In this document: in pieces, positions 1 to 64,000 of the stretch
Position numbering within the stretch: position 1 is the stretch's first letter
Layout of the letters: every line of letters starts with the position of its first letter
Origin: Alphaproteobacteria bacterium
GTDB taxonomy: Bacteria > Pseudomonadota > Alphaproteobacteria > DATDPM01
Assembly (NCBI GenBank): GCA_041498815.1
Contig: JBGQJC010000001.1
Coordinates: forward strand, 49,773 to 113,772
Direction of reading: 5' to 3'
DNA length: 64,000 nt
Program-made: the position numbers and the translations under genes
Notes under the pieces: model-generated
What the model saw: the letters and a program-made list of their open reading frames with translations, nothing else
The model's database searches: none
What the model was told of the DNA's origin: nothing

Positions 1-546
1 GAAATGGTCAAGGCGATGCATCAATACCGCGAGCGCCATTGGCGAATTCTGCGCGACATATTGTTTGGCGGCACCGAGGAGTTGGCGCACACGTTGCGCA
101 AAAAGCTGTTCGGCAAAAAGCCCGATGGCGCGCCGCAAGCGCAAGTCGACAAACCAAATTCCTGCGCCAATGATCCGGAACAAGCCCGGCGGGTCGCCGA
201 TACTTTGTGGTCGAACTGGATCGCCGCCAGAGGCGTATTGGCCGCGCGCGGCGTGCCCTTTCTGGCGGTTTTGGAGCCGGTCGCGTCGATCGGCGATCCC
301 AACACCACGTACCTGCCGCCGGACGCGAAGTTGATGGTCGACGATTACCGGGCCGTGTATCCGCTCATCCGGGACAAGATGGCGGGCGGGGCCGATTGGG
401 CCTTGGATCTAAGCCAGGCCCTGGATGGGAACGACCCCATCTTCATGGATTGCTGTCACATTACCGCGAAGGGCAACGAAATAATTGCGCGCCGCCTTGC
501 GGACCGCTTGCGACCGTTACTTCCGGCAGGCGACCGGCAAAAATAA
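1..546 (+). CDS. C-terminal part of a hypothetical protein (5' truncated by window edge); possible SGNH/AlgX-like esterase C-terminus
   Basis: ORF runs off the 5' edge. The C-terminal block FMDCCHITAKGNEIIARRLADRL resembles the DxxH catalytic block of SGNH hydrolases. There is no other recognisable motif. Confidence 0.4.
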   Translation, partial: EMVKAMHQYRERHWRILRDILFGGTEELAHTLRKKLFGKKPDGAPQAQVDKPNSCANDPEQARRVADTLWSNWIAARGVLAARGVPFLAVLEPVASIGDPNTTYLPPDAKLMVDDYRAVYPLIRDKMAGGADWALDLSQALDGNDPIFMDCCHITAKGNEIIARRLADRLRPLLPAGDRQK

Positions 547-648
547 CGTCCCGCCGCCGCAAGGCGAGCCAAAATTCGGTAGTGTCCTAATTTGAATTTG
601 GCGACCAAGACGCCGCCCGCGGTGGCGAAGCTTGGTGGGGACCGCCGC

Positions 649-924
649 TCACGTATCGCTCGGCATGGCGTTGGAGAGATATTTGCAGTTGAAGCCGATG
701 CCTATGTCAAAAGCGTCTTCCTGATCCTGCTCAGAATATTCCGCCGCAAGCCGAGCTTGGCACTGAGCTTCATCTGCAAATGGACCTTCGGACGTCCCCT
801 CAAACCTAGAGGGGAACTGGATATTGACGATATACCAGCCTGGGCCCTGAAAAACTCTTGCCGATGCCGGATCAAACCCGGCAATAAGAAATAGGAGCAC
901 AATCGAGAGTAAGGGTATGCGCAT
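649..924 (-). CDS. small secreted protein, paralog A (signal peptide; conserved PGWY..EGTS..GPFADE..C.ARL..NCKYL core)
   Basis: The ATG at 924 gives MRIPLLSIVLLFLIAGF, a signal-peptide-like N-terminus. The protein shares an ordered motif set with the divergent ORF at 1206-1454. Confidence 0.5.
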   Translation of the reverse strand: MRIPLLSIVLLFLIAGFDPASARVFQGPGWYIVNIQFPSRFEGTSEGPFADEAQCQARLAAEYSEQDQEDAFDIGIGFNCKYLSNAMPSDT

Positions 925-1205
925 GTTCCACCTATCGTGAGGTTTGCTCGACCAATTCCTCAACCGACCATAGCCGATCACTGACGCCCGCCGCCATCGC
1001 TGGCGTCATGCCGAGGGTCTTATGCACGCGCACGAAATTGTAATGCGTGAAGCGCGGGCGCTTCTCGCCTTTGGGGCCTCGGGGCATGGGTCTAATATCG
1101 CGCGTTCATAGCAAGTGCGGGAGGGGCTATATGCGCTTAGTGGGGATAGTGGCGATTTGCCGCCTGACATTGAATGGCGTGGCCAAAACCGCAGAGAAGA
1201 AGGTC

Positions 1206-1454
1206 ATGCCCATCGTCAAAACAACACTCGCCGCCTTTGGCTTATTTATTCTGCCGACGGCGGCGATCTGCGCCGACGCAGTCCATTGGACGGCCCCCGG
1301 TTGGTATGCTTGGGTTGACGTTGAAGAGGGCACATCTCTCATTTATGGCCCGGTCGCAGATGAGCCAACCTGCAAGGCAAGATTGCCGCACGATACACCG
1401 ACCGCGATTTATTACTGCGTCTACTTGGCCAATAGGTCGGATTGGGAAGGGTGA
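1206..1454 (+). CDS. small secreted protein, paralog B (signal peptide; PGWY..EGTS..GPVADE..C.ARL..YCVYL core)
   Basis: ATG at 1206. MPIVKTTLAAFGLFILPTAAICADA is a signal peptide. The same ordered motifs and two conserved Cys occur as in the ORF at 649-924. Confidence 0.5.
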   Translation: MPIVKTTLAAFGLFILPTAAICADAVHWTAPGWYAWVDVEEGTSLIYGPVADEPTCKARLPHDTPTAIYYCVYLANRSDWEG

Positions 1455-1570
1455 CGAGCACAATCTGATCCGGAGGCAATAGCGACGCTTAGCCAAATTG
1501 TAACAGTGCCTGATTTCAAACTGAGGCAGTGCTCAAAATTCGCCGGACGATCTAACCGCGGTTCCGGCGG

Positions 1571-2596
1571 TCAGCCCGCCGTCTGCCGCGGCTCGGGCCG
1601 CCCGAATCCGATGAGCTCCCAGAAGGACGGCTTTTCGTTGCGCCACGGGTTGAGGCAGCACTCCTTGCAGATCGCCGGCTCTTCCGCGAGATAGGCCGTA
1701 AGCCATTCCCTAATCGCCGGGCTGCGCCAGGCCTCGGCAAAGGTCTGATTGACGATGCTGGTATTTCGATAATGCCCCGGATTGTGCAGCTCGACGCAAC
1801 AGGGGGCGAGCATGCCGTCCACCGTCACCGCCGGGTCGAAGAACGGCCGCGAGCAGCGCGAAGCCGGGTTCTTGCGCCGGCGCCGCTTGAATTGCGTGTT
1901 GCGGAACGTCAGGTTTTTCAATTTCGGGGTAATCCGCTCGAGCATCGCGTTGAATTCCGCCTTGTGCTCGCGCTTGGTGAACCAGCCGCCATAATCCTCA
2001 TCCTCGTCGCCGAAGGCGCCGAAGTCGGCGAAGCCGCAATCGAAGCCGCCGATGCCGTTGAGCTCGGCCAAGGTGTCGGCGACGTCGCGCAGGTTTTTGA
2101 CGCTGACGACGATGTTGATGATGATCGGCACCGACAATGCCGTGCGCACGGCGCGCAATCGTTCCTTGAGCCTTTTGGTGTCGGTCCCGAAGCGGACCAG
2201 ATCGGCGATTTCCTGGTTCAGCGAATCGACCGAGACATGAAGCTCGTCCAGGCCTGCCGCCTCCATGCGGCGGTAGAAATCCATTTCGCGCGCGAGCAGG
2301 TTGGAAATGACGAAAACCTTGTCGTAGCTTTGCTTGGCGACCGCGATCATCGCCGGCAGGGCGTCGTTCAAGGTCGGCTCGCCGTAGCCGTTCAGCCAGC
2401 AGGTGCCGCCCGGCGGCAGGTTTTTCATGACCTTGGTGAAGATCTCGAGCGGCATGACCTTGGCCGCCAAAAGGCCGCGCGAATCGCGCCAGGTGCGGTT
2501 GCAGCCGGCGCATTTCAGATTGCAATAGGTGGTCGGCTCGATCTGGACCGATTCGAGCCGGCTCGGCGGCGGCTCGATGCGTAAAACCTGGTCCAT
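1571..2596 (-). CDS. radical SAM enzyme with C-terminal SPASM-like Cys-rich domain
   Basis: It has the CX3CX2C motif YCNLKCAGCN near the N-terminus. The C-terminal Cys cluster (APCCVEL...ICKECCLNPW) is typical of SPASM/twitch auxiliary Fe-S domains. The internal start MDQVLRIEPP at 2596 removes the low-complexity N-terminal extension. Confidence 0.8.
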   Translation of the reverse strand: MDQVLRIEPPPSRLESVQIEPTTYCNLKCAGCNRTWRDSRGLLAAKVMPLEIFTKVMKNLPPGGTCWLNGYGEPTLNDALPAMIAVAKQSYDKVFVISNLLAREMDFYRRMEAAGLDELHVSVDSLNQEIADLVRFGTDTKRLKERLRAVRTALSVPIIINIVVSVKNLRDVADTLAELNGIGGFDCGFADFGAFGDEDEDYGGWFTKREHKAEFNAMLERITPKLKNLTFRNTQFKRRRRKNPASRCSRPFFDPAVTVDGMLAPCCVELHNPGHYRNTSIVNQTFAEAWRSPAIREWLTAYLAEEPAICKECCLNPWRNEKPSFWELIGFGRPEPRQTAG

Positions 2597-2664
2597 TCCG
2601 GAGGGCCCCCAATCCCGCGCGCCGATTTTAGCGCGCGGGCGCCGGCCCCCGCAAATTCCGCGTT

Positions 2665-4011
2665 TTAATGCCGGGTTTGGGCGGCGGTGCGGCTGCAACG
2701 GGGCGGTTTGTTGATCAGGCCCCAGCCGAAGGTGTCGTCCCGGCCCGGCGGCCCCAGGTCCACGGCCTCGCGGCTCAAGGAATGGCGGAAATTGTCGGCG
2801 GAGGTCGCGCCGCCCGCGGCGATGTCGGCCGCGATCCGGCTCGTCAAATACGGCACGGCGAAAGAGGTGCCGCTCTGGAACTTCCCGCCGCCCGGCACCG
2901 CCGTCCACATCTGCACCCCGGGGGCGGCAAAAGCGACATAGGATCCGCGGTTGGCAAAGGAATAGATGGCATCCGTCGAATCGATGGCGGTGACGCCGAT
3001 CACTTGCTCATAGGCCGCCGGAAACGCGGGCCGGTCATAAGTGCCCCAGTTGCCGACGGCGGCGGCCAGCACCATGCCGCGGCTTGACGCCTGGTTGACC
3101 GCTTCGTGCAGAATCCGGTTGTCGGCCCCGGCCATGCTGAGATTCACGGCCTGCACATGCGCCGACGACAGCCAGTCGATGGCCTTCACCATCGCGATCA
3201 CATCGGCGACTTCGGCGCCCTGGTCGTTGAACGTGAAGATGTTCCCGGCCAGCAGCTCGGCGCCCGGCAAAAGCCCGCCGAAGCCCTGGGGATCGGGCTT
3301 GCCAACCAGCATCGCCGCGATGGCGGTGCCGTGGTCCGCGGGCGCCGGCGTGCGCGTGGGCAGTATGAACGACCGGTACATGATTTTCTGGCCGGCAAGG
3401 GCGGGGTGCGTGACATCGACGGGCGTGTCCACCATGCCGATGCGCAATCCCTCGCCGCAGGCCGCATCGATACCGGACCAGCCGATCGCGGTGCGCGCCA
3501 GGCTTTGATCGGATTCGCCGCGGGCGGTTTGGAACTGGTGGTTGGCGTCGATGATCACGCCCGGGAATTGCCGGCGAAGGGCTGCGACCGCCGCCGGCAC
3601 CGGCATCCCGGCGGGCGTGGCCAGCCGGAGCACATCGAGCGACAAGGCGGCAAAATGCAATTTTTCCAGAGTCCGGAAGCCCGCCGCCTCGAACCCCTCC
3701 GGCGCATTGGCGACCACGACTTCGTTCGGCTCGAACCAGGTTTCGGGCGCAAATGCGTTTCTCGTTTCTGGCCTCGTTTCTGGCCTCGCTCCGGGCCTCG
3801 GCCCATTCGGGCCGGAAGTCTTTGGCGCGCCCGGTTGCGCGGTTGGCTGTCCCGGCACCTCGCGCAGTTCCTTCAATTGGCCTTGCGAGTCGTATTCGAG
3901 AATCGAGGAATCCGCGTGCGCCAGTGCCCGCGCGCCAACAACGGCGGCTCCCGCCACCAGCAGCAGTGCGGCGGTGCGTAAAGAAAATTTCGTAAATATT
4001 TTCCAACACAT
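2665..4011 (-). CDS. secreted subtilisin-like serine protease (peptidase S8)
   Basis: N-terminal signal peptide. The catalytic triad blocks are GMVDTPVD (Asp), HGTAIAAML (His) and GTSFAVPY (Ser). An internal RPETRPETR tandem repeat is present. Confidence 0.85.
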   Translation of the reverse strand: MCWKIFTKFSLRTAALLLVAGAAVVGARALAHADSSILEYDSQGQLKELREVPGQPTAQPGAPKTSGPNGPRPGARPETRPETRNAFAPETWFEPNEVVVANAPEGFEAAGFRTLEKLHFAALSLDVLRLATPAGMPVPAAVAALRRQFPGVIIDANHQFQTARGESDQSLARTAIGWSGIDAACGEGLRIGMVDTPVDVTHPALAGQKIMYRSFILPTRTPAPADHGTAIAAMLVGKPDPQGFGGLLPGAELLAGNIFTFNDQGAEVADVIAMVKAIDWLSSAHVQAVNLSMAGADNRILHEAVNQASSRGMVLAAAVGNWGTYDRPAFPAAYEQVIGVTAIDSTDAIYSFANRGSYVAFAAPGVQMWTAVPGGGKFQSGTSFAVPYLTSRIAADIAAGGATSADNFRHSLSREAVDLGPPGRDDTFGWGLINKPPRCSRTAAQTRH

Positions 4012-4035
4012 GGGCGGTGATCCTCTGGATGCGGT

Positions 4036-5268
4036 TTAGCTCGCCCGATCGCGGACTTCGCCCGGCTTTATGAAGCGCACGGACGGCAGCTGCACGGTCA
4101 CGGTGGTGCCCATTGCGATACGGCTTTCGAGCGTGAGCGTGCCGCCGTGGGCCTCCGCCATCGCTTTGGCGAGCGGCAGGCCAAGCCCGGTGCCGTCGAA
4201 CCGGCGCCCGAGCTTGCTGTCGATTTGACCGAAGGGCATCAGGGCCTTTGCGATGTCTTCTTCGGCAATCCCGATTCCGGTGTCGGTGACGACGAGCAAG
4301 ACACGGCCTTTGACGTCGCGCTCGACCCGAACCAGGACGCGTCCGCCGGGAAGCGTGAACTTCACCGCATTCGCAACCAGATTGAGGAGAAGCTGGCGCA
4401 GCAGCCGCTTGTCGCCGCGGATGAAGCAAGGATGCTCCCGGATGTCGGTTTCGAGCCGCACGCGGCCTTCGGTCGCGCGTTGGCGCACCAGGCGTAGCGT
4501 CCCATCGACGAGTGTTTTGGCCGCCACCGTTTCTTCGCGCAGCACGAGCTTGCCGGCCTCGATCCTCGAGATGTCCAGGATGTCGTTGATGATTTCGAGC
4601 AGATGCTCGCCGCTCGATAAGATGTCCTGCGCGTAGCCGCGGTAGCGTTCATACGCGTCCGCTCCGAAAGCGCCATCGGCGATGATCTGCGAGAATCCGA
4701 TGATGGCGTTCAAAGGCGTGCGCAGCTCATGGGTCACGGCGGCCAGGAATTGGGCCTTGCTCTTGTTCGATTCCTCGGCCGCAAGCTGGGCGCGGTCGAT
4801 CTCGTGGTGCCGCTGAATCAAATGTTTGGCCGCGGCGTGCAACAGCGATTTTGCCGTGGCGATGCCGAGGTACCGGCCGGCCTCGGTCACGATGAGGGCG
4901 CCCGGGAGCGCGCCGCAGCATTCTTCCGCGGCCAGACTGGCCACCCGCTCCAGATCGTCCGAAACCTCGACCGCGATAGGGGCCCGGTTCATGATTTTCT
5001 CGACCGGTTCGTTTTCCCCATGGTTCGGGGTAAACCGGCCGGTCATGCCGGCGAAGAGCTCGGCGCGGGATACGAGCCCGACGGGTTTGCCCTCCTCCAC
5101 CACCGGAAGTGCTGGAAGGTCGGGATGGGCGGTGAAAATCGCTTCCGCCTCGCCGATCGTGGCGCCGCTCCCCAGGGGCGCAACCAGGCGCACCCAGCCG
5201 GCGGCGGGTGTTTTCTCCGGCGATTCTTCGATCGCCGGCGCAATCGCAGCGGATTTTGCTAAAATCAC
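4036..5268 (-). CDS. sensor histidine kinase (N-terminal CBS-pair-like sensor, HisKA, HATPase_c)
   Basis: H-box [16 protein letters not shown]. The C-terminal segment GTGLGLPLAK belongs to the ATPase domain. The N-terminal ~150 aa resemble tandem CBS motifs. The gene lies 24 bp upstream of the S8 protease on the same strand. Confidence 0.8.
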   Translation of the reverse strand: MILAKSAAIAPAIEESPEKTPAAGWVRLVAPLGSGATIGEAEAIFTAHPDLPALPVVEEGKPVGLVSRAELFAGMTGRFTPNHGENEPVEKIMNRAPIAVEVSDDLERVASLAAEECCGALPGALIVTEAGRYLGIATAKSLLHAAAKHLIQRHHEIDRAQLAAEESNKSKAQFLAAVTHELRTPLNAIIGFSQIIADGAFGADAYERYRGYAQDILSSGEHLLEIINDILDISRIEAGKLVLREETVAAKTLVDGTLRLVRQRATEGRVRLETDIREHPCFIRGDKRLLRQLLLNLVANAVKFTLPGGRVLVRVERDVKGRVLLVVTDTGIGIAEEDIAKALMPFGQIDSKLGRRFDGTGLGLPLAKAMAEAHGGTLTLESRIAMGTTVTVQLPSVRFIKPGEVRDRAS

Positions 5269-5400
5269 AGTGGCGCGTCCCTCAAGTCGTCGCGCCGATT
5301 ACAACCGAAATAAGTATAGGTTTTGTTAAGACTTGGCCCGCGGCCGCAAACGCCGCGTCATGGATTTAGATGAGCGGGGTCATGGTCTTAGGAGTGGCCG

Positions 5401-6519
5401 TCAGTGCAATCGGGCGATGATGAGATAAGTCATTCCGCCGATCGCCGCGGCGCAAGGCAGCGTCACGATCCACGATAAAACGATTCCCGTGACGGTCTTG
5501 ATGTTGGCCTGGCCGGTCGTAAGCCCGATGCCGAACAGCGCGCCGACGGCGACATGGGTGGTGGAGACCGGGAGCCCGAGCGTGCTCGCCAGGATGACCA
5601 GGATTCCGGTCGCCAGATTCGAGGAGAATCCCTGGCCGTGGTTCATCGCCGTGATCTTGTGGCTCATCGTCTCCGCCACCCGGCGGGCACCGAGCAAACC
5701 GCCGATCGCGATCGCCAGCCCGGTAAGCGCTGCGTCCGTCGCGGGCGCGAGCCATGTCACCAACAGCAGAAGGGCCGCGATCTTGGGCGTGTCGCTGAGG
5801 CCGCGGGCGAAGGAAACGATGCCCGCGCTCAGGAAATGGCCGGCGTCGACGATTCTCTGCGCGTCCACGCCGACGACGGTGCCGGCGTAGCGCTCCCGGC
5901 AGCTCGTCACGTCGCAGCACCCGACATTGACCACCGGCACGGCCCGCATCGCCAGCATCGAATCCCCGCGCGGGATGGCGACGATGCGCACTTCCGTGCC
6001 GATGCAAATGCACCACTCCTTGGGGAGCTTAAGCAGCCAGCGCGCGCCGTGGAAAACGGTATAGAGCGCGGCGCCCAAGGCCACCGCCAGCACCGGGCTT
6101 AGCAGCAGCGGCAGGACGAAGCTTCGGCCGAGCGCGGAAAGATCGACACCGCCAAAGCCGACGGCGGCCCAGCCGGAACCGGCGAGCGCGCCCAGCAAGC
6201 TATGCGTGGTCGAGATCGGAAATCCCAGGCGGGCCGCAAGAATGACCGTAGCACCTGCGCCCAATGCCACCGCCAGCAGGAAATATTCGGAGGCGACCAG
6301 CGTGTCGGGCACCAGCCCCCGGCCGGAGAATTTCTTGAGCAAAGCTTCCGCCAGAAAGATCGAGGCGACCGATCCGGCGAAAGTGGTAAGGGTCGCCCAG
6401 GCGATCGCCACCTTGTAGCCGGCCGTGCCGCTGCCGTAGAGGGTGGCGACTCCCTTGAAGTTGTCGTTCGCGCCGTTGGCGTAGGCGAGGAGGCATGCGG
6501 CAAGGAGGAGCAGGCTCAT
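5401..6519 (-). CDS. inorganic phosphate/anion transporter, PiT family
   Basis: A polytopic membrane protein with duplicated GANDNFKG and GLPVSTTH-type PiT signature blocks. Confidence 0.75.
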   Translation of the reverse strand: MSLLLLAACLLAYANGANDNFKGVATLYGSGTAGYKVAIAWATLTTFAGSVASIFLAEALLKKFSGRGLVPDTLVASEYFLLAVALGAGATVILAARLGFPISTTHSLLGALAGSGWAAVGFGGVDLSALGRSFVLPLLLSPVLAVALGAALYTVFHGARWLLKLPKEWCICIGTEVRIVAIPRGDSMLAMRAVPVVNVGCCDVTSCRERYAGTVVGVDAQRIVDAGHFLSAGIVSFARGLSDTPKIAALLLLVTWLAPATDAALTGLAIAIGGLLGARRVAETMSHKITAMNHGQGFSSNLATGILVILASTLGLPVSTTHVAVGALFGIGLTTGQANIKTVTGIVLSWIVTLPCAAAIGGMTYLIIARLH

Positions 6520-6655
6520 GCCTCGGGAGGCTAGGCAAGACTCCGGGGCGGCGACAAATCACGACTGCGATACCATGGCCCTCCTCCGCCGTCCGGCAAC
6601 TATTTGAGCGGCCCAGGATGGACGGGTATTCGCGCGCCGGGCTAGAACACCCCTG

Positions 6656-6745
6656 GATGGGTGGCCGAGCGGTTTAAGGTACCGGTCTTGAAAACCGGAA
6701 AACCCGCAAGGGTTTCGTGGGTTCGAATCCCACCCCATCCGCCAG
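6656..6745 (+). tRNA. tRNA-Ser (anticodon UGA), 90 nt with long variable arm and encoded CCA
   Basis: Acceptor stem ggatggg/cccatcc, anticodon loop cuUGAaa, a long extra arm and the T-arm ggttcgaatcc. Confidence 0.9.
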
Positions 6746-6976
6746 TTATACCGCAACCCGTTGATCTTCCAGCAAGCTGCTGATCCAGCAAACTTTTTTG
6801 TTCCTGGTTGTTACACCAACCTGTTACACCGGGAGCATGAAAGACATGAGCAAACATCCCCGATTGGTGGCCCGTGGTCGCCGCTATTATTTCCGCGCCA
6901 AAATCCCTGCCGATCTCGTTGAGCATGTGCCCCTAACCAGCGAGGGTAGCCCTTTTGGACGGTTGGGACGGATCGG

Positions 6977-7927
6977 GTGTCAACGAAATCGACGCCAGCA
7001 CGTTCCAAATCGTCGAAACTGGCCAGATCATTCGGAAGATCAGCTAGCGGTATCTTCGTGAAATGGACATATCCATGCGCGTTCACATGCGCGCCAGTAT
7101 CGAGTTCGTTGGCGAGCGGAGACGTGGAGGGAACGGCGGTGTGGAAGAGGATTGTGCGGGCGATTCGCGACGCACTCGTTTCGCCAGCACACGATGACGA
7201 GTACATTTCGCGAGAGTTATTTCACTTCGTTGGGCGTACGCATCCGGACAACGACGAAGCCAATTACGGGATTCTGTCAAAGATAATTTCGTCGCGAACG
7301 GTATCGCATCCGCCTCACAACAGCGACTGGGGCAAAATTAGCTATACGATCACTTCGACGGGCGGATTACTCGAAGGGACGCTCATTGAGCCGACGATTA
7401 CATGCTACAGCGATATCCCGTTGCGCAGCCTGCGAATCCATATTGAGAAATACGGCAAATTTGGTCTTTCATTTCATCGCGAGCCTTTGATTTTTCATGG
7501 CGCTAGGCCCGTCACTTATGTGCCGGTCGATTATGGGCCGGGCAATGTTCACGACTCTCCAGCGCAGGGGCGGTATTTAATCGCAGGCTTCGAGGCAGCA
7601 TATCGTGGCTTTATACGTCACATTTATGATAATGAAGCTCGGGCTGTGAGATCAAGCGTTATTGGCAAAGTGGCCGAAAATCGCGCTCAAACAGTTGAGG
7701 CCGTCAAACGCATCTTTGAGAAAGATTTTCTGGCTTTCATAAAAACGTATGATGACCGACTCCCGAAGGATCATCCAAACAACTACTACATGGAACGTGA
7801 GTGGCGGAAACTCGGGAACTTCCAGTTTACGCCGGATCAAGTAATCAGGGTGGTTGTTCCTTCTGCCTATCAAAACCAGATCGCTCGCGCGTTTCCGAAC
7901 TATGTAGATAAAATCTACACGATCTAG
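6977..7927 (+). CDS. hypothetical protein, sole cargo of the low-GC islet at tRNA-Ser (start uncertain; GTG at 7139 possible)
   Basis: The ORF is markedly AT-richer than its flanks from about 7180 to 7930. It has no ATG inside until residue 270. The C-terminal block is NYYMEREWRKLGNFQF. No family could be assigned confidently. Confidence 0.6.
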   Translation: MSTKSTPARSKSSKLARSFGRSASGIFVKWTYPCAFTCAPVSSSLASGDVEGTAVWKRIVRAIRDALVSPAHDDEYISRELFHFVGRTHPDNDEANYGILSKIISSRTVSHPPHNSDWGKISYTITSTGGLLEGTLIEPTITCYSDIPLRSLRIHIEKYGKFGLSFHREPLIFHGARPVTYVPVDYGPGNVHDSPAQGRYLIAGFEAAYRGFIRHIYDNEARAVRSSVIGKVAENRAQTVEAVKRIFEKDFLAFIKTYDDRLPKDHPNNYYMEREWRKLGNFQFTPDQVIRVVVPSAYQNQIARAFPNYVDKIYTI

Positions 7928-8234
7928 AAAATCGCACCTCTATCGAATAGCGAGTGCAGTTAGTTCATTGCACGGTGCTGCGCCTGGGAGCTACAAGCCG
8001 GGATACGCGAGCTTCTCAAGCGCCTCGCGCTTCACACTCAAAGACGCTCCGCCCGAGTACATGCCATACGTTGTCGTTGGCTTGTCGTGCCCGATAATGT
8101 CCGCCGCTACACCCTCGGGCACCCCGGCGTTCTCCAACAGTGTTGCGACTGCTACCTCAAACTGTTACACCAGACGGGCAACTATGGCCTAAAAAAGCTA
8201 GGATTTCCGCTGGTTTCAGCGTCTCGCTGGCTTC

Positions 8235-8250
8235 TCCCACCCCATCCGCC
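8235..8250 (+). repeat. 16-bp direct repeat of the tRNA-Ser 3' end (attR-like) closing the islet
   Basis: tcccaccccatccgcc is identical to tRNA-Ser positions 6729-6744. Confidence 0.55.
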
Positions 8251-8479
8251 GGCCTTCGCGGCTTCGAAGCTTCGCCGGGCGCCGGCACGCCAATTCGCAG
8301 CTTTGCCTGGGCAATCATGGCGCCTTTGTCACGAATTCGCAGCGCCCGGGGTGGCGCCGGAGCGGCGGATTCCGGGATTTTCCAGCCGCCCATTTCTGTA
8401 CTCGATCCCGCTCGCCGTCTGGTATCATGAATGCAATCGGGCGTTGCGTGAAAGCTTTGCGTCCGGCCGCGGCAAAGCT

Positions 8480-10621
8480 ATGGCGGAAATCGAGCAAAAA
8501 TTCGGCGAGGAAGAGGCGGCGAAGGTCCGCGCGTGCCTGGCGAAGGTGATTGCGAGCGAGGTCTTCGCCCAGGCCAAGCGTCAGAAGCGCTTGCTCGAGT
8601 ACCTGACCGCCGAGACATTGGCCGGCCGCGCCAATCTGCTCAAGGGATATACCATCGGAGTCGAGGTATTCGACCGCGACCCGAGCTTCGATCCCGGCAT
8701 CGACGCGATCGTCCGGGTCGAAGCCGCACGGCTCCGGAACAAGCTCTTGGAATATTACGCCGCAGATGGCAGTTCGGATCCCATCCGCATCGAATTGCCG
8801 AAGGGCTCTTACTTCGTCCGGGTCTCCTACCGCGGCGGCGAAACTGGCCGGCAACCGGAAGCGCCGCCGGTAACGCGAAGGCTGGCCGCCATTCTTTGCG
8901 CGGATGTGAAGGGCTACAGCCATTTGATGGAGAAGGACGAGGGGGCAACCGTTCGTACCTTGAGCTCTCATGGGCATGTCATCGCGGGACTGATGGACAG
9001 TCACAGCGGGCGGATCGTCAGCACGGCCGGAGACGGATTTTTGGCCGAATTCGGCAGCGTCGTGGACGCCGTAAACTGCGCGGTCGCCATTCAGCGCAAG
9101 CTTGGCGAGGAAAATGCCGCGCTCGAAGGCGATAGCCGTTTGGATTACCGGATCGGCATAAATCTTGGGGACATCATCATTCAGGAGAAAACCGTTTTCG
9201 GGGACGGAGTGAATATATCCGCTCGGCTCGAATCTTTGGCGAGACCGGGCAACATTTGCATTTCCGGCAGCGTCTACGATCAGGTCAAACGCAAATTGCC
9301 GCTGTCTTATGAGGACGCAGGCCTCCAAAAGCTCAAGAACATCGAGGAGCCGGTCCACGTCTATCATATTCGCATCGCCGGGCCGTTGCCGCCTGCAGCC
9401 CCCCTTCCGGCGCCGCCCGGGATCTCGCCATCCGCTCTCGTAGCGCCCACGGATAAGCCCTCGCTCGCGGTCCTGCCCTTCGCCAACATGAGCAGCGATC
9501 CGGAGCAGGAATATTTTGCCGACGGCATCACCGAAGACTTGATCACCGAATTTTCCAAGCTGTCCGGATTGTTCGTCATCGCCCGCCATTCCGCTTTCGT
9601 CTACAAGGGCGTGAGGAAGAACATCCAGGAGATCGGGAAGGAACTGGGGGTCCGTTACCTGATCGAGGGCAGCGTCCGGCGCGCGGGCGAGCGGGTCCGG
9701 ATCACGGCGCAGTTGATCGACGCCGCATCCGGCGCCCATGTTTGGGCCGAACGCTACGATCGCGACCTCAAGGACATCTTCGACGTCCAGGACGACGTCA
9801 CCCGGCGCATCGTGGATACGCTGCACGTGACACTTTCGCCCGTCGAATCCCAGCGCATCGGCCACGAGGGCACGGTGAGCATCGAGGCCCACGACATGAT
9901 GCTGCGGGGCCTCGAGCGGTTCTGGACGTATTCGCCGGATGGAACCGCCGACGCGCAGGCGCTCTTCCTCAAGGCATTGGAGCTCGACCCGAATTATGCC
10001 GCGGCGCACGGCTGGGTGGCGCGGACGATGGTCTATCAATGGGCGATGAGATGGATCGAAGGCGACATTCTGGATCGGGCGCTTGAGCACGCGACGGCGG
10101 CGGTTCGATTGGACGATCACCTTCCGTTCAGCTATTTCGCGCTGGGCTGGGTCCTGCTGTGGCGCAGGCAAAAGGAAGAGGCGATTGCCGCCGGCCGCCG
10201 CGCGGTGGCGCTGGATCCGAACAACGCCGACTCTCAAATGTTCTTGTCCCTGAGCCTCAGTGCCGCGGACCGCGGGGAAGAGTCGTTGACCTATATCACG
10301 AGCGCCATGCGGCTCAATCCGCATCCGGCGCTGCTTTATGTCTTCGCGCTCGGTCAGTGCTACTACGTCATGAAAAAGTACGATGAGGCGATCGCCGCCT
10401 TCAAATGGGGCGTCCAGTTGGGCGACCAGTTCCCGCCCAACCACCTCTATCTCGCCGCGATTTACAGCGAGCTGGGGCGCACCGAAGAGGCGGCCGCGGA
10501 AAGAGACAGGACTTTCGCGGCGGCGGGCAGCCGGAAACTGCCGGTCATCAAAATGATGATGTTCGAGGGTGAAACCAGCCGCCGGTTAGAGGAAAACTCG
10601 AAACGCATTGGGCTGGCGTAA
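8480..10621 (+). CDS. class III adenylate/guanylate cyclase with N-terminal winged-helix regulator-like domain, TolB-N-like domain and C-terminal TPR repeats
   Basis: CHD cyclase block: LAAILCADVKGYS...STAGDGFLAEFGS...GINLGD. The N-terminus MAEIEQKFGEEE... resembles a DNA-binding transcription-activator domain. The C-terminal repeats are TPR-like. Confidence 0.85.
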   Translation: MAEIEQKFGEEEAAKVRACLAKVIASEVFAQAKRQKRLLEYLTAETLAGRANLLKGYTIGVEVFDRDPSFDPGIDAIVRVEAARLRNKLLEYYAADGSSDPIRIELPKGSYFVRVSYRGGETGRQPEAPPVTRRLAAILCADVKGYSHLMEKDEGATVRTLSSHGHVIAGLMDSHSGRIVSTAGDGFLAEFGSVVDAVNCAVAIQRKLGEENAALEGDSRLDYRIGINLGDIIIQEKTVFGDGVNISARLESLARPGNICISGSVYDQVKRKLPLSYEDAGLQKLKNIEEPVHVYHIRIAGPLPPAAPLPAPPGISPSALVAPTDKPSLAVLPFANMSSDPEQEYFADGITEDLITEFSKLSGLFVIARHSAFVYKGVRKNIQEIGKELGVRYLIEGSVRRAGERVRITAQLIDAASGAHVWAERYDRDLKDIFDVQDDVTRRIVDTLHVTLSPVESQRIGHEGTVSIEAHDMMLRGLERFWTYSPDGTADAQALFLKALELDPNYAAAHGWVARTMVYQWAMRWIEGDILDRALEHATAAVRLDDHLPFSYFALGWVLLWRRQKEEAIAAGRRAVALDPNNADSQMFLSLSLSAADRGEESLTYITSAMRLNPHPALLYVFALGQCYYVMKKYDEAIAAFKWGVQLGDQFPPNHLYLAAIYSELGRTEEAAAERDRTFAAAGSRKLPVIKMMMFEGETSRRLEENSKRIGLA

Positions 10622-10660
10622 GGGGTATTTTTCACGCTGCGGCGCGCGATCCGTCCTTTA

Positions 10661-10712
10661 TAAAAAAAGAGAAGCCCGCGGGGGGAACCGCAGGCTTCAA
10701 GGGGGCGGAAGG
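10661..10712. terminator. putative bidirectional rho-independent terminator between the convergent cyclase and PepSY genes
   Basis: An imperfect GC-rich hairpin (gaagcccgcgg...ccgcaggcttc) is flanked by an A-run upstream, which gives a T-run on the other strand. Confidence 0.35.
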
Positions 10713-10733
10713 AGCTTCGGGGGGAGGAATTCC

Positions 10734-11027
10734 TTAGCGCTGGTCATCGCTGGCGACCGTGCTGATCTCGTGGCCGGTGACGGCGTCGATCTTGAGCTGC
10801 TTTGCGGTCCCGTCGTCTGCGGTATAGCGGAAGTCATAGGCCCGGGCGGAGGTGTCGTAGCGGACGGCCTGGAACTCGCCGTAGTCCGAGCGCTGCTCGA
10901 GGGCGTGCATGACGGTCGAGAATGCGACGATCGGGGAATTGGCGGGCTCTTGCGCGGACGCGGTCGTGGCGGTTAGGGCGAACAGGACGGCGATCATCTT
11001 CACTGTGGTTTCGATTTGGGTCTTCAT
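10734..11027 (-). CDS. PepSY domain-containing periplasmic protein
   Basis: A signal peptide followed by a single PepSY-like fold (YDFRYTADDGTAKQLKIDAVTGHEI). Confidence 0.65.
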   Translation of the reverse strand: MKTQIETTVKMIAVLFALTATTASAQEPANSPIVAFSTVMHALEQRSDYGEFQAVRYDTSARAYDFRYTADDGTAKQLKIDAVTGHEISTVASDDQR

Positions 11028-11208
11028 GGCGTCTCTCCCGGCGAGGGTTGGTTGCTTCGATGGCCGGGAGTATGAGGAGAAGAGCCGCGCCCCATCAGTT
11101 TCATACGGTTCCTACCCCGGGAATCCGGCCTTTTCCGCCGAAAATCCCGGTTCGCCGCAATAGGTACGTACCGTTAAAAATGGCCGTGAGGGCCGACGCG
11201 GCCGCGGC

Positions 11209-12552
11209 TCAAACCGCGATCACGTAATCGAACCAGAAGGGCCCTTCGGTAAATCCGGGCACCGGCTTGGGCGCCGGGCCGTCGGGCGCCCCGGCAACGT
11301 GGATCGAATCGCTGCGGACGACTCCCTTGGCCTTGTTCTTTAGCGCGTCCATCAATTTCCCGAAGGGGATCGAGGGCCAGGGCTTGTTCTGCGTCGAAAT
11401 CATCGCCGCGAATCGCCCTTGGGTCATTTTCTCCAACGCGCTTTTCGGGGTCGCGTTGTGGCTCCCGTGGTGGCCGACCTTGTAGAAATCGACGCTCGCC
11501 AGGATGTCCTTGGCCTCCGGAGATTCGATCCAGGATTGCCAATTTCCGTATTGGGCGTCCCCCGGGAACAGCAGGTTCCGCCCCTTGTAGGAGAAAAGCG
11601 TTACCAGGCTGGTGTTGTTCACCGCCTGATCCAGCGTGAACGCCAGTCCTTCCGGGTCCCCCGCCATTTGCTCCAGCGCCGCCGCGTCCATCTTGGACAG
11701 GATTCCGGACGGGTAATCCTTGGCGCTTGCGTTCCACTTCTTCGCATTCGGGAACGGGGCGACGGCGTTCACCGTTTCGGCGGCGCTGCCGGCAAGCCGG
11801 AGGAATCGGTCGCCGGCCGGCGGGTCCATCTTGGCGAGGAATTTGGGGTCGCGCGGCGGCCCCAGCACGCGCACGGAAAGCCCGGCGATTCCGGCCGCGT
11901 TCTCGAGCTTGTCGCCGGCTTGATAAAATCGGACCCGGCCTCCGGAGATGCCGTTCTTCAGCAATGCCATGGCTTCGGCATTCGGGGCGAGATTTTGGAT
12001 CGCGTATTGCGCCTGCGCGTCCACTTTGGACATCGCCAGGAAGTGGTGCTCAAGCAACCCGATCAGGGCGAGCTGCTTTCTTTTGAGCTTCGCGGCGGCC
12101 GCGTCGTCCGGGTTTTCGGTCCAGGGCATCCACACTTCACCCACCGACAGTTTCCGGAACGCGTCGCCGAAGCGGCCGAATCCCGACACGTGATCTTGAT
12201 GGGCGTGGGTGGCGATCACGAGCGCGAGCCTGCCGCCGGATTCGCGGGCGATGTCGTTGACCGCATCGCCGATGGTCTTGGCGTCTCCCTGAGAATGCAC
12301 GCCGCAGTCGACCAGGATATGCGCCGCCCCGGATTCGGTCGGCAGCGACAACAGGAAGCAATCGCCGAATCCCACCCGGTACATCCGGATGCGGATTTGG
12401 CCGGCATTCGCGCCGGCCGGACCCGGACGCTTGGCGCGCGGCGCCGGCGTTCGCGCGTTTCTGCGAGGCGCTTTTCCCACATTCCGGGCGCGGGCCCTGC
12501 CCTTCCGGGCCGTCTGGCGCGGCTTTGCGCGTTTTCGCGGCGGTCTCGCCAT
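11209..12552 (-). CDS. MBL-fold metallo-hydrolase (alternative start at 12384)
   Basis: HAHQDHVSG (HxHxDH) and a distal VGHHGSHN block. The long start at 12552 has a GGGGA Shine-Dalgarno and lies 3 nt after the upstream stop, so the two genes are translationally coupled. Confidence 0.75.
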   Translation of the reverse strand: MARPPRKRAKPRQTARKGRARARNVGKAPRRNARTPAPRAKRPGPAGANAGQIRIRMYRVGFGDCFLLSLPTESGAAHILVDCGVHSQGDAKTIGDAVNDIARESGGRLALVIATHAHQDHVSGFGRFGDAFRKLSVGEVWMPWTENPDDAAAAKLKRKQLALIGLLEHHFLAMSKVDAQAQYAIQNLAPNAEAMALLKNGISGGRVRFYQAGDKLENAAGIAGLSVRVLGPPRDPKFLAKMDPPAGDRFLRLAGSAAETVNAVAPFPNAKKWNASAKDYPSGILSKMDAAALEQMAGDPEGLAFTLDQAVNNTSLVTLFSYKGRNLLFPGDAQYGNWQSWIESPEAKDILASVDFYKVGHHGSHNATPKSALEKMTQGRFAAMISTQNKPWPSIPFGKLMDALKNKAKGVVRSDSIHVAGAPDGPAPKPVPGFTEGPFWFDYVIAV

Positions 12553-12555
12553 GGC

Positions 12556-14373
12556 TTAAAATCCCCGATGGATCGCCGCGAAATCGAGTTTCTGCAGCGT
12601 CGCGTCCTTCTGGTACGGCGACAGCGCGGCAACCTCGCCCAGACGCGATTGAAACTCCCGTTGCCGCTGGAGCCGGGACTTGTTGCCGATGCTTTTCCGG
12701 ACCACGTAGCGCACGTTTCCGTTATGATCGAAAATCACGGTCGAGCCGCCCCGGAACGTGAATGCCGGAGATTTGGGATCGGCGGGATCGACCTTTTCGG
12801 GACGTTGCTGCATGAACTCGACGACGAATTCGACGACCAGCCGCCCGTTCGGCGCAATGCGGTGAATGGGGTGGAACGACGACGCCTGAATCTTCAACCC
12901 GCCCTTCTTCGATAGCCCCAAGTCCGCGGCGTGAGTCTTGGCGTAAGCCACCAGAATCTTGGCATTCTTCTTCGCCTTGTCCGCATTCAACTTGGCCGCT
13001 TCCTCGTCCGTTTCGTGGAACACTCCGAATCGCAGCCCTTCGCAGGGCGGGAGGCTCTTGCCGTCGTCGGCCGGGCCGCGCCAGCGCAACGCTTCTTCGC
13101 CATAAGACGCCACATCCTCGGGCACGATGCCGCGGCGGCGGAAGGCGCCGATGAGCTCCGCCCGGTAGCCGTGCGGGTCGTCGGGGACGAGATCGGAATC
13201 GGCGGTGATGATGGCGCGCAGGAACTCCCCGAACTGGATGTCCACGGGCGGCGCATAGTCGATCGCCCGGATGCAGATGTTGAGGAAGTTGCCGGCAATC
13301 TTAACCGCCTCGCGGCACAACCGGTCGGCCAAGTCCGGATGAAGATCGCCGGCAGCGCTGACCGCCCCGCCGGCGCGGCCGATCCGCATCAAATCGGCGG
13401 TCCGCTTGAGATAGACGCTGAAGAACGCATCGAAGACCGCGGCGACCAGGATGGCGCCCCGGTTGTGCGGCTCGAATTCCCTTTCGAGCAATGCGGGATC
13501 GGGCGTGGTGCCCAGGGCCTCCCGCAGCGCCTTTCTCGTGCCCATGGCCTCGCCAAACTGCTTGGCCAGCTCGACCAACGGATTATGGCGGCTGATTTCG
13601 GCGCCGATCACCGGCGCGCCGTCCGGCTTCGCGTCGGGGCGAAGCTCCGGTTTGTAGAGCTGTCCGCCCGTCCGGTTGAGGGTGTCGATGACGGCCTCGC
13701 GCATGGAAAAGTGTTGGAACAGGGCGACGATGTCGGCGAACGCCTCGTGGAACGCGGGGGTGTCGGGGCTGGTCGGTTCGGTAAAATACGTGCGGATCCG
13801 GTCTATGACGGCGTGCGTCGTTTCATGGGCGACGATGTCGTGCGACAGGCACGTGAAGACCGTTTGGCCCGGCAGGTTTTCCCCCGCGTCCGTTTCGGAT
13901 GCCGGGAAGTAACCGAACACCAGCGCTTTCAAATCGGGATCGTAGAAAGCGTTGGCCTGCTGGAATGCGTGGGGGAAAATCCGCAAATGGGCGCGGAACG
14001 GCGCATCCTTGCGCGTGCCCGGCTTGGGGCGGAAGTAGATGTCGCGGCCGAGCGCGGTTTCGAAGCGGCTGATCGTTTCGCTGGCGACGGCGTAAACCAT
14101 TTGCTGATGGAATTGAGGATTCGATTCGCCCGGCTCGACGCCGCCGCGAAGAAGAATGTTGGGGTCGTCGAGATTGACCGGGGCGTACCAGCGCTTGTTG
14201 CTGGCGTCGTAATCGACCACGGCGATCTTGCCGCCGACGGGTCCGGGCCTCAGTTCCTCGTACGGCACGCGAATCTGCATGTAATTGCTGAGATTGCGCC
14301 CCATGCTCGGATCGAAGGCGTAGACCGTGAGCGGCCTCGATGTCGGTTTCGCGTATCGGGGCATTTTAGGCAT
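12556..14373 (-). CDS. cytoplasmic thermolysin-like (M4-family-like) zinc metalloprotease domain protein, 605 aa
   Basis: HETTH (HExxH), then about 24 aa on HEAFADI (third zinc ligand Glu), and a distal HNRGAILVAAVF block resembling the thermolysin His231 region. There is no signal peptide. Confidence 0.65.
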   Translation of the reverse strand: MPKMPRYAKPTSRPLTVYAFDPSMGRNLSNYMQIRVPYEELRPGPVGGKIAVVDYDASNKRWYAPVNLDDPNILLRGGVEPGESNPQFHQQMVYAVASETISRFETALGRDIYFRPKPGTRKDAPFRAHLRIFPHAFQQANAFYDPDLKALVFGYFPASETDAGENLPGQTVFTCLSHDIVAHETTHAVIDRIRTYFTEPTSPDTPAFHEAFADIVALFQHFSMREAVIDTLNRTGGQLYKPELRPDAKPDGAPVIGAEISRHNPLVELAKQFGEAMGTRKALREALGTTPDPALLEREFEPHNRGAILVAAVFDAFFSVYLKRTADLMRIGRAGGAVSAAGDLHPDLADRLCREAVKIAGNFLNICIRAIDYAPPVDIQFGEFLRAIITADSDLVPDDPHGYRAELIGAFRRRGIVPEDVASYGEEALRWRGPADDGKSLPPCEGLRFGVFHETDEEAAKLNADKAKKNAKILVAYAKTHAADLGLSKKGGLKIQASSFHPIHRIAPNGRLVVEFVVEFMQQRPEKVDPADPKSPAFTFRGGSTVIFDHNGNVRYVVRKSIGNKSRLQRQREFQSRLGEVAALSPYQKDATLQKLDFAAIHRGF

Positions 14374-14445
14374 TGGGATTCCTCTCCCCTGATTCTTCCT
14401 TGCGGCGCAGCGGCCTCATGGCCGATCCCGCTCGGCCCGGTCTCC

Positions 14446-15591
14446 TCATACGCCTGCATTCGGATAGGGAAAATTCCCGGGCGCCTTCAGACCGGGGTCG
14501 TGAAAGCTGCGCAGCGCGGCATCGCAAACCGCGTATCCCCAATTGATGAGACGTACCTGGACATCCGGCTCCATCGATGCGAGCCGCGTCGGGATACCCG
14601 CGAGGGCCATAGTTCGTTGCGCGGGGCACGGAAGCGCCCCGGGCGCGGGGTACTCGCTTATGTCCGTCCGGATGCTCCAATACGCGCCCTTGCGCGTCTT
14701 GTCCTTGAACGAGCCGATGACCCCCCGTTTCCGGAGCCCGCGCACCTGGTTGTCCACGAGATCGAAGACCCGGTAGGCGTGACGCGCCCAATCCCCCTTC
14801 GGCTGCGGCTCGGGAGGCATCTTGGCGCCGCCGTCGCTGACCAGGATGGTGTCGAATTCCTTCCAAACCGTTTCCAGCCCCAGGTTGTCGTAAACGCCCC
14901 CGTCGCTGAGGACGACCCGGCGGAGGTAAGGATCTTGCTGCAGATCGTCGCCGGAATTCGGTGCGAACGACTTTGGATCGAGCTCGATGGTCATCGGCGA
15001 AAGAAACGGGGGAAAGGCGGACGATGCGGCCACCGCCGTGGCCAAAGGGATAACGGGATTCATGACGCGCCCCACCCGATAGTCGCCCATGTACGGCTTG
15101 GAAAAACGCCACAGCGCGCCCGACTGAACGTTGGTTGCGTTGATCACGAAACGGGGCCGATCGGGGAGAGATTGCAAAGTCGCGTCGCCGAAAAGGTTGC
15201 TGCGGTAGGCGCCGGCGACACGTTCCGCGATCGTGCCGGGCAGAAGCATGCCGCCAACAACCGCGCCGATGTCGATCGTTTTACCGGCGAGTCGGCGGAG
15301 CGGGCCGACCACGAGATCGGCGAAATCGGTTTTTGCGGAATCGAAGGAAAGCCTGCTCCAGGCCAGCGCCAGAACACCCGCGGCAATCGAGCCACCCGAC
15401 ACGCTCGACACCCGGTTTACGGTTTTGAGAATCCCGCTGTCGTAGAGCCGCCAGAGTACCCCCGCATGGAATACCATGGCACGGTAACCGCCGCCCGAGA
15501 GGCAAAGGCCTATGCCGGGTTGGGGCGCGCGGCCGGACCGCGTGTCATTGAGCGGGCTGTTGCGTGCGGCGGGGGAATCGTCCACGAACAT
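14446..15591 (-). CDS. patatin-like phospholipase
   Basis: Oxyanion-hole GGGYRA, nucleophile elbow GVSGGS, and a DGG-type catalytic Asp block. Confidence 0.85.
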   Translation of the reverse strand: MFVDDSPAARNSPLNDTRSGRAPQPGIGLCLSGGGYRAMVFHAGVLWRLYDSGILKTVNRVSSVSGGSIAAGVLALAWSRLSFDSAKTDFADLVVGPLRRLAGKTIDIGAVVGGMLLPGTIAERVAGAYRSNLFGDATLQSLPDRPRFVINATNVQSGALWRFSKPYMGDYRVGRVMNPVIPLATAVAASSAFPPFLSPMTIELDPKSFAPNSGDDLQQDPYLRRVVLSDGGVYDNLGLETVWKEFDTILVSDGGAKMPPEPQPKGDWARHAYRVFDLVDNQVRGLRKRGVIGSFKDKTRKGAYWSIRTDISEYPAPGALPCPAQRTMALAGIPTRLASMEPDVQVRLINWGYAVCDAALRSFHDPGLKAPGNFPYPNAGV

Positions 15592-15803
15592 GACGATCGG
15601 GCCCCTTCACCAAGATCTTCCTCAGAGGAACACCATCCTATTCGAGACGGCATCGTACTTCAACAACGCAGCTTGAATACCCGCGTCGGATCGCGCAACG
15701 GGAAATGTCGCCAATTTGCGCCGGACGCGCGCCATGCGCCGAAGAAGCTATTATGCCCGCCGGCCGAATCTTAGACCGGCGCACGACATTTTAATTGGGG
15801 ATG

Positions 15804-17057
15804 TTACGCCGACTTGAGCGCGGCGGGGCGCGCCTTGAGTTCGGAAACGAGGCGTTCACGGGGGAACCACAGCGTCACCGTGGTACCCGTGCCGGGGATG
15901 CTTGTCATCGTGATCGTGCCGCCGTGAAGCTCGATCAATCCCTTGGTGAGCGATAGGCCGAGCCCGGTACCCTCGTAACGGCGCTTGAGCGAGCCGTCCA
16001 CTTGCGCGAACGGCGTGAATACCACCGGAATATTCTCTTCGGCGATGCCGATGCCGGTATCCGCAACCGTGATGTCGATTCCGCTCGAATCGATGCGCGT
16101 CGTGACCGTTACCTGCCCGCGGGCGGGCGTGAACTTGACCGCGTTCGACAGCAGATTGAGAAGCATCTGCTTCACGCGCCGCGCATCGGCCAGCAAATGC
16201 GGCTGGCCCGGATGCGGCGCGAAGTCGATTCGCACATCCGCCTCCCGCGCGCGCTCGATAACGAGCCGGATCGCGGACTGAATCGTTCCGTCCACATCGA
16301 AGGCGGTTTCCTGCAGGTCGATCTTTCCCGCTTCCACCTTCGAGACGTCGAGGATGTCGTTGATGACTTCGAGGAGATGCTTGGCGCTGCCGAAGATGTC
16401 GCGCACATATTCGCGGTAAAACGGGTTATTGACCGGGCCCGAAAGCTCGTCCTTCATGATCTCGGAAAATCCGATGATCGCGTTCAAGGGCGTGCGCAGT
16501 TCGTGGCTCATGTTGGCCAGGAACTCGGATTTGGCGCGGTTGGCAAGCTCCGCCTGCTCCTTGGCGGCGGCCAAGGACACCGATTTTTCGATCAGCGATT
16601 GGCGGTCGCGCGCCTGGGCGATGGCGTAGCGGATCGAACGGTCGAGCAGCGGGGCGGTGAGCGTCGTCTTATCCAGAAAGTCGGCGGCGCCCGCCTCCAT
16701 CGCCGCGATGTCGATGTCGCGGTCGCTGGCCCCCGTGAGCAGGATGGCGGGGGCGAGCGAGCCCATTTGGGGTGCGTCGCGCAACAAATCGAGCCCGCTT
16801 TTGCCGCCCAGGCGGTAATCGATCAAACAGGCGTCGTGTTCATTGCGCGCGAGGGCGGCCAGCCCGTCGTCGAAAGTTTGCGCCCAGCGGACCTCATACT
16901 GACCGGCCGCGACCTCGGCCAAGAGATCGCGGGTAATCAGATAATCGTCCTCGTCGTCCTCGACCAGAAGGACGCGGATCGCCACGAGTGCCTCCGTCCC
17001 CGCGGTCAGGCCGCGGCCGGTTTGCTGGCCGGCGGCAACTCGACGATTTCCACCCAA
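15804..17057 (-). CDS. hybrid response regulator / histidine kinase (REC-HisKA-HATPase)
   Basis: N-terminal REC ([10 protein letters not shown] ... D), then H-box [17 protein letters not shown] and the C-terminal GTGLGLSL block of the ATPase domain. Confidence 0.85.
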
Positions 17058-17473
17058 TAGTTGCCGAGCACCTGGACGACATGAACCAGATTCTCGAACG
17101 TCACCGGTTTGGTGATGAAGGAATTGGCGCCGAGGTCGTAGGTGCGAAGAATATCTTCTTCCGCGCGCGAGGTGGTGAGCACCACGACCGGAATGCGCCG
17201 CAAATCGGCGTGCGCCTTGATCTCGGCCAAGGCCTCGCGGCCGTCCTTCTTCGGCATGTTGAGATCGAGAAGGATGAGGCCGGGATAAGGCGTGCCGGAC
17301 AGATTCGCGTACTTACCGCGGCGGAAGAGGTAATCGAGAAGCTGCTCGCCGTCCTCGACGAAATGGATATCGTTGTTGAGGCGGCTTTCCTGGAATGCTT
17401 CCTTGACCAGCATGCGGTCGTCGGAATCGTCGTCCGCCATCAGAATCGTGATCGGTTTGCCGTTGGGCCTCAT
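17006..17473 (-). CDS. single-domain response regulator (REC)
   Basis: [10 protein letters not shown]...[11 protein letters not shown]...K is a CheY-like fold. Its 3' end overlaps the next gene by 52 nt. Confidence 0.8.
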
Positions 17474-17478
17474 AGGGC

Positions 17479-19098
17479 TTACTCCTTATTGGCGTGCCGG
17501 ATTGGAACCAGCACGATGAAGGTGGCGCCTTCCCCGGGGGCGGTTTTCGCGGTGATCGTGCCGCCGTGCCGCTCGATGATTTTGCGGCAGGTGGCGAGCC
17601 CGATCCCGGTTCCTTCATATTCGCCGCGGCCGTGAAGCCGCTGGAACATGTTGAATATCCTGTCCACGTATTTTTCGTCGAAGCCGATGCCGTTGTCGGC
17701 GACGGTAATTTTGCACCAGGCCTCCTCGGAATCCGGTTGCGCGGCCGTTCCGTCGGCCATGCAAAGCGAGGCTGCGACGCGGACAACGGGCGGCACGCCC
17801 TCCTGGTGGAACTTGAGGGCGTTGCCGATGAGATTCATCAAGATCTGGCGCATCTGCGTGGGGTCGGCGTCGATCGTCGGCATAGCGCCGATTTCCACCT
17901 TGCCGCCGCTTTTCTCGATCCGCACATGCAGGTCGGCGGCCGCATCCTGCGCGGCCTCGCTCAGATTCACGGGGACGAAGGGCAGAGCCTTGCTGGTGAC
18001 GCGCGAATAGGTAAGCAGATCGTTGATGAGAGAGCGCATGCGCGCGGACGCCTTTTGCATGCGATCGAGGTAAAGCTGCCCGTCTTCGCCCAACTGATCG
18101 CCGCATTTCACCTTCAGCCGGTCGCCGAACGCCTCGATCTTGCGCAATGGCTCCTGGAGATCGTGGGAGGCGACGTAAGCGAAGTCCTGGAGCTCTCGGT
18201 TGCTGCGCTCGAGGCGCCCGGCATATTCCTTGACGGCCTCTTCGGCGCGCTTGCGGTCGCTGATGTCCACCCAATAGCCCACGACCTCGAGCGGCGTGCC
18301 GTCGTTGTCCTCGACCAGCACCAGCTCGTCCCGCATCCACCGGTAGCTCCCGTCCTTGTGGCGGAAGCGGTATTCCTGGACGTGGCGGCCGGTCTTGAAA
18401 AGTTTTGCGAGGTCCGCGAACACGCGCGGCGCGTCCTCGGGATGGATTTGGTGAGTCCAGAACCCCGGATCGTCCAAGAACTCATGCGGCTCGTGGCCGA
18501 GCTGGGTCTTGATGTTGTTGCTGGCGAACGTCGCGGCATGATCGCCGCCGGCCTTGAAGCTGTAGATCATGGCCGGGCTGGTATTGAGCAGATGCTCCAG
18601 CCTGGCCTTCACGGCGAACAGGTTCTCATGGGTGCGTTCGGACTCGGTCACGTCGCGGCCGGTTCCGCGATAGCCCTGGAAACGGCCTTGGGGATCGAAA
18701 TAGGGCCGGCCGTGCACCCGGAATTGCCGCGTCTCGCCCGAAGCCACGGCCACCGAAAACGCGAAATCCGTGATCGGGCGCTGGGCCAAAAAATCCTCGA
18801 GATAGCGTTGCCAATGCGTGTCCCGAAGGTCGGCCTTGGCGACCTCGAGCAACGTGTGCCCCAGCACATTGTCGCGCTTGAGGCCGGTGATTTCCTCGAA
18901 CTGGTCCGAGAGATAGGAGAAGCGGAGGCTGGGGCCGGTTTCCCAGATCCAGTCGGAGACCAGCTCGGCGAAGTCGTGGAAGCGCTGCTCGGCGGCGGTA
19001 AGTCGCGCGGTGAGTTCGGCAAGACCGCCATGCTGCGGCATGGCGGCAGGCTGTTCCTCTCCGATCTCCTGGCGAAGCTCCGCGTTCGGTTTCCGCAT
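17479..19098 (-). CDS. PAS-domain sensor histidine kinase (alternative start at 19155)
   Basis: Two PAS-like segments, then H-box ASHDLQEPLRKI and the C-terminal GTGIGLA block of the ATPase domain. Confidence 0.8.
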   Translation of the reverse strand: MRKPNAELRQEIGEEQPAAMPQHGGLAELTARLTAAEQRFHDFAELVSDWIWETGPSLRFSYLSDQFEEITGLKRDNVLGHTLLEVAKADLRDTHWQRYLEDFLAQRPITDFAFSVAVASGETRQFRVHGRPYFDPQGRFQGYRGTGRDVTESERTHENLFAVKARLEHLLNTSPAMIYSFKAGGDHAATFASNNIKTQLGHEPHEFLDDPGFWTHQIHPEDAPRVFADLAKLFKTGRHVQEYRFRHKDGSYRWMRDELVLVEDNDGTPLEVVGYWVDISDRKRAEEAVKEYAGRLERSNRELQDFAYVASHDLQEPLRKIEAFGDRLKVKCGDQLGEDGQLYLDRMQKASARMRSLINDLLTYSRVTSKALPFVPVNLSEAAQDAAADLHVRIEKSGGKVEIGAMPTIDADPTQMRQILMNLIGNALKFHQEGVPPVVRVAASLCMADGTAAQPDSEEAWCKITVADNGIGFDEKYVDRIFNMFQRLHGRGEYEGTGIGLATCRKIIERHGGTITAKTAPGEGATFIVLVPIRHANKE

Positions 19099-19286
19099 CG
19101 ATATAATTCCGGCGCCCCAATAATAATTCGACGCCTCACGCGCAGGTCGGCGCATGAGGCGAGTAAATCCTTGCTCCCGCGGGGGAAATCATGGCCCCGG
19201 ACGGTAAAGAAGCGGTTAACCTAGCCCCTCGCGCGGGGTGTCCGCGCGCGCGCGTAAGTTGTGGAACCAGCTTCGGATAATGGCGT

Positions 19287-19730
19287 TTAGCCGGACTCGC
19301 GGCCGCCTTCGGCGAAGGCGCGGCCCAAGTCGCCTTCGCGCTCGACCTCCGCCAACTCGTTGCCGGCGAAATCGCGCAACGACACGATCCCGGAAAGCCG
19401 GCCTTTCCGCGTCACCGGCAAATGCCGGAAACGGCCGAGCTGCATCAGGCGCAGGGCAGAGAGCGCCGGAGCGTCGGCTTCGACGGTGCGCGGATTTCTG
19501 GTCATCACCGAATCCAAGGTGGTGGCGTCGAGATTGCACCCTTCCGCCGCCACCCGGTTCACCATGTCGCGCTCGGTGAAAATGCCGACCAGCCGGCCCG
19601 ACTCCGTCACCAGCACGGCGCCGATGTGGCGCTCGGCCATCAGGCGCACGGCTTCGCGCACCGCGGCGCCCGGCGGCAACTGCACCAAGACTTGAGTTCC
19701 GACGAGATCGGAAACGGTTCTGTGCCTCAT
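19287..19730 (-). CDS. CBS domain pair protein
   Basis: Tandem CBS motifs (HIGAVLVTESGRLVGIFTERD ... HLPVTRKGRLSGIVSLRD). Confidence 0.7.
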   Translation of the reverse strand: MRHRTVSDLVGTQVLVQLPPGAAVREAVRLMAERHIGAVLVTESGRLVGIFTERDMVNRVAAEGCNLDATTLDSVMTRNPRTVEADAPALSALRLMQLGRFRHLPVTRKGRLSGIVSLRDFAGNELAEVEREGDLGRAFAEGGRESG

Positions 19731-20038
19731 GGCGTGTCGTCCTTTAGGGGCTCCATCATACCCAATCATACCCGCGTCGCGGCCCGTTGCGCCACCTTCG
19801 ATGGACTAGCCTTTATGGTTAAAAAACGGGCCATTGGCCCAGGATTTTTCTTGCCTCGGGTGGCAAAAGCGCCAATATAAGGCCGGAAGTCGCACAAATG
19901 ATCGGCGTACCCGTGCTCAGTTGCCTTACCTTCAAAAAACCCGGCCTAGCCAGGTTACCCCCCGAAATTGTGAGACCCACACGCGCCGCGGCCGATGTTG
20001 GCGAGGGCGGTTTTGCATATCTTTAAATAGGAGCGATC

Positions 20039-20251
20039 ATGGCTACCGGAACAGTAAAGTGGTTTAACGCAACCAAGGGCTACGGATTCATCACGCCGGA
20101 TCCCGGTCAGGGCGATAAGGACGTCTTCGTCCACATCACGGCGGTCGAGCGCGCCGGCATGCGTTCCCTCATGGAAGGGCAACGCGTCAGCTACCAAGTG
20201 CTGAACGAGCCGCGCGGCGCCAAGGCCGTCGATCTCGCGGCCGCCGACTAG
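20039..20251 (+). CDS. cspA: cold-shock protein CspA family
   Basis: MATGTVKWFNATKGYGFITPD contains the RNP1/RNP2 motifs. A long 5' leader precedes the gene. Confidence 0.9.
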   Translation: MATGTVKWFNATKGYGFITPDPGQGDKDVFVHITAVERAGMRSLMEGQRVSYQVLNEPRGAKAVDLAAAD

Positions 20252-20288
20252 GAATCCGCGCTCCCGTATCGGGAGCCGGCCAAGTCAA

Positions 20289-20327
20289 AAAACCCGTCCT
20301 GGGGAAAGACCGCAGGGCGGGTTTTTT
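20289..20327. terminator. bidirectional rho-independent terminator between cspA and the convergent kinase
   Basis: aaaaaacccgtcctg...cagggcgggtttttt is a perfect 9-bp GC stem flanked by an A-run and a T-run. Confidence 0.7.
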
Positions 20328-20371
20328 CCGTCTTGAACACCGTTTTCTGAAATTCGTTTAACTCGGGACCG

Positions 20372-21415
20372 TCATGCCGCATGGCGCACCGAGCGCGACG
20401 CGGGGAAGATTACCGTCACCGCGGTGCCCTTGCCTTGCTCGCTCTTGATGTCGAAGCGGCCCTGATGCAGCTCGATCAGGGCCTTGGCAAGCGGCAGGCC
20501 GAGCCCGGTTCCCTCGAACTTGCGGTTGAGCGCCGAATCCACCTGGCTGAAGGGCGCAAGCGCCACGGCGATGTCCTTGGGCGCGATGCCGATGCCGGTG
20601 TCGCTGACGGAAATCGTCATCGCGCCGGTTGCATCCACCGCCACCTCGGCCGTGATGCGCCCGCCGGCCCTCGTGAACTTGATGGCGTTCGAAAGAAGAT
20701 TGAGAAGAATCTGCCTCAGCTTGCGTGGGTCGGCCCAAAGCACCGGCAATCCCGCCGGCGTCTCGGCGCGAAGCGTTACGCCGCCGTGGTCCGCGCGCTC
20801 GCGCATCAACGCCACGCAGGAGCGGATGATCGAGCCCACGTCCACCTCCTCTTCGTAAAGGTCCAGCTTGCCCGCCTCGACCTTCGAAAGATCGAGGATG
20901 TCGTTGAGGATGGCGAGCAGATGCCGGCCCGATTCGTTGATGTGGCCCGCGTATTCGACCAGCTTTTCGGGAGACGCGGCGTTGCCCATCCCGTCGCGGA
21001 TCATGTCGGAAAATCCGATGATCGCATTCAGGGGCGTGCGCAATTCGTGGCTGGTATTCGCCAGGAACGCGGATTTGGTGCGGTTGGCGGAATCGGCGAT
21101 TTCGATCGCCAGGCGCAACGCATCTTCCGCGCGCTTGCGATCGTCCACCTCGCGCCGCAGGTGATGGACGACCGACGTGAACAGAAGCGAGGCGATGGGC
21201 GCCGCCAGCACCGGCGCCACCAAAGCGGCAACCGTCACCACCCGGGGAACGGTTCCGACCATGATTACGCTCACCGCCGCCGATACCGCTTCGGCGAACA
21301 CGACCGCGACTATGGTTGCGAGCGCCACCAGCACCGGAGTAGGCAGCGTGAGCAGAAAGCCGGCAAGCCTTCCGGGACTAGGCGAAAGCCCGGCGCCCGC
21401 AGCCAAGCGCCGCAT
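20372..21415 (-). CDS. membrane-anchored sensor histidine kinase (alternative start at 21529)
   Basis: Two TM segments, then [17 protein letters not shown] and the C-terminal GTGLGLPLAK block of the ATPase domain. Confidence 0.8.
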   Translation of the reverse strand: MRRLAAGAGLSPSPGRLAGFLLTLPTPVLVALATIVAVVFAEAVSAAVSVIMVGTVPRVVTVAALVAPVLAAPIASLLFTSVVHHLRREVDDRKRAEDALRLAIEIADSANRTKSAFLANTSHELRTPLNAIIGFSDMIRDGMGNAASPEKLVEYAGHINESGRHLLAILNDILDLSKVEAGKLDLYEEEVDVGSIIRSCVALMRERADHGGVTLRAETPAGLPVLWADPRKLRQILLNLLSNAIKFTRAGGRITAEVAVDATGAMTISVSDTGIGIAPKDIAVALAPFSQVDSALNRKFEGTGLGLPLAKALIELHQGRFDIKSEQGKGTAVTVIFPASRSVRHAA

Positions 21416-21620
21416 GTATGCCTGCCGTGCAACCGTTACGGTTGGCGCCCTGTGATATGCCATCGACCGTGCGGTGCCGATATCGTCCCCCCTGCCGGGC
21501 CCTGAAACGGGCCGATCGGCAGCCGGCACCCCTAGGGCGCGAAGTTTACGCCGCGATATGCTTAATTTCGGGTTAACGGAACGACGCCGGGCCGTTGCGC
21601 GCCCCGACGCTTGTCCGCCC

Positions 21621-22145
21621 TCACCGGCCCGATTTGTCGCCGCGAACAGCAGGATCGGCGGATTTGATCTTGTCGATCAAGGTCCGGTCGATGAGGTTCG
21701 ACACCTCGATCTTCGCGCCGAGCTCGAACCGGCGCAGTGCCGCGCGCGTCTGCCCGCCCGCGACACCATCCACCGCGCCCACGTAATAGCCGCGGCGCGA
21801 GAGCAGCGTCTGGACCTCGATCACCTCGGGCTTGGCCCGACTCCCGCGCCCTTTTTCCACCTTGGGCAGAACGAATTGCAGGTGATCCACCAGCCCCTTG
21901 GAGATGCAGCCGTCGACCGGCAGCTTGGCGTCCTGCTGATAGGCGCCGATGGCGGATTCGGTTTTCAGCGACGGCTGGCCGTCGGGCTGGCCCGCGTCAT
22001 AGCCATGAATATTAAGTTCGAGCTGTATCGTTCGGGTATAGGCCGCAGAAACCGCATCGGGCATGCCGCTGGGACAGGCGGCTCCGGCGGTATTTGCGGC
22101 GGCGCCGATCAACAGCGATACCGCCAGCACGATCGGTTTTCTCAT
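21621..22145 (-). CDS. secreted protein with two peptidoglycan-binding (PG_binding_1-like) repeats
   Basis: A signal peptide and two repeats of the type GYDAG..DG..G..T..A...FQ. Confidence 0.6.
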   Translation of the reverse strand: MRKPIVLAVSLLIGAAANTAGAACPSGMPDAVSAAYTRTIQLELNIHGYDAGQPDGQPSLKTESAIGAYQQDAKLPVDGCISKGLVDHLQFVLPKVEKGRGSRAKPEVIEVQTLLSRRGYYVGAVDGVAGGQTRAALRRFELGAKIEVSNLIDRTLIDKIKSADPAVRGDKSGR

Positions 22146-22269
22146 CGTTTCGACCCTTTATCAACTTCCGGCAACTTCCGGGCTCACGCCCTCTACATAA
22201 TCCCGGACGGCCCCGGACAGAAGTGGGCTTGGCGTTAGCAGGCCTGGCTCGCCGCCTTGCACTCACTAT

Positions 22270-23709
22270 TTGGTAATAAATAATTGTAATTATCCTCAAA
22301 TGTTTCCCTGGGGCAAAGCGGGCGCGCCGGACATCGGCCCGGCCAAGGCCGGATCGAAGCTCGGCGTCCGGGGCGGAACCGCGGCCTGCCTTGCCCGGAT
22401 CCTCGTGCTCGGCCAGGACCAGGGCCGCGCGCGCGAGCTTGCCAAGCTGCTCCGGGGCGAAGGCTATGCCGCCTTCGCCGGCGATTTTTCGGTAAGGGTC
22501 GGCCGCCTGTCCCCGGACGAACATCCCGATCTCGCCCTGATCGACGCTGACGATGCCGGCGAAAAGGGCCTCAAGCTTGCGGCTTCCTTCAAGAACGGCA
22601 ACGGCGTTCGCATCCCGGTCATGATGCTCGCCGAATCCGCCGCCCCGGAGACGCGCCGCCGCTGCCTCGAAGCCGGCATCGACGACCTGATCACACCGCC
22701 CTACAGCGACTCCGTTGTGCTCGCGCGCCTCAAGCCGCTGATCCGGCTCGCCATCATGGAGGCCGAGCTGGAACGCCGTCTGGCGACCGCGCGCGGCCTT
22801 GGGCTGGACCCGGGCGACGTTCAAGATGCGCGGCGCGATACCGCGTTCCACCGGGTGCTGGTGGTGGGCGACGGCACCGATGACCTCTCCGAGGTCGAGA
22901 AGGCTCTCTGCACCGGCGTGCAACTGATCCCCGCGGGCGATGTGTTCGCCGCCGCCTCGATGCTGCACCAAGAAATTTTCGACGCGCTCGTCGCCGTCAT
23001 CAAGGGTGCGGGGGAAGATTCTCTCTACTTCTGCAGCCAGTTGCGCAACAACACGAAGCTTTTCGATCTTCCGGTCCTGCTGGTCGCCGACGGCGGCGCC
23101 TTCGAGTCCGTGGACGACCCGTACCGTTCCGGGGCCAGCGCCGTGGTGCTGCGCCCGGTGGACGAGGCCGAGCTTCAAACCACGATCGAGTCGCTGGTGC
23201 GGCGGCAAAAGCGGCGCCATGCGATCCGCGACCGTCTGGCCGCGATAAAGGCCAAGGCGGGACACGCCGAATTGGGCGGGGTATTTGGCCACGATTTCCT
23301 GCTCGCGCACTTGGAGCGCCTGACCGGAACGGCGCGCGCCTGGCACAAGCACCTGTCGCTCGTTTCCTTCCAGATTCAAAATCTCGCCTGGGTCGTGCGC
23401 GATTTCGGGCCCGGAGCCGGCACCGACCTGATGCGCCAGGTCGCGGAATGGATCGGCGTCCTGATTCGCGCCGAAGATCTGGTCGCGCGCCACAGCGACA
23501 AGGAATTCTGCGTCGCACTCCCCGATACCGCGATCGAAGAGGCCGAGGTTGTGGCGCAGCGAATAGCCGGCGTGGTCCTCAACACCCAATTCGCGGTCAA
23601 GGGCGTGGATCTGCCGCTCGGCGTCTGGCTCCAGACGGGCGCCGCCGAATACGCGCCCGGCGATTCCCCCTCCACCCTCATCGAGCGCGCCCACCGCGAC
23701 CTGCGCTAA
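22270..23709 (+). CDS. PleD-like regulator with two REC-like domains and a degenerate GGDEF domain (start uncertain)
   Basis: Two receiver-like segments. In the C-terminal GGDEF-like domain the signature is replaced by RHSDKEF. Confidence 0.65.
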   Translation: MVINNCNYPQMFPWGKAGAPDIGPAKAGSKLGVRGGTAACLARILVLGQDQGRARELAKLLRGEGYAAFAGDFSVRVGRLSPDEHPDLALIDADDAGEKGLKLAASFKNGNGVRIPVMMLAESAAPETRRRCLEAGIDDLITPPYSDSVVLARLKPLIRLAIMEAELERRLATARGLGLDPGDVQDARRDTAFHRVLVVGDGTDDLSEVEKALCTGVQLIPAGDVFAAASMLHQEIFDALVAVIKGAGEDSLYFCSQLRNNTKLFDLPVLLVADGGAFESVDDPYRSGASAVVLRPVDEAELQTTIESLVRRQKRRHAIRDRLAAIKAKAGHAELGGVFGHDFLLAHLERLTGTARAWHKHLSLVSFQIQNLAWVVRDFGPGAGTDLMRQVAEWIGVLIRAEDLVARHSDKEFCVALPDTAIEEAEVVAQRIAGVVLNTQFAVKGVDLPLGVWLQTGAAEYAPGDSPSTLIERAHRDLR

Positions 23710-23723
23710 TCCGGGGACAAAAC

Positions 23724-26700
23724 CTAGGCTCTTCCGGCGCTCCGCTCCGGCATCTTCGCGGCGCGCGCCGCGATCTCGGAGATCTGGCGCAACAGCTGCC
23801 GCAATCCCGCCACCCGCTCGGACGCCGCCTCCCAAGCCCTTTGCACCACAAGTTTGTGGTCGGGACGGAGCTTCACCGTCCCGGCGTTGCGGGCGATGAA
23901 ATCCACCAGTCCCGCCGGATCGGGAAATTTGTTGCCGCGGAAGGCGATGACCGCGCCCTTGGGCCCGGCCTCCGCTTTCTCGACATTGGCCTCGCGGCAC
24001 AATTGTTTGAGCGCCACGATGTCGAACAGATTCGAAACTTCGCCCGGAAGCGGCCCGAAGCGGTCGATCATCTCGGCGGCGAAGGCCTCGATCTCCCGCT
24101 CGTCCTGAAGATTGGCGATGCGCCGGTAAAGCCCAAGCCGCACGCCCAAGTCGCCGACATAGGATTCCGGGATCAAGACCGGCATCCCAAGCGAGATCTG
24201 CGGCGTCCAAGTTTCCTCGGCGGCAAGCGCCGTGCCGCGCGCCTCCGCCACCGCCTGTTCCAGCATGCTCTGGTAAAGCTCGATTCCGACCTCGCGGATG
24301 TGGCCCGATTGCTCGTCGCCCAAAAGGTTTCCGGCGCCCCGGATGTCGAGATCGTGGCTGGCGAGGCTGAATCCGGCGCCGAGCGAATCGAGGGCGTGGA
24401 GAATTTCCAATCTGCGCTGCGCGACCGGGGAAAGCACGCGCCCGGGCGGAAGCGTCAGATAGGCATAGGCCCTGAGCTTGGCCCTCCCGATGCGCCCGCG
24501 CAGCTGATAGAGCTGGGCCAAGCCGAACATGTCGGCGCGGTGCACGACCAGCGTGTTCGCGGTCGGGATATCGAGGCCCGATTCGATGATGTTGGTGGAA
24601 ACGAGAACGTCGTAGGCCCCGTCGTAAAACGCCGACATCACGGATTCGAGCTGGCGCGCCGCCATCCGGCCGTGGGCGCTTGCGATCTTGACCTCGGGCA
24701 CAAGCTTTTGCAGCCGCTCGGTCACGTCGGCCAGATCCTCGATCCGGGGGCAGACGTAAAAAATTTGCCCGCCCCGGTAATGCTCGCGCAGGATCGCCTC
24801 CCGCACCACCACCGGGTCGAAGGGCAGGATGAAGGTCCGGATCGCGAGCCGATCGACCGGAGGCGTCGCGATCACGCTCATCTCCTTGACCCCGGCAAGG
24901 GCCATCTGAAGCGTGCGCGGTATGGGGGTGGCGGTGAGAGTCAACACATGGACGTTGGCGCGAAGCCGCTTCAAGCGCTCCTTCTGGACCACGCCGAAAT
25001 GCTGCTCCTCGTCCACGATCAAGAGCCCGAGGTTCTGGAACGCCACGTCCTTGGCGAGAAGCGCGTGGGTCCCGATCACGATGTCGATGCCGCCGGTTTT
25101 CAGGCCGGCCTTCACACCCGCCGCCTCGCGCGCGGGGGTGAGCCGCGACAACTGTCCGATGTTCACCGGCAGCCCTTCGAAACGCTTGCGGAAGGTGATG
25201 CTGTGCTGGCGCGCCAAAAGCGTGGTGGGGGTCACGACCGCCGTTTGAACGCCGCCCATCGCGGCGACGAAGGCGGCGCGCAAGGCGACTTCGGTCTTGC
25301 CGAAGCCGACGTCGCCGCAAATCAGCCGGTCCATGGGCTTGCCCGAGCCGAGGTCGGCCAGCGTATCGGCGATGGCCGTCACCTGATCGTCGGTCTCGGC
25401 ATAGGGAAACCGTGCCGCGAATTCGTCGTAATACCCCTCGGGCGGAGTCAAAACCGGGGCCTCGTGAAGCTCGCGGGCGGCCGCCACCTTCAACAGCTGC
25501 TCGGCGATGTCGCGGATGCGTTTCTTGACGCGGGCTTTGCGCGCCTGCCAACCGGCGCCTCCCAGCCGGTCCAGTTCGGCGGCGCTGTCCTCCGAGCCGT
25601 AGCGCGACAGCACCTCGATGTTCTCGACCGGCACGAACAGCTTGTCCCCGCCCTGGTACACGAGCTTCAGGCAATCGTGGGGTGCTGCGTCCACCTCTAT
25701 GGCGGTCAGTCCTTCGTAGCGCCCGATCCCGTGCTCGACATGGACGACCAGATCGCCGTCCGAAAGATTCGAGGCCTCGGCGATGAAAGCTTCGGCCCGC
25801 CGTTTGCGCCGTTGCGGGCGCGCCAAACGGTCGCCCAGAATATCCTGCTCGGTGATGACCAGCGCCTGGGGCGCGGAAAAGCCGTGCTCGATCGGCAGCA
25901 CCACAAGCGCCGTGGCCTCGGCGCCGAGATGGGTCACTTGATGCCAGGATTCGCAAACCGCGAGCCCCAAAATGCCGTGATCGCGCAGCATCGCGCCCAT
26001 GCGCTCCCGCGATCCCTCGCTGTAACAGGCGATCACGCTGCGGCGGCCCGTTTTTCCCTCGCCCGCAATCGTCTCGCGCACCGCGTCGAACACATTGGCG
26101 CCGGGGCGCGCCCGGATGCCGGCGAAGTCAGGCGCCGGCCTGCCCCCGGCATCGAAGGTTCGGGTGGCGTGTTCGGGTGCCGCGAAAGGCGAGAAGATGC
26201 CGGCGGCGCGCGTCTCCAGCAGCCGGTCCCAGTCTTCGCGGTTGAGATAGAGGCGCTCCGGCGGCAGCGGCCGGTAGGGCGCTTCGCCCTCGGCGCGCAA
26301 GGCTGCGGCTCGCGCCGCGTAATAATCGGCGATGGTATCGAGGCGCGCGTCCCTTGCGTCCTCGCTATTGTGATCCAGCGTCACCACGCTCGCCGGCAGA
26401 TAATCGAACAATGTTTCCAGGCGCTCATAGAACAGCGGCAGCCAGTGCTCGAGGCCCGGATAGCGCCGCCCCGCGCTTAGGGCTTCGTAGAGCGGGTCGG
26501 TGCCGGTCACCGCGCCGAACAGCTCGCGGTAGCCCTCGCGGAACCGGGCGATGGATTCGTCGGTCAGCAAGATTTCGCTCACCGGCATCAAGGTGAAATT
26601 TTCGAGTTTTCGGGCCGAGCGCTGGCTCACCGGATCGAAAGTGCGGATGGCCTCGATCATCTCGCCGAAGAGGTCGAGCCTGAGCGGCTCCTCGCAGCCC

Positions 26701-27221
26701 GGCGGGAACAGATCGACGATGCCGCCGCGGAGAGCAAATTCGCCGGGCTCGCGTACGGTCTCGGCCCGGGTATAGCCGTTGCGGGCGAGATAACCGGAAA
26801 GATCCGATAGCGAAAGGCGGTCGCCAGCGCCGGCCCGGAACACCGCGTCGCGAAAAACCTGCCGGGGCGGCACCCGCTGCAAGAGCGCGCTGACGGTCGT
26901 GACCACGACAAGGCCCTGCCCGGCGCCGGCCTCCGCAAGCCGGGTCAGCGTCTCGACGCGCCGCGCGACCGTTTCGCCGTTGGGCGATACCCGGTCGTAG
27001 GGCACGCAGTCCCAAGCCGGAAAGGTCAGGACTTCAAGCCCGGGGGCGAAGAATTTCAGGCTCTCCGCCGTGCGGGCCATGCGCCCTTCGTCTTCGGCAA
27101 CGTGCACGATGGGCGCGAGGCTCTGGGCAAGCCCGGCCAGGACCAGGGCATCGAACCCTTCCGGCGCGCCCGCGATCGCAACCCGGCTGGGCGCAGAGAA
27201 AAATTTCTTGAGGTGTTCCAA
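23724..27221 (-). CDS. mfd: transcription-repair coupling factor
   Basis: 1165 aa. It has a UvrB-homology N-terminus, helicase motifs GDVGFGKTEVA and DEEQHFGV, and a TRG/CarD-like domain. Confidence 0.95.
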   Translation of the reverse strand: MEHLKKFFSAPSRVAIAGAPEGFDALVLAGLAQSLAPIVHVAEDEGRMARTAESLKFFAPGLEVLTFPAWDCVPYDRVSPNGETVARRVETLTRLAEAGAGQGLVVVTTVSALLQRVPPRQVFRDAVFRAGAGDRLSLSDLSGYLARNGYTRAETVREPGEFALRGGIVDLFPPGCEEPLRLDLFGEMIEAIRTFDPVSQRSARKLENFTLMPVSEILLTDESIARFREGYRELFGAVTGTDPLYEALSAGRRYPGLEHWLPLFYERLETLFDYLPASVVTLDHNSEDARDARLDTIADYYAARAAALRAEGEAPYRPLPPERLYLNREDWDRLLETRAAGIFSPFAAPEHATRTFDAGGRPAPDFAGIRARPGANVFDAVRETIAGEGKTGRRSVIACYSEGSRERMGAMLRDHGILGLAVCESWHQVTHLGAEATALVVLPIEHGFSAPQALVITEQDILGDRLARPQRRKRRAEAFIAEASNLSDGDLVVHVEHGIGRYEGLTAIEVDAAPHDCLKLVYQGGDKLFVPVENIEVLSRYGSEDSAAELDRLGGAGWQARKARVKKRIRDIAEQLLKVAAARELHEAPVLTPPEGYYDEFAARFPYAETDDQVTAIADTLADLGSGKPMDRLICGDVGFGKTEVALRAAFVAAMGGVQTAVVTPTTLLARQHSITFRKRFEGLPVNIGQLSRLTPAREAAGVKAGLKTGGIDIVIGTHALLAKDVAFQNLGLLIVDEEQHFGVVQKERLKRLRANVHVLTLTATPIPRTLQMALAGVKEMSVIATPPVDRLAIRTFILPFDPVVVREAILREHYRGGQIFYVCPRIEDLADVTERLQKLVPEVKIASAHGRMAARQLESVMSAFYDGAYDVLVSTNIIESGLDIPTANTLVVHRADMFGLAQLYQLRGRIGRAKLRAYAYLTLPPGRVLSPVAQRRLEILHALDSLGAGFSLASHDLDIRGAGNLLGDEQSGHIREVGIELYQSMLEQAVAEARGTALAAEETWTPQISLGMPVLIPESYVGDLGVRLGLYRRIANLQDEREIEAFAAEMIDRFGPLPGEVSNLFDIVALKQLCREANVEKAEAGPKGAVIAFRGNKFPDPAGLVDFIARNAGTVKLRPDHKLVVQRAWEAASERVAGLRQLLRQISEIAARAAKMPERSAGRA

Positions 27222-27226
27222 GCCTG

Positions 27227-27502
27227 TTAGGTCTTGATCCTGAAGTTCCGCAACAACCCCATGACGTCGTGATCCTGGCCTCGCGGAATAGTGTCGCGGC
27301 CGGTGATCCAGCCGTAAAGGTCCGGGTCGCTGTTCTGGAGCAGGGCTTCGAACCGGTCAAGCTGCGCCGCCGAAAAGCCGGCCATGTGCCGGTCGGCAAA
27401 GCCGCCCAGGAGCAGGTCCATCTCCTTGGTGCCGCGGTGGCGGCTGCGGAAGAGCAGACGTTTGCGCCGCGTCTCCAAATCCACTTCCGTTCGCCCGGTC
27501 AT
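27227..27502 (-). CDS. sdhE: succinate dehydrogenase flavinylation assembly factor SdhE family
   Basis: RRKRLLFRSRHRGTKEMDLLLGGFAD...LYGWI is the SdhE/YgfY fold. The gene lies 3 bp downstream of... it sits immediately upstream of mfd on the same strand. Confidence 0.7.
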   Translation of the reverse strand: MTGRTEVDLETRRKRLLFRSRHRGTKEMDLLLGGFADRHMAGFSAAQLDRFEALLQNSDPDLYGWITGRDTIPRGQDHDVMGLLRNFRIKT

Positions 27503-27571
27503 ACAATCCATACCCAACTTGGCCTAGGATATAGAACCTCCGTCCTGTCAGCCTTGGGAAATTCCGGCACC

Positions 27572-29647
27572 TTGCGCCCCGAAATCCTGTTTCCCCTGTT
27601 CGCCCCGGTCACCGCCCTGCCGGGCATCGGGCCCCGTCTCGCCAAGCTGGTCGAGAAAGTGGCCGGGCCCAAGATCGTCGACCTCTTGTGGCATCTGCCC
27701 ACCGGCATCATCGACCGCCGCTATGCCCCGAAAATCCGCGACGCGGAGCCGGGCCGAATCGCGACCCTGACGGTAAAGGTCGATGCCCATATTCCGCCCC
27801 GCATCAAGCGCCTCCCCTACCGGGTGCACTGTTCCGACGATACCGGCGAGATCGAACTCGTCTTCTTCCACGCCCGGCCGGATTATTTGAAAACCGTGCT
27901 CCCCGTTGGGGAAACCCGCGTCGTCAGCGGAACCGTCGAGCATTTCCGCGATGCGATCCAGATGACCCACCCAGACCATATCGGCAGCTTGGCCGAACTC
28001 GCCCAGCTCCAGTCGGTCGAGCCCGTGTATCCCATGACCGCGGGGCTGACGGCCAAGCCCCTGGGAAAGGCTATTCGCGCCGCCCTTGAGCGCGCCCCAA
28101 GTCTTCCGGAATGGATCGACGCGGTGGCGGAGCGTCGCTGGCCGAATTGGCGGGACTCGATCGAAGCCGTCCATGCTCCGGCCTCCGAATCCGATCTTTC
28201 GCCCGAGACGCCCGCCAGAATGCGCCTTGCCTATGACGAGCTGTTGGCGAACCAATTGGCGCTGGCCATGATCCGCGCGCGCCAGCGCAAACTGCCGGGG
28301 CGCAGCATCGAGGGCGATGGAAAGCTGGTCGGACGCGCGCTCGTGGCCCTGCCCTTCGAACTCACCGCGTCGCAAGAGCAAGCCTTGGGCGAAATCCGGC
28401 GCGACATGGCGGCGCCCGCGCGCATGCTCCGGCTCCTTCTCGGTGACGTCGGCAGCGGCAAGACGGTGGTGGCGTTCTTGGCGATGCTCACCGCGGTCGA
28501 GGCCGGATACCAAGCGGCATTGATGGCGCCGACGGAAATCCTGGCGCGCCAGCATTTCGCGACCATCGAGCCCTTGGCGGCGCAAGCCGGCGTCCCGATC
28601 GCCCTGCTTACCGGCCGCGAAAAAGGCAAGGCGCGAAGCGCGGTGCATGAAGGCTTGGCTTCGGGCGCGATCAAGCTCGCGGTCGGGACCCATGCCCTGT
28701 TCCAGGAAGAGGTCGAATTCGCGGACCTGGCGCTCGCCGTCGTCGACGAGCAGCACCGGTTCGGCGTCCACGAGCGCATGGCCTTGGCGGGAAAAGGCGG
28801 GGCGGCCGACATCCTGGTCATGACGGCGACGCCCATTCCGCGCACCATGATGCTGACGGTCTACGGCGATCTCGATGTCTCGCGCCTCACCGAAAAACCG
28901 GCGGGGCGCAAGCCCGTGGATACCCGCGCGATTCCGCTGGAGCGCTACGACGAAGTCATCGCCGCGGTTTCGCGGACGATCCAGAACAAGGCCCGCGTTT
29001 ATTGGGTATGCCCGCTGGTGGCCGAATCCGAAGCCCTCGATCTTGCCGCGGCCGAAGAGCGTTTCGCGGAGCTCGCAAAGCGGTTCCCGGGCCGCGCCGG
29101 GCTCGTCCACGGCCGCATGAAGGGCCCGGACAAGGACCGGGTCATGGCCGCGTTCGCCGCCGGCGATCTCGATATCCTGGTCGCGACCACGGTGATCGAG
29201 GTCGGGGTGGACGTGCCCGAGGCGACCGTCATGGTGATCGAGCATGCCGAACGTTTCGGCCTTGCCCAGCTTCACCAGCTTCGCGGCCGGGTCGGGCGCT
29301 CACATCGCCCTTCCACCTGTCTGCTGCTTTACGCCACGCCGCTCTCGGAGACGGCGCGCGCCCGAATCACGATTCTGCGCGAGACCGACGACGGTTTCCG
29401 CATCGCCGAGGAGGACCTGCGCCTGCGCGGCGCCGGCGAGATTTTGGGGACGCGGCAAAGCGGCTTCGCGCAGTTCCGTCTCGCCGACCTCGTCCGCCAC
29501 GAGGCCCTTCTGGCCGCGGCATCGGGCGACGCCGAGCTGGTGCTGCGTAGCGATCCGGAGCTTTCGTCCGCGCGCGGCGCGGCGCTCAAGGTTCTGCTGT
29601 ACCTTTTCGAGCGCGACGCGATGGTCTCGACACTGCGTTCCGGGTAG
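27572..29647 (+). CDS. recG: ATP-dependent DNA helicase RecG (TTG start inferred)
   Basis: A wedge domain, then LLGDVGSGKTVVA, DEQHRFGV and the helicase C-terminal motifs. There is no in-frame ATG, and the TTG at 27572 gives MRPEILFPLFAP. Confidence 0.85.
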   Translation: MRPEILFPLFAPVTALPGIGPRLAKLVEKVAGPKIVDLLWHLPTGIIDRRYAPKIRDAEPGRIATLTVKVDAHIPPRIKRLPYRVHCSDDTGEIELVFFHARPDYLKTVLPVGETRVVSGTVEHFRDAIQMTHPDHIGSLAELAQLQSVEPVYPMTAGLTAKPLGKAIRAALERAPSLPEWIDAVAERRWPNWRDSIEAVHAPASESDLSPETPARMRLAYDELLANQLALAMIRARQRKLPGRSIEGDGKLVGRALVALPFELTASQEQALGEIRRDMAAPARMLRLLLGDVGSGKTVVAFLAMLTAVEAGYQAALMAPTEILARQHFATIEPLAAQAGVPIALLTGREKGKARSAVHEGLASGAIKLAVGTHALFQEEVEFADLALAVVDEQHRFGVHERMALAGKGGAADILVMTATPIPRTMMLTVYGDLDVSRLTEKPAGRKPVDTRAIPLERYDEVIAAVSRTIQNKARVYWVCPLVAESEALDLAAAEERFAELAKRFPGRAGLVHGRMKGPDKDRVMAAFAAGDLDILVATTVIEVGVDVPEATVMVIEHAERFGLAQLHQLRGRVGRSHRPSTCLLLYATPLSETARARITILRETDDGFRIAEEDLRLRGAGEILGTRQSGFAQFRLADLVRHEALLAAASGDAELVLRSDPELSSARGAALKVLLYLFERDAMVSTLRSG

Positions 29648-29748
29648 ACTCAGCAGCGCGGGGGGCCGAACGGCATGCCCTTGACCCTGGTCAAGGCGGA
29701 CTCGCCGCTCCTCCCCCAATGTCCGCCGCGAACTTGCGAGCCTGAACG

Positions 29749-31188
29749 ATGAGCTTGGCTGCCGAACAGCAACGGCCCGAACCGCCGCCCCAAAGCGCGC
29801 CGGCTGGCGATGCACCGCCGCAGGTTCCGCATCCTCGCCACCGCTTGGTTTGGGCAGGAGTCGCGGTCGCCGCCGCGTTGGCGATCCTTGGACTCGGCTA
29901 CCGTTACTTAGGCAACGCCAGCGCTGCCCCCGTGTATCGCTTCGGCACCGTCACGCTCGGCCCGGTGACCGCTTCCGTCATCGCCTCCGGCACGGTCAAT
30001 CCGGTTACCACGGTCCAGGTCGGATCGCAGGTTTCCGGCCGGATCAAGGAGCTCTACGCGGATTTCAATTCCCAGGTCACCAAAGGCCAATTGATCGCGC
30101 GGATCGATCCCGACGTCTTCGACACCCACGTCGCTCAGGCGGAAGCGGATCTTGCCGTCGCAAAGGCGGCCGTCGTGATGCAGCAGGCGGCGGTCGAGCG
30201 CTCCAAGACCGACCTTGAATCCGCCAAGGCCGATCTCACGGCTTTGGAGGCGCAGACGGTCAAGGCCCGCGCCGCGCTCGGCGATGCGGAGAAGAACTTC
30301 AAGCGGCAGAGCGAACTTTCGGTCTCGGGCGCCGCGGCGATGGCGACGCGCGACACGGCCGAAGCGAATTATGCCCAAACGAGGGCCCAGGTCGGAACGG
30401 CGCAGGCTCAAGCGCAAAGCCAAGAGGCGGCGATCCGTTCTGCGGAAGCACAGGTCCGCACCGCCGAGGCGACCGTGGTGTCGGCCGGGGCTCAGGTCGC
30501 GCTTAAAGCGGCCGCTCTGCGCGCCACCCAAGTGGATCTCGAACACACTTATATTCGTGCGCCGGTTGACGGGACGGTCGTGCTGCGGAACGTGGACGTC
30601 GGGCAGACGGTCGCCGCCAGCCTTCAGGCGCCTGTTCTGTTCACCATCGCGCGGGACCTGCGGGCGATGCAGGTAGATACCTCGATCGACGAGGCGGATG
30701 TCGGCGGAATCAAGGTCGGCCAGCGAGCCCTTTTCACGGTTGATGCCTATCCGGGCCACACCTTCGAGGGCGAGGTGGTACAAATTCGAATTGCGCCGCA
30801 GGTCGTTCAAAACGTCGTGACCTACGACGTCGTGACCTCCGCGCCGAATCCCGACCTGCTGTTGCTGCCCGGCCTCACGGCGAACGCGCGGGTCATCACG
30901 GCCGAGCGCAAGGATGCGCTGCTCGTGCCGAACGCGGCGTTGCGCTACGGCCAGGCGCAGGCGGCGAAGGCCGCGGCTCCGCCGGCCGGCGCGCAAGTCT
31001 TCGTGCTTGGGACCGATGGCAAGCCGCAAGCCGTGGCCGTGAAGCTCGGCATCGGCGACAACAACGTGACCGAGATCACCGGGGGCGCCCTTACGCCGGG
31101 CCAGCAAGTCATTGTCGGCGAGGCGCCGCCGGCCGGTGCCAAACCCGCGGCCTCGCTGCCGGGGTTCGGCGCCGGGCCCAGGATGTAA
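29749..31188 (+). CDS. macA: efflux periplasmic adaptor subunit (MacA/HlyD family)
   Basis: A membrane anchor, a coiled-coil and beta-barrel blocks (RIDPDVFDT ... IRAPVDGTVV). Confidence 0.8.
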   Translation: MSLAAEQQRPEPPPQSAPAGDAPPQVPHPRHRLVWAGVAVAAALAILGLGYRYLGNASAAPVYRFGTVTLGPVTASVIASGTVNPVTTVQVGSQVSGRIKELYADFNSQVTKGQLIARIDPDVFDTHVAQAEADLAVAKAAVVMQQAAVERSKTDLESAKADLTALEAQTVKARAALGDAEKNFKRQSELSVSGAAAMATRDTAEANYAQTRAQVGTAQAQAQSQEAAIRSAEAQVRTAEATVVSAGAQVALKAAALRATQVDLEHTYIRAPVDGTVVLRNVDVGQTVAASLQAPVLFTIARDLRAMQVDTSIDEADVGGIKVGQRALFTVDAYPGHTFEGEVVQIRIAPQVVQNVVTYDVVTSAPNPDLLLLPGLTANARVITAERKDALLVPNAALRYGQAQAAKAAAPPAGAQVFVLGTDGKPQAVAVKLGIGDNNVTEITGGALTPGQQVIVGEAPPAGAKPAASLPGFGAGPRM

Positions 31189-31190
31189 AA

Positions 31191-31937
31191 ATGACCGTCT
31201 GGCTCGTCGAGACCGAGGACCTGATCAAGGAATACCGGAGCGGCGAGCAGAGGCTTATGGCCGTACGCGACGTTTCGGTGAAAATCGCGCGGGGCGAGTT
31301 CGTGGCCATTATGGGGCCGTCCGGCTCCGGTAAATCTACCTTCATGAATCTCTTGGGCTGCCTCGACAGCCCGACCGCGGGCAAATACCGGCTCGACGGG
31401 CGCGACGTTTCGCGCCTCGACCGCGAGGCTCTCGCGCGCATCAGGAACCGCAGCATCGGATTCGTGTTCCAGCACTTCAATCTTTTGCCGCGGATGACCG
31501 CGCTGGAGAATGTCGAGCTGCCTCTCATCTATGCGGGAATCCCCGCCGCAGCCAGGCGTGCCAAGGCGCTGCGGCGCCTGCGCGAGGTGGGCCTTGTGGA
31601 ACGCGCCTACCACCAGCCGTCCCAGCTTTCGGGCGGCGAACAGCAGCGGGTCGCGATCGCCCGGGCGCTCGCCAACGATCCGATCCTGATCCTGGCGGAC
31701 GAGCCGACGGGCGCTCTCGATTCGCGCACCAGCATCGAGGTCATGGGCTTGTTCCAGCAACTGAACGACCAAGGCATCACCGTCGTGGTGGTCACCCACG
31801 AGTCCGACGTCGCGGCCTTTACCCGCCGGATCCTGAGCTTCCGCGACGGCCGGCTGGTCGGCGACCATCCGGTCGCCGCGCCGCGCCGCGCCGCGGAGAT
31901 GCTCGCAAAGCTCGCCCCGGTGGGTTCGGCGGCATGA
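31191..31937 (+). CDS. macB: ABC transporter ATP-binding protein (MacB-type, separate ATPase)
   Basis: Walker A GPSGSGKST, signature LSGGEQQRVAIARAL and Walker B ILILADEPTGALD. Confidence 0.9.
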   Translation: MTVWLVETEDLIKEYRSGEQRLMAVRDVSVKIARGEFVAIMGPSGSGKSTFMNLLGCLDSPTAGKYRLDGRDVSRLDREALARIRNRSIGFVFQHFNLLPRMTALENVELPLIYAGIPAAARRAKALRRLREVGLVERAYHQPSQLSGGEQQRVAIARALANDPILILADEPTGALDSRTSIEVMGLFQQLNDQGITVVVVTHESDVAAFTRRILSFRDGRLVGDHPVAAPRRAAEMLAKLAPVGSAA

Positions 31938-33166
31938 TGCTTCTTGCCAGCATCCGCATGGCGCTCGAGGCGCTGCGCCTCAACCTCTTGCGCAGCGCCT
32001 TGACGATGCTGGGCATCATCATCGGCGTCGCTTCGGTGATCACGATGATTGCGGTCGGTTCCGGCGCCGAAGCCCAGGTCGCCGAGCAGATCCGCACGCT
32101 CGGCTCGAACCTCATGATCGTGGTTTCCGGGGCGATCACTTCGGGCGGCGTGCGGCTGGGATTCGGAACCGAGCTGACGTTGAGCGAGGATGACGCGCTT
32201 GCCATAAAACGCGAGGTGCCCGAAACGCTGGTGGTGGCGCCGGGCGTGCGCGGCTCGGCCCAGGTCATTTACGGCAACGTCAATTGGTCCACCGTCATCT
32301 TCGGCACGACGCCCGATTTCATGATCGCGCGCGAATGGAACGTCGTCGAAGGCCGCATTTTCAGCCAAGCCGATGTGGAGGGCGCAGCCAAGGTCGCGCT
32401 CTTGGGGCAGACCGTCGCGCGCACCCTGTTCGGGGACGCCGATCCCGTCGGCCAGATGATCCGCGTCAAGAAGGTGCCCTTTACGGTGATTGGCGTCCTC
32501 GATCGCAAGGGCCAAAGCCTTTCGGGACAGGATCAGGACGACACCGTCATCATGCCGCTCTCGACGGCGCGCAACCGCGTCATCGGCGCCAGCCAGGCGA
32601 ACCGGCGCGCCGTCGGCGCCATCATCGTCAAGATGGAGCAAGGCGCAGACCTGCACGCGGGCGAGGATCAGATCAAGGGACTATTGCGCCAGAGGCACCA
32701 CATTCAACCCGGACAGGACGACGATTTCTGGACGCGAAACCTGTCCGACGTGGTCTTGGCCCAACAGGCCTCGACGCGCGCGCTGACCGTGCTATTGGCC
32801 GCCATCGCTTCGGTCTCGCTGGTGGTGGGCGGCATCGGCATCATGAACATCATGCTCGTCTCGGTGACCGAGCGCACCCGCGAGATCGGATTGCGCATGG
32901 CGATCGGCGCCCGCGCCCGCGAGATCCTGAGCCAGTTCCTGATCGAGGCGACGACGCTTTCGCTGGTCGGCGGCGCCGCCGGAATCGCGGTGGGCTTGGC
33001 CGCTTCGCTCATCATCGGCAATTGGGCGGGTTGGCAGACGCGGCTCGAGCCGCACTCGATCCTGCTGGCGGTCGGATTTTCGGCGACGGTTGGAATCTTC
33101 TTCGGGTTCTATCCGGCGCGAAAGGCTTCGCTTCTGCTCCCTATCGAGGCCTTGCGATACGAGTGA
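31934..33166 (+). CDS. ABC transporter permease (MacB/FtsX-like)
   Basis: A MacB periplasmic domain plus a FtsX 4-TM C-terminus. A 4-nt overlap with the upstream ATPase gene is present. Confidence 0.85.
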   Translation: MMLLASIRMALEALRLNLLRSALTMLGIIIGVASVITMIAVGSGAEAQVAEQIRTLGSNLMIVVSGAITSGGVRLGFGTELTLSEDDALAIKREVPETLVVAPGVRGSAQVIYGNVNWSTVIFGTTPDFMIAREWNVVEGRIFSQADVEGAAKVALLGQTVARTLFGDADPVGQMIRVKKVPFTVIGVLDRKGQSLSGQDQDDTVIMPLSTARNRVIGASQANRRAVGAIIVKMEQGADLHAGEDQIKGLLRQRHHIQPGQDDDFWTRNLSDVVLAQQASTRALTVLLAAIASVSLVVGGIGIMNIMLVSVTERTREIGLRMAIGARAREILSQFLIEATTLSLVGGAAGIAVGLAASLIIGNWAGWQTRLEPHSILLAVGFSATVGIFFGFYPARKASLLLPIEALRYE

Positions 33167-33172
33167 CGGGTG

Positions 33173-33961
33173 CTAGGCCTGCTTGCGTCCGCCTTCGTGG
33201 GAGGTCGCTACGCCGCGCGTTCTTGCCCTCAGCTCCGGCGGCCGGTCGTCGGGGGGCGACACGATGCCGCCCGAGATCACCATCTTGATCCCCTCCTCCA
33301 CCGTCATCGACAGCACGACGATTTCGCTGCGAGGCACGAATAGCAGGAATCCCGAGGTCGGGTTGGGCGTGGTCGGAACGAACACATTCACGACCTCTTC
33401 CTCGGTCAGCTCCTGAACCTCGCCTTCCGTGATCCCGGTGATGAAGCCAAGGCCCCAAATCCCGCGGCGCGGGTATTCGACCAGCACCACCTCGCGGAAA
33501 GCGGTCGAATGGGTGCCGACGACGGTTTCGGTGAGTTGCTTGACCGCGCCGTAGACCCCGCGCACCACCGGCATGCGTGCGAGCACGCGGTCGCTGAGGC
33601 GCAAGAACAGCCTTCCCGCCAAGTTGGAGGTCAAGGCGCCGACCAGGATAAGCCCGACGATGGCGACGATCAGGCCGAATCCGGGCAGGCCGAAGGGCAG
33701 GTAATTCTGGGGGTTGTAGCGCTCCGGGATGAGCGGGGTGACCCAGCCGTCGACGATGCCGACGAAGGTCAGAACCAGGTAAACCGTGATACCGATCGGC
33801 GCGGTAACCAGGATTCCGGCAATGAAATAGTTCCGCAGGCGCGCAGCCAACCCCCCGTGCCCCGGACGCGGGGCGCTTCGCGGGCCTTGCGCCGGAAGGT
33901 CCAAATCCTGCTGGCTGCCGGAGGTGCCGCCGGCATCCTGGGGTTTTTGAGGGGTCGGCAT
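33173..33961 (-). CDS. DUF502 family membrane protein
   Basis: Two N-terminal TM segments and a conserved VRGVYGAVKQL...FITG...FVPTTPNPTSGFL block. Confidence 0.65.
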   Translation of the reverse strand: MPTPQKPQDAGGTSGSQQDLDLPAQGPRSAPRPGHGGLAARLRNYFIAGILVTAPIGITVYLVLTFVGIVDGWVTPLIPERYNPQNYLPFGLPGFGLIVAIVGLILVGALTSNLAGRLFLRLSDRVLARMPVVRGVYGAVKQLTETVVGTHSTAFREVVLVEYPRRGIWGLGFITGITEGEVQELTEEEVVNVFVPTTPNPTSGFLLFVPRSEIVVLSMTVEEGIKMVISGGIVSPPDDRPPELRARTRGVATSHEGGRKQA

Positions 33962-34159
33962 GGGTTATTGCGGCCTGGTTGCGGGCGGCGGATCACAACA
34001 CGATAAACACACGCCGCGCAACGGCGTACCATGGAAGCGCAATTTCGCTTTTGCGGTTCCGGCCGGTGCCGGTCACAAACCCGTGAACGCCTGGGCGCGG
34101 CATTGGCAAGCGGCGCCATTGGCACGAAATTAAGCGCCCGCTGAGGAGCCCCGCAAATC

Positions 34160-35206
34160 ATGACCAACCGCCCCCGCTTGCTCGGATTGGCTACCGCCGT
34201 CCCTCCCCACCGTCTGCAGCAATCCGATGTCATCGCCCGCGCCGAAAAATTGTTCGACCGCGACGCGAGCGAGATCGAGCGCATGATGGGCGTTTACGGC
34301 AACGCCGGAATCGAAAGCCGGTATTCCTGTGTGCCGCTCGAATGGTACGAGCAGCCCCACGGCTGGACCGAGAAGAACCGGCTGTTCCTCGAGCACGCCG
34401 TGGACCTGCTGGAGCGCGCGACCGGCGACGTGCTTGGGCAAACCGGGCTCGACGCCGCCGACATCGACGGTATCGTCGCGGTTTCGACCACCGGCATCGC
34501 AACCCCCAGCTTGGACGCTCTTCTTATGGAGCGCATGGGGTTCCGCCGCGACGTCTGGCGGCTCCCCGTGTTCGGGCTCGGCTGCGCGGGCGGCGTGCTG
34601 GGCCTCGCCAGGGCGGCGGCGATGGCGGCGGGCGCGCCGAAACAGAAAATCCTCTATCTCGTGGTCGAGCTGTGCGCCCTCACCTTCCGCCGCTCCGACC
34701 AGTCCAAAAGCAACATCATCGCCACCGCCCTGTTCGGCGACGGCGCCGCCGCGGCGATCGTGAGCTGCGAGGGCGACGGCCCCGAAATCTCCGCCTGGGG
34801 CGAGCACTGCTGGCCCGACTCTCTCGAGGTGATGGGCTGGCAGGTCGAAGACGACGGATTGGGCGTGGTCTTTTCGCGTAATATTCCCAATATCATCCGG
34901 TCCGATCTTCGCGCGGCGACCGAAGCGTTTTTGCAGGCCAACGGACTTGCGCTCCCGGATATCGCGAGCTTCATCTGCCATCCCGGCGGGGCCAAGGTGA
35001 TCGAGGCGCTGGAAGACGCCTTCGGGCTTGTCCGGGGCGCCATGGCGGAAGGCCGCTCGGTGCTGCGGGACTTCGGCAACATGTCGGCCGCAACCATCAT
35101 GTTCGTGCTGCAGCGGGCATTGGGCGCAGCCGCTCCCGGCCGGGCCCTTTTACATGCGCTCGGGCCCGGCTTCACCGCCGGGTTCCTGCTGCTGAACCGG
35201 GCCTAA
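34160..35206 (+). CDS. type III polyketide synthase (chalcone/stilbene synthase family)
   Basis: Active-site Cys in GLGCAGG, His in CHPGGAKV and Asn in GNMSAAT. Confidence 0.85.
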   Translation: MTNRPRLLGLATAVPPHRLQQSDVIARAEKLFDRDASEIERMMGVYGNAGIESRYSCVPLEWYEQPHGWTEKNRLFLEHAVDLLERATGDVLGQTGLDAADIDGIVAVSTTGIATPSLDALLMERMGFRRDVWRLPVFGLGCAGGVLGLARAAAMAAGAPKQKILYLVVELCALTFRRSDQSKSNIIATALFGDGAAAAIVSCEGDGPEISAWGEHCWPDSLEVMGWQVEDDGLGVVFSRNIPNIIRSDLRAATEAFLQANGLALPDIASFICHPGGAKVIEALEDAFGLVRGAMAEGRSVLRDFGNMSAATIMFVLQRALGAAAPGRALLHALGPGFTAGFLLLNRA

Positions 35207-35211
35207 AGGCC

Positions 35212-35718
35212 ATGACGATGCACTACATCATCGTCGCCGCGATCGTGCTGCAGCGGCTGGCGGAGCTCGTCTATTCCCGCCGCAACTTGGAGCGGCTGGT
35301 GGCAAACGGCGCCGCCGTGATAGCGGAGCCTTCCTACCCCTGGCTCGTCGCCGTGCACACGGCCTGGATCGCGGCGCTGGTCATTGCGGTTCCGGCCGAC
35401 GCCCCGGTTCAAATCCCCTTCCTTGCGCTCTATCTGGTCCTTCTGGTGCTGCGGGTCTGGGTGATGACAAGCCTGGGGCGGTACTGGTGCACAAGGATCG
35501 TGACGCTGCCCGAAGCACCGCTGGTGACCAGCGGGCCTTACCGCTTCCTGCGGCACCCGAACTACGCGGTGGTGGCGGGCGAGATTCTGGTGGCGCCTCT
35601 CATCTTCGGCGCCTGGGAGATCGCGGCGATCTTCAGCGTGTTGAACGCGGCGCTGATCTATCTGCGGATCGAGCGCGAGGATGCGGTGCTGGCGGCGCGC
35701 CGCGCCCCGTCCATCTAA
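35212..35718 (+). CDS. isoprenylcysteine carboxyl methyltransferase (ICMT)-family membrane methyltransferase
   Basis: GPYRFLRHPNY plus a C-terminal E..E..Y block. It lies 6 bp after the PKS gene. Confidence 0.8.
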   Translation: MTMHYIIVAAIVLQRLAELVYSRRNLERLVANGAAVIAEPSYPWLVAVHTAWIAALVIAVPADAPVQIPFLALYLVLLVLRVWVMTSLGRYWCTRIVTLPEAPLVTSGPYRFLRHPNYAVVAGEILVAPLIFGAWEIAAIFSVLNAALIYLRIEREDAVLAARRAPSI

Positions 35719-35723
35719 ACCAT

Positions 35724-37178
35724 CTAAAGAAGGCCGCGCACCGCGGGCGCGGCGGTGATCCGGCCTTCGCCCGTGTAGGCCTCGTGGTTGGCCTCGATCT
35801 CGTCGATCTTATAGCGGTAGTTCACCATCAGCCCGGCCGACTGCGCCAAGCCCTTGGCGGAACGGTCGCCCAGCCAATTGAGGCGCTCGACCCGCGCCCC
35901 GTTGCCGAGGTGGAAATGCGCGACCCGGTCGCGTGCATTCGCCCCGCGCCGCTCCAGCAGCAGGTAGCGCGCGCAAAGCCGCAGCAACACGGGTTTCAAA
36001 AGCTCGACCTTTACCGCGTCGCCGACCCACGCCTGGTCGCGCAGCATTGCGAGCAACGCCGCGTTGCCGTCGTTGGCATGGGCGGCGGCCGCCAGCTCGT
36101 TCGCCTCGGGCGGCTCCAAGACCTCGTGGCCGGCGCCGATCTCGGCCTCCAGCCAGCGCATGAACGAAGGCATCGGCGACAGCGTCACGAATTGCCGGAG
36201 ATTGGGGAACTCGTGGGCGAGGTCCTCCACCACCCGTTTGATCAGGAATCCGCCGAAGCTGACGCCCACCAAACCCTTCTGGGCATTGGAGATCGAATAG
36301 AAGACAGCGGTGTCGGCGCTCTTCGGGTCCTGGCGGGGGGCGCCCTCGTCGAGAAGCGCCTGAACGTCCCCGGCCATGCCGGTGGTGAGGGCCGCCTCGA
36401 GGAAGATCAAAGGCTCGTCCGGCATGCGGGGGTGGAAGAAGGCGTAACAGCGCCGGTCGGAATCGAGCCGGTTCTTGAGATCGCCCCAGGAGCGGATCTG
36501 GTGCACCGCTTCGTAGTCGATGAGCTTTTCCAGCAAGGCGGCCGGCGACTCCCAGGTAATGCGCTTCAACTCCAGGATTCCGATGTCGAACCAGGACGCC
36601 AAGAGGTCGCGCAGTTCCGAGTCGAGCCCGGTCAGTTCGGGCTCCGACTTCGAGAACCGGATGAGGTCGGCGCGAAGGTCCGTCAGAAACTTAATTCCCT
36701 CGCCCAAGGTGCTGAACTGCCGCAGGAACTTGAGGCGCGGCGGAACGAGGGCCTGGCGCAAGTCCGAGACCGCCGCGGCAAAGGCGGGCTCGTTCTTTGC
36801 GGCGCTCAGGGAAGCGGCGGCGGCCGCGGCCGTTTTGCGGTCGAGGCCATAGTCGCGGGCCAAGAGACCGAGAAACCGGGCCCGGCCGGCATCGTTGAGA
36901 TCGAGATAGCAGGCACCTAGTTCCGCGGCCCTAGCGCGTGCCGAAACTTCGCCGCCTAAGGCTAGCAGGCACTCGTCGATGCGTTCGCGCAGGCGCGCGA
37001 GGTCGTCGGGCGGGAGATCGGGACGGAAGGCGCCGGAGAGGCGCAGCCGGGCCGTGCCGACGATGTCGCGCCAAGCGTTGATAAGGGCGCTTCGGGTGCG
37101 GCCAAAGAACCCGGCCCGATCCGGCATGCGCGCCACTGTGCCGGGTTCGCTCATTTCTTTCAAGGCCGTGGGCTTCAT
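35724..37178 (-). CDS. malonyl-CoA decarboxylase
   Basis: MCD family blocks (YSISNAQKGL...VAHFHLGNGA). Its start overlaps the upstream stop (ATGA). Confidence 0.8.
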   Translation of the reverse strand: MKPTALKEMSEPGTVARMPDRAGFFGRTRSALINAWRDIVGTARLRLSGAFRPDLPPDDLARLRERIDECLLALGGEVSARARAAELGACYLDLNDAGRARFLGLLARDYGLDRKTAAAAAASLSAAKNEPAFAAAVSDLRQALVPPRLKFLRQFSTLGEGIKFLTDLRADLIRFSKSEPELTGLDSELRDLLASWFDIGILELKRITWESPAALLEKLIDYEAVHQIRSWGDLKNRLDSDRRCYAFFHPRMPDEPLIFLEAALTTGMAGDVQALLDEGAPRQDPKSADTAVFYSISNAQKGLVGVSFGGFLIKRVVEDLAHEFPNLRQFVTLSPMPSFMRWLEAEIGAGHEVLEPPEANELAAAAHANDGNAALLAMLRDQAWVGDAVKVELLKPVLLRLCARYLLLERRGANARDRVAHFHLGNGARVERLNWLGDRSAKGLAQSAGLMVNYRYKIDEIEANHEAYTGEGRITAAPAVRGLL

Positions 37179-38209
37179 GGCTTCCATCCCGCAAGAAGTT
37201 CTGGCGCCGGGCGCACACTTCCCACCTTCGTACCAACCCAATTAAAAATCGGTGACTCGAAAACCTCGGCCAGCCCTGCCGTCTCGGCTTCGCCGAAAAC
37301 GCCGAAGCGCCGCAACAGCCCGCCCATCGCCGTTTCGGCCGCGCGGTTTGCCCCGTCGTCGATCTTGAGCGCCAAGCCAAGGCCCGGCAATGCCGCGCAA
37401 TAAACGCCCTCGGCCCCGCCCTTGACCAAGACGCGCCCGCGGGCCGCCTCCATGACCCTGGTCCCGAACCGTCCGGTGCCCGCGATCAGGAAAGGGTTGG
37501 CTTCCATGGCTCTGCTAATCCGCAGCAGCGCCGACTGGCGAGGTCCGGGCTCGGACTTCGGATCGGCCAAGCGCGCGATCCCGCGGGCAAGCGCAACCAG
37601 GGGAACCGCATGCACCGGGATGCCGCAGCCGTCGATCCCGCCCGGCGCGGATTCGAGGTCGGTCTCGAAGACCTCGGACAAGATCTTGCGCAGCAGGCGC
37701 TGAACCGGGTGGCCGGGGCGGATGTATCCCATGACGGGCTCGTTCAAATGGCGGGCGACGGTCAAGAAGCCGGCATGCTTGCCCGAGCAGTTGTTGTCGA
37801 CGGCGGATGGGCCCCGCCCCTCGCGCCAAAGAGTACGGGCGGCGGAATCGGTGCGGGGCGGCTCCGGCCCGCATTCGAGATCGGCCTCGCTGCATCCGAT
37901 CCGCTCCAGCCAAGCCGTCACGATTTCGACGTGGCGGGGCTCGGCCGTGTGGCTGGCGCAGGCGAGCGCGACCTCGTCATCGCCCAATCCGAACGCGTCG
38001 GCGGCGCCGGATTCGAGCAGGGCCAAGGCCTGCAGCGGCTTGATGGCCGAGCGCGGAAAGACCGGGGCATCCACCGCCCCTGTTGCGAAAACCAGGTTCC
38101 CGCCGGAATCGACGGCCGCGACCGCGCCGCGGTGGCGGCTTTCGACCAAATCGCCCCGGGTCACCTCGACCAGGACCGGATTTGCGGCTCGCGCCGGGAT
38201 CTCAACCAT
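37175..38209 (-). CDS. L-asparaginase II family (Rhizobium-type asparaginase)
   Basis: Family blocks RSAIKPLQAL, CSGKHAGFL and GGAEGVYCAA. The internal start MVEIPARAANP was used. Confidence 0.8.
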   Translation of the reverse strand: MVEIPARAANPVLVEVTRGDLVESRHRGAVAAVDSGGNLVFATGAVDAPVFPRSAIKPLQALALLESGAADAFGLGDDEVALACASHTAEPRHVEIVTAWLERIGCSEADLECGPEPPRTDSAARTLWREGRGPSAVDNNCSGKHAGFLTVARHLNEPVMGYIRPGHPVQRLLRKILSEVFETDLESAPGGIDGCGIPVHAVPLVALARGIARLADPKSEPGPRQSALLRISRAMEANPFLIAGTGRFGTRVMEAARGRVLVKGGAEGVYCAALPGLGLALKIDDGANRAAETAMGGLLRRFGVFGEAETAGLAEVFESPIFNWVGTKVGSVRPAPELLAGWKP

Positions 38210-38235
38210 TGCCGGGGATTCGGATGCCGTCGCGG

Positions 38236-38586
38236 TTATTCGAAATGCCGGGCGACCAAAACCCGGGTCTCCCGGTCCATCATCGTAAAGACGCCCGCCA
38301 CTTCGCCCGTTTCCTTGTCGGCGCGGACGATGATCGCCTTGCACGCGAAATGGATGGTGTTTCCCGGCACTTCGATCCGGAACCGGATGTCGACGCCGTC
38401 GCCTTCGCGCCGGGGGCAATCGCAGGGCATGGCCAGGAACCCGGTCGAGCTCCAGTTCTTCACCGGATAGCTGCGCCCGTCGATCTCCACCGTGCCGAGC
38501 TTGACCTCTTCACGCCGCTCGCGGCGCTTCTCGCCTGCTGCTAGGCCCACGAGCGACAGGAGCGTTGTCAACAGGTTGCGCGACAT
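38236..38586 (-). CDS. PilZ domain protein (small)
   Basis: The short form of 116 aa has RxxxR...DxSxxG-like PilZ elements (RRERREE ... NWSSTGF). Confidence 0.5.
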   Translation of the reverse strand: MSRNLLTTLLSLVGLAAGEKRRERREEVKLGTVEIDGRSYPVKNWSSTGFLAMPCDCPRREGDGVDIRFRIEVPGNTIHFACKAIIVRADKETGEVAGVFTMMDRETRVLVARHFE

Positions 38587-38950
38587 GGGACGGCCGATCT
38601 CCTTGGCTGGCTCAGGCCTGCGACCATAACACCCTTGGCCCCCGGCCAAAGCGGCCGGGGACGCCGGTATGCGCGCCATTCTTGCCCGGGCGGGTAAAAC
38701 CGCCGATACTGCCGCCGCCCTTTGAGCAGGGCAATTCGAGCAAAGTCGTGGGCGACGACCCAAGTTGCGGTCCCGGCTGGGACGAAATCCTGACATTCGA
38801 TGACGCGACGCTTTGGCGTGCCGATGCGGGCGGCGGCGTTTTGTCCCGGTGCTTGGCAGCAAGGGGGGCCGCCGGCCCGGGAATTCGGCGCGGGATTGGG
38901 GCGAATGCCGGCATTTGTAAACAAGACTCGCCGGGGCGGAAGGCGTTGGC

Positions 38951-39376
38951 ATGAGCTGGACCAATTCCGAACTGGTCGAAGTTCGAACCCGTGAGGGCGG
39001 CCATCGCGCCGTCTTCAGCCGCGCCGATATCCCCAAGGACGCGATCGTCGCCATTTTCGACGGCCGGGCGGTGACCTTGGACATCCGCGAGGACGGCACC
39101 GTGGAGTACCGCGACGAGAACCCGCATATGCTCATCCACCTCGCGGTCCAGGGGCGCAAGTTCTTCGCCCTTTCCCCGATCGCCCCCGACGACGTGGGCG
39201 GGGTGGATTTCATGAACCATTCCTGCGAGCCCAACTGCTATATCGAGCGCACGCTGGTGGTGCGCGCCAAGAACCCTATCCCCCGCGGCACCGAACTCAC
39301 TTGGGATTACCGCGAGACCGATCTCATCGCGCAAGGTATACCATGCTGGTGCGATGTTCCTAAGTGCGTGCTTTAA
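38951..39376 (+). CDS. SET domain protein (putative protein lysine methyltransferase)
   Basis: FMNHSCEPNC (NHSCxPN) and ELTWDY (the Tyr motif) form the SET core. A C-terminal Cys pair suggests a post-SET-like region. Confidence 0.8.
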   Translation: MSWTNSELVEVRTREGGHRAVFSRADIPKDAIVAIFDGRAVTLDIREDGTVEYRDENPHMLIHLAVQGRKFFALSPIAPDDVGGVDFMNHSCEPNCYIERTLVVRAKNPIPRGTELTWDYRETDLIAQGIPCWCDVPKCVL

Positions 39377-39532
39377 GCACAGACACTTAGGGCGTTGATC
39401 TCATCCATTTTCGAAAAATTTTCGAGGGGCGAAATCGTTGCCGGCGCATGAACGCCGCGAGACGCAATTTAACCATGATTTAACTATGTACCGTTAAAAC
39501 CGTCGGCTTAACCGGAGACCGGAGTAAGACCG

Positions 39533-41446
39533 ATGCGCTACCGGCGCCGCTGGGCCCTGTTGGCCGCAGTTCTTTCCGTACTTTCCCTGGAATCCTGCTC
39601 GAGCGATCCGATCATCAGTTCGCTGCGCCCGACGGCAGAGGACAGGAAGGAACAGCCGCAACCGCCTGCCGGGGCCATTTCCGCCTTGATGCGGGTCGGC
39701 GAAGCAACGCGCCAAGGCGGCGATCCGGCCACCGCCGTCACCCTCTTCCGCCGGGCCCACGCGCTGGACCTGTTCCAGGTCGCACCGCTGGTCAAACTGG
39801 GTGCGGCGCTCAACGACGTCGGCGCCTACAACGAGGCTTCCGAAGCGTTCAAGGACGCGATCAACCTCGACCACAACAACGTCGAGGCGCTGCGGGGAAT
39901 GGGGACCGCGCTCATCGGCCTCAACCAGCCGGCGCTGGCGATCGACCAATTCAAGGCGGCCCTTGCGATCGAGCCCGACTACCGGACCTTTAACGGACTG
40001 GCCGTTGCCAGCGATCATCTGGGCGAGCACAAGGTCGCCCAGGACTATTACCAATCCGGTCTAAAGGAATTCCCGAGAAATCTGACTCTCCTCAACAATC
40101 TCGGGCTCTCGCAAATCCTCAGCCGCGATTATGACGCGGCGATCACGACCCTCGTCGCCGCCTCTCAGGAGCCCGGCTCAACCGCGCGTCAGCGTCAAAA
40201 CCTGGCGCTCGCCTATGGGCTGGCCGGCCGGGACAGTGACGCCGAGCGGGTTTCGCGCATCGACCTCGACGACCGGTCGGTGCAATCGAACCTCGCCTAC
40301 TACGGGATCTTGCGCGCCGGCGACGACGCCGCGCTGATGCAGGCCGTCATGGGCATCCATGTCCCGGTCAAGTCGGCGGCGGTGCCCGCCCAGCCGGGCG
40401 TTGCCGAGAAGCCCCAAGCCGGGGCCCCGGACCAAGGTTCATCGGCCGAGACGCCGCAATCGAATAACTCGAGCACAAGCGCCGAAACCACCGCCGCGCC
40501 CCAGGCGATCGGCTCGAGCACAAGCGCGCAGCCGGCCGCGGCACCGCAGGCCTCGGCGCCCGCAACCGAGGTTCCATCATTCGCGGCGGTTGTGACCCAG
40601 GCCCCGCAACAGCAAGCCGAGGCAGTTCCCGCCAAGACAACGGAACCGGCCGCGGCACCGCAGCACTCGGCGCCCGCAACCGAGGTTCCGTCATTCGCGG
40701 CGGTTGTGACCCAGGCCCCGCAACACCAAGCCGAGGTAGCTCTCGCCAAAAAGTTGGCGAAGACGGCGCCGGACCGGACTGAGCTTATGAACGTGACTAC
40801 TCCGGCCGGGCACCCGATAACGGTCATTCCGATAATCCAGGTAACGAACGGTGAGCGGCCGGGAACCCAGGAGCCGGTTGATCCGGCCGCGACCAACGAG
40901 CAGGAGCCGGGCATCCTGGCAACTCCTCCCGCCGTGAGCCAGGCATCGGCCACACCGGTCTCCGACAGCCAGACCAATAACTTGACAGAATCTTCTCGTA
41001 ATTCATCTGAGGCGGCACACCCGGTGCGGATCGAGATCCGCCCAAGCGGACCCGCGCCAATCACGACCGGCTATTCGGATTTGGCAACCCCAATGCCGGC
41101 GGCCAGCCGCCAAATCGGTGTTCTTCCGCCGTATATTGCGGGTCCGGTTTCGCCGGGACCGCCGATCTGGTACATGCAGCCCAAGATGGCCTCCGAATAC
41201 GTTACGTCGAGGCGCGATCCGATCACGGCGCTGGTCGATTACATTTTTGGGCCCTCGGCACCGGAAATGCCCGCGATGACCTCGCTTCGGCCTGCTGCGG
41301 GACTCGAGGAAACAAGCGCAATACCCACCGACGTATCCGGCGATCTCGATGCCCGTTACCACGGCCGCCTCCAATCGGTTCGTGGACCCCACGGTTCCGC
41401 CTCGACCGGCGCCGGGCCGCCCACCCTCCTTCGCGGCGCTCGCTAG
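39533..41446 (+). CDS. TPR-repeat lipoprotein with Pro/Ala/Gln-rich repetitive C-terminal region
   Basis: Lipobox LSLESC, several TPR units and a 120-bp tandem duplication in the low-complexity region. Confidence 0.7.
   Translation: MRYRRRWALLAAVLSVLSLESCSSDPIISSLRPTAEDRKEQPQPPAGAISALMRVGEATRQGGDPATAVTLFRRAHALDLFQVAPLVKLGAALNDVGAYNEASEAFKDAINLDHNNVEALRGMGTALIGLNQPALAIDQFKAALAIEPDYRTFNGLAVASDHLGEHKVAQDYYQSGLKEFPRNLTLLNNLGLSQILSRDYDAAITTLVAASQEPGSTARQRQNLALAYGLAGRDSDAERVSRIDLDDRSVQSNLAYYGILRAGDDAALMQAVMGIHVPVKSAAVPAQPGVAEKPQAGAPDQGSSAETPQSNNSSTSAETTAAPQAIGSSTSAQPAAAPQASAPATEVPSFAAVVTQAPQQQAEAVPAKTTEPAAAPQHSAPATEVPSFAAVVTQAPQHQAEVALAKKLAKTAPDRTELMNVTTPAGHPITVIPIIQVTNGERPGTQEPVDPAATNEQEPGILATPPAVSQASATPVSDSQTNNLTESSRNSSEAAHPVRIEIRPSGPAPITTGYSDLATPMPAASRQIGVLPPYIAGPVSPGPPIWYMQPKMASEYVTSRRDPITALVDYIFGPSAPEMPAMTSLRPAAGLEETSAIPTDVSGDLDARYHGRLQSVRGPHGSASTGAGPPTLLRGAR
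40531..40770 (+). repeat. two tandem ~120-bp repeat units inside the TPR lipoprotein gene
   Basis: ccggccgcggcaccgcag..ctcggcgcccgcaaccgaggttcc.tcattcgcggcggttgtgacccaggccccgcaaca.caagccgagg occurs twice. Confidence 0.7.
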
Positions 41447-41647
41447 CCCGCATTCCAAATCTCGCCGTCAAATGTTGCCGCGCCGGCCCATGAGCCGGCG
41501 CGGCAAACGATTCATCGGGCTTGCGGAATCGAGTCCGGCCCGTAGGCTATTAGCCCAGGCCATGTGCCGGGAGGCTCGCGGGCGGTGGGCCGTTGCAGTA
41601 GGTTTCGGTCCGGGGCCTTCCCCAGCCAATGAGATGGAGAGGCGACG

Positions 41648-41941
41648 ATGACGACCTATATCATGCTCGCCAATTACACCGGTCAGGGCATACGAAAGAT
41701 CAAGCAATCTCCCAAACGCCTTGATGCCGCGCGCAAATTGGCCAAGCGCTATGGCTGCCAGATTAAGCTCTGGTACCTGACGCTCGGCAGCTACGACGCC
41801 GTGATGGTCATGGACGGTCCGAATGACGAGGCCGTGGCCAAATTTCTGCTGGCCGTGGGGTCGCTCGGCAATGTGCGCACGGTGACGCTCCGCGCCTTCG
41901 ACGAAAAGGCATTTCGAAAGATCGCCGGCGCCGTGCGCTGA
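41648..41941 (+). CDS. GYD domain protein
   Basis: LGSYD and an alpha/beta pattern typical of the GYD family. Confidence 0.75.
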   Translation: MTTYIMLANYTGQGIRKIKQSPKRLDAARKLAKRYGCQIKLWYLTLGSYDAVMVMDGPNDEAVAKFLLAVGSLGNVRTVTLRAFDEKAFRKIAGAVR

Positions 41942-42144
41942 CGGCGGCGTATCCGGGCTTTTGCGCGCGGCAAAACCGGAATCCGGCTCGCGAACGGCGC
42001 GCTTCCCTGCGTCAGGCGCGCGGAAATTGGTGGAATTTGCTAAGATGGCGGCGGATCGCGCCTGGAAAGTGCCGGTAACGGCCAGGCGAAAGGCGCTTTA
42101 AGCATCGGAACCGTCACGAAACCGGCCATTTAGGGGGGAAATCC

Positions 42145-42441
42145 ATGAGCGACGACAACCAACAGTCCATCAACGCGGCCTCGCGGCAGGCGGTTTGGCT
42201 CCGGCTCCTGTTCATGATTCTTTTTGTCGTCATCGGCCACATCACCGGTTGGCTCGTGGTCGCGGTCGGCATATTCCAGTTCCTGTGCGTGGTCATCACC
42301 GGCCAGAAGAATGCACAGGTCGCAGACTTCGGCGACGGGCTCAGCAAATATCTGTACCAAATCGCCCGCTTCATAAGTTTCGGCGGCGAGGACAAGCCGT
42401 TTCCGTTCACCGATTGGCCGGGTGCGGCGCCCGGACGCTAG
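42145..42441 (+). CDS. small two-TM membrane protein (DUF4389-like, uncertain)
   Basis: Two hydrophobic helices and a conserved aromatic C-terminus. Confidence 0.5.
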   Translation: MSDDNQQSINAASRQAVWLRLLFMILFVVIGHITGWLVVAVGIFQFLCVVITGQKNAQVADFGDGLSKYLYQIARFISFGGEDKPFPFTDWPGAAPGR

Positions 42442-42563
42442 ATTTTGCGTTGACCGCGGCGCAAAGGCGCGGCAGTTTGAATCCTTAATAGGGCCGGACG
42501 TGAACCGGCCACAATCTTCGGATTGATAATCTGGGAGGGCGGCTAGCAGACAAGGAGGACGCC

Positions 42564-43133
42564 ATGCGTCGTTATCTTTGTGTTCTGGCTGTTACGAGCG
42601 CGGTGCTCGCCGGATGCGGTAGTTCCACCGGCGAGCGGACGGTGACGGGTGCTGGCATCGGCGCCACCGCGGGCGCGATCGTGGGCGCGGTCACCGGTGT
42701 CGACATGGGCTTGTTGGCGATCGTCGGCGCGACCGCGGGCGGTATGGCCGGCATGCTCACCGACACGGACGAGCTCGATCTGGGGCCGGCGCCTTGGGAT
42801 TCGAGTTCGGGCGAGCGCGCGGACGCAAATCAGACGGCCGCGGCCAAGGGGAACGCGGGACCGAACCAAGCGGCGACCGCGGCGGATGCCGCAGCGGTTG
42901 CACCGGCAGCGGGGACGCCGGGACCGCAGCCGGGGGCCGACCCGGAAACGGTGCGCGGCATCCAATCTGGGTTGGCCAAGCTCGGCTTCGATCCGGGCTC
43001 CGCCAACGGTATCGCCGGCGCCAAAACCCGGAGCGCGATCCGCGCCTTCCAGCAGCAGAATGGCCTTCCGGCCGACGGCGTGCCGACGCGCGAATTGGCG
43101 CAGCAGATCCAGCAGCAACTGGGACCGAATTAG
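42564..43133 (+). CDS. lipoprotein with glycine-zipper segment and C-terminal peptidoglycan-binding domain
   Basis: Lipobox LAGC, a GxxxG zipper (GAGIGATAGAIVGAVTG) and a PG_binding_1-like C-terminus (GFDPGSANGIAGAKTRSAIRAFQ). Confidence 0.65.
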   Translation: MRRYLCVLAVTSAVLAGCGSSTGERTVTGAGIGATAGAIVGAVTGVDMGLLAIVGATAGGMAGMLTDTDELDLGPAPWDSSSGERADANQTAAAKGNAGPNQAATAADAAAVAPAAGTPGPQPGADPETVRGIQSGLAKLGFDPGSANGIAGAKTRSAIRAFQQQNGLPADGVPTRELAQQIQQQLGPN

Positions 43134-43261
43134 AACGCCCGTAGCGGGCTTTCGGATATTTGCGGGGCGCCGGCCCCGTTTTTTTTGCGGGCCAAGCAAA
43201 AATGAAGCGGGCCGCCCGATTGGGGCGGCCCGCCTTAAGGAAACTATTAAACCTCGAAGCC

Positions 43262-43423
43262 TTACTTCTTTTCCACCTTGCATTCGGGTTTATCGACGTT
43301 TTCCTTCTTCGTGCAATCGACCTTCGGCTTGTCCTCTGCGAATGCCGCGACGGGCATGAAGCTGACGGTGCCGACAGCCGTCACGAAGGCAGCGGCCATG
43401 GCCGAGAGAAGGACTTTTTTCAT
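43262..43423 (-). CDS. small secreted protein (53 aa, Lys-rich, two Cys)
   Basis: Manual translation gives MKKVLLSAMAAAFVTAVGTVSFMPVAAFAEDKPKVDCTKKENVDKPECKVEKK. It has a signal peptide. It is absent from the ORF track because it is under 60 aa. Confidence 0.45.
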   Translation of the reverse strand: MKKVLLSAMAAAFVTAVGTVSFMPVAAFAEDKPKVDCTKKENVDKPECKVEKK

Positions 43424-43594
43424 TTATAGCGACTCCGGTTAAGTAGTTGCGGTGGCAGACATATACGGCGCGCACGGCGGCGGCGGCAAATGAACAAATT
43501 GTAATAATATGGCCGGATTGCCATCTTTGTTTCGCGGCGGTTAATGCGGGCCGGCCGCCTTACGCCGTTCGGCTAGGCCGGTGCCGGCGGCGTG

Positions 43595-44059
43595 TCAGCC
43601 CGGGGCCTTGGGCGCGCAGCCGAAGTGGTGCTTGGGATCTTCGGCGAGCACGTTGCGCTCCGCCGGGAACGGCCCGGCGACGGCGGCGTTGCTGCCGGCA
43701 TCGAGCACGGTCAGCGCCGCCTTGTTGGTTTTTCCGTCGAGATCCCCTTCCACCAGGTATTTGGCGCCGGCAACGGCGGTGAACTCGAACTGGCCGAAAT
43801 AGTCGGCGCAGGGCCGATCCACGCCGCATACCGAATACGAAGCGACGACGCGGTGGGGCCCGGCGGGCAGCGAAAGCCCGAGCAGCGATTGGGTCTCGAT
43901 GCCGTCCAGGCAGTGGATATCGGTTCCGCTATAGACGCCGACCGCGTTTGAAAGCCGGGCCATCGCCGGCTTGGGCGGGGGCGGAGGCGCCGCATGCTTT
44001 TCGGCGCAGGCGGCCAACGCCGCGGCGGCGGCAAGCATCAAGGCAAGCGTGCGGGATTT
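43595..44059 (-). CDS. lipoprotein (hypothetical)
   Basis: The start MTGKSRTLALMLAAAAALAAC has a lipobox and lies 5 bp after the upstream membrane-protein gene. Confidence 0.55.
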   Translation of the reverse strand, partial: KSRTLALMLAAAAALAACAEKHAAPPPPPKPAMARLSNAVGVYSGTDIHCLDGIETQSLLGLSLPAGPHRVVASYSVCGVDRPCADYFGQFEFTAVAGAKYLVEGDLDGKTNKAALTVLDAGSNAAVAGPFPAERNVLAEDPKHHFGCAPKAPG

Positions 44060-44064
44060 GCCGG

Positions 44065-44433
44065 TCATCCTCCACGATGGCGCATGAAGTTGACGAGGAA
44101 TATCGCCATGCTCGCAAGCGTGAGCAGCGAGCCGACGATGACCATGGGATAGCTCTCGGTGGTGATGACGATGAAAATGCCGGGGATGAAGATGACCGCG
44201 CCTAGATTCGCGACCCAGAAATGGACCTTGGTGAGAGGGCTTTCCCGCATCGCCGGATAGGCGCGGTAAACCAGGCCGAAGATCGCCAGCGTGACCCACC
44301 CGACCAGATTGATATGGGCGTGGACGTCCCGATAGTCGAAGGCGTGGCCGATTCCGATGACGATTCCGATTGCCATGCCCAGGACCGCGTAAACGACCGC
44401 GACGGTGATGAACAGAACGTCGACGTTCTTCAT
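44065..44433 (-). CDS. four-TM membrane protein (hypothetical)
   Basis: Strongly hydrophobic helices and a clean start. Confidence 0.55.
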   Translation of the reverse strand: MKNVDVLFITVAVVYAVLGMAIGIVIGIGHAFDYRDVHAHINLVGWVTLAIFGLVYRAYPAMRESPLTKVHFWVANLGAVIFIPGIFIVITTESYPMVIVGSLLTLASMAIFLVNFMRHRGG

Positions 44434-44614
44434 AACGCCCCCCCTCCAGCCGCTCTCTCCGCGCGGATTTCCCGGTGGCCGCGATTATAGGGAGAGAACG
44501 GCCTCGCCGAAAGGCAGCTTGCGACGGGACGGAGCCGCTTGCGGCGCAGGTGCCGGAGCCCCAATTCGGTGGTATTCTTCGGGCTTCGGCAAATCCCAGG
44601 CAAAGGAGGAGAGC

Positions 44615-45022
44615 ATGACTCTCGCGCGAGCCCTTGGTTTGGCGGCGGGCCTGTGCCTCATGTGCGCCGCGGGCGGTTCCGCGGCATTGGCCCTGGAAGG
44701 CAACACGGTATCCGGTGCGGCGTATTCCGGTTTTCTGGTCCCGGCCGGATGCGGCGGATATGGCGGCGCCGACTGCCCGACCGACGTATCCAAGGCCAAG
44801 CCGGAATCGACCGAAGCGGATTCGCAGCGGAAACCGCAAGACCAATGCGCCAAGGGCGGCTACGGCGCGGCCGACTGCAAGTCACGCGATCCGAGCAACG
44901 GGGCGCCCGATTCCGCGGCGGACCCGACGCCTCCCCAGGGATGCGGCGGTTACGGCGAGGCGGCATGCCCGAGTGGCGCCGGCGGCAGCTTCGACAAGGG
45001 AGGAAAAACTGACCCTTATTAG
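44615..45022 (+). CDS. secreted Cys-rich repeat protein (C-x2-GGYG-x-ADC units)
   Basis: A signal peptide and three repeats of the type GCGGYGGADCP / QCAKGGYGAADCK / GCGGYGEAACP. Confidence 0.6.
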   Translation: MTLARALGLAAGLCLMCAAGGSAALALEGNTVSGAAYSGFLVPAGCGGYGGADCPTDVSKAKPESTEADSQRKPQDQCAKGGYGAADCKSRDPSNGAPDSAADPTPPQGCGGYGEAACPSGAGGSFDKGGKTDPY

Positions 45023-45320
45023 ACTCGCCTGCGGGCTTTTCGTCTTGGCGTTCGGCTTGTCGCTCGACGGTCCGGCGAGTTTGGCCGGCGCTTACGTCGC
45101 CGATGCGGTGCCCGCAACTGGAGATCGGAATCCGGAAGGGGATTCGAAAATGGCACCCACACAGGGTGCGGCCCCGTCATCCGGCGAAGACCCGCAAGGC
45201 CCGATGCATCAATGCAAGCTCGGTTGCGAGCCCCAGTGCCGGGCGTTCGGCAACGCGGATTTGGCGGCGGAATGCCGCGACGCCTGCGAAGCGAAGTGCC
45301 AGACGAATAACGGGCAGTAA
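45009..45320 (+). CDS. secreted Cys-rich protein with apparent non-ATG start
   Basis: A signal-peptide-like LTLIRLACGLFVLAFGLSL is in frame and preceded by the AAGGGAGG Shine-Dalgarno at 44997-45004. The C-terminus is CKLGCEPQCRAFGNADLAAECRDACEAKCQ. The only start options are CTG (45009), ATT (45018) or TTG (45045). Confidence 0.4.
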   Translation: MTLIRLACGLFVLAFGLSLDGPASLAGAYVADAVPATGDRNPEGDSKMAPTQGAAPSSGEDPQGPMHQCKLGCEPQCRAFGNADLAAECRDACEAKCQTNNGQ

Positions 45321-45338
45321 TCAACGCCGGGGAAGGTC

Positions 45339-45656
45339 TTGAAACTCATTGCGCCGGAACGGGCCGCGGAATTGATGCGCCAGGGCGCTATGCTGGTGGA
45401 CGTCCGCGAGGCGGACGAATTTGCGCGCGAACACATCGTCGGCGCCAAGCACCGGCCCTTGAGCGCGATCGCGGCCGGCGGGGCGGCCGGCGCGGCCGGC
45501 CAAGCCGTGATCTTCCATTGCCGCAGCGGGGGGCGAACGTTGATCAACGCGGAAAAGCTCTTGCCGCTTGCGCAGGGCGATACCTACATCCTCGAAGGCG
45601 GGATCGAAGCCTGGAAGCAGGCGGGATTGGCGGTCGAAGCCGGCCAAAATAGTTAG
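45339..45656 (+). CDS. rhodanese-domain sulfurtransferase (single domain)
   Basis: Active-site loop FHCRSGGRT. A TTG start follows a GGGAAGG Shine-Dalgarno. Confidence 0.75.
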   Translation: MKLIAPERAAELMRQGAMLVDVREADEFAREHIVGAKHRPLSAIAAGGAAGAAGQAVIFHCRSGGRTLINAEKLLPLAQGDTYILEGGIEAWKQAGLAVEAGQNS

Positions 45657-45696
45657 GCGTTCAGGGGCGGCGATTGGCGGGGCAAAGGAGGAAGGC

Positions 45697-46188
45697 ATGA
45701 TCTCCGGCGGAATCCTCGGCGTTGCGGCAGCCCTGTCGCTGGCGCTCATCGTTCATCCGGCGGAAGTTTCGGCGCGATGCGGCCTGGGCGGCTACGGTGT
45801 TTCCCAATGCCCGGATTACTTCACCACGACCAAGCGGAATTACGGCGGCGAGGCGGAAACCTATGAGCCGCCGCCGATGGCGGCGCATCCGGCGCCTTGG
45901 GATCAATGCGCCAAGACCGGCTGGGGCATCACCGGATGCCCGGGATACAAAACCGGGATCACGCCGGGCGCGCCGGAGTCCGGGTATCGGCAAAACCTGG
46001 ACGATTGCATGAAGACGGGCTGGGGCATTACCGGATGCCCGAATTGGCCTACCGGAACCACGCCCCAGCCGCCGGGATCGCCCCGGAGGCCCGCTTGGTC
46101 GCAGGAAATTCAAGAGAGATGCGGCAAGGCGGCCGATCCCGAATGCTCCGGGGGCGAAAAGCCCGCGTCATCGCCGCCGCCCTATTAA
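45697..46188 (+). CDS. secreted Cys-rich repeat protein (C-x-TGWGITGCP units)
   Basis: A strong Shine-Dalgarno aaggaggaagg, a signal peptide, and repeats QCAKTGWGITGCPGY / DCMKTGWGITGCPNW. It shares DQCAK.G.G with the 44615 protein. Confidence 0.65.
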   Translation: MISGGILGVAAALSLALIVHPAEVSARCGLGGYGVSQCPDYFTTTKRNYGGEAETYEPPPMAAHPAPWDQCAKTGWGITGCPGYKTGITPGAPESGYRQNLDDCMKTGWGITGCPNWPTGTTPQPPGSPRRPAWSQEIQERCGKAADPECSGGEKPASSPPPY

Positions 46189-46209
46189 AAGGCGCCGCGG
46201 CTTCACGCC

Positions 46210-46665
46210 CTAGTCCGGCTCCTGCGGTTTCAGGTGCGGCAAGAGCTTGCGCGCGAATTCCGGAGTGATGTGGGCGAAGAGCTCTTTGTCGAAGGTCGCG
46301 CCCATCGCCGCCTCGAGGAAATAAGTTTGCCCGGCCGCGGCGTTCACCGTCAGATCCGGAATCATCGGCAGTCCATCGCAGGTAAACGTGTGGCGGCCGG
46401 GCGCGATCTGAACGACCGCGTAGCGCCTTTGGTCCAAGGTCACGATCTTCCGCTCGCCGTCATAGATCGTCTTGGACGATCCGAATACGGTCGGCGTACT
46501 CATGTTGAGCACGTAGAGGGCCGCCATTCCGGGAGCGGGCGCTTCGATTTGCGGCGGCGCGGAAGCCCGGTTCGCGCAGCCGGACGCCATCAGCGCGGCG
46601 GCCAACAGCGCGGCAAGATTCCGGCGGCGCCGGTTAGGACCGGAACAGGGCAAAGTAGAGGACAT
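46210..46665 (-). CDS. DUF2846-like lipoprotein
   Basis: Internal start MSSTLPC...LMASGC with a lipobox, and a conserved ...YAVVQIAPGRHTF... core. Confidence 0.55.
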   Translation of the reverse strand: MSSTLPCSGPNRRRRNLAALLAAALMASGCANRASAPPQIEAPAPGMAALYVLNMSTPTVFGSSKTIYDGERKIVTLDQRRYAVVQIAPGRHTFTCDGLPMIPDLTVNAAAGQTYFLEAAMGATFDKELFAHITPEFARKLLPHLKPQEPD

Positions 46666-46810
46666 ACAGCCAGCCCAGGACTCCGTGGATAATGGCCCAA
46701 AGGATGGAATGGTTCGCGGTATAAGAAATCGCGATCGCCAGCGCCGAGCCGAAGCCGATGCCGTATTTCGCGCCTTCGACACGGAAACTATAGGCTTGGA
46801 CTCCGTTCAT
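46634..46810 (-). CDS. YqaE/Pmp3-family small membrane proteolipid (58 aa)
   Basis: ATG preceded by GGGGAGGAAGG. The protein is MNGVQAYSFRVEGAKYGIGFGSALAIAISYTANHSILWAIIHGVLGWLYVLYFALFRS. Its 3' end overlaps the next start by about 30 nt in another frame. Confidence 0.5.
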   Translation of the reverse strand: MNGVQAYSFRVEGAKYGIGFGSALAIAISYTANHSILWAIIHGVLGWLYVLYFALFRS

Positions 46811-46896
46811 GCCTTCCTCCCCGATTGCGATGCCCGGGGCGCCATCAAATTTGCCCGCCCGAGCGAGAAGGGCAACCGGCATCGAACGACCCTTCG

Positions 46897-47931
46897 TCAA
46901 TGCCCGGGATTTTGACGATCGGCCGGAAGGCGGTCAATAAGCGGTGCAACCTGTTCGGCGACCAGCGCGTTGCCGTTCTCATTCAAGTGCGGATCCACGG
47001 CGAAATAGTCGCTCTTGTCGAAAAGAGGCGCCAGGTCGACGACGTTTCGAGCGCCGTTCTCGGTCAGCAACGCGAGGAGGGTTCGGTGCGGGTTAACGAA
47101 TTTGGGATTGCCGTCGTAAAATCTCTTGTCGGGGATCACGAAATAAACGACCGGTACTTTCGCGGCGATGACATCGAACGCTTTGAATACCGTTGCCGCC
47201 TTGTTCTCGGGTACGACCTCACCGGGCCGTCCAAAGACGAACGTCAACATTCGTTCGGCGTGCCGTACGATTGAAGTCAGCAAATAGCTGTTCCGCACGA
47301 CCGGCCAGGATTCATAGGCCGTGATTTGAATGAAGCGCCCGTTGACATCCGAATAGAGTCGCTCGGTCTGGACGCGGATGGGTCCGCCGTTTTCGTCCAC
47401 GCCGAGCCAATGGTTTATTTCGAAATCCCTTGAGTCACTGAACGTGGTGACGAACATGATCAAGAGATCCGGTTGAAGTTGCAGACCTTCCTTCGTGACG
47501 TATGCGTAATAAGTGTCGGGAGAATAAGCGTCGTGAAAGCCGGCGTTGATGACCTCGATCCCGTTGTTTCGAAACTTGGAAGCAAGTATTGCGGCGAAGC
47601 TCTTGTTGTCTCCCATTCCATATCCCACGGCAACGGAATCACCAAGCAGGATAATGCGTTTTACGCCGGCCGGTTTGGCCACCGACTTCGGAAATTCACC
47701 GAGGTAGCCGAGCGTGTTGGTGCGGTAGGTGACGTCGTATTCCGGCGCCACATGGCGAAAAGTCAGATTCGGAGCCAGGGTGAAGGGAAGATAATCGCTT
47801 TTCACCAGGAACTGCGGCATGGAATGTATGAAATACGGTCCAATGAGAATCCGAAGGCCGATTTCGGCAAGAACCAGGCAAACGACGATCGTTAGCGACA
47901 GCAGCATCAGATTCTTCGTCCGGTCGTTCAT
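46897..47931 (-). CDS. SGNH/GDSL hydrolase-type esterase
   Basis: N-terminal TM, block I LLGDSVAVGYG and block V DPHLNENGNALVAEQV. Somewhat AT-richer than its neighbours. Confidence 0.75.
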   Translation of the reverse strand: MNDRTKNLMLLSLTIVVCLVLAEIGLRILIGPYFIHSMPQFLVKSDYLPFTLAPNLTFRHVAPEYDVTYRTNTLGYLGEFPKSVAKPAGVKRIILLGDSVAVGYGMGDNKSFAAILASKFRNNGIEVINAGFHDAYSPDTYYAYVTKEGLQLQPDLLIMFVTTFSDSRDFEINHWLGVDENGGPIRVQTERLYSDVNGRFIQITAYESWPVVRNSYLLTSIVRHAERMLTFVFGRPGEVVPENKAATVFKAFDVIAAKVPVVYFVIPDKRFYDGNPKFVNPHRTLLALLTENGARNVVDLAPLFDKSDYFAVDPHLNENGNALVAEQVAPLIDRLPADRQNPGH

Positions 47932-47969
47932 TTATCGCTCCGTGGAGCCGGCGGGATTGGCGCACATGG

Positions 47970-49805
47970 CTAGTCGGGATCGAAGACATTTCTGTAATCG
48001 CGCTTAAGCGACGGGTTCTGCTCGCTTTTCACGAGATAGAGATTGCCCACCGCCAGCGAGTCCAATTCGGTGCCCATGAAGCAGCGGAACGCATCCTCGG
48101 GCGTGCACACGATCGGTTCGCCGCGCACGTTGAAACTGGTGTTGCACAGCACGGGACAGCCGGTCTTCGCCTTGAAGACCGAGAGCAAGGCGTGGAAGCG
48201 CGGGTTAGTCTCGCCGTGGACGGTTTGGATGCGCGCCGAGTAGTCGACGTGGGTCACCGCGGGTATTTCGGAGCGCGGCACCTTGAGCTTCTCGATGCCG
48301 AAAAGCTTCTGCTCTTGCGCCGTCATCTGGCGCCGGCGGCGCTTCGCCACGTCGGCAACCAGCAGCATGTAAGGGCTGTCGGTGTCGAGATCGAACCAAT
48401 CGGAGACGTCGTCCCGCAACACGGCGGGCGCGAACGGGCGGAACGATTCGCGGTACTTGACCTTGAGGTTGAGGGCCGATTGCATTTCGGGCCGGCGCGC
48501 GTCGGCGAGGATCGAGCGATTGCCGAGCGCCCGCGGCCCGAACTCCATGCGGCCCTGGAACCAGCCGAGCACCTTGCCGTCCGCCAGATCCGCGGCCGCG
48601 CGCGCGATGACCGCGTCGCCGCCGAGCCGCAGGAAACGGGCGCCCGCGGCTTCGAGCCGTTTGGCGCTGTCATCGTCGTCGAATTCGGGACCGAGATAGG
48701 CGCCGCTCATGCCGTCCTGCCGGTTGGCGACCTGGCGCGGGCGATCCTTGTAGACGTGATAGGCGGCGAGTGCGGCGCCCAAGGCCCCGCCGGCGTCCCC
48801 GGCCGCGGGCTGGATCCAGATGCGCTTGAATTTGCCGTCGCGCAAAATCTTGCCGTTCGCGACGCAGTTGAGCGCGACGCCGCCGGCAAGGCACAGATTT
48901 TCCGCGCCGGTCTCGCTTGCTATGCCGCGCGTGAGGCGCAGCACGATTTCCTCGGTCACGGTCTGGATCGACGCGGCGAGATCCATGTGGCGCTGCGAGA
49001 GCGCCTCATCGGCTTTACGCGCCGGCCCGCCGAGCAGCCGGTCGAATTTGCCGCTGGTCATCCGCAGGCCGGTGCAATAGTCGAAATACGACTGGTCGAG
49101 GCGGAAAGTGCCGTCGGGCTTGAGGTCGACGAGATTCTCGAGAATGAGCTTGGTGTATTTGGGCTCGCCGTAAGGGGCAAGACCCATGAGCTTGTATTCT
49201 CCCGAATTGACCTTGAAGCCGGTGTAATAGGTGAAGGCCGAGTACAAGAGGCCGAGCGAATGGGGGAAGTGCAATTCCTTCACCATCTCGAGATGGTTCC
49301 TGCTTCCGAACCCGACCGAGGTCGTCGCCCACTCGCCGACGCCGTCCATGGTCAGGATCACCGCTTCTTCAAACGGAGAGGGAAAGAAGGCGGACGCCGC
49401 GTGGCTTTGGTGATGTTCGCCGAAGAGAAGCCGGTTCTGCCAGTCGTAGTCCGCCGCGAATTTCCCGAGCTCGTCGCGCAGGAGCTGCTTCTGGAACAGC
49501 TTTTCGCGCAGCCAAAGCGGGATCGCCATGCGGAAGGACGCGAATCCCCTGGGCGCGAAGGAAAGATAGGTTTCGAGCAGGCGCTCGAACTTCAGGAACG
49601 GCTTGTCGTAGAAGACGACGTGGTCGACCGAATCCAGCGAGATCCCGCCTGCCCGCAAACAGTATTCGATCGCGTGGCGGGGAAAGCCGGCATCGTGCTT
49701 CTTGCGCGTGAAACGCTCTTCCTGGGCCGCGGCCACGATGGCGCCGTCCCGGAGAAGGGCGGCGGCGCTGTCGTGGTAGAAGGCGGAAATGCCGAGGATG
49801 TGCAT
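47970..49805 (-). CDS. carbamoyltransferase (NodU/CmcH family)
   Basis: MHILGISAFYHDSAAAL starts a Kae1/YgjD-like fold. The C-terminal domain is the carbamoyltransferase domain. Confidence 0.9.
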   Translation of the reverse strand: MHILGISAFYHDSAAALLRDGAIVAAAQEERFTRKKHDAGFPRHAIEYCLRAGGISLDSVDHVVFYDKPFLKFERLLETYLSFAPRGFASFRMAIPLWLREKLFQKQLLRDELGKFAADYDWQNRLLFGEHHQSHAASAFFPSPFEEAVILTMDGVGEWATTSVGFGSRNHLEMVKELHFPHSLGLLYSAFTYYTGFKVNSGEYKLMGLAPYGEPKYTKLILENLVDLKPDGTFRLDQSYFDYCTGLRMTSGKFDRLLGGPARKADEALSQRHMDLAASIQTVTEEIVLRLTRGIASETGAENLCLAGGVALNCVANGKILRDGKFKRIWIQPAAGDAGGALGAALAAYHVYKDRPRQVANRQDGMSGAYLGPEFDDDDSAKRLEAAGARFLRLGGDAVIARAAADLADGKVLGWFQGRMEFGPRALGNRSILADARRPEMQSALNLKVKYRESFRPFAPAVLRDDVSDWFDLDTDSPYMLLVADVAKRRRRQMTAQEQKLFGIEKLKVPRSEIPAVTHVDYSARIQTVHGETNPRFHALLSVFKAKTGCPVLCNTSFNVRGEPIVCTPEDAFRCFMGTELDSLAVGNLYLVKSEQNPSLKRDYRNVFDPD

Positions 49806-49822
49806 CCTGCGGGCGGCCGCGA

Positions 49823-49975
49823 TCAGAAGAGCGTGTAAATGAAGGGGGCGACCGCGGAGCCCATGGTGAGCGCGATGAGCCCGCCGAATATCACCATCAT
49901 GACGAGGACCGGCAGCAACCAATATTTTTTGCGCACCCTCAGGAACATCCAAATCTCGGACAGAAACGAAAGCAT
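49823..49975 (-). CDS. DUF5989 family small membrane protein (50 aa)
   Basis: MLSFLSEIWMFLRVRKKYWLLPVLVMMVIFGGLIALTMGSAVAPFIYTLF. Its start lies 2 bp after the SxtJ-like stop. Confidence 0.7.
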   Translation of the reverse strand: MLSFLSEIWMFLRVRKKYWLLPVLVMMVIFGGLIALTMGSAVAPFIYTLF

Positions 49976-49977
49976 GT

Positions 49978-50415
49978 TCAGAACTGATTCTTCATCGATT
50001 CGGGAGGCGGCCCCGGCGGGTTCCGCGGGATCCAGTAGCTGGCGGCGGCGGCATCCCGTCGCAACCGGAGGGGATCGTTTCCGAACGCGCGCATGAGCAC
50101 GCCGACTGGGGTCACGAAAAGATAGTAAAGCAGCCCGAGGAAAACCGGACTGACGATGCGGTTGAGCAGGAGGCCGAGCCCGGTCCAGAGGCGGTTGAGC
50201 GGCGCCAGACCATCCGGCCAGGCCAGTGCCAGGACCAGGAACAGGGCCGAAAGCCCGAGCGCCCACCAGCGCACCGGTCCATGCCCTTCCAGGACCAAGG
50301 GGGCTAGAGCCACGATCGCGAAGAAGGCGGCCATGACCAGCCCGAAGGTGCGATCGGAGGAGCCGTGGATCTCCTCGGGCCGGCTGAAATCCTCGTGCAT
50401 TCGGGACCGTTCCAT
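49978..50415 (-). CDS. SxtJ-like membrane protein
   Basis: About three TM helices. This protein is the usual partner of DUF5989 and a carbamoyltransferase in this conserved gene trio. Confidence 0.6.
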   Translation of the reverse strand: MERSRMHEDFSRPEEIHGSSDRTFGLVMAAFFAIVALAPLVLEGHGPVRWWALGLSALFLVLALAWPDGLAPLNRLWTGLGLLLNRIVSPVFLGLLYYLFVTPVGVLMRAFGNDPLRLRRDAAAASYWIPRNPPGPPPESMKNQF

Positions 50416-50714
50416 TTAGTGGGACGTTGCCAGGGTATTAAGTATCTTGTTAAAGATTTGAAGGGAAGAGCCAAGGGAATCGCGATCGAAGCGGGCGGAT
50501 CGATGCCAGGGGGGTGGCCTTTTGTCCAGCGCCGCGAGGGGCTTGCCGGGCGCTTCCCGGGTATGGCGGATTGCCGGACCGGAACAGGAAACTCCGGAGC
50601 CCCTTTTGAGCCGATGACGATCGCGTCGAGCGAGACCCCTTGCGGCGGTAAGTTCACGCGCCCGCACATAGCCTGAGTTGCGTGAACCATTGGCCTGGAG
50701 GGCCAGGCAAGGGC

Positions 50715-51695
50715 ATGCCGTCGAAAATCAAATCCATTCTGTCTTCCGCGGCGCTGGCCGCCGTTTCGGTGGCCGTTTCGCTTGGCGCCGCCGAGGGCAT
50801 CTTGCGGATCAAGAACGCATCGATGACCAATTACGACATCGAGATGTGGCGTTACGCCAAGGAGCTGAAGATCCGCAGCGACGATCCCGCGCTCGACTTC
50901 GACCATTTGAAATCGAAATCCGCCGTCCTCGAGAACGTCGCCATACGGCTCAACGATTGGGGCTTGCGCGGCGGACCCATAGCACCCGCGCCCGGCAGGC
51001 GCATCCTCTTTCTCGGCGGGTCGATTACCTTGGGCTGGGGCGTGGCCGAAGAGGACACGGTCGAGGCCAGGCTCGAAAAGATGCTGGCCGGCCAAAAAGC
51101 CGAGGTCCTCAACGGCGGGGTCGGCAACTACAACGCCGAGCGTTACGTATCGCGCTTCTTTCACGAACTCACCGGGCTGAAGCCCACCGATATCGTCGTG
51201 CACTATTTTCTGCGGGATGCCGAGGATCTGCCGCCGGGCGGCGGGAACTTTCTGCTGCGGCACAGCGAGCTCGCGGTCACCTTGTGGATCGCCGCCCACA
51301 GGACGTTCGACAAATCCGGGGAGGCGTCGCTGGTGGAGCATTACCGGCAAGCGTACCGGCCGGACGCCCCCGGATTCCTCAAGATGAAGGACGAGCTGAA
51401 AAAGCTCGCCGATTACGCCAAAGAGAACGGCATCCGCATCTACCTCGCCATGGTCCCCGACGTCCACGACTTGATCGATTACAAGTTCGCATTCGTGCAT
51501 GACATCATGCGCCGGATCGCGGAGACGGACGGCTATACCTACATCGACCTGTTGCCCGCCTTGCAAGGGCGGCCGCCGCAGGAACTCTGGGCTATGCCGG
51601 GCGACCCGCACCCCAATGCGCTGGGCCACGAAGCAATGGCGCAGGCGATTTTTCCGGCGATCGCGAAAACGGGCGAGAGCCCAAGCGGCCGATGA
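50715..51695 (+). CDS. SGNH/GDSL hydrolase (AlgX/AlgJ-like, alternative start at 50682)
   Basis: N-terminal signal/anchor, block I LFLGGSITLGWG and block V GDPHPNALGH. Confidence 0.75.
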   Translation: MPSKIKSILSSAALAAVSVAVSLGAAEGILRIKNASMTNYDIEMWRYAKELKIRSDDPALDFDHLKSKSAVLENVAIRLNDWGLRGGPIAPAPGRRILFLGGSITLGWGVAEEDTVEARLEKMLAGQKAEVLNGGVGNYNAERYVSRFFHELTGLKPTDIVVHYFLRDAEDLPPGGGNFLLRHSELAVTLWIAAHRTFDKSGEASLVEHYRQAYRPDAPGFLKMKDELKKLADYAKENGIRIYLAMVPDVHDLIDYKFAFVHDIMRRIAETDGYTYIDLLPALQGRPPQELWAMPGDPHPNALGHEAMAQAIFPAIAKTGESPSGR

Positions 51696-51734
51696 GCGCG
51701 GACGCTCGATCCACCCGGAAAGGCTCGAGCCGCC

Positions 51735-53129
51735 ATGCTCTTTAGCTCGCCCGTTTTTTTCCTGTTCTTCGCCGCGTATTTTTTGCTGCATCTCGTGGTT
51801 CCCAAGCGCTTCAGGATTTATCTGATCATCGCCGGCAGCACGGTTTTCTACGCCTGGTGGCGGCCGGAATATGCCTGGATCCCGTATCTGCTGATGGCGA
51901 CGGCGTTCGGCGGCGCGCTGTGGATGGGGCAAGCGGATAGCCGCGGCCGGCGCAAGCGGCGCGTCCTATGCACCATCGCCGCGCTGTTCCTCCCCCTCCT
52001 CTTCTTCAAATACACGAATTTCATCTACCGCGACGTGATCGGCCCGTTCATCGGCAACCACGACAAGCTCATGGATCTCCCGCTGCCGCTTGGCGTGTCG
52101 TTCATCACCTTCACCCTCACGGCCTACGTCGTGGATGCGTTCAAGGGCAAGTTTGCCGTGAGCCGGTCGGCTTCGACGGTGCTTGGCTATGTGCTCTTCT
52201 TTCCCCATTTGATTGCCGGCCCGATTCTGCGGCCCGCCGACCTCATTCCGCAACTCGAACGCCCAAAGCCGGCGGCCCTTCGCCGCGCCGCGGTGCCGAT
52301 CGCGATCTTCACGCTCGGTCTCGTCAAAAAGCTGGTGTTCGCCGATCAGATCGGCGAGGCCGTCAACACGATTTACGCCCAGGCCGGGCCGAGCGGCCCG
52401 GCCACGCTGCTCGCGATCTACGGTTTCGCGGTCCAGATATACTGCGACTTCAGCGGCTATACCGACATGGCCATTGGTCTCGCGCTTATGCTCGGCATCC
52501 GGCTGCCGAACAATTTCCTCCGGCCTTACGCTTCAGAATCCCTGATCGATTTCTGGCAGCGGTGGCACATCACCCTTTCCTATTGGCTGCGGGATTATCT
52601 CTATATCCCGCTCGGCGGCAACCGCGGCAGCCGCGTCCGGCAGGCCGGCAACGTCATGATCACCATGGTGCTGGGCGGGCTTTGGCACGGCGCGAATTGG
52701 ACTTTCGTGATCTGGGGCATGCTCCACGGCATCGGCGTCGTTTTCGTGCAAGCGCTGAAACGGGATTTTCCCGGGCATTGGCTGCTTCGGATGCCGCGGT
52801 GGCTGGGCGTGTTCGTCACCTTCCACTTCGTCACCCTGGCTTGGGTATTTTTCCGGGCCGAAAGCCTTGGCAAGGCGCTCGCCATGCTCGCCGCCCCGTT
52901 TGCGGGCGGCTGGGAAAACGCTTACCCCGTGTTCGCCGCGAATGTTTTGCCGATCCTGCTGATCGTGATGTTCTTCGGCGTGCACCGTTACGACGATCAC
53001 CGCCGCATCAAGGCCGCGGTCCGGTACGTGCGCCCCGAAATCGTCTGGCCCGCGATCTTGCTCGGCTGGATTATCGCGATCGCGCTCAGCCAAGGCAGCT
53101 CGGCCAAGTTCATCTATTTCGATTTCTGA
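51735..53129 (+). CDS. MBOAT family membrane-bound O-acyltransferase (AlgI/DltB-like)
   Basis: Polytopic. It has the invariant His in the WHITLS..LRDY block and the GGLWHGA block. Confidence 0.9.
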   Translation: MLFSSPVFFLFFAAYFLLHLVVPKRFRIYLIIAGSTVFYAWWRPEYAWIPYLLMATAFGGALWMGQADSRGRRKRRVLCTIAALFLPLLFFKYTNFIYRDVIGPFIGNHDKLMDLPLPLGVSFITFTLTAYVVDAFKGKFAVSRSASTVLGYVLFFPHLIAGPILRPADLIPQLERPKPAALRRAAVPIAIFTLGLVKKLVFADQIGEAVNTIYAQAGPSGPATLLAIYGFAVQIYCDFSGYTDMAIGLALMLGIRLPNNFLRPYASESLIDFWQRWHITLSYWLRDYLYIPLGGNRGSRVRQAGNVMITMVLGGLWHGANWTFVIWGMLHGIGVVFVQALKRDFPGHWLLRMPRWLGVFVTFHFVTLAWVFFRAESLGKALAMLAAPFAGGWENAYPVFAANVLPILLIVMFFGVHRYDDHRRIKAAVRYVRPEIVWPAILLGWIIAIALSQGSSAKFIYFDF

Positions 53130-53181
53130 GAATCAAAGACGAGGGCACGGGCGCCGTCCGGGCGGCGGTTGCTTCGGGACT

Positions 53182-54075
53182 TTAGGTTCGGCAGTAGCTC
53201 GGGACCCAGCTTCTCTCGACCATGCCCGGCGGCATGCCGGTGTAGTTGAAGGCGAGTCCGTCCTCGACCATGCGGTCGATATCGAAGATGCGCTTCGCCT
53301 CGGGAATATCGTGGTAGAAGGCGCGGAACAGCGGACCGACCAGCAGCCGGGCGAATCTGATTCCGATCGGCCCGATGAAATTGCGCCGCTGTCCGACATG
53401 GGCAAGCTCATCGACCATGATCTCGTGCAGCAGGTCGCGAATGCGCGTTTTCGCCTCGGGCTCGTCGGCGAGGATGTCGTCGAGCACCGCATCGAGGTGG
53501 CGATAGAAGACGATGCCCATCAATTCGGTCACGAAGGCCGGGGCGTCGAGCAAGGCAGCCGGAAAATACGGGAACACCCGGTAGATCCGCCCCATGATCG
53601 GGCCGAGCGGCATCCATTTGACGTTTTCCAGGCGCATGGTCCGGAACATCTCGTGGAAGAAGCGCACATGGCAGAATTCCTCCGCCAGGTGGTAGCGCGT
53701 GATCTTGTCGGTGAGGCCGCGCGCCGCCGATATGGAAGGAACGGCGTCCCACGCGCCCGATATGCCGACCCATTCGTGGCGCGCGAATTTGTAGACGCAG
53801 GTGAGGAGCAAGGTGCGGCGGTCGAGTTTGCTTGGATCGTCGACGAGCTTGACGTAGTTCCGGTAGAAGGCGTCCGGATCGGCCAACGGCCGCCGGGAGC
53901 GCACCGGATTGTCCTGGAAATATTTGAGGCGCGCGCGCTTGAGGGTGAGATCCTTTTCGGCCTCGATGATCTCGCCGGAATGCCCCCGCGAAAATTCGAA
54001 ATAGGTCTCGAAGTTGGAGACCCGCTCGGTCGCGGTGCTGGGTGAAAATATCGAGCGGAAGGTCATCGGCGCCAT
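53182..54075 (-). CDS. hypothetical protein with ferritin-like di-iron carboxylate motifs
   Basis: Two ExxH elements, HLAEEFCH and MVDELAH, are about 90 aa apart. Confidence 0.45.
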   Translation of the reverse strand: MAPMTFRSIFSPSTATERVSNFETYFEFSRGHSGEIIEAEKDLTLKRARLKYFQDNPVRSRRPLADPDAFYRNYVKLVDDPSKLDRRTLLLTCVYKFARHEWVGISGAWDAVPSISAARGLTDKITRYHLAEEFCHVRFFHEMFRTMRLENVKWMPLGPIMGRIYRVFPYFPAALLDAPAFVTELMGIVFYRHLDAVLDDILADEPEAKTRIRDLLHEIMVDELAHVGQRRNFIGPIGIRFARLLVGPLFRAFYHDIPEAKRIFDIDRMVEDGLAFNYTGMPPGMVERSWVPSYCRT

Positions 54076-54336
54076 GAGGCCATCCTCGCAAAGAAGGCGT
54101 TAGAGGTTGCAGACAGGCATGCGAGACACCCCCGGCGAAGCCCCCGGCCACGGCCGGCATCTTGGGCCCCGGATAGACGGCATCCGAGCAGGCCGGATAA
54201 TAACGGACCCGGGCGGCCAACATCAATCGCTTCGATGCCGCGCTTGGTGGGGGGGCGCCCGAAGGAGACCGGTGGCTGCATCAATGCGTTGTCCGCGCGG
54301 TCGGAATGACTTAACATTGATAAAAGTGGCTGGAGG

Positions 54337-54846
54337 ATGATTATGCATATCAGACATTTGCGAACATCGGCGTCTTTGATCCTGGCCGTGAGCGTGGCGG
54401 CGATTCCGCTCTACGGTTGCGAATCGATCGAAAGGGAAACGGGGCTCAGCAAGGAAACCCAGACCGGTGCCGCCGGCGGGGCGGCCTTCGGCGGCATCAT
54501 CGCGGCGCTGGCCGGCGCCAATCCGGCGTGGATCGCGGCGAGCATACTCCTGGGCGGCGTTACGGGCGGCGTGATCGGCAATGCCCTCGGCAAGGAGGAT
54601 GCCCAAAAGCACGCCGACAACAATCTCCATTCCCTCGATACGCTTGGGGCGGGACAAAGCTCGACCTGGGAGGACAGCAAGACCGGCAACAGCGGCGGCA
54701 CCACCGTGACCGCCGTCAACAGCCGGCAGGACGGCACCATCTGCAAGTCCTATACCGAGACGGTGAAGACCAGCGCCAAGACCGTGACCCAGCAGGCGAC
54801 GGCCTGCAAGGCGCCCGGCGGCGGTTGGAAAGTGCAAGGGGCTTAA
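54337..54846 (+). CDS. outer-membrane lipoprotein, SlyB / 17-kDa surface antigen (glycine zipper) family
   Basis: Lipobox LYGC. The glycine zipper is GAAGGAAFGGIIAALAG...GGVTGGVIGNALG. Confidence 0.65.
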   Translation: MIMHIRHLRTSASLILAVSVAAIPLYGCESIERETGLSKETQTGAAGGAAFGGIIAALAGANPAWIAASILLGGVTGGVIGNALGKEDAQKHADNNLHSLDTLGAGQSSTWEDSKTGNSGGTTVTAVNSRQDGTICKSYTETVKTSAKTVTQQATACKAPGGGWKVQGA

Positions 54847-54967
54847 AGCCGGACGGAGAGACCGCTAAGGCCGGGGCCGCCGCGGACGGCGGCGGGATGC
54901 AACACGCCCGGCTTTTTGCCGGCGGCGGTCAGCCGCGCAAGTCGCCTTCGATACGGATGCCGTTTGG

Positions 54968-55360
54968 ATGCTGATCGTCGCGCGCATCGTCATTGGAATC
55001 TTCGGGCTCGCGGCCGCGAGCCAGTTCTTCCGGTTTGCCGTTTACCTGGTCTGGGGCGCGGTCGAAGGCAGATCGGACCCGCTGCTCATTTTTATCTTGG
55101 CGTTTCTGGGGCCGGTCATGTTCCTCGCCCTGTGGTTCGCGTTCTTTGGCGCAGACCCGGCCGAGCGGGCGCGGATGGGATTGACCTTGAAAATCGCCGC
55201 CGCCATCGGCGTCATTGGATTCCTGGGCGGCTTCATCTTGCCGATGATCTTGACGCCCGAGGCCAATCAGGGCCCGATGATGGGAATATTCCTCACCGGC
55301 CCGGCGGGATTGGCACTCGGGTGCATCGGCGGATTCATCTGGGCGCGGCGGTCCATGTGA
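54968..55360 (+). CDS. small membrane protein (hypothetical)
   Basis: Four hydrophobic helices. Confidence 0.5.
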   Translation: MLIVARIVIGIFGLAAASQFFRFAVYLVWGAVEGRSDPLLIFILAFLGPVMFLALWFAFFGADPAERARMGLTLKIAAAIGVIGFLGGFILPMILTPEANQGPMMGIFLTGPAGLALGCIGGFIWARRSM

Positions 55361-55641
55361 AATCAATTTTCAGGGCATCCGGACCAAAGCCGATTAATCC
55401 TTGGCGCACGGTGGCGGCGATCGGCGGCGGTGCCGCGCTGTCGCTAGCCGCGCTCGGGATCTTCGTCTATCTCGAATACGGCGACCTCGGTCTCGGCGCC
55501 AACGGCTATATCGCGCTCACGCTCGGCGCCATCGGCACCGCGCTGGTGGGCGTCGCCCTCATGTCCCTCGTTTTCCTGAGCGACCGGCTGGGCTACGACG
55601 ACGAAGTGGGGAAATTCCGTAAAGATTCGAAACGCCGCTAG
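55357..55641 (+). CDS. small membrane protein (GTG start overlapping the upstream stop, ATGTGA)
   Basis: In-frame GTG at 55357. The protein is VKSIFRASGPKPINPWRTVAAIGGGAALSLAALGIFVYLEYG... with 2-3 TM helices. Confidence 0.45.
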   Translation: MKSIFRASGPKPINPWRTVAAIGGGAALSLAALGIFVYLEYGDLGLGANGYIALTLGAIGTALVGVALMSLVFLSDRLGYDDEVGKFRKDSKRR

Positions 55642-55772
55642 GAGATTGGCCGGCTAAGGCGGCGCGGATTTTATTATCCAGGCACCGAACGCTTGCGCCG
55701 AGGCCGCCGTGGCATGGGCGGGCAAGGGCGGGTATATTCGGGCGGCCCGGTATCGCGAAATCAGGAGAAGCC

Positions 55773-56135
55773 ATGACGCGCTTTCGTTTCCTGTGGATCG
55801 CTTTCGTTCTCGCGGGCTGCTACCCCGGTCCCGAAAATCCGCCCGATTACGGGCCTTATCCCGACGGTTACGAGTCCATCGTCACGACCTGGATCCAGGG
55901 GCATGTCTTCAACGCGCCGACCGTCAAGGATGTTTCGATGACCAAGCCGGTCCAGGACCAGCTTTGGGTCGGCAAGCTTTATGGCGGCTTCGCTTACGGA
56001 TACAAGACCTGCCTTTCTTACGACGTTCAGGATCGCGACGGCCGTTACAAGGGCATCGCGCAATACACCGTGCTTTTGAAAGACGGCGCCGTCGCCCACG
56101 CCGGCGTTTACGATCTCGTCAACGAGGGGTGTTAG
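55773..56135 (+). CDS. lipoprotein whose 3' end is the source of a direct-repeat family
   Basis: Lipobox VLAGC. The C-terminus ...AGVYDLVNEGC is encoded by the repeat core. Confidence 0.7.
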   Translation: MTRFRFLWIAFVLAGCYPGPENPPDYGPYPDGYESIVTTWIQGHVFNAPTVKDVSMTKPVQDQLWVGKLYGGFAYGYKTCLSYDVQDRDGRYKGIAQYTVLLKDGAVAHAGVYDLVNEGC

Positions 56136-56140
56136 GGGGG
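56101..56140 (+). repeat. direct repeat copy A (core GGCGTTTACGATCTCGTCAACGAGGGGTGTTAGGG, gene 3' end plus stop)
   Basis: The same core recurs at 57608-57643, 59260-59294 and 60991-61018. Confidence 0.8.
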
Positions 56141-56188
56141 GCGCGGCAAAAAGCGCGCGCCTCGCCCCGTAGAAGGAAGGAGAATATC

Positions 56189-56470
56189 ATGACCCTCCCA
56201 ACAGTTAAGGCGGCGAGCGGCTTGATCAATATCGTGGCCTTAGGGTGGGCTCTTTCGGCGGCGCTTGTCGTCTTGTATGTAATTTGTGCGCTGGCCGGGA
56301 TGATATTTCCGGAGGCCCCGCTCACCCACGGATGGTTGAGTCTCTTCTCAACCGCACCGCTCGGTACCCTGAAGAGCTTCGTCGACGGCATCGTTGGCAG
56401 TATCGGGTTTGCCTGGGTGACGGCCTTTGTTCTTGGGTTGGTATACAATCGCCTCGCCTCGCGCGGATGA
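56189..56470 (+). CDS. small membrane protein (93 aa, hypothetical)
   Basis: Shine-Dalgarno gaaggaaggag and 2-3 TM helices. It is the first gene after repeat copy A. Confidence 0.5.
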   Translation: MTLPTVKAASGLINIVALGWALSAALVVLYVICALAGMIFPEAPLTHGWLSLFSTAPLGTLKSFVDGIVGSIGFAWVTAFVLGLVYNRLASRG

Positions 56471-56643
56471 CAGAAAAACGGCGTTCAGCCAAAGTTTCCG
56501 CCCGAACCCGTCCACCTTCCTGGCGGCGTGGTGGCCGCCGCCATGCCGTTCGATGAGGACTCGGGCCGAGCGGTAATGTCACGGTCGTGCGGCCGGCCGC
56601 ATGGGCGCGATACGATCGACGCCGAAGTGGAGGAACGCGGGGC

Positions 56644-56868
56644 ATGAATGATCGATCCCAAACGCCCTGGTGGCGCACCAAGGCCGGGCTCGTATTCTGC
56701 GGCTTCCTGGCGGTCGCGGGCTTCTTCCTGATCACCGAGCACACCGCGCATGTCTTCGGTGCTTTGCCCTATCTGCTCCTTGCCGCATGTCCTTTGATGC
56801 ACCTCTTCATGCACCACGGGCACAGCGGCCGCCATCACGGCGGCGATGACGAGCATCGGCCGCGATGA
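56644..56868 (+). CDS. DUF2933 family small protein (His/Cys-rich metal-binding-like)
   Basis: A TM helix plus CPLMHLFMHHGHSGRHHGGDDEH. Confidence 0.6.
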   Translation: MNDRSQTPWWRTKAGLVFCGFLAVAGFFLITEHTAHVFGALPYLLLAACPLMHLFMHHGHSGRHHGGDDEHRPR

Positions 56869-57497
56869 ACGGTACGCCGGCCTATGGCCTGTGGTCGCTC
56901 GCCGCCATCAATTCGGCCGTGTTCATCATCTTTGCGTACAGCTTTACGAAGCCGCGGACGAACAGGGACTGGCGCTCGTTCGGCGCGTTCAGCGCCTTCA
57001 TCGTCGCGCTCTTTTCGGAGATGTACGGCTTTCCGTTGACGATTTACTTCCTCTCCGGTTGGCTGCAGAGCCGTTATCCTCAGGTCGATTGGTTTTCGCA
57101 CGACGCCGGCCACCTATTGGAGGAACTATTCGGCTGGAACGTTAATCCGCACTTCGGGCCATTCCATATCCTGAGCTTCATCTTCATCGGGGGTGGCTTC
57201 ATCTTGCTTGCGGCGGCGTGGCGCGTTCTCTATGACGCGCAGCGGCAGCATCGTCTCGCGGTAGCCGGCCCGTACGCATATGCGCGGCACCCGCAATATG
57301 TGGGCTTTGTCGCCATCATGTTCGGGTTCCTCCTGCAATGGCCGACGATCCTCACATTGGCGATGTTCCCGCTGCTGGTGTTCATGTACGTGCGCTTGGC
57401 GGTCGCCGAAGAGCATGACGCGCGGCGCGAATTCGGCGAGGCCTACGAGCGGTACGCCGCGGTAACACCACGGTGGGTGCCGCGCCTCGGCGGATAA
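56865..57497 (+). CDS. ICMT/PEMT-like membrane methyltransferase family protein
   Basis: GPYAYARHPQYVG plus a C-terminal EE..L...FGE.Y block. Its start overlaps the DUF2933 stop (ATGA). Confidence 0.75.
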   Translation: MNGTPAYGLWSLAAINSAVFIIFAYSFTKPRTNRDWRSFGAFSAFIVALFSEMYGFPLTIYFLSGWLQSRYPQVDWFSHDAGHLLEELFGWNVNPHFGPFHILSFIFIGGGFILLAAAWRVLYDAQRQHRLAVAGPYAYARHPQYVGFVAIMFGFLLQWPTILTLAMFPLLVFMYVRLAVAEEHDARREFGEAYERYAAVTPRWVPRLGG

Positions 57498-57563
57498 TGC
57501 TCGGCTTACAGCGGCATCCCGTCAAAAATTTTCATTGGGTCATGGGCTTCGCGGCGACCGCGG

Positions 57564-57655
57564 GGGCAATACACCGTGCTATTGAAGGACGGCGCCGTCG
57601 CTAGAGCCGGCGTTTACGATCTCGTCAACGAGGGATGTTGAGGGGGCGCGGCAAC
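57564..57655 (+). repeat. direct repeat copy B (about 90 bp duplicate of the lipoprotein gene 3' end, including stop)
   Basis: About 90% identical to 56061-56150. It encodes ...AIEGRRRR.AGVYDLVNEGC stop. Confidence 0.8.
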
Positions 57656-57795
57656 CGCTGGGCTTAAGAAACTCCGCTCTACAATCCTGTTGCCGACGAT
57701 ATTACCTATCACTTTAGTCCATTCGCGGCCGGGGCCGGCGGGTGGTCAACCGCACCGTCCAGAACGCCGAGCGCCCGGCCATAAGGGAGGCGGCC

Positions 57796-58230
57796 ATGCA
57801 TGTGGCGCAGATACTGAAGGCCAAGGGAGACCGCGTTGAAACCGTCGGCGAGACGGTGAGTATTGCCAAGGTGTCGCAAATGCTTCGGGAAAAGCGGATC
57901 GGTGCCGTGGTCGTCACCGGCGGCGATGGAGCCGTGTCCGGCATCCTCTCCGAGAAGGAAATCGTCCATGGTCTCGCCGCTTACGGGACCGCCCTGCTCG
58001 GAATGACGGCGGCGCAGATCATGAATCGGGAGGTCGTAACCTGCACGCCCGAATCCCGTGTCGAGGAGCTGATGCGCGAGATGACGACGCGCCGCGCCCG
58101 GCATCTGCCGGTCATCCATCAAGGCGCGCTCGCCGGCATCGTCAGCATCGGCGACGTCGTCAAGTGGCGGCTCGACGAACTCCAGTCCGAGGCCCAAAGC
58201 TTGCGGGATTACGTGACCGGATCGCGCTGA
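57796..58230 (+). CDS. CBS domain pair protein (alternative start at 57742)
   Basis: Shine-Dalgarno aagggagg. Tandem CBS motifs (IGAVVVTGGDGAVSGILSEKE ... HLPVIHQGALAGIVSIGD). Confidence 0.7.
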   Translation: MHVAQILKAKGDRVETVGETVSIAKVSQMLREKRIGAVVVTGGDGAVSGILSEKEIVHGLAAYGTALLGMTAAQIMNREVVTCTPESRVEELMREMTTRRARHLPVIHQGALAGIVSIGDVVKWRLDELQSEAQSLRDYVTGSR

Positions 58231-58339
58231 CGTAAACGCGGCGGTTTAGGCGATGCGGGTTTTTGGCGCGGATTCCGGGACGGAGGCGAGGTGGCGGGCC
58301 CGAAGACCCGCCACTTCGTTGAGCTTCAAGTCTTGCGCG

Positions 58340-58621
58340 TCACTTCGTCGGCGCCGGCGCCGGCGCCGGTGCGCACGCCTTTAGCGTCGTGGAGTACACC
58401 ATGCCCGTCGGGCAAGTCGGTGTTGGCGCCGTAGTAGTAGGAGCGGGAGCAGCAGTAGGAGGGGGGGCGGGCACGCATGCTTTTTTGGTCGCGTCCCACA
58501 CCAAGAGCGGGGGGCACGCAGGAACAGGAGCGGCTTTAGTCTGAGCGTATGCGGCCATCGGAGCCGAGACAGCGAGCAGAAGGCCAGCAAGAGCTGCGCC
58601 TGTAATGATTTTAAACAACAT
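58340..58621 (-). CDS. small secreted Pro/Ala/Thr-rich protein with four Cys
   Basis: A signal peptide, then APVPACPPLL..KKACVPAPPP...CPTGMVYSTTLKACAPAPAP. Confidence 0.45.
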   Translation of the reverse strand: MLFKIITGAALAGLLLAVSAPMAAYAQTKAAPVPACPPLLVWDATKKACVPAPPPTAAPAPTTTAPTPTCPTGMVYSTTLKACAPAPAPAPTK

Positions 58622-58884
58622 CTGGAACTCCTTTTTTTGACTTACTTAGTCGCCATGCGATAATTGTATTACATTTATCATTTGTCACAAAGATTCCTCG
58701 ACGGTGACCCGAGACCCTCGTTTTCCTCCAGATTTGAGTAGAGTCCGTGACTCCAGGAAGGAGACGGACGAGGCGTAAGTCGAGGTTCACGCTGACATGC
58801 CGCGACCGGTAGACGATGGCGGCTTTCGGTCCGGAAGCGGAAGCTCGCGCGCTGCTGTCAGTCCGGATTTATGGGTTCACGGAT

Positions 58885-59187
58885 TCAGCGCCGCCGATTT
58901 ACGTTGTTTTTCCATTCGCGCCGGCCCCTGCGGATGAGCCGGACAATCCAGCGCTTGAGCGGCGGCACGTCGTCGGCCAGAAGCAGAAGGCCCAAGGGAA
59001 TCATCCAAATTCCGAGAACGGGCAGGAATCCGAAAATCCCGCCAATAATGAAAACGACGGCGGCCGGCAGGCGCACCCATCGGCCGGCGGGCGCGCGCAG
59101 CCAATGCACGGCGCCGCGCAGCCGCACCGGCAACGTATCGATCATGTGCCGGATATAGCGCTCGCGGCGCTCGTGACTCGGGCTCAT
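58885..59187 (-). CDS. PGPGW/YbaN-like small membrane protein
   Basis: A basic N-terminus, then IIGGIFGFLPVLGIWMIPLGLLLLADDVP. Confidence 0.45.
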   Translation of the reverse strand: MSPSHERRERYIRHMIDTLPVRLRGAVHWLRAPAGRWVRLPAAVVFIIGGIFGFLPVLGIWMIPLGLLLLADDVPPLKRWIVRLIRRGRREWKNNVNRRR

Positions 59188-59257
59188 GGCGACATCCGCG
59201 GGCGATCATGCAATTGCATGGTTTCGGTGTCAGGAGATTCAAAATCGAATGGTGAGC

Positions 59258-59296
59258 CTGGCGTCTACGATCTCGTCAACGAGGGGTGTTAGGGCG
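59258..59296 (+). repeat. direct repeat copy C
   Basis: ggcgtctacgatctcgtcaacgaggggtgttaggg. Confidence 0.8.
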
Positions 59297-59315
59297 GCGG
59301 GCAACGGCGGGTAAT

Positions 59316-59690
59316 TTAACGACAACTCTCGATGTTGCCTCCCCGGTCTGCACCGCAAGCGGAGTTGCCAAAGACGGTGTTGTTATTGATCGTTGCGGAG
59401 GCGCAATCGGTTACTTCGACACTCCAGTACTGGCTGGTACCATTTCCGAGGTCTCTCCTGCACAGCGCTCTGGCGTATACTGCTCCTTCTTGCTGCTGGT
59501 TCGGAACAACCCCTTTTTGCGGCACGAGAGATAGGCGAAGGATATTCTTGTCCAGCACACTGTCGTCCCGAAGTGTGATCTCTGTCGAATTTTTCAGGAG
59601 AGCGAGTCGCGCCTGATCATTCGAGTCAAGGTTGCACCCGGTGAGAGACAAGACCATAAAGAGAACACCGAAGCATTGAGTCTTTATCAT
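59316..59690 (-). CDS. lipoprotein (hypothetical), AT-richer
   Basis: Lipobox LSLTGC and four Cys. Confidence 0.55.
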   Translation of the reverse strand: MIKTQCFGVLFMVLSLTGCNLDSNDQARLALLKNSTEITLRDDSVLDKNILRLSLVPQKGVVPNQQQEGAVYARALCRRDLGNGTSQYWSVEVTDCASATINNNTVFGNSACGADRGGNIESCR

Positions 59691-59763
59691 TTTTATCCTC
59701 GCTTTTTTGCCGTGTTCTGATTTGCCAGGAGAGGACTATTCTTGCCCAATTGGAGGCCAGTAA

Positions 59764-59913
59764 CATGTCCCGCCATGAAATCGTGTTGGGCAGGAAAAGC
59801 AAACCGCTATGGAGTGCCGCTCGGTCAGTCGCCCCGAGCGCATGGGATTTAGGCCGGTATTCCACTGGGGCGCACAAGGTCCCGAGGACGTCGAAATCGT
59901 GGATTACCACTGA
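59764..59913 (+). pseudogene. 5'-truncated higB-like toxin remnant (only the C-terminal ~25-50 codons retained)
   Basis: A frame ending in TGA at 59911-13 reads ...MGFRPVFHWGAQGPEDVEIVDYH, which is the characteristic HigB/RelE-family C-terminus. A stop lies at 59761 and no room remains for the N-terminal two thirds. Confidence 0.45.
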
Positions 59914-59938
59914 CGGTTTCTTGTCGAGGACAACAGCC

Positions 59939-60232
59939 ATGCCAAGCCCCAAGCCCATCCACCCCGGTGTCGTTCTCAAAGAGGACGTGATGGACGAGCT
60001 CAAGCTCAGTGCCAACGCCTTGGCGCTGGAGCTGCACGTACCCGCGAACAGGATCACCGGGATCGTCAATGGCGAGCGCGCCATCACGCTGGAGACGGCG
60101 CTGCGATTGGAGCGCTATCTCGGCGCCTCGGCCGACTTCTGGCTGAACCTTCAGAGCCGGTACGAATTGGAGGCCGCTTCGGGGCTGCGCCGGCGCGTGA
60201 AGCGCGAGGTCCGGCCGCGGAAGATGGCTTGA
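59939..60232 (+). CDS. higA: HigA-family antitoxin (XRE-type HTH)
   Basis: MPSPKPIHPGVVLKEDVMDELKLSANALALELHVPANRITGIVNGERAITLETALRLERYLGASADFWLNLQSRYELE. Confidence 0.8.
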   Translation: MPSPKPIHPGVVLKEDVMDELKLSANALALELHVPANRITGIVNGERAITLETALRLERYLGASADFWLNLQSRYELEAASGLRRRVKREVRPRKMA

Positions 60233-60366
60233 GAGGCGCGGGACGGAGGCGCGGGCCAAAAGAGAGCGATCTCTATTAGGGCGATTCTTGAACGGAGGCG
60301 CGGGCGAAAGTAGGCCGTGGCGATTAAGGTGGCACAGATTGTGGGGATGCCTGAAATTTCACGCTC

Positions 60367-60843
60367 TTAGAATTGCCTTTGTGCAAGGCCTTTCCTTATG
60401 CGTTTAAGGCGGCGCGTTTGCTCACTTTGAATCTTCTTCAGCACCTTCGTGAGATCAGCGTCACGATGGAACTGCCCGCTTACTGAATTCCCAGGAGGAC
60501 GTGCGACACGCAGCAGTATGGACTCGATGTCCTTGAGATAACGAACTCGACCCACGCGGAAGATCGCGAAGCTGTCCCATTTGGCCCGGTGTTTGTTCTT
60601 TGTATGACCCAGGAGTCTCCAATACAGGTTTTTCGCTAGGCCGACGTAGTAGAGGGTTTTACGCCTGTAGAGAAGATAAATGCCTGAATACCCCCGCGTG
60701 ATTTCTTCAAGTCCGTGTTTGAAGGTTGGTTCGTAAAGAAGATCGATCGGAAGCCGCGCCGATACGCCCTTCACCAAGGCGCCCTTGCTCGAACCTTTCT
60801 TGATCTTGCGGTGCGTACGGAATCGTTGCCGTTTCTTTGGCAT
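60367..60843 (-). CDS. GIY-YIG nuclease family protein
   Basis: GIYLLYRRKTLYYVGLAKNLYWRLLGH (GIY ... YVG ... R) with a basic N-terminus. AT-richer. Confidence 0.7.
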   Translation of the reverse strand: MPKKRQRFRTHRKIKKGSSKGALVKGVSARLPIDLLYEPTFKHGLEEITRGYSGIYLLYRRKTLYYVGLAKNLYWRLLGHTKNKHRAKWDSFAIFRVGRVRYLKDIESILLRVARPPGNSVSGQFHRDADLTKVLKKIQSEQTRRLKRIRKGLAQRQF

Positions 60844-60989
60844 AGGCACCCACTGAAGAGGTCTAACTTCGGCCCCGTGATATTGTAACGATGCGGCAAG
60901 CGTTGGGCTAGTCCAGCATACTACGGTGGGCGAGCGCTTGGTCCGTTTTGGACGCCGCCACGAGCCGGAAAGATTTGGCGCCATAGCTC

Positions 60990-61018
60990 GCGCCGGCGTC
61001 TATGATCTCGTCAACGAG
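60990..61018 (+). repeat. direct repeat copy D (shortest; 28 bp core) fused to the start of the next gene
   Basis: gccggcgtctatgatctcgtcaacgagg followed immediately by tacgaATG. Confidence 0.7.
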
Positions 61019-61024
61019 GTACGA

Positions 61025-61309
61025 ATGAAGACTTTGATCTACATCCTTGCCGTGACTGTATTGGTTGGCTGTGCAGGGGGTCCCGTTGGTTGGGGGGGCA
61101 CTGATGAGGTGCTTTTTTCCGACAAGGATACGATTAAGATTCAATGGGACAACACGGTAACTAGTGAAGACGCCGTACGTCAGAAGGCGATAGCTCACTG
61201 TGCAAGGACGAACCGCGGGGCTCAAGTCGTTGATGCAACGTCTGACCCATTTACCTTTGGGTTGATTCAATCGAAGACATGGAAATGCACTGAGTTGCAC
61301 GCTAACTAA
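61025..61309 (+). CDS. lipoprotein (hypothetical, 94 aa)
   Basis: Lipobox LVGCAG. Its Shine-Dalgarno is supplied by the repeat core (GAGG). Confidence 0.55.
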   Translation: MKTLIYILAVTVLVGCAGGPVGWGGTDEVLFSDKDTIKIQWDNTVTSEDAVRQKAIAHCARTNRGAQVVDATSDPFTFGLIQSKTWKCTELHAN

Positions 61310-61339
61310 CCGACCAAACGGCCGCTAAAATAGAAGATT

Positions 61340-61393
61340 TGGTGAGCCCGGAAGAAGTCGAGCCCGCGGCCCTCTGATTAAAAGTCAGATGCT
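61340..61393 (-). repeat. partial duplicate of the tRNA-Lys 3' two-thirds (att-like)
   Basis: tggtgagccc plus a diverged T-arm plus ggccctctgattaaaagtcagatgct, matching 61926-61979 of the intact gene. Confidence 0.7.
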
Positions 61394-61894
61394 TTAGTGT
61401 GCCAATACCTTGGCGATGCAGAAAGCTCCTGCGATGAAAAAACCAAACGACGCAAACGCAAAAATGATCATTGCAATAGCAGTGCCTCTCGTAGCGTGTG
61501 CTAACCAGTTAAGTGGCTTGAGTTTGTCAGCGTCCGTCGAAACCTCGGCGAGAGCACGCACGTTTTTAAACGTGACGAAGCTTTGATGGAAATAAGCCAC
61601 GAGGCCTGCAAAACCAGCAAGAATTACACCCCATAAGAACGGGCGCATGCCTTGTAGGACTTGCGACAATACATTTTCTTTCCCGGCTTTGTCCCAAAGC
61701 TGACCTACGAATGCGAGCAGCGCAATGACTGCGCCTGCATTGAGCACTACGGCTGTGCGTAGGGCGACTAGGCCGATCTCGCCAGCCATGCGGTCACTAT
61801 GTAACTGGGACTCAAATCGGGCCTGCCAGTGTTGCTCCTGGCGGCGGAGAGTGGCTCGATAACGCTCAAGTTCTTTTTCTTCGTCGAGTGTCAC
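61394..61894 (-). CDS. membrane protein (hypothetical), AT-richer, between the partial and intact tRNA-Lys
   Basis: 166 aa with three C-terminal TM helices. Confidence 0.5.
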   Translation of the reverse strand: MTLDEEKELERYRATLRRQEQHWQARFESQLHSDRMAGEIGLVALRTAVVLNAGAVIALLAFVGQLWDKAGKENVLSQVLQGMRPFLWGVILAGFAGLVAYFHQSFVTFKNVRALAEVSTDADKLKPLNWLAHATRGTAIAMIIFAFASFGFFIAGAFCIAKVLAH

Positions 61895-61925
61895 CGATAA
61901 TCCACGCGGCTAGTGATTAGCGCTT

Positions 61926-62000
61926 TGGTGAGCCCGCCGGGGATCGAACCCGGGGCCCTCTGATTAAAAGTCAGATGCTCTACCGCTGAGCTACGGGCTC
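61926..62000 (-). tRNA. tRNA-Lys (anticodon UUU), 75 nt with encoded CCA
   Basis: The reverse complement gives the acceptor GAGCCCG/CGGGCTC, the D-arm GCTCAGCGGTAGAGC, the anticodon loop CTTTTAA and the T-arm CCGGGTTCGATCCCCGG. Confidence 0.9.
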
Positions 62001-62129
62001 ACTGGGGCGGGAAGATAGGCTTGCCGGCGCGGTTTATCAATCGAGCCGCCCGCAGGCGGCCGACCACCGCACTCTATTACAAGCAGCCCGTTGCGGCGCT
62101 GATGCTTCTTATCGCGCGGCGGGTTGAAG

Positions 62130-62321
62130 CTATCCGCTGTCGCGGATTCGGCCGTCGGGACGGTGCGTCACGACCTCAACATGCTCGCGGCGGGCGGTTT
62201 CGCGTGCGGCGTCATACGCCTCGGTCTGGGTATCGAAATTCCGGCTTACCCGGTCGGCACCCTCGCGGCGAGTTGCCCAGTTATCCCCGTGCGTCACGAC
62301 ATGAATGTCTGTTTTGGACAT
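62130..62321 (-). CDS. DUF2188 domain protein (63 aa)
   Basis: MSKTDIHVVTHGDNWATRREGADRVSRNFDTQTEAYDAARETARREHVEVVTHRPDGRIRDS. Confidence 0.65.
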   Translation of the reverse strand: MSKTDIHVVTHGDNWATRREGADRVSRNFDTQTEAYDAARETARREHVEVVTHRPDGRIRDSG

Positions 62322-62547
62322 GAAACGCCCTCGTTTCACAATGGCGGGCCCATTGCCCACCTTTGTATCGATAGGGACATAAACTGGCCAAAAAATCAAG
62401 GTATTGTTAGTTAGCGTTAAACAAACACCACATACAGAGGGCCGGGCGCCCGCCCCGGCGGGGCCGAAATGCTAATATGAGTCGGTTGAACTTGGCGGCT
62501 TGCCAAGGGCTTTGCCGCGGCCCGGCAGAGCATTTGGCCAAGGGGGC

Positions 62548-62979
62548 CGGATGCCGCATCGAACGAAGCTTCTCGACGATTTGGGAGTCGTGGTCGTCCG
62601 GTTTCGGGACGGCGTCACCTTCGTCGACGTCAAGACCGCGATGGACGAGGTGCCGGCGATGCCCGGGTTCCGGGAGGGACTGAAGGCGGTCGCCGATTTC
62701 CGGGATTGCACCACGGCCCTGCGCGGGGCGGAGGTGAAGAAGCTTGCGGATTACGCCAAACGCGCCGATCCGGCTTGGGGCGAAACCAGATGGGCGCTGC
62801 TGGCCGCAAGCGACATCATTTACGGGTTGTCCCGCATGTATATGGTTTATACGGCGGGATACAAGGTGACGAGCCATGCATTCCGGACCGCCGGGGACGC
62901 CAACGACTGGCTCGGCATCGGCGTCGACGTGGACGATATCTTGAAGCGGGCGGGCAACAAAATCCCGGAAAACTCCTAG
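62548..62979 (+). CDS. hypothetical protein
   Basis: Clean ATG and balanced composition. Its stop overlaps the convergent coaD stop. Confidence 0.4.
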   Translation, partial: RMPHRTKLLDDLGVVVVRFRDGVTFVDVKTAMDEVPAMPGFREGLKAVADFRDCTTALRGAEVKKLADYAKRADPAWGETRWALLAASDIIYGLSRMYMVYTAGYKVTSHAFRTAGDANDWLGIGVDVDDILKRAGNKIPENS

Positions 62980-63512
62980 ACCGCCTTGGGCTGTTTGGCG
63001 GAGGGGGTTTCCTCGCGGCCGAAGCGGCGCATCAAATGATTGGCGACGCGGGGACTGACGAATTGGGAGACGTCGCCGCCCAAGCGCGCGACCTCCTTCA
63101 CCAGCTTGGCGGAGATGAACTGGTGCTTGTCGGAGGCCATGAGGAACACGGTTTCGATCTCCGGGTCCATGCGGGCGTTCATGCCGGCCATCTGGAATTC
63201 GAATTCGAAATCGGAAACCGCGCGCAGGCCCCGGATGACCACCGACGCGCCCATGTCGGCGGCGAAGGAGACGAGGAGCGTGTCGAAGCGGTGCACCTCC
63301 ACGGTTTTTCCATTGGAGTAGGCCCCGAACGCGAGCTCGTCCTGGATCATCTGGACGCGCTCTTCGACCTCGAAGAAGGGCGATTTGCCGTCGGAGACCG
63401 CGACCGCGACGATCAGGCGGTCGACGATGTGGGTGGCGCGCCGGATGATGTCGAGGTGGCCGTAGGTGACGGGATCGAAGGTGCCGGGATAGATGCCGGT
63501 CGGTTTCGTCAT
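62976..63512 (-). CDS. coaD: phosphopantetheine adenylyltransferase
   Basis: GIYPGTFDPVTYGHLDII (the HxGH-type nucleotidyltransferase motif). Confidence 0.9.
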   Translation of the reverse strand: MTKPTGIYPGTFDPVTYGHLDIIRRATHIVDRLIVAVAVSDGKSPFFEVEERVQMIQDELAFGAYSNGKTVEVHRFDTLLVSFAADMGASVVIRGLRAVSDFEFEFQMAGMNARMDPEIETVFLMASDKHQFISAKLVKEVARLGGDVSQFVSPRVANHLMRRFGREETPSAKQPKAV

Positions 63513-64000
63513 TCGCTCCCTTCCCTTCCGCCTTCGCCCGATGGCTTGCGCGGACCGGCGCCGTTTTCGCCCGGGCCGGTTCCGCCATTCGGCCCGGCTT
63601 CGTTTTCCGGCCCGTTGTTTTCGCCCAAACCGCCTTCCGTCCGGTTGTTTTCGTCCGGGCCGGTTTCCGTCCCGGTGCTTTCGCCCAAACCGGTTTCCGT
63701 CCCGGTGCCGTTGCCGGGGGTGCCGTTTTCGGGCTCGGCTTCAACCGGATCGCCTTCATCGGCAAGACGGGTGACGGAGACCACGCGCTCGGCCTCGGCG
63801 ACCTTGAACAGGATCACGCCCTGGGTCTGGCGGCGCGCGATGCGGATGTCGTGCACCGGGCAGCGGATGATCTGGCCGCCGTCCGTCACCAGCATGACCT
63901 GATCCTTGGCCGCCACCGGAAAGGCCGCGACCACCGGGCCGGTGCGGTTGGTGAGCTCCATGTTGGCGATGCCCTTCCCGCCGCGATTGGTGATCCGGTA
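63509..64000 (-). CDS. gyrA: DNA gyrase subunit A, C-terminal end (gene continues beyond the 3' edge of the window)
   Basis: GyrA C-terminal beta-pinwheel blade (QVMLVTDGGQIIRCPVHDIRIARRQTQGVILFKV) followed by an acidic Gly/Glu/Thr-rich tail. ATGA overlap with coaD. Confidence 0.85.
   Translation of the reverse strand, partial: YRITNRGGKGIANMELTNRTGPVVAAFPVAAKDQVMLVTDGGQIIRCPVHDIRIARRQTQGVILFKVAEAERVVSVTRLADEGDPVEAEPENGTPGNGTGTETGLGESTGTETGPDENNRTEGGLGENNGPENEAGPNGGTGPGENGAGPRKPSGEGGREGSE
63540..63730. repeat. imperfect tandem repeats encoding the low-complexity acidic GyrA tail
   Basis: Reiterated ccggtttccgtcccggtgc / ttttcgcccaaaccg units. Confidence 0.5.

What the first reader, a model, noticed from the sequence alone, without database searches (positions are those of the whole stretch)
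34160..37241. Alkylresorcinol/alkylpyrone-type locus (type III PKS plus ICMT-family O-methyltransferase) convergent with malonyl-CoA decarboxylase
The PKS and the membrane methyltransferase are 6 bp apart. This matches the SrsA/SrsB (Streptomyces) and ArsB/C-type phenolic-lipid logic, in which a type III PKS product is methylated by an ICMT-like enzyme. The adjacent malonyl-CoA decarboxylase, overlapping an L-asparaginase II gene, could modulate the extender-unit pool. A phenolic-lipid pathway in this lineage would be an accessory membrane-lipid trait, for example related to cyst or stress envelope formation.
Basis: partly seen in the sequence, partly recalled or inferred. Interest (0 to 1): 0.5.

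Follow-up and report, generated by a model that had tools for sequence, protein, structure and literature searches.

The report
Phenolic-lipid synthase and methyltransferase gene pair
This is an ordinary two-gene operon, a type III polyketide synthase plus a small membrane methyltransferase, of the widespread bpsAB/srsAB kind that makes methylated long-chain pyrone or resorcinol lipids; the neighbouring malonyl-CoA decarboxylase is not part of it.

Summary
The genes are real. There is a 348-aa type III PKS (34160-35206, +) and, 5 nt later, a 168-aa ICMT-family membrane methyltransferase (35212-35718, +). A malonyl-CoA decarboxylase (MCD) gene converges on them.

The PKS has the Cys142/His274/Asn307 triad. 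Its closest solved relatives, by sequence and by predicted fold, use long-chain acyl starters: M. tuberculosis Pks11, then CylI. It does not group with DpgA or resemble THNS/RppA closely. The PKS-ICMT pair is conserved in 76 of 80 distant loci. It also occurs in cultured Azospirillum, Nitrobacter, Sphingomonas, Lysinibacillus (bpsAB-like) and Streptomyces (srsAB-like). JGI already names the identical proteins "alkylresorcinol/alkylpyrone synthase" and "methyltransferase".

MCD is close to the pair only in the window's near relatives, and in 1 of 80 distant loci. It lies on the other strand, probably in its own operon (hypothetical gene, asparaginase II, MCD). Its conserved start is Met39 of the longest ORF, so the claimed overlap with asparaginase II comes from ORF extension. 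The upstream DUF502 gene belongs to a housekeeping mfd-sdhE-recG-DUF502 block that also exists without the PKS.

Verdict: a new member of a known kind, of low interest. The core interpretation is supported; the MCD link is not.

The parts
33962..34159 (+). 198-nt spacer between the divergent DUF502 gene and the PKS; probable promoter and regulatory region of the PKS-ICMT operon. Blocks conserved in close relatives: CCGCGCAAC (34013-34021), GGTCACAAACCCGTGAAC (34071-34088), CATTGGCA (34101-34108). Shine-Dalgarno GAGGAG lies at 34143-34148, 11 nt before the ATG.
   Evidence: Sequence read. Alignment with L081, L083 and L085. No sigma-70 consensus and no EcfG motif, so the promoter itself is inferred, not shown.
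34160..35206 (+). Type III polyketide synthase, 348 aa. Catalytic Cys142, His274 and Asn307. Phe192, Trp227 and Lys279 are invariant in the family.
   Evidence: Pfam. Invariant columns. Best solved relative is Pks11 at 201 bits and 36% identity. AlphaFold model has pLDDT 84.6 and pTM 0.88. Its best PDB folds are Pks11 (TM 0.89-0.90), then CylI. JGI names the identical protein 'alkylresorcinol/alkylpyrone synthase'.
35212..35718 (+). ICMT-family integral-membrane S-adenosylmethionine-dependent methyltransferase, 168 aa (166 aa if translation starts at the second ATG, 35218). Conserved GPYRxxRHPNY, Glu124, Arg152 and Glu156.
   Evidence: Pfam ICMT 2e-27. Hit to Methanosarcina ICMT 4A2N across the RHPxY region. 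Hydrophobic segments at about 42-89 and 119-151. Alignment of 10 partners. JGI name 'methyltransferase'; an NCBI record has a 166-aa version.
35733..35753 (.). GC-rich palindromic hairpin (GCCGCGC-N7-GCGCGGC) just past the ICMT stop and inside the last codons of MCD. On the minus strand a T-rich tail follows it. It is a possible terminator for MCD and a possible weak one for the PKS-ICMT transcript.
   Evidence: Terminator-like scan and sequence. Function is inferred only; the number of such sites in the region is not above the shuffle expectation.
35724..37127 (-). Neighbour, judged NOT part of the system: malonyl-CoA decarboxylase, 467 aa from the conserved start Met39 of the longest ORF.
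   Evidence: Pfam MCD_N and MCD. Start conserved in 4 relatives. Translation. Near the PKS in only 1/80 distant loci.
37175..38209 (-). Neighbour, NOT part of the system: asparaginase II family protein (344 aa from Met71 of the longest ORF). It lies upstream of MCD on the same strand. A 116-aa hypothetical gene (38236-38586) precedes it.
   Evidence: Pfam PF06089 1.3e-114, matching from residue 84 of the long ORF. Relatives are 322-341 aa. Translations.
33173..33961 (-). Neighbour, probably NOT part of the system: DUF502 membrane protein, divergent from the PKS.
   Evidence: Pfam DUF502 4e-35. Adjacent to the PKS in about a third of distant loci, and wherever recG is also within reach it lies between recG and the PKS. 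The recG-DUF502 block also occurs without PKS-ICMT in 3 of 4 sampled loci.

Best explanation
The locus is a two-gene bpsAB/srsAB-type operon for a methylated phenolic lipid.

Step 1 (inferred from homology). The soluble homodimeric type III PKS loads a medium- or long-chain fatty acyl thioester onto Cys142. The donor is acyl-CoA or possibly acyl-ACP; Lys279 sits at the position that has been linked to ACP-bound starters. The enzyme adds two or three malonyl-CoA units, possibly also methylmalonyl-CoA. It releases the chain either by lactonisation to a 4-hydroxy-6-alkyl-2-pyrone or by aldol cyclisation to an alkylresorcylic acid or alkylresorcinol.

Step 2 (inferred). The co-translated ICMT-family membrane enzyme uses S-adenosylmethionine to O-methylate the ring hydroxyl. 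For a resorcylic acid it may perform decarboxylative methylation, as SrsB does. The product is a methoxy-alkylpyrone or methoxy-alkylresorcinol that partitions into the membrane.

Shown here: the gene pair, its tight linkage, the intact catalytic and cofactor motifs, its conservation as a unit across phyla, and its presence or absence at one chromosomal site.

Not shown: the starter, the extender, the ring type and the physiological role.

No dedicated fatty acid synthase, acyl-AMP ligase or SrsC-type hydroxylase turned up among the larger ORFs scanned across the window. Starters therefore probably come from general fatty-acid metabolism, and the pathway probably stops before a quinone. The convergent hypothetical-asparaginase II-MCD genes and the divergent DUF502 gene are unrelated neighbours.
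For: - Family and motifs: Pfam type III PKS and ICMT domains. Cys142, His274, Asn307, Phe192, Trp227 and Lys279 are invariant in 20 homologues. They sit one residue off the DquA residues Cys141, His273, Asn306, Phe191, Trp226 and Lys278 described for an alkylpyrone synthase (PMC9827899).
- Solved relatives by sequence: Pks11 scores 201 bits, against CylI 132, THNS 126 and PKS18 118.
- Solved relatives by fold: Pks11 comes first, then CylI, Ectocarpus PKS1, the M. marinum PKS and PKS18. THNS ranks only 49th.
- Published phylogeny: Pks11, SrsA, PKS10 and CylI share one clade (PMC8086630).
- DpgA excluded: the NCBIfam model scores 153 bits against a cut-off of 425, and DpgA falls outside in the tree (87% bootstrap).
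- Conserved pairing: ICMT lies directly downstream in 76/80 distant loci. The same holds in Azospirillum lipoferum, Marinovum, Nitrobacter, Sphingomonas, Lysinibacillus, Streptomyces and Nonomuraea.
- ICMT cofactor region: the RHPNY motif aligns to 4A2N and is invariant in partners.
- Operon signals: a 5-nt gap between the genes, and a good Shine-Dalgarno sequence before the PKS.
- Source names: JGI calls the identical proteins 'alkylresorcinol/alkylpyrone synthase' and 'methyltransferase'.
- Literature: BpsA/BpsB and DquA/DquB define this two-gene module (PMC9827899, PMC5686519).
Against: - No product data exist for this clade.
- The window's PKS sits in its own 96%-supported, mostly alphaproteobacterial clade. 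Its relation to the Pks11, CylI, BpsA-like and THNS branches is unresolved (34% bootstrap).
- I could not obtain authentic BpsA, SrsA, RpsA or PhlD sequences for comparison.
- The nearest cultured relative that may be characterised is the R. etli p42d PKS (44% identity), probably RePKS. In vitro it also makes a heptaketide pyrone from acetyl-CoA and malonyl-CoA (PMC6274091), and it lacks an ICMT partner.
- The Trp at the ArsB Trp281-type position does not predict ring type reliably (PMC9827899).
- DquB could not be shown to be active in E. coli, so methylation by ICMT partners rests on BpsB and SrsB alone.
Confidence: 0.75

Rival explanations
1. The pair makes the ring of an alkyl-benzoquinone electron carrier, as the S. 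griseus srsABC operon and the mycobacterial polyketide quinones do. A hydroxylase encoded elsewhere in the genome would complete the pathway.
For: Pks11 and SrsA clade enzymes feed quinone pathways (PMC10896814; PMC8086630). Eight distant loci add a P450 and Azospirillum adds an SDR after ICMT. Oxidative tailoring therefore occurs in some relatives.
Against: No monooxygenase, P450 or SDR lies next to the pair here or in the close relatives. None turned up among the larger ORFs scanned across the window. The two-gene form is the commonest arrangement.
Confidence: 0.1
2. The PKS is primed by acetyl- or malonyl-CoA and makes a non-lipid aromatic polyketide (RePKS-, THNS- or PhlD-like), which the ICMT enzyme then methylates.
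For: The probable RePKS of R. etli lies in the same 96% clade (44% identity). In vitro it forms a heptaketide pyrone from acetyl-CoA and malonyl-CoA. The position of THNS relative to this clade is unresolved.
Against: RePKS also accepts C4-C18 acyl-CoA, and its gene lacks the ICMT partner. Sequence and fold rank long-chain-acyl enzymes first and THNS far lower (26% identity, fold rank 49). A membrane-embedded methyltransferase fits a lipid substrate better than a soluble one. DpgA is excluded.
Confidence: 0.08
3. One reading: the convergent malonyl-CoA decarboxylase is functionally coupled to the PKS and tunes the malonyl-CoA (or malonyl/methylmalonyl) extender pool.
For: The stop codons are 5 nt apart. 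The adjacency is kept in all relatives examined at 79-83% PKS identity. Relatives such as RpsA and Pks11 mix malonyl and methylmalonyl extenders.
Against: MCD lies within 10 kb of the PKS in 1 of 80 distant loci, about what chance predicts for a single-copy gene (roughly 0.4). It is on the opposite strand. It is the last gene of a hypothetical-asparaginase II-MCD run with gaps of 26 and 47 nt. The close relatives share the entire ~17 kb gene order, so the adjacency reflects shared descent. MCD would deplete the PKS substrate.
Confidence: 0.06
4. The divergent DUF502 membrane protein is a third component, for example a lipid handler or scaffold that shares a bidirectional promoter with the PKS.
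For: DUF502 lies within 1.5 kb upstream of the PKS in 24 of the 67 distant loci that have at least 4 kb of upstream sequence. In 4 of these, recG is not within 10 kb. The spacer carries blocks conserved within sub-clades.
Against: Three of 4 sampled DUF502 orthologue loci have mfd-sdhE-recG-DUF502 with no PKS-ICMT. Thirty-seven loci with at least 4 kb upstream have PKS-ICMT with neither recG nor DUF502 nearby. The plasmid-borne pairs in cultured strains lack it.
Confidence: 0.06

Closest known systems
BpsA/BpsB of Bacillus subtilis (and DquA/DquB of Sporomusaceae)
   Same: A two-gene operon in which a type III PKS is directly followed by an ICMT-like membrane methyltransferase, with no other tailoring gene. 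Catalytic and acyl-binding residues sit one residue off the DquA numbering. A Bacillaceae bpsAB-like pair (Lysinibacillus) is 39-40% (PKS) and 38% (ICMT) identical.
   Different: It belongs to a different, alphaproteobacterial PKS clade (96% bootstrap). The organism is probably not a spore former, so the sporulation-linked role proposed for bpsAB and dquAB cannot simply be transferred.
SrsA/SrsB/SrsC of Streptomyces griseus
   Same: A PKS plus an ICMT-type O-methyltransferase acting on a long-chain phenolic lipid. A Streptomyces PKS-ICMT pair is 41% and 39% identical. SrsA shares a published clade with Pks11 and CylI, the window PKS's best solved relatives.
   Different: No SrsC-type hydroxylase is present here, so no quinone branch is expected. 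Whether the ICMT enzyme performs SrsB-like decarboxylative methylation is unknown.
Pks11 of Mycobacterium tuberculosis (PDB 4JAO/4JAP)
   Same: It is the best solved relative by sequence (201 bits, 36% identity) and by predicted fold (TM 0.89-0.90). It has a similar short length (353 aa). It makes alkylpyrones from C16-C18 starters.
   Different: Identity is only 36%. Pks11 sits in a large mycobacterial lipid PKS region, and its extender programme (methylmalonyl, then malonyl) cannot be assumed here.
RpsA of Rhodospirillum centenum and RePKS of Rhizobium etli (characterised alphaproteobacterial type III PKSs)
   Same: They come from the same bacterial class. The R. etli p42d PKS (probably RePKS) is 44% identical and falls in the same 96% clade. 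Both enzymes accept C4/C6 to C18/C20 acyl-CoA in vitro.
   Different: The R. etli gene has no ICMT partner. RePKS also makes a heptaketide pyrone, and RpsA uses methylmalonyl-CoA twice.
ArsB/ArsC of Azotobacter vinelandii (cyst phenolic lipids)
   Same: Type III PKSs that make alkylresorcinols and alkylpyrones as membrane lipids.
   Different: The ars operon pairs the PKSs with dedicated type I fatty acid synthases (ArsA, ArsD) that hand over the starter, and it has no ICMT gene. Neither feature matches here. ArsC (3VS8) is not among the 60 best solved sequence relatives.

Membership tests
Type III polyketide synthase (chalcone synthase-like) | Chal_sti_synt_N and Chal_sti_synt_C domains above the curated thresholds | tested here: met
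   73.2 and 53.8 bits against a cut-off of 27.
Type III polyketide synthase (chalcone synthase-like) | Cys-His-Asn catalytic triad and the gatekeeper Phe | tested here: met
   Cys142, His274, Asn307 and Phe192 are invariant in 20 homologues. They align with the catalytic residues of Pks11.
Type III polyketide synthase (chalcone synthase-like) | Thiolase-type fold of solved members | tested here: met
   Model pLDDT 84.6 and pTM 0.88. TM-scores of 0.86-0.90 to Pks11, CylI and PKS18.
bpsAB/srsAB-type alkylpyrone/alkylresorcinol synthase plus methyltransferase module | The PKS gene is directly followed, on the same strand, by an ICMT-family membrane methyltransferase gene | tested here: met
   A 5-nt gap. 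The pair is kept in 76/80 distant loci. It also occurs in bpsAB-like (Lysinibacillus) and srsAB-like (Streptomyces) loci.
bpsAB/srsAB-type alkylpyrone/alkylresorcinol synthase plus methyltransferase module | The PKS is related to long-chain-acyl-primed enzymes rather than malonyl-primed ones | tested here: inconclusive
   Favourable: Pks11 and CylI rank first by sequence and fold, and DpgA is excluded. However, the NJ tree leaves the branching among this clade, Pks11/CylI, BpsA-like and THNS unresolved (34%).
bpsAB/srsAB-type alkylpyrone/alkylresorcinol synthase plus methyltransferase module | Residues reported to bind long-chain acyl starters (Pks11/DquA Phe191 and Trp226 equivalents) | tested here: met
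   Phe192 and Trp227 are invariant. Correspondence follows the DquA numbering in PMC9827899. Trp227 lies in a low-confidence loop of the model (residues 225-237).
bpsAB/srsAB-type alkylpyrone/alkylresorcinol synthase plus methyltransferase module | Methyltransferase with the ICMT cofactor-binding region and membrane topology | tested here: met
   PF04140 2e-27. The RHPNY region aligns to 4A2N. Motifs are invariant in 10 partners. Several hydrophobic segments are present.
bpsAB/srsAB-type alkylpyrone/alkylresorcinol synthase plus methyltransferase module | Formation of O-methylated alkylpyrones or alkylresorcinols | not testable with these tools
   This needs expression and LC-MS.
srsABC quinone-forming variant | An adjacent SrsC-type hydroxylase | tested here: not met
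   No monooxygenase lies next to the pair or among the larger ORFs scanned across the window. None is present in close relatives.
Azotobacter ars cyst-lipid system | Dedicated type I fatty acid synthases (ArsA, ArsD) in the same operon | tested here: not met
   The neighbours are DUF502, MacAB-type transporter genes, MCD and asparaginase II.
DpgA (3,5-dihydroxyphenylacetyl-CoA synthase) | NCBIfam equivalog score, and dpgB/dpgC neighbours | tested here: not met
   153 bits against a cut-off of 425. 28-30% identity, and outside the clade. No enoyl-CoA hydratase neighbours.
THNS/RppA | Close similarity to solved THNS (1U0M) | tested here: not met
   126 bits against 201 for Pks11. 26% identity. 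Fold rank 49. Tree placement relative to THNS is weakly supported, so this rests on similarity ranking.
   1 of 80 distant loci. Adjacency is seen only in close relatives that share the whole gene order.

The most novel reading that the evidence does not exclude
The 96%-supported alphaproteobacterial PKS-ICMT clade, seen in hundreds of species and with only RePKS-type in vitro data, might make a structurally distinct methylated polyketide lipid. Examples would be methyl-branched rings from methylmalonyl-CoA, as with RpsA, or longer polyketide chains. Such a lipid could have its own membrane or signalling role. In this sub-lineage the abutting MCD operon might set the malonyl/methylmalonyl ratio that determines the product.
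Probability: 0.1. Interest if true: 0.45.

Novelty: new member of a known kind. Interest (0 to 1): 0.2.

Why it matters
The finding adds one more uncultured alphaproteobacterial lineage to the many bacteria that carry the two-gene phenolic-lipid cassette. It also shows that the cassette sits, present or absent, next to a conserved mfd-sdhE-recG-DUF502 block. That could help in tracing gain and loss of the trait. Products and roles of this alphaproteobacterial clade remain uncharacterised, so it is a reasonable but not urgent target for heterologous expression. Nothing here changes the current understanding of type III PKS systems.

Tried and rejected
1. MCD as part of the system: rejected on synteny (1/80 distant loci), strand and operon structure.
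2. MCD/asparaginase overlap: rejected. The conserved start is Met39. An ATGA-type start at Met22 is possible in the sequence but is not conserved in relatives.
3. DUF502 as a third component: largely rejected, because recG-DUF502 exists without the pair.
4. Stress regulation: no EcfG GGAAC-N15-18-CGTT site lies upstream of the PKS. The four sites in the window are all elsewhere and are at chance level.
5. Promoter: no sigma-70 consensus was found. A sigma-54-like TGGCAC-N-GC near 34121 has the wrong spacing by my reading of the sequence and is not conserved.
6. Recent horizontal transfer: GC content is 0.665 against 0.65-0.67 in the flanks, so there is no compositional sign of it.
7. RNA elements: only two tRNAs are found in the window, both far from the locus.
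8. Dead ends:
 - An exact-sequence look-up of the window's PKS found no contig record.
 - The primary BpsA/BpsB, SrsB and RpsA papers are not held.
 - Supplements held no reference sequences.
 - Authentic BpsA, SrsA, RpsA and PhlD therefore could not be placed in the tree.
9. Ring type (pyrone or resorcinol) and starter carrier (CoA or ACP): considered from Trp227 and Lys279, but the literature shows these positions are unreliable predictors.

Full report
**What is there.** The flagged interval holds three real genes.
- 34160-35206 (+) encodes a 348-aa type III polyketide synthase. Chal_sti_synt_N, Chal_sti_synt_C and FAE1_CUT1_RppA all score above Pfam thresholds.
- 35212-35718 (+) encodes a 168-aa ICMT-family protein (PF04140, 2e-27; PEMT, 2e-7).
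- On the other strand, the ORF 35724-37241 carries MCD_N and MCD domains (1e-105).

The PKS stop codon ends at 35206 and the ICMT ATG is at 35212, leaving five bases between them. A GAGGAG Shine-Dalgarno sequence lies 11 nt before the PKS ATG. The ICMT and MCD stop codons are five bases apart.

**One detail that fails.** That overlap exists only for the longest possible ORFs. Aligning MCD with four relatives shows a conserved start at Met39 of the long ORF, at position 37127. This is 47 nt after the asparaginase stop at 37175-37177. Gene callers on relatives leave gaps of 59-78 nt at the same place. The asparaginase II gene most likely runs 37175-38209. A 116-aa hypothetical gene (38236-38586) precedes it on the same strand. 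With gaps of 26 and 47 nt, hypothetical-asparaginase II-MCD looks like a separate operon that converges on PKS-ICMT.

**The PKS.**
- Cys142, His274, Asn307, Phe192, Trp227 and Lys279 are invariant in an alignment of 20 homologues.
- These residues sit one position off those described for the alkylpyrone synthase DquA: the catalytic Cys141/His273/Asn306, the long-chain-acyl-binding Phe191/Trp226, and Lys278 at the CoA-versus-ACP position (PMC9827899).
- Among solved structures, M. tuberculosis Pks11 is by far the best sequence match (201 bits, 36% identity). It is followed by CylI (132), THNS (126), Steely1 (121) and PKS18 (118).
- An AlphaFold model (pLDDT 84.6, pTM 0.88) matches Pks11 best (TM 0.89-0.90). 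Next come CylI, Ectocarpus PKS1, an M. marinum PKS and PKS18, all enzymes that take long acyl starters. THNS ranks 49th.
- A published phylogeny puts Pks11, PKS10, SrsA and CylI in one alkylresorcinol/alkylpyrone clade (PMC8086630).
- The NCBIfam DpgA model scores 153 bits against a cut-off of 425.
- JGI annotates the identical protein as 'alkylresorcinol/alkylpyrone synthase'.

**The methyltransferase.** It aligns to the solved Methanosarcina ICMT (4A2N) across the RHPxY cofactor region. It has several hydrophobic segments. It shares the invariant GPYRxxRHPNY, Glu124, Arg152 and Glu156 with ten partners from other loci. JGI names it 'methyltransferase', and one NCBI record starts it at the second ATG, giving 166 aa.

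**Is the pair a unit?** Yes. A scan of species-representative genomes found at least 595 loci encoding a relative, and the 80 best (56-65% PKS identity) were kept. Most are alphaproteobacterial MAGs (Stellaceae, Dongiaceae, Rhizomicrobium), plus cultured Telmatospirillum, Dongia and Brevundimonas. In 76 of these 80 loci an ICMT gene lies directly downstream. The exceptions are mostly contigs that end just after the PKS.

The plasmid collection adds cultured examples with annotation:

| Organism | PKS identity | ICMT directly downstream? |
|---|---|---|
| Azospirillum lipoferum 4B | 49% | yes, then an SDR |
| Marinovum | 49% | yes |
| Sphingomonas | 48% | yes |
| Nitrobacter hamburgensis | 42% | yes |
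| Lysinibacillus (Bacillaceae, bpsAB-like) | 39% | yes |
| Streptomyces NBC_01237 (actinomycete) | 41% | yes |
| Nonomuraea (actinomycete) | 37% | yes |
| R. etli p42d (probably RePKS) | 44% | no |
| DpgA loci | 28% | no |

**Tree.** I built a neighbour-joining tree of 31 sequences over 340 columns with 200 bootstraps.
- The window's PKS falls with its metagenomic relatives inside a 96%-supported, mostly alphaproteobacterial clade. That clade also holds the Azospirillum, Marinovum, Sphingomonas, Nitrobacter and R. etli enzymes.
- DpgA lies outside (87%).
- The branching among this clade, the Pks11/Streptomyces/Nonomuraea/CylI group, the BpsA-like group and THNS is unresolved (34%).
- Authentic BpsA, SrsA, RpsA and PhlD sequences could not be obtained.

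The placement is therefore consistent with an alkyl-primed enzyme. The DpgA reading is rejected and the THNS reading is disfavoured. Formally, though, the placement rests on similarity ranking and on the conserved ICMT partnership rather than on a resolved tree.

**The neighbours.**
- MCD lies within 10 kb of the PKS in 1 of 80 distant loci, and asparaginase II in 2 of 80. For a single-copy gene in a ~20 kb window of a genome with several thousand genes, chance predicts about 0.4 of 80. There is thus no enrichment.
- In relatives with 79-83% PKS identity the MCD adjacency is kept, but so is the whole order recG ... DUF502 | PKS-ICMT | MCD-asparaginase II-hypothetical | SET-TPR over ~17 kb. This reflects shared descent.
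- The DUF502 gene is divergent from the PKS. Wherever recG is also within reach, it lies between recG and the PKS. It is within 1.5 kb of the PKS in 24 of the 67 loci that have at least 4 kb of upstream sequence.
- Three of four sampled DUF502 orthologue loci carry mfd-sdhE-recG-DUF502 with no PKS-ICMT at all. DUF502 therefore belongs to the housekeeping block.
- The PKS-ICMT pair is a cassette that is present or absent beside that block. GC content gives no sign of recent transfer.

**What is missing.**
- Pfam scans of the larger ORFs across the window found no acyl-AMP ligase, ACP, dedicated fatty acid synthase, flavin monooxygenase or P450.
- The system is therefore the minimal two-gene (bpsAB-like) form. 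It is not the srsABC quinone form or the Azotobacter ars form.
- No EcfG-type stress promoter or sigma-70 consensus lies upstream of the PKS.
- The spacer does carry short blocks conserved among close relatives.

**Most likely mechanism.** The PKS takes a fatty acyl thioester from general metabolism and extends it two or three times with malonyl-CoA, perhaps also methylmalonyl-CoA. It cyclises the chain to an alkylpyrone or an alkylresorcinol/resorcylic acid. The membrane ICMT enzyme then O-methylates the ring, as BpsB and SrsB do (PMC9827899, PMC5686519). The gene content, motifs and linkage are shown. The chemistry and the role are inferred. Roles reported for related lipids include cyst envelope in Azotobacter, beta-lactam tolerance in S. 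griseus, sporulation and biofilm signalling in Bacillus, and electron carriers in mycobacteria. None can be assigned here.

**Verdict.** This is a new member of a known, widely distributed and already auto-annotated module. The MCD extension, the overlap and the Ars analogy are not. Interest is low (0.2).

Noticed in passing
window 35708-35727: A 9-bp tandem duplication, CCATCTAAA CCATCTAAA, lies exactly at the convergent ICMT/MCD junction. It gives each gene a second in-frame stop codon 9 nt after the first. Close relatives have spacers of 33-48 nt there instead.
   Followed up: partly
window 56865-57497 (+): A second ICMT/PEMT-family membrane methyltransferase of 210 aa (PEMT 8e-8, ICMT 1e-7), unlinked to any PKS.
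   Followed up: no
window 1571-4011 (-): A radical SAM/SPASM protein next to a subtilase S8 peptidase. This could be a peptide-modification (RiPP-like) pair.
   Followed up: no
window 6655-7927: A tRNA gene (6655-6741) is followed by a low-GC stretch (about 0.56) that encodes an AbiGi-like protein. It looks like a small integrated islet.
   Followed up: no
window 47970-53129: A carbamoyltransferase (NodU/CmcH type), a GDSL-like acylhydrolase and an MBOAT membrane O-acyltransferase lie close together. This may be a polysaccharide or lipid modification cluster.
   Followed up: no
L002, L007, L025, L040, L043, L045, L046, L048, L072: about 90-140 nt upstream of the PKS start: Each of these nine distant loci carries exactly one copy of GAAYATGTGAT, on the PKS strand in the DUF502-PKS spacer. 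It may be an operator or promoter element of one sub-clade. The window lacks it, but its own close clade shares GGTCACAA..CGTGA and CATTGGCA blocks (window 34071-34108).
   Followed up: partly
L014-L016, L019, L027, L042, L054, L059, L061, L064, L066 and others, downstream of ICMT: In about 16 distant loci an MFS transporter follows ICMT, usually on the same strand. In 8 loci a cytochrome P450 follows that. Azospirillum lipoferum has an SDR after ICMT. These are extended variants of the cassette with export or oxidation steps.
   Followed up: partly
L091 (Rhizobium etli CFN42 p42d, 5001-6053): The symbiotic-plasmid type III PKS (probably the characterised RePKS) belongs to the same clade but has no ICMT partner. 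It sits among BON-domain, CBS-domain and response-regulator genes.
   Followed up: partly
proteins P0122-P0138: DUF502 homologues of about 459 aa, roughly twice the usual length, occur in Kiloniellales-type MAGs. They look like tandem-duplicated DUF502 proteins.
   Followed up: no
L098 (record labelled Stenotrophomonas rhizophila plasmid) versus L094 (Lysinibacillus): The PKS-ICMT region of the 'Stenotrophomonas' plasmid record is nearly identical to the Lysinibacillus one and carries a FosB-type gene. The record may be mislabelled or contaminated Bacillales DNA.
   Followed up: no

What the first reader, a model, noticed from the sequence alone, without database searches (positions are those of the whole stretch)
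44615..46188. Cluster of three secreted Cys-rich repeat proteins flanking a single-domain rhodanese, one with an apparent non-ATG start under a perfect Shine-Dalgarno
Protein 1 repeats the unit C-x2-GGYG-x-ADC three times and protein 3 repeats the unit C-x-TGWGITGCP. They share DQCAK.G.G, so they are diverged paralogs. Protein 2 (CKLGCEPQC...ECRDACEAKCQ) has a textbook signal peptide in frame but no ATG. The perfect AAGGGAGG at 44997-45004 is followed by CTG and ATT codons and overlaps the stop region of gene 1. A rhodanese (FHCRSGGRT) sits between them, and rhodaneses can act in thiol, persulfide or disulfide chemistry. The ensemble looks like a periplasmic Cys-rich module, perhaps metal or sulfur binding, or a bacteriocin-like peptide family with a dedicated sulfurtransferase.
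Basis: partly seen in the sequence, partly recalled or inferred. Interest (0 to 1): 0.5.

Follow-up and report, generated by a model that had tools for sequence, protein, structure and literature searches.

The report
Secreted cysteine-loop proteins beside leftover rhodanese
Four co-directional genes encode three exported cysteine-rich proteins of a rare, unnamed family plus a cytoplasmic rhodanese left over from a sulfide-detoxification operon; one protein's ATG start has mutated to CTG, and the family's function is unknown.

Summary
Genes g1 (44615-45022), g2 (45009-45320), a rhodanese (45339-45656) and g4 (45697-46188) lie co-directionally with small gaps.

- **Repeats.** The unit C-x1-3-G-[YW]-G-x3-C occurs six times in the six-frame translation of the 64 kb, all in g1 and g4.
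- **g2.** It carries a Cx3Cx3C-x10-Cx3Cx3C domain predicted as a helical hairpin.
- **Family.** It has no Pfam or NCBIfam model. About 13 representatives exist among 1.84 billion proteins, and the two with named records are uncultured Alphaproteobacteria MAGs.
- **Modules.** Loop-repeat and hairpin modules are fused in some relatives and adjacent in most, so they probably act together.
- **g2 start.** The CTG at 45009 sits where a homologue has ATG, behind the same TCGACAAGGGAG ribosome-binding sequence. It is an ATG-to-CTG substitution. It is present in four related contigs from separate samples, and g2 evolves under relaxed constraint (pN/pS about 1-1.8).
- **Rhodanese.** It is a YgaP-type cytoplasmic domain lacking its membrane tail. 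Relatives carry a persulfide dioxygenase, a SqrR/BigR-like regulator, YgaP and TauE at this locus. It is an operon remnant, not a shown dedicated partner.

Function is inferred only: exported disulfide-rich envelope proteins, possibly reacting with sulfur species. Interest is modest.

The parts
44065..44433 (-). mem122: 122-aa four-helix membrane protein, transcribed divergently from g1
   Evidence: It aligns to cbb3 oxidase CcoN residues ~321-400, including the HxH motif. It gives a weak Pfam COX1 hit. It lies divergently next to a Cys-rich gene in the window, L005, L011, L017 and L031.
44484..44489 (-). TATAAT (-10-like) on the minus strand, upstream of mem122
   Evidence: GATTATAG is conserved in the mem122 / Cys-rich intergenic region of the window, L017, L005 and L011. 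This is inferred from conservation only.
44570..44578 (+). Extended -10-like element TGGTATTCT upstream of g1
   Evidence: TGnTAT(T/G)CT is conserved at the same relative place in the window, L017, L005 and L011. The consensus scan did not call it. This is inferred.
44615..45022 (+). g1: signal peptide plus three C-(x)-GGYG-x3-C loops (44750-44776, 44846-44878, 44942-44968) separated by Pro/Ala/Ser/Asp-rich linkers
   Evidence: pN/pS is 0.10-0.30 in five of six pairwise comparisons among close relatives. Homologues are P0003 and P0011-P0014.
44973..44975 (+). In-frame GTG, an alternative canonical start for g2, 12 codons upstream of the CTG
   Evidence: The JGI gene call of the orthologue P0007 uses it. 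Only a weak GAGG lies 12 nt upstream (read from the sequence).
44996..45003 (+). Shine-Dalgarno AAGGGAGG for g2, inside the last codons of g1
   Evidence: It has the same architecture as the ribosome-binding sites of g1 (AAAGGAGGAGAGC-ATG) and g4 (AAAGGAGGAAGGC-ATG). It is homologous to TCGACAAGGGAG upstream of the ATG of the g2-like gene in L011.
45009..45320 (+). g2: CTG start (positional orthologue of ATG), signal peptide, disordered linker, six-Cys helical hairpin (45213-45299)
   Evidence: pN/pS is 1.05-1.8. GC3 is 0.73 in this frame.
45339..45656 (+). Single-domain, cytoplasmic YgaP-type rhodanese with active-site loop FHCRSGGRT and no membrane tail
   Evidence: Pfam PF00581 E 1.5e-14. 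Best solved-structure match is the E. coli YgaP rhodanese domain, E 2.6e-22. It is 52-59% identical to the N-terminal domain of the Rhodanese-YgaP genes of L001, L005, L012, L016 and L017.
45697..46188 (+). g4: signal peptide, one CGLGGYGVSQC loop (45778-45810), two C-x-K-TGWGITGC loops (45907-45939, 46006-46038) and a degenerate C-x7-C pair
   Evidence: pN/pS is 0.22. The AlphaFold model has low confidence (pLDDT 42).

Best explanation
**What it is (well supported).** A lineage-specific set of four co-directional, closely spaced genes, g1-g2-rhodanese-g4, in an uncultured alphaproteobacterium. Co-transcription is inferred, not shown.
- g1 and g4 are built from short cysteine-closed loops with a Gly-Tyr/Trp-Gly tip, strung on disordered Pro/Ala/Glu/Lys-rich linkers. 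Their signal peptides look Sec-type.
- g2 is exported in the same way and ends in a helical hairpin with three CxxxC-spaced cysteines on each helix.
- The two module types belong together. They are fused into one protein in some relatives and encoded side by side in most others.

**The locus.** This is a rearranged version of a conserved locus. In relatives it carries a type II persulfide dioxygenase, a SqrR/BigR/YgaV-type two-cysteine repressor, membrane-anchored rhodanese YgaP and the TauE family permease (annotated as sulfite exporters). In the window only the cytoplasmic rhodanese domain of YgaP is left, sandwiched between the Cys-rich genes.

**The g2 start.** g2's missing ATG is an ATG-to-CTG point substitution at the ancestral start, retained behind an intact strong ribosome-binding site. 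g2 is therefore either translated weakly from CTG (about 1-2% of AUG in E. coli), perhaps helped by coupling to g1, whose stop lies 9 nt downstream, or from GTG 44973. Or it is on its way to being lost. Its relaxed pN/pS fits both.

**How it works (inferred, low confidence).** After export the cysteine pairs are oxidised to disulfides. This gives abundant acidic envelope proteins whose exposed disulfide loops and triple-disulfide hairpin act together. Most plausibly they form a thiol/disulfide buffer that reacts with sulfide, polysulfide or sulfite handled by the neighbouring detoxification genes, or with the adjacent haem-oxidase-like membrane protein mem122. The rhodanese works in the cytoplasm and does not modify them directly.
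For: **Anatomy.**

**No known family.**

**Rarity.** Only 2 and 1 hits among 5.8 billion clustered proteins for g4 and g1 alone. About 13 true representatives exist among 1.84 billion; P0023 and P0026 are spurious.

**Fusion and adjacency.**
- The L001 gene at 4334-4930 equals three loops plus the hairpin.
- P0004-P0006 and P0008 have the same architecture.
- The table, for the partial hairpin gene of L020, shows loop and hairpin genes fused or adjacent in 7 of 9 lineages that have enough sequence.

**Start codon.**
- L011 reads tcgacaagggagcgggtcATGacc; the window reads tcgacaagggaggaaaaaCTGacc.
- Four of the five stand-alone g2-like proteins begin M-T-x-x-R or M-T-R, matching (L)TLIR in the window; the L021-24 copy begins MISNR.
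- CTG is present in four related contigs from separate samples.
- CUG initiates at 1-2% of AUG in E. coli (bioRxiv 10.1101/063800).

**Relaxed constraint.** g2 shows 9-11.5 nonsynonymous against 2-3.5 synonymous differences. g1 shows 3-6 against 9-11 in comparisons with the window.

**Hairpin.** AlphaFold gives helices 65-80 and 83-101 at pLDDT about 78-80. The nearest solved folds are plant alpha-hairpinins.

**Rhodanese and locus history.**
- L017 reads mem122 | loop gene | PDO(-) | ArsR-YgaP-TauE | DUF2846(-).
- The window reads mem122 | g1-g2-rhodanese-g4 | DUF2846(-).
- In L001, L012 and L016 the Cys-rich genes directly follow TauE on the same strand (gaps of about 66-74 nt after TauE and about 15-18 nt between the two Cys-rich genes), without the promoter-like element seen upstream of g1.

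**Topology.** No signal peptide or hydrophobic segment is visible in the rhodanese sequence, whereas all three Cys-rich proteins have N-terminal signal-like sequences.
Against: - No experiment or expression data exist, and the organism is uncultured.
- All loci whose flanks could be compared, except L025, share the same surrounding genes. The link to the sulfide-detoxification genes could therefore be inherited synteny and not shared function.
- The AT-rich operator-like repeat upstream of the ArsR gene is absent upstream of g1 and the other genes next to mem122. Those have their own conserved promoter-like element.
- L031 keeps the mem122 / loop-protein pair with no PDO or YgaP within 8 kb. 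L025 has a loop protein with none of these neighbours. L021-24 has a hairpin gene followed by a loop gene with no rhodanese between them.
- Disulfide formation, the export route and any reaction with sulfur species are inferred only.
- The g4 model is unstructured (pLDDT 42).
- The fold matches for g2 are not statistically significant (E above 1).
- g2's pN/pS near or above 1 is as expected for a dead gene.
Confidence: 0.5

Rival explanations
1. g2 is a dead gene. The ATG-to-CTG change abolished useful translation, and the intact reading frame only reflects how recent the loss is. Functionally the window has two Cys-loop proteins (g1, g4) and a rhodanese.
For: - pN/pS for g2 is 1.05-1.8, against 0.10-0.30 for g1 in five of six comparisons and 0.22 for g4, in the same contigs.
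- CUG initiates at only about 1-2% of AUG in E. coli.
- Gene callers skipped g2 in L003 and L004.
- At 2-4% divergence in 63% GC DNA, an open 104-codon frame is weak evidence of selection.
Against: - All six cysteines and the hairpin core are unchanged in the variants. Substitutions in the signal peptide mostly keep it hydrophobic (A>V, F>I; one variant has C>Y).
- The strong Shine-Dalgarno with a 5-nt A-rich spacer is intact in four related contigs from separate samples.
- The hairpin partner is retained next to, or fused with, loop proteins in 7 of 9 lineages.
- GTG 44973 offers a canonical in-frame start.
- The g1 stop, 9 nt downstream of the CTG, allows re-initiation coupling.
Confidence: 0.35
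2. g1 and g2 are made as one protein, as in the fused relatives. This would occur through a +1 ribosomal slip on the A-run (GGA AAA ACT, 45004-45008) just after the Shine-Dalgarno-like GGGAGG, in the manner of prfB.
For: - Fused homologues exist.
- A +1 slip of tRNA-Lys from AAA 45005-07 to AAA 45006-08 would enter the g2 frame exactly at CTG 45009. A Shine-Dalgarno-like sequence lies 1 nt upstream (read from the sequence).
Against: - There is no stop or rare codon in the A site (ACU).
- There is no stimulatory RNA structure (z-score 0.42).
- The fusion product would carry the hydrophobic segment LIRLACGLFVLAFGLSL internally. That would act as a stop-transfer anchor and leave the hairpin in the cytoplasm. 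The natural fusions have no such segment.
- The CTG aligns with a true ATG start.
Confidence: 0.03
3. The Cys-rich proteins are periplasmic metal-binding (Cu, Cd, Hg or As) proteins, and the neighbouring ArsR-family regulator in relatives is a metal sensor.
For: - The proteins have many cysteines in regular spacing.
- CxxxC-lined helices recall copper storage proteins (my recollection, not tested).
- An ArsR/SmtB-family regulator lies in the relatives' locus.
Against: - Among solved structures the regulator is closest to NolR, followed by the persulfide sensors HlyU, YgaV, SqrR and BigR. The HlyU alignment shows a matching cysteine pair. Metal sensors SmtB, NmtR and CzrA score far lower.
- It sits with a persulfide dioxygenase (E 1e-104 to 4ysk), YgaP and TauE.
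- C-x7/9-C loops are not a usual metal site.
- The signal peptides look Sec-type, which places the proteins in an oxidising periplasm that favours disulfides.
- The window has no metal transporter or chaperone among the genes examined between 39.5 and 54.8 kb.
Confidence: 0.1
4. They are secreted antimicrobial or competition peptides: bacteriocin-like, or a bacterial counterpart of plant alpha-hairpinin defence peptides.
For: - The top structural analogues of the g2 hairpin are alpha-hairpinins: VBP-8, luffin P1, and nigellin-1.1 (TM-score 0.81, rmsd 1.2 A).
- The proteins are small, secreted and disulfide-rich.
Against: - The fold matches are not significant (E above 1).
- The mature proteins are acidic (pI 4.4-5.8).
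- No immunity, processing or dedicated export genes appear in any locus.
- The genes sit in a conserved chromosomal locus among envelope lipoproteins.
Confidence: 0.07

Closest known systems
E. coli YgaP (membrane-anchored rhodanese) and the ygaVP / BigR / SqrR sulfide-response operons
   Same: - The window rhodanese is most similar to the YgaP rhodanese domain among solved structures (E 2.6e-22), with the catalytic loop conserved (FHCRSGGRT against FHCQAGKRT).
- Relatives carry the full set at this locus: a two-cysteine ArsR-type regulator, Rhodanese-YgaP, TauE and a type II persulfide dioxygenase.
- The biology of these operons is described in PMC9774250 and PMC5823870 (from their abstracts).
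   Different: - The window copy lacks the C-terminal membrane domain.
- The regulator, dioxygenase and TauE are absent from all 64 kb.
- No described ygaVP or bigR operon that I know of contains secreted Cys-rich repeat proteins. That is my recollection; I did not search for it.
Plant alpha-hairpinins (CxxxC-Xn-CxxxC helical-hairpin defence peptides, vicilin-buried peptides)
   Same: - Both are predicted helix-loop-helix structures with cysteines spaced i, i+4 on both helices.
- Alpha-hairpinins are the nearest solved folds (6o3q, 6o3s, 2nb2).
- A review of the family is PMC7191063.
   Different: - The window protein has three cysteines per helix, not two.
- It is bacterial, carries a signal peptide that looks Sec-type, and is acidic.
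- It is fused or paired with loop-repeat proteins.
- There is no sequence homology, and the fold match is not significant.
Non-canonical bacterial start codons (AUU of infC and pcnB; CUG as a near-cognate)
   Same: A near-cognate codon sits at the optimal distance (5 nt) from a strong Shine-Dalgarno. CUG supports about 1-2% of AUG initiation in E. coli (10.1101/063800).
   Different: - No evidence of a regulatory role like that of infC.
- Here the codon is a recent substitution of an ancestral ATG, in a gene under relaxed constraint.
cbb3 oxidase subunit CcoN (for the neighbouring membrane protein mem122)
   Same: mem122 aligns to CcoN helices around residues 321-400 and keeps the HxH motif and the following GW.
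   Different: It has only 122 residues and four helices, with no other oxidase subunits nearby. Haem binding is untested.

Membership tests
Rhodanese / YgaP | Rhodanese homology domain | tested here: met
   Pfam PF00581 E 1.5e-14, 54.7 bits against a cutoff of 22.2.
Rhodanese / YgaP | Catalytic cysteine in the six-residue active-site loop (C-[RQ]-x-G-x-R-[ST]) | tested here: met
   FHCRSGGRT aligns with FHCQAGKRT of E. coli YgaP.
Rhodanese / YgaP | C-terminal two-helix membrane domain (PF11127) | tested here: not met
   The protein ends at residue 105, right after the rhodanese domain. Only 40 nt separate it from g4. Relatives (180-183 aa) have the domain.
SqrR/BigR/YgaV-type sulfide-response operon | Two-cysteine ArsR-family repressor encoded with the rhodanese | tested here: not met
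   tblastn with the L001 regulator finds nothing in the 64-kb window. It is present in L001, L005, L012 and L017.
SqrR/BigR/YgaV-type sulfide-response operon | Persulfide dioxygenase and TauE-type exporter in the cluster | tested here: not met
   No match in the window. Both are present in relatives.
Alpha-hairpinin | CxxxC-Xn-CxxxC motif on a helix-loop-helix | tested here: met
   The g2 sequence is CKLGCEPQC-x10-CRDACEAKC. Predicted helices are 65-80 and 83-101 at pLDDT about 78-80.
Alpha-hairpinin | Significant structural or sequence similarity to family members | tested here: inconclusive
   The top Foldseek hits are alpha-hairpinins, but E is 1.4-7.8. There is no Pfam match.
Alpha-hairpinin | Inter-helix disulfide ladder | not testable with these tools
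   This needs mass spectrometry or NMR of the protein.
RiPP / bacteriocin precursor | Neighbouring modification enzyme, dedicated exporter or immunity gene | tested here: not met
   No such Pfam families occur in the window genes examined between 39.5 and 54.8 kb or in the relatives' loci.
prfB-like programmed +1 frameshift | Slippery codon with an in-frame stop or hungry codon, and a Shine-Dalgarno about 3 nt upstream | tested here: not met
   An A-run and a Shine-Dalgarno-like sequence are present, but the A-site codon is ACU and no stop follows until 45020. There is no RNA structure.
SoxY-type sulfur carrier | C-terminal GGCGG swinging arm | tested here: not met
   None of g1, g2 or g4 ends in GGCGG. 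There is no NCBIfam or Pfam hit.
New loop-repeat / six-Cys hairpin family (proposed here) | Signal peptide, at least one C-x1-3-G-[YWF]-G-x3-C loop and/or a Cx3Cx3C-x8-18-Cx3Cx3C hairpin, with the two modules fused or adjacent | tested here: met
   The window has 6 loops and 1 hairpin in adjacent genes. The same holds in 7 of 9 lineages.

The most novel reading that the evidence does not exclude
The loop-repeat proteins, the triple-CxxxC hairpin protein and the divergently encoded four-helix, CcoN-like membrane protein (mem122, HxH retained) form a previously unknown envelope thiol/disulfide relay. It would resemble MsrPQ or DsbB in layout: a small haem-binding membrane protein exchanging electrons with abundant periplasmic cysteine-loop proteins. 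These would trap or carry sulfide, polysulfide or sulfite arriving from, or exported by, the persulfide-detoxification genes. In this reading the CTG start of g2 tunes the hairpin subunit to a low level relative to g1 and g4.
Probability: 0.1. Interest if true: 0.7.

Novelty: new variant of a known kind. Interest (0 to 1): 0.35.

Why it matters
- **An unnamed family.** If the inference holds, this defines a small, unnamed family of exported cysteine-loop and cysteine-hairpin proteins. It is found so far only in metagenomic contigs; the two with named records are uncultured Alphaproteobacteria MAGs. The family repeatedly sits in or beside a persulfide-detoxification locus. That would point to a periplasmic side of bacterial sulfide and sulfite handling that is not described for the ygaVP, bigR or sqrR systems.
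- **A natural start-codon case.** The g2 gene is a clean natural example of an ATG-to-CTG start substitution behind an intact strong ribosome-binding site, with ATG-bearing paralogues for comparison. It could be used to study what happens to a gene after start-codon loss.
- **Limits.** None of this overturns current understanding. The family is rare and its function is unproven.

Tried and rejected
- **Family libraries.** Pfam and NCBIfam scans of g1, g2 and g4 gave nothing above threshold. The hits were chance-level: zf-CCHC_5 at E 0.074 and TIL at E 0.027.
- **Single-sequence searches.** Searches with g4 and g1 found almost nothing. Progress came only from reading the neighbour of P0002 and then searching with profiles.
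- **Spurious hits.** P0023 and P0026 from the representative search are long repetitive proteins without the motif.
- **Alignment for locus search.** The 14-sequence alignment A3 was too diverse, so a five-sequence alignment was used.
- **g4 structure.** The prediction had pLDDT 42 and gave no usable fold, so no fold search was run on it.
- **Shared operator.** I looked for a shared operator between the ArsR promoter and the promoters of the Cys-rich genes. The AT-rich repeat occurs only upstream of ArsR.
- **RNA structure at the g1/g2 junction.** None was found (z-score 0.42).
- **Frameshifted-fragment reading of g2.** Rejected. Four related contigs from separate samples show no indels, and g2 has its own signal peptide and ribosome-binding site.
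- **Programmed +1 frameshift.** Considered and given about 3%.
- **Organism.** It could not be identified below 'Alphaproteobacteria MAG'.
Full report
**1. What is in the sequence**

The region 44615-46188 holds four co-directional ORFs.
- g1: 44615-45022, ATG start, 135 aa.
- g2: a frame open from 44619 to the stop at 45320. It has a sequence that looks like a signal peptide and begins at the CTG at 45009.
- Rhodanese: 45339-45656, TTG start, 105 aa.
- g4: 45697-46188, ATG start, 163 aa.

The spacings are a 14-nt overlap, then gaps of 18 nt and 40 nt. No terminator-like site lies inside the cluster. One transcription unit is therefore likely, but this is inferred.

The pattern C-x(1-3)-G-[YW]-G-x3-C occurs six times in the six-frame translation of the whole 64 kb. 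Three copies are in g1 and three in g4. The pattern Cx3Cx3C-x(8-16)-Cx3Cx3C occurs once, in g2. The units are visible even at the DNA level, and one repeat family links g1 to g4. The mature proteins have 6, 6 and 8 cysteines, are acidic (pI 4.4-5.8), and are rich in Pro, Gly, Ala, Ser and Thr. Two small corrections apply. The Shine-Dalgarno AAGGGAGG is at 44996-45003. The g2 frame also contains an in-frame GTG at 44973 and more distant TTG, GTG and ATG codons.

**2. A rare, unnamed, modular family**

Pfam and NCBIfam have no model for g1, g2 or g4. Single-sequence searches of 5.8 billion clustered proteins returned only near-identical metagenomic copies and one 38%-identical protein, P0002.

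Reading the contig that encodes P0002 (L001) gave the key result. The gene just upstream of the g4-like gene encodes a 198-aa protein with a signal peptide, three CGGYG-type loops and, at its C-terminus, QCKVGCAPQCNAFGNADLAAQCRESCEAKC. That is g1 and the g2 domain in one polypeptide.

A profile search then recovered a range of architectures:
- three loops plus hairpin (P0004, P0005);
- one loop plus hairpin (P0006, P0008);
- hairpin alone with its own ATG and signal peptide (P0010);
- loops alone (P0011-P0014).

An exhaustive HMMER search of 1.84 billion representatives with a g4 profile found 15 hits. Thirteen are true small secreted three-loop proteins, and two are spurious. The two genome records that carry the family are both titled 'MAG: Alphaproteobacteria bacterium'.

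**3. The two module types travel together**

I scanned every fetched locus for both motifs and for the neighbouring genes. Loop-repeat and hairpin genes are fused or directly adjacent in seven of nine lineages that have enough sequence:
- the window group;
- L001/L012;
- L013/L015;
- L016;
- L011 (hairpin gene, then loop gene);
- L021-24 (hairpin gene, then loop gene, 7-nt gap);
- L020 (loop gene, then a partial hairpin gene running off the contig end).

In L005 and L017 a hairpin gene lies 5-7 kb away. Fusion in some genomes and adjacency in others is the classic sign of proteins that work together. This is an inference.

**4. The g2 start codon**

Four of the five stand-alone g2-like proteins begin M-T-x-x-R or M-T-R (MTFSR, MTRMIG, MTMIR, MTMSR). 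The L021-24 copy begins MISNR. The window's g2 reads (L)TLIR from the CTG. At the DNA level the L011 homologue has tcgacaagggagcgggtcATGacc, and the window has tcgacaagggaggaaaaaCTGacc. The CTG is therefore the positional orthologue of an ATG, behind the same ribosome-binding sequence. Its context also mirrors the ribosome-binding sites of g1 and g4 (AAAGGAGGA, four more bases, then ATG).

The CTG, the Shine-Dalgarno and the open frame are present in four related contigs from four separate samples. These are 96.9-98% identical to the window and have no indels. A sequencing artefact or a frameshifted fragment is therefore excluded.

Codon-level comparison of these contigs gives the following pN/pS values.

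| Gene | pN/pS | Differences |
|---|---|---|
| g1 | 0.10-0.30 in five of six comparisons (1.04 in L002 vs L014, 4 differences) | 3-6 nonsynonymous, 9-11 synonymous against the window |
| g4 | 0.22 | not tabulated here |
| Rhodanese | 0.65 | not tabulated here |
| g2 | 1.05-1.8 | 9-11.5 nonsynonymous, 2-3.5 synonymous |

The g2 counts are small, but they differ from g1's pattern. My own binomial estimate, taking g1's ratio as the null, gives about 1e-3. This was a hand calculation, not a tool result. The six cysteines and the hairpin core are unchanged. Signal-peptide changes are mostly hydrophobic-to-hydrophobic, though one variant has C>Y.

In E. coli, CUG initiates at about 1-2% of AUG (bioRxiv 10.1101/063800). 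My reading is a recent ATG-to-CTG substitution. The outcome is either weak translation or a gene in early decay, and I cannot separate these with sequence alone. Weak translation could come from the CTG, helped by the strong Shine-Dalgarno and perhaps by re-initiation after the g1 stop 9 nt downstream, or from GTG 44973.

A prfB-like +1 slip on the A-run would land exactly in the g2 frame. It lacks a stop or hungry codon and an RNA structure. It would also bury a hydrophobic segment in the middle of the fusion, unlike the natural fusions. I give it about 3%.

**5. Structure**

AlphaFold with a seven-sequence alignment predicts three parts for g2:
- an N-terminal helix at residues 2-19, the signal peptide;
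- a disordered linker at residues 20-64;
- a helical hairpin at residues 65-80 and 83-101, with pLDDT about 78-80.

This places Cys69/73/77 and Cys89/93/97 at i, i+4, i+8 on the two helices. The nearest solved structures are plant alpha-hairpinins: VBP-8, luffin P1, and nigellin-1.1 with TM-score 0.81 and rmsd 1.2 A. Their E-values are above 1, so this is a fold analogy and not evidence of membership. The g4 model is unstructured (pLDDT 42). That is what one would expect for short loops on flexible linkers, but it gives no fold information.

**6. The rhodanese and the history of the locus**

The rhodanese has no signal peptide or hydrophobic segment visible in its sequence. Its best match among solved structures is the cytoplasmic rhodanese domain of E. 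coli YgaP (E 2.6e-22), with the catalytic loop conserved. It is 52-59% identical to the N-terminal domain of 180-183 aa Rhodanese-YgaP proteins in the relatives.

In those relatives the YgaP gene sits in a cluster with three other genes:
- An ArsR-family regulator. Its best solved-structure match is NolR, followed by the persulfide sensors HlyU, YgaV, SqrR and BigR. The printed HlyU alignment shows a cysteine pair in matching positions.
- A TauE-family permease (Pfam PF01925).
- A type II persulfide dioxygenase (E 1e-104 to 4ysk).

The flanks are conserved. L017 reads PG-binding lipoprotein, small53, lipo157, mem122(-) | loop gene | PDO(-) | ArsR-YgaP-TauE | DUF2846(-). The window reads the same left flank, mem122(-) | g1-g2-rhodanese-g4 | DUF2846(-). 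The regulator, dioxygenase, TauE and nitroreductase have no match anywhere in the 64 kb.

The window's single-domain rhodanese is thus what remains of YgaP after rearrangement of this locus. In L001, L012 and L016 the Cys-rich genes follow TauE on the same strand with short gaps, and they lack the promoter-like element seen upstream of g1. There they may be co-transcribed with the sulfide-response genes.

Several observations argue against an obligatory link:
- The AT-rich operator-like repeat upstream of ArsR is not found upstream of g1.
- L021-24 has a hairpin gene and a loop gene without a rhodanese between them.
- L031 keeps mem122 | loop gene with no PDO or YgaP within 8 kb.
- L025 has a solitary loop protein.

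The most constant neighbour is mem122. This is a 122-aa four-helix protein that aligns to cbb3 oxidase CcoN and keeps its HxH motif.

**7. Mechanism: shown and inferred**

Shown by tools:
- the gene anatomy;
- the repeats;
- family rarity and modularity;
- the fusion and adjacency pattern;
- orthology of the CTG with an ATG;
- relaxed constraint on g2;
- the YgaP-type rhodanese;
- the synteny with the sulfide-detoxification cluster.

Inferred from general knowledge:
- export through the Sec pathway;
- oxidation of the cysteine pairs to disulfides in the periplasm;
- cytoplasmic action of the rhodanese, and hence no direct sulfur transfer to the exported proteins.

Speculative, about 0.2-0.25:
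- The disulfide loops and hairpin act as an envelope thiol/disulfide buffer. This buffer would react with sulfide or polysulfide (disulfide plus HS- gives a persulfide) or with sulfite exported by TauE (sulfitolysis).
- They might also exchange electrons with mem122.

Rivals:
- g2 is dead (0.35 for that sub-question).
- Metal binding (0.10).
- An antimicrobial role (0.07).
- A frameshift fusion (0.03).

**8. Comparison and novelty**

The rhodanese is an ordinary member of the rhodanese family of the YgaP type, minus the membrane domain. The Cys-rich proteins belong to no described family. The hairpin resembles alpha-hairpinins in design only. I rate the whole as a new variant of a known kind, namely small exported disulfide-rich repeat proteins beside remnants of a known sulfide-response operon. 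It is not categorically new.

Interest is modest (0.35). The family is undescribed, and the start-codon case is clean. But the family is rare and confined to uncultured bacteria. Nothing yet shows a function, and the most eye-catching feature, the non-ATG start, is best explained by a simple point mutation with relaxed constraint.

Noticed in passing
window 44065-44433 (-): mem122 is a 122-aa four-helix membrane protein that aligns to cbb3 oxidase subunit CcoN residues ~321-400. It keeps the HxH motif (DVHAHINLVGW against GHVHAGALGW). It is the most constant neighbour of the Cys-loop genes, including in L031, where no sulfide-detoxification genes are nearby.
   Followed up: partly
window 43262-43423 (-): small53 is a 53-aa secreted, Lys-rich peptide. 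Its ~24-aa mature part has a single C-x10-C pair (DCTKKENVDKPEC). It is conserved in L005, L017 and L031, so it is another tiny two-cysteine exported product in the same locus.
   Followed up: partly
window 46986-53029: A ~6-kb block is absent from the 98%-identical contig L003, which joins window 46985 directly to 53030. The block holds a GDSL-like gene, a carbamoyltransferase, an SxtJ-like gene, a second GDSL-like gene and an MBOAT acyltransferase. It is a strain-specific insertion, probably for polysaccharide modification.
   Followed up: partly
L013 8660-9190 and L015: In this lineage the persulfide dioxygenase, ArsR regulator, YgaP and the 5' part of TauE are deleted. Only a 27-aa dioxygenase remnant and TauE from residue 85 remain, while the fused Cys-rich gene and the g4-like gene are kept.
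   Followed up: no
L001 2476-2569; L005 5872-6093; L017 11160-11290: An AT-rich repeated element (ATATATTAGC ... CTAAATTAGC) follows a TTGAC upstream of the SqrR/BigR-like regulator gene in three lineages. It is probably the operator. It is absent upstream of the Cys-rich genes next to mem122.
   Followed up: partly
L013 11309-13861: Three further hairpin-type genes lie in a row. One appears disrupted: its hairpin (11309-11713) breaks off after the first CxxxCxxxC. This suggests local expansion and decay of this module.
   Followed up: no
window 46634-46900 (-) and L022 3764-3934 (-): A small conserved membrane protein (core ...VEGAKYGIGFGSALAIAISY..NHSILWAIIHG..WLYV.YFALF..) lies next to the locus in both the window and the L021-24 lineage. 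It has no family hit.
   Followed up: no
window 62716-62958 (+): This is a homologue (54% identity) of the 82-aa protein that sits between the nitroreductase and the persulfide dioxygenase in L001. It is the only piece of that block found elsewhere in the window. The 82-aa protein encoded downstream of P0016 in L019 was not compared with it.
   Followed up: no

What the first reader, a model, noticed from the sequence alone, without database searches (positions are those of the whole stretch)
56061..61030. Four direct repeats of a lipoprotein gene's 3' end partition about 5 kb into a tandem cassette array
The last ~35 nt of the lipoprotein gene at 55773-56135 (GGCGTTTACGATCTCGTCAACGAGGGGTGTTAGGG, encoding GVYDLVNEGC-stop) recur at 57608, 59260 and 60991, with spacings of about 1.5, 1.65 and 1.73 kb. 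Copy B even retains about 90 bp of upstream coding sequence. Each interval carries one to three small genes with their own Shine-Dalgarno: (1) membrane protein, DUF2933 and ICMT-like methyltransferase; (2) CBS protein, Pro-rich secreted protein and PGPGW-like protein; (3) lipoprotein, higB remnant with higA, and GIY-YIG nuclease. Copy D is fused directly to the ATG of a fourth lipoprotein gene. The region is AT-richer than the chromosome and ends at tRNA-Lys. Reiterated duplication of a target gene's 3' end is the signature of serial site-specific integration (tandem accretion) at one attB, yet no integrase, transposase or attC-like inverted repeat is present. Either the recombinase acts in trans, or this is a novel integron-like cassette platform using a coding-sequence att.
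Basis: seen in the sequence. Interest (0 to 1): 0.72.

Follow-up and report, generated by a model that had tools for sequence, protein, structure and literature searches.

The report
Integration scars behind a lipoprotein gene
The repeated gene-end copies are real and most likely mark old insertions of foreign DNA at two adjacent insertion sites, a lipoprotein gene end and a tRNA-Lys gene, which is a known kind of genomic scar rather than a new gene-capture system.

Summary
The lipoprotein gene's 3' end (55773-56135) occurs four times in direct orientation: A 56060-56149, B 57566-57654, C 59260-59304 and D 60977-61019. None is expected by chance, and the core is not repeated elsewhere in public data. 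A 59-nt tRNA-Lys 3' fragment lies at 61338-61396, and a 9-nt remnant abuts copy C; that remnant is about 60 nt long in a sister strain. An independent species (L007/L008) also carries a 57-nt copy of its own gene end, after a single hemerythrin gene. Those two strains diverge completely just past that copy. Copies A, B and C end at the same nucleotide (GGCAA), with different DNA beyond. This favours site-specific insertion at a fixed attachment site, followed by decay. Known analogues are integrase-less arrays: cis-mobilizable elements (CIMEs) and Dehalococcoides ssrA islands. The array is not dynamic near the gene, because cassettes 1 and 2 are present wherever the six sister-strain contigs reach. 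Only gene conversion (A from B) and short-homology deletion are directly visible. No recombinase and no attP-bearing element was found. An integron-like platform is not supported. Interest is moderate.

The parts
55773..56135 (+). Target gene: a 120-aa lipoprotein of a very small family. Its C-terminus AHAGVYDLVNEGC is conserved.
   Evidence: ORF. Only 7 homologue clusters among 5.8 billion proteins. C-terminal alignment.
56060..56149 (+). Repeat A: the native, translated 3' end of the gene plus about 15 nt after the stop, ending ...GGCAA.
   Evidence: (D1, D3)
56150..57565 (+). Cassette 1: DUF5676 (56189-56470), DUF2933 (56644-56868) and a PEMT/ICMT-like methyltransferase (56865-57497).
   Evidence: Pfam. 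Present in all six sister-strain contigs. The nearest hit below the 98%-identical cluster is 81% identical, in a huge family.
57566..57654 (+). Repeat B: 90 nt, 90% identical to A. It reads QYTVLLKDGAVARAGVYDLVNEGC*, and most of its differences from A are synonymous.
   Evidence: (D3)
57655..59249 (.). Cassette 2: CBS protein (57742-58230, +), Pro-rich secreted protein (58340-58621, -) and a 100-aa membrane protein (58885-59187, -). Segment 58288-58878 is replaced by a 51-nt tandem repeat in sister strain L009.
59250..59258 (+). TGGTGAGCC: a 9-nt remnant of a tRNA-Lys 3' fragment, which is about 60 nt long at the same position in L009. It is fused to repeat C at a GAGCC(C)GGCG short homology.
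59260..59304 (+). Repeat C: GVYDLVNEGC*, plus about 12 nt ending GGCAA.
59305..60976 (.). Cassette 3: 124-aa lipoprotein (59316-59690, -), higB C-terminal remnant (about 59800-59913, +), higA (59939-60232, +), a partial 51-nt repeat unit (60244-60269) and a GIY-YIG nuclease (60367-60846, -).
   Evidence: The higB'-higA segment is 78.6% identical to the segment that sits next to a tRNA-Lys 3' fragment in L078.
60977..61019 (+). Repeat D: GAIARAGVYDLVNE. It is truncated on the right at GAGG.
   Evidence: (D1)
61025..61309 (+). A 94-aa lipoprotein gene that is unrelated to the target lipoprotein.
61338..61396 (+). Diverged direct copy of the 3' 59 nt of tRNA-Lys, that is, an attachment scar of a tRNA-Lys-targeted insertion.
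   Evidence: D4, 85%
61394..61894 (-). A 166-aa membrane protein, the only gene of the islet between the tRNA fragment and tRNA-Lys.
61926..62000 (-). tRNA-Lys(UUU). Its 3' end faces the array and forms the second insertion target.

Best explanation
The 5.8 kb between the lipoprotein gene and tRNA-Lys is a double insertion hotspot. It is bracketed by two convergent targets, the last 45-90 nt of the lipoprotein gene and the 3' half of tRNA-Lys.

Inferred mechanism: integrative elements (phage-, ICE- or IME-like) with site-specific integrases inserted repeatedly. Each element that used the lipoprotein site carried its own copy of the gene end. The gene therefore stayed intact (copy A), and a displaced copy was left on the far side (B, C, D). 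The elements then lost their integrase and most of their content, leaving small integrase-less gene sets that resemble cis-mobilizable elements (CIMEs).

Shown directly: the four copies; the tRNA-Lys scars; a second species with the same kind of duplication; breakpoints that coincide with the repeat's right edge; gene conversion between A and B; and a short-homology fusion that created junction C.

Inferred only: that a dedicated recombinase made the insertions, and the order of events.
For: 1. There are four direct copies where none is expected, and the core is not a dispersed repeat. Scans of genome, metagenome and viral collections gave only single hits. Apart from orthologous gene ends (L039, L057), these are in unrelated organisms.

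2. Copy A preserves the full reading frame with the family's conserved C-terminus. B, C and D still read as the same peptide and differ mostly at synonymous positions, so they come from functional alleles rather than in-place decay.

3. Copies A, B and C end at the same nucleotide (...GGCAA), and three unrelated sequences follow. The orthologous gene in L078 shares the block up to GGCA and then differs too.

4. The pattern recurs independently. In L007/L008 (lipoprotein 72% identical) a 57-nt copy of that gene's own end follows a single hemerythrin gene. The two strains diverge completely right after ...GGGGTGT(T/C)AGGG. The DNA beyond the copy in L007 contains a truncated terminase-like fragment (phrog_38, E = 9e-4).

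5. D and the L007 copy begin within 3 nt of each other, at GACGGCGCC or GGCGCC. No homology extends further upstream.

6. A classic tRNA scar lies next door: a 59-nt fragment at 61338-61396 against tRNA-Lys at 61926-62000. L078 has the same type of scar around an asnB islet.

7. Integrase-less islands bounded by copies of a target gene's 3' end are documented (PMC5704250, PMC3146451).
Against: No integrase or other recombinase was found. tblastn with XerD, lambda Int and Hin found none in the 64-kb window or in the loci held at that point. The Pfam annotation of the genes called on the fetched neighbourhoods of related loci also lists none. Pfam, PHROGs and NCBIfam scans of the cassette genes gave none either.

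No attP-bearing phage, plasmid or element carries the core.

The cassettes are very small (0.6-1.7 kb) and consist of intact genes, with no recombinase pseudogene debris. That is tidy for random decay.

Cassettes 1 and 2 are present wherever the six sister-strain contigs (95-96.5% identity) reach, so the gene-proximal part is old and static.

The one strain difference in this species (window versus L009) has its breakpoint at the tRNA fragment and short homology, not inside the core.

The excess of invariant codons in the last 9 codons is not significant (7/8 versus 37/69, p = 0.07).
Confidence: 0.55

Rival explanations
1. No dedicated recombinase is involved. Pieces of the same locus from related bacteria, running from the lipoprotein 3' end through variable genes to the tRNA-Lys 3' end, entered by transformation, transduction or as circles. 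They were added by single-crossover homologous recombination or by homology-facilitated illegitimate recombination, then trimmed by short-homology deletions.
For: Two units have this exact shape. Copy B is followed by genes and then a tRNA-Lys fragment (about 60 nt in L009). Copy D is followed by the 94-aa lipoprotein gene and then the tRNA-Lys fragment at 61338-61396. Junction C is a join at GAGCC(C)GGCG, which is typical of short-homology recombination. Gene conversion from B to A in L009 and L076 shows that host homologous recombination acts on these copies. The lipoprotein family is tiny, so donors must be close relatives. No recombinase was found.
Against: This model does not explain why A, B and C share exactly the same right boundary with unrelated DNA beyond. 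It also does not explain why an independent species shows a duplication with nearly the same left boundary as D, and a strain breakpoint exactly at the copy's right edge. Campbell-type insertion through only 45-90 nt of roughly 90% homology is inefficient, yet it would have had to recur several times at one gene end.
Confidence: 0.2
2. This is an active cassette platform. A recombinase encoded elsewhere in the genome recognises the 45-60-nt gene-end sequence and captures or excises small integrase-less cassettes. It would be functionally analogous to an integron, or to XerCD-dependent dif modules.
For: The cassettes are small and made of whole genes. One is a single-gene, 0.6-kb hemerythrin cassette in L007. 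The right boundary is sharp and shared. The pattern recurs in two species. No integrase lies in cis in any of the loci examined.
Against: The gene-proximal cassettes are present in every sister-strain contig that reaches them. Genes lie on both strands, several preceded by their own ribosome-binding sequences (seen in the sequence). There is no attC-like structure or extended inverted repeat at the copies. The cargo shows no sign of recent transfer: the next hit to the cassette-1 methyltransferase below the 98%-identical cluster is 81% identical. Most orthologous loci carry no duplication (L003-L006, L078, L079).
Confidence: 0.12
3. The partial copies are silent donor cassettes that vary the lipoprotein's C-terminus by gene conversion, as in pilS/pilE-type antigenic variation.
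For: In L009 and L076 the expressed gene carries the B-type variant (GCT AGA GCC, His to Arg), which indicates gene conversion from B.
Against: The copies encode almost the same peptide, with 0-2 amino-acid differences. There are only three of them, they are separated by unrelated genes, and they are short. This gives no meaningful diversity.
Confidence: 0.03
4. Assembly artefact or chance similarity.
For: Metagenome contigs break at the repeats.
Against: The same order is recovered in a JGI contig, Logan contigs and two NCBI MAGs. Contig L074 spans cassette 1, B and cassette 2 without a break. Shuffles give 0 expected matches.
Confidence: 0.02

Closest known systems
Tandem accretion of ICEs, IMEs and cis-mobilizable elements (CIMEs) at the 3' end of a protein gene. 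Example: ICESt1/CIME at fda in Streptococcus thermophilus, reviewed in PMC5704250.
   Same: Direct copies of the target gene's 3' end delimit adjacent elements. The gene stays intact. The decayed members have lost their integration and transfer genes but keep the flanking copies.
   Different: Here no intact partner element or integrase is known in any strain. The units are much smaller (0.6-1.7 kb). The target, a small lipoprotein gene, is new. Whether the flanking copies are still functional is untested.
Dehalococcoides ssrA genomic-island arrays (PMC3146451).
   Same: Multiple tandem islands lie downstream of one target. Each is bounded by a short direct repeat of the target's 3' end. Fifteen of those islands lack an integration module and were proposed to be cis-mobilizable or fixed.
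   Different: In Dehalococcoides 16 islands carry a serine integrase (DsiB), and island number varies between strains. Here no integrase is present and the proximal part is fixed.
tRNA-gene-targeted genomic islands.
   Same: The islet at 61338-62000 has the canonical signature: an intact tRNA-Lys at one end and a direct copy of its 3' part at the other.
   Different: There is no integrase and only one 166-aa gene is left. This signature explains only part of the array, not the lipoprotein-end copies.
Integrons (IntI, attI, attC cassettes).
   Same: A row of small gene cassettes separated by a recurring sequence next to a fixed chromosomal point.
   Different: No IntI gene was found. The recurring sequence is a direct copy of coding DNA rather than an imperfect palindrome. 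Genes lie on both strands and are not promoterless. No cassette turnover was seen near the gene.
XerCD-dependent elements (IMEX, and pdif modules of Acinetobacter plasmids); comparison from general knowledge.
   Same: Integrase-less modules moved by a host recombinase acting in trans on short flanking sites.
   Different: By inspection, the core shows no 11-6-11 dif-like architecture. The site lies in a gene end next to gyrA/coaD rather than at a dif site. This was not formally tested.

Membership tests
Tandem accretion / CIME-type array at a gene 3' end | Each unit is flanked by direct repeats derived from the 3' end of the target gene. | tested here: met
   Four copies share a common 16-25-nt block. 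A second example exists in L007/L008.
Tandem accretion / CIME-type array at a gene 3' end | The target gene remains intact after insertion. | tested here: met
   Copy A completes a 120-aa ORF whose C-terminus matches that of all family members.
Tandem accretion / CIME-type array at a gene 3' end | The units lack integration and transfer genes. | tested here: met
   No recombinase was found by Pfam, PHROGs or NCBIfam among the cassette ORFs, or by tblastn across the window.
Tandem accretion / CIME-type array at a gene 3' end | A related integrase-bearing element with an attP copy of the core exists. | tested here: not met
   None was found in viral contigs, plasmids, the genome or metagenome scans, or the neighbourhoods of relatives. 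Coverage of this clade in those collections is thin, so this is a weak negative.
Tandem accretion / CIME-type array at a gene 3' end | Strain-to-strain differences have breakpoints at the repeats. | tested here: inconclusive
   This holds for L007 versus L008, which diverge right after copy 2. For the window versus L009 the breakpoint is at the tRNA fragment next to copy C. The proximal cassettes are invariant.
Tandem accretion / CIME-type array at a gene 3' end | The flanking copies are recombined by a site-specific recombinase, giving excision circles. | not testable with these tools
   This needs PCR, read-level analysis or recombination assays.
Integron | An IntI tyrosine recombinase gene lies next to the array. 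| tested here: not met
Integron | attC sites are imperfect inverted repeats that fold as single strands. | tested here: not met
   The repeats are direct copies of coding sequence. The repeat scan lists no extended inverted repeat at the copies. By reading the sequence, the only palindromic stretches inside the unit are about 12 nt (GACGGCGCCGTC, CTCGTCAACGAG), and the second is not conserved in L007.
Integron | Promoterless cassettes lie in one orientation, read from a common promoter. | tested here: not met
   Genes lie on both strands.
tRNA-targeted genomic island | An intact tRNA gene lies at one end and a direct repeat of its 3' part at the other. | tested here: met
   61926-62000 against 61338-61396. 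Also an L009 fragment and the L078 asnB islet.
tRNA-targeted genomic island | An integrase gene lies next to the tRNA. | tested here: not met
   Only a 166-aa membrane protein lies there.

The most novel reading that the evidence does not exclude
The last 45-60 nt of this lipoprotein gene is the attachment site of an unidentified recombinase that acts in trans. It captures very small, integrase-less gene cassettes in at least two species. This would be a chromosomal cassette array that works like an integron but uses a coding-sequence site and direct repeats.
Probability: 0.12. Interest if true: 0.75.

Novelty: new member of a known kind. Interest (0 to 1): 0.4.

Why it matters
The locus adds a previously undescribed chromosomal insertion target, the 3' end of a small lipoprotein gene, lying back to back with a tRNA-Lys target. 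It shows how two neighbouring targets produce an interleaved record of attachment scars, which later gene conversion and short-homology deletion then reshape. For annotation, recognising such scars explains why metagenome contigs of this clade break here. It also explains why the genes between the lipoprotein and tRNA-Lys differ from species to species. If a recombinase acting on the site were found, the very small cassettes would become more interesting.

Tried and rejected
- **REP-like dispersed repeat: rejected.** The window has only four copies. Scans of genome, metagenome and viral collections returned only single hits. Apart from orthologous gene ends (L039, L057), these lie in unrelated organisms.
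- **Decayed full-length paralogues: rejected.** tblastn and local alignment find no lipoprotein-like sequence upstream of B, C or D.
- **tRNA-Lys fragments in front of B and D: not found**.
- **RNA motif or terminator role for the repeat: no support.** Rfam returned only tRNA-Lys, and the terminator-like scan did not exceed shuffles.
- **Phage or plasmid attP: not found**.
- **Nucleotide-level constraint on the last 9 codons: suggestive only.** 7/8 invariant versus 37/69, p = 0.07.
- **The adjacent GIY-YIG nuclease as the agent: set aside.** It belongs to a roughly 150-aa family that is 65-87% identical across very different taxa. It is probably a mobile gene itself, but homing would not create direct duplications, and the other copies have no such gene.
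- **Silent cassettes for antigenic variation: rejected.** There is essentially no diversity among the copies.
- **More strain variants by exact-protein look-ups:** these mostly returned the same strain or contigs ending at the repeats.

Full report
**Observation.** The 3' end of the 120-aa lipoprotein gene (55773-56135, +) is present four times in direct orientation.
The 19-nt core TAYGATCTCGTCAACGAGG matches at 56109, 57615, 59266 and 61001. No match is expected in shuffled sequence.
- The extents are A 56060-56149, B 57566-57654 (90 nt, 90% identical), C 59260-59304 and D 60977-61019.
- B reads QYTVLLKDGAVARAGVYDLVNEGC*, C reads GVYDLVNEGC* and D reads GAIARAGVYDLVNE. Most differences from A are synonymous. 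The copies therefore derive from functional alleles, not from a duplicate decaying in place.
- No lipoprotein-like sequence lies upstream of B, C or D.
The exceptions are that the GIY-YIG gene starts at 60846, so D is intergenic, and that 'PGPGW-like' was not confirmed.
- Only the distal part (59-62 kb) is clearly AT-richer.

**Not an artefact, not a dispersed repeat.**
- The same order is found in a JGI contig. A Logan contig spans cassette 1, B and cassette 2. Two NCBI MAGs also contain it.
- Exact scans for the core gave 22 single hits in 185,579 species genomes, 37 single hits in metagenome contigs and 1 in viral contigs. The only related loci among them are orthologous gene ends (L039, L057).

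- tRNA-Lys(UUU) at 61926-62000 (-) points its 3' end at the array. A diverged copy of its 3' 59 nt lies at 61338-61396 (D4). This is the classic signature of an insertion into a tRNA gene, and here only one 166-aa gene remains.
- The 9 nt just left of copy C (TGGTGAGCC, 59250-59258) are the start of another tRNA-Lys 3' fragment.
- In sister strain L009 (GCA_041496925.1) the sequence is identical up to that point. It then continues for about 60 nt as a tRNA-Lys-like fragment, followed by unrelated DNA.
- The fragment (GGTGAGCCCGGCGGGGATCG) and the Arg-type gene-end copy (GCTAGAGCCGGCGTCTACGATC) share GAGCC(C)GGCG. Junction C is therefore best read as a short-homology deletion or fusion, not a site-specific event.

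**Comparative context.**
- The lipoprotein family is tiny, with only 7 clusters.
- In relatives the gene lies in the same neighbourhood (tRNA-Lys, coaD, gyrA), but the genes between it and tRNA-Lys differ.
  - L003 has DUF8292, DUF2127 and a 311-aa gene.
  - L078/L039 has a 152-aa gene, a higB remnant and higA. A tRNA-Lys fragment, an asnB islet carrying a tRNA-Ser, and the intact tRNA-Lys follow.
- The higB'-higA segment of L078 is 78.6% identical to window 59859-60238, about the same as the lipoprotein gene itself (78.3%). So higB'-higA next to tRNA-Lys is probably ancestral.
- Within the species, cassettes 1 and 2 are conserved.
  - All six sister-strain contigs (95-96.5% identity) carry cassette 1.
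  - Where the contigs reach, they also carry B, the CBS gene and the 100-aa gene.
- Variation lies distally and in a 590-nt replacement (58288-58878), which is a 51-nt tandem repeat in L009.
- In L009 and L076 the expressed gene end carries B-type bases (GCT AGA GCC). This is gene conversion between copies.

**Evidence for a defined insertion site.**
- Copies A, B and C end at the same nucleotide (...GGCAA), and each is followed by unrelated DNA. L078 shares the block to GGCA and then differs.
- A second species, L007/L008 (lipoprotein 72% identical), has a 57-nt copy of its own gene end (DGAVAHAGVYDVVNAGC*, 93% and 89% identical) after a single hemerythrin gene.
  - L007 and L008 become unrelated immediately after ...GGGGTGT(T/C)AGGG.
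  - The L007-specific DNA holds a truncated terminase-like fragment, which is weak evidence (phrog_38, E = 9e-4).
- That copy and copy D start within 3 nt of each other.
- Recurrence in two lineages, coincident boundaries and a breakpoint at the repeat edge are hard to obtain from random illegitimate events. They fit insertion at a fixed attachment site.

**Evidence that limits the claim.**
- No recombinase was found in the window. None was found in the loci screened by tblastn or in the Pfam tables of the neighbourhoods fetched from relatives.
- No attP-bearing element was found.
- Conservation of synonymous sites in the last nine codons is only suggestive (p = 0.07).
- The cassette-1 cargo shows no recent transfer: the next hit to its methyltransferase below the 98%-identical cluster is 81% identical.
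- The recombination that can actually be seen is homologous (gene conversion) or short-homology.

**Interpretation.**
- Most likely (about 0.55), this is a double insertion hotspot in which elements with site-specific integrases inserted repeatedly.
  - Insertions went into the lipoprotein gene end and into tRNA-Lys.
  - The elements then lost their integrases, and ordinary recombination reshaped what remained.
- This matches described integrase-less arrays: cis-mobilizable elements formed by accretion (PMC5704250), and the ssrA island arrays of Dehalococcoides, 15 of whose islands lack an integration module (PMC3146451).
- Rivals and their weights:
  - Stacking of locus fragments from relatives by homologous or illegitimate recombination: 0.2.
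  - An active cassette platform driven by a recombinase acting in trans: 0.12.
  - Silent donor cassettes: 0.03.
  - Artefact: 0.02.
- An integron-type classification fails all three defining features tested.

**Verdict.** The feature is real and reproducible. It is a new member of a known kind, and interest is moderate (0.4).

Noticed in passing
L009:5214-5325; window 60244-60269 and 58271-58287: A 51-nt unit (CGGAGGCGCGGGCCAAAAGAAAGCG...TTTTAAG) is tandemly repeated 2.2 times after the CBS gene in L009. A partial unit follows higA in the window, and its first ~13 nt follow the CBS gene in the window. It was found nowhere else in the window or in the loci held at that point. It may mark a further recombination point inside the array.
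   Followed up: partly
window 60367-60846 (-): The GIY-YIG nuclease belongs to a family of about 150 aa that is 65-87% identical across very different taxa, including hits named Methanosarcinaceae archaeon and Gammaproteobacteria. Most hits sit on short contigs. This looks like a highly mobile selfish gene.
   Followed up: partly
window 6655-7927: tRNA-Ser(UGA) at 6655-6744 is followed by a low-GC stretch (GC 0.51) that encodes an AbiGi-like protein (6977-7927). This is probably another small tRNA-associated islet.
   Followed up: partly
L078:1960-4269: In the relative L078, the islet inserted in tRNA-Lys carries an asparagine synthase gene and a tRNA-Ser. That tRNA-Ser is 93% identical to the window's tRNA-Ser at 6655-6744.
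   Followed up: partly
window 59800-59913; L078:1565-1650: The same truncated higB C-terminal remnant (...GAQGPEDVEIVDYH*) precedes higA in both the window and L078, and homology begins at the same point. The truncation therefore predates the split of the two species, and the upstream neighbour gene was later replaced.
   Followed up: partly
window 63560-63710: Three or more 30-nt tandem repeats lie inside a minus-strand ORF (63509-63961). They encode a repetitive Gly/Thr/Glu-rich stretch, apparently the tail of the gyrA-like gene.
   Followed up: no
window 61338-61396: In the tRNA-Lys fragment the anticodon-arm part is almost identical to the gene, but the T-arm part has 7 changes in 16 nt and could not pair. 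This uneven divergence suggests a mixed origin rather than uniform decay.
   Followed up: no
window 55717-55734 and 59296-59313: An 18-nt match with 17 identical positions (GGCGGGCAAGGGCGGGTA versus GGCGGGCAACGGCGGGTA) links the region just upstream of the lipoprotein gene to the DNA just after copy C. It could be chance in GC-rich sequence.
   Followed up: no
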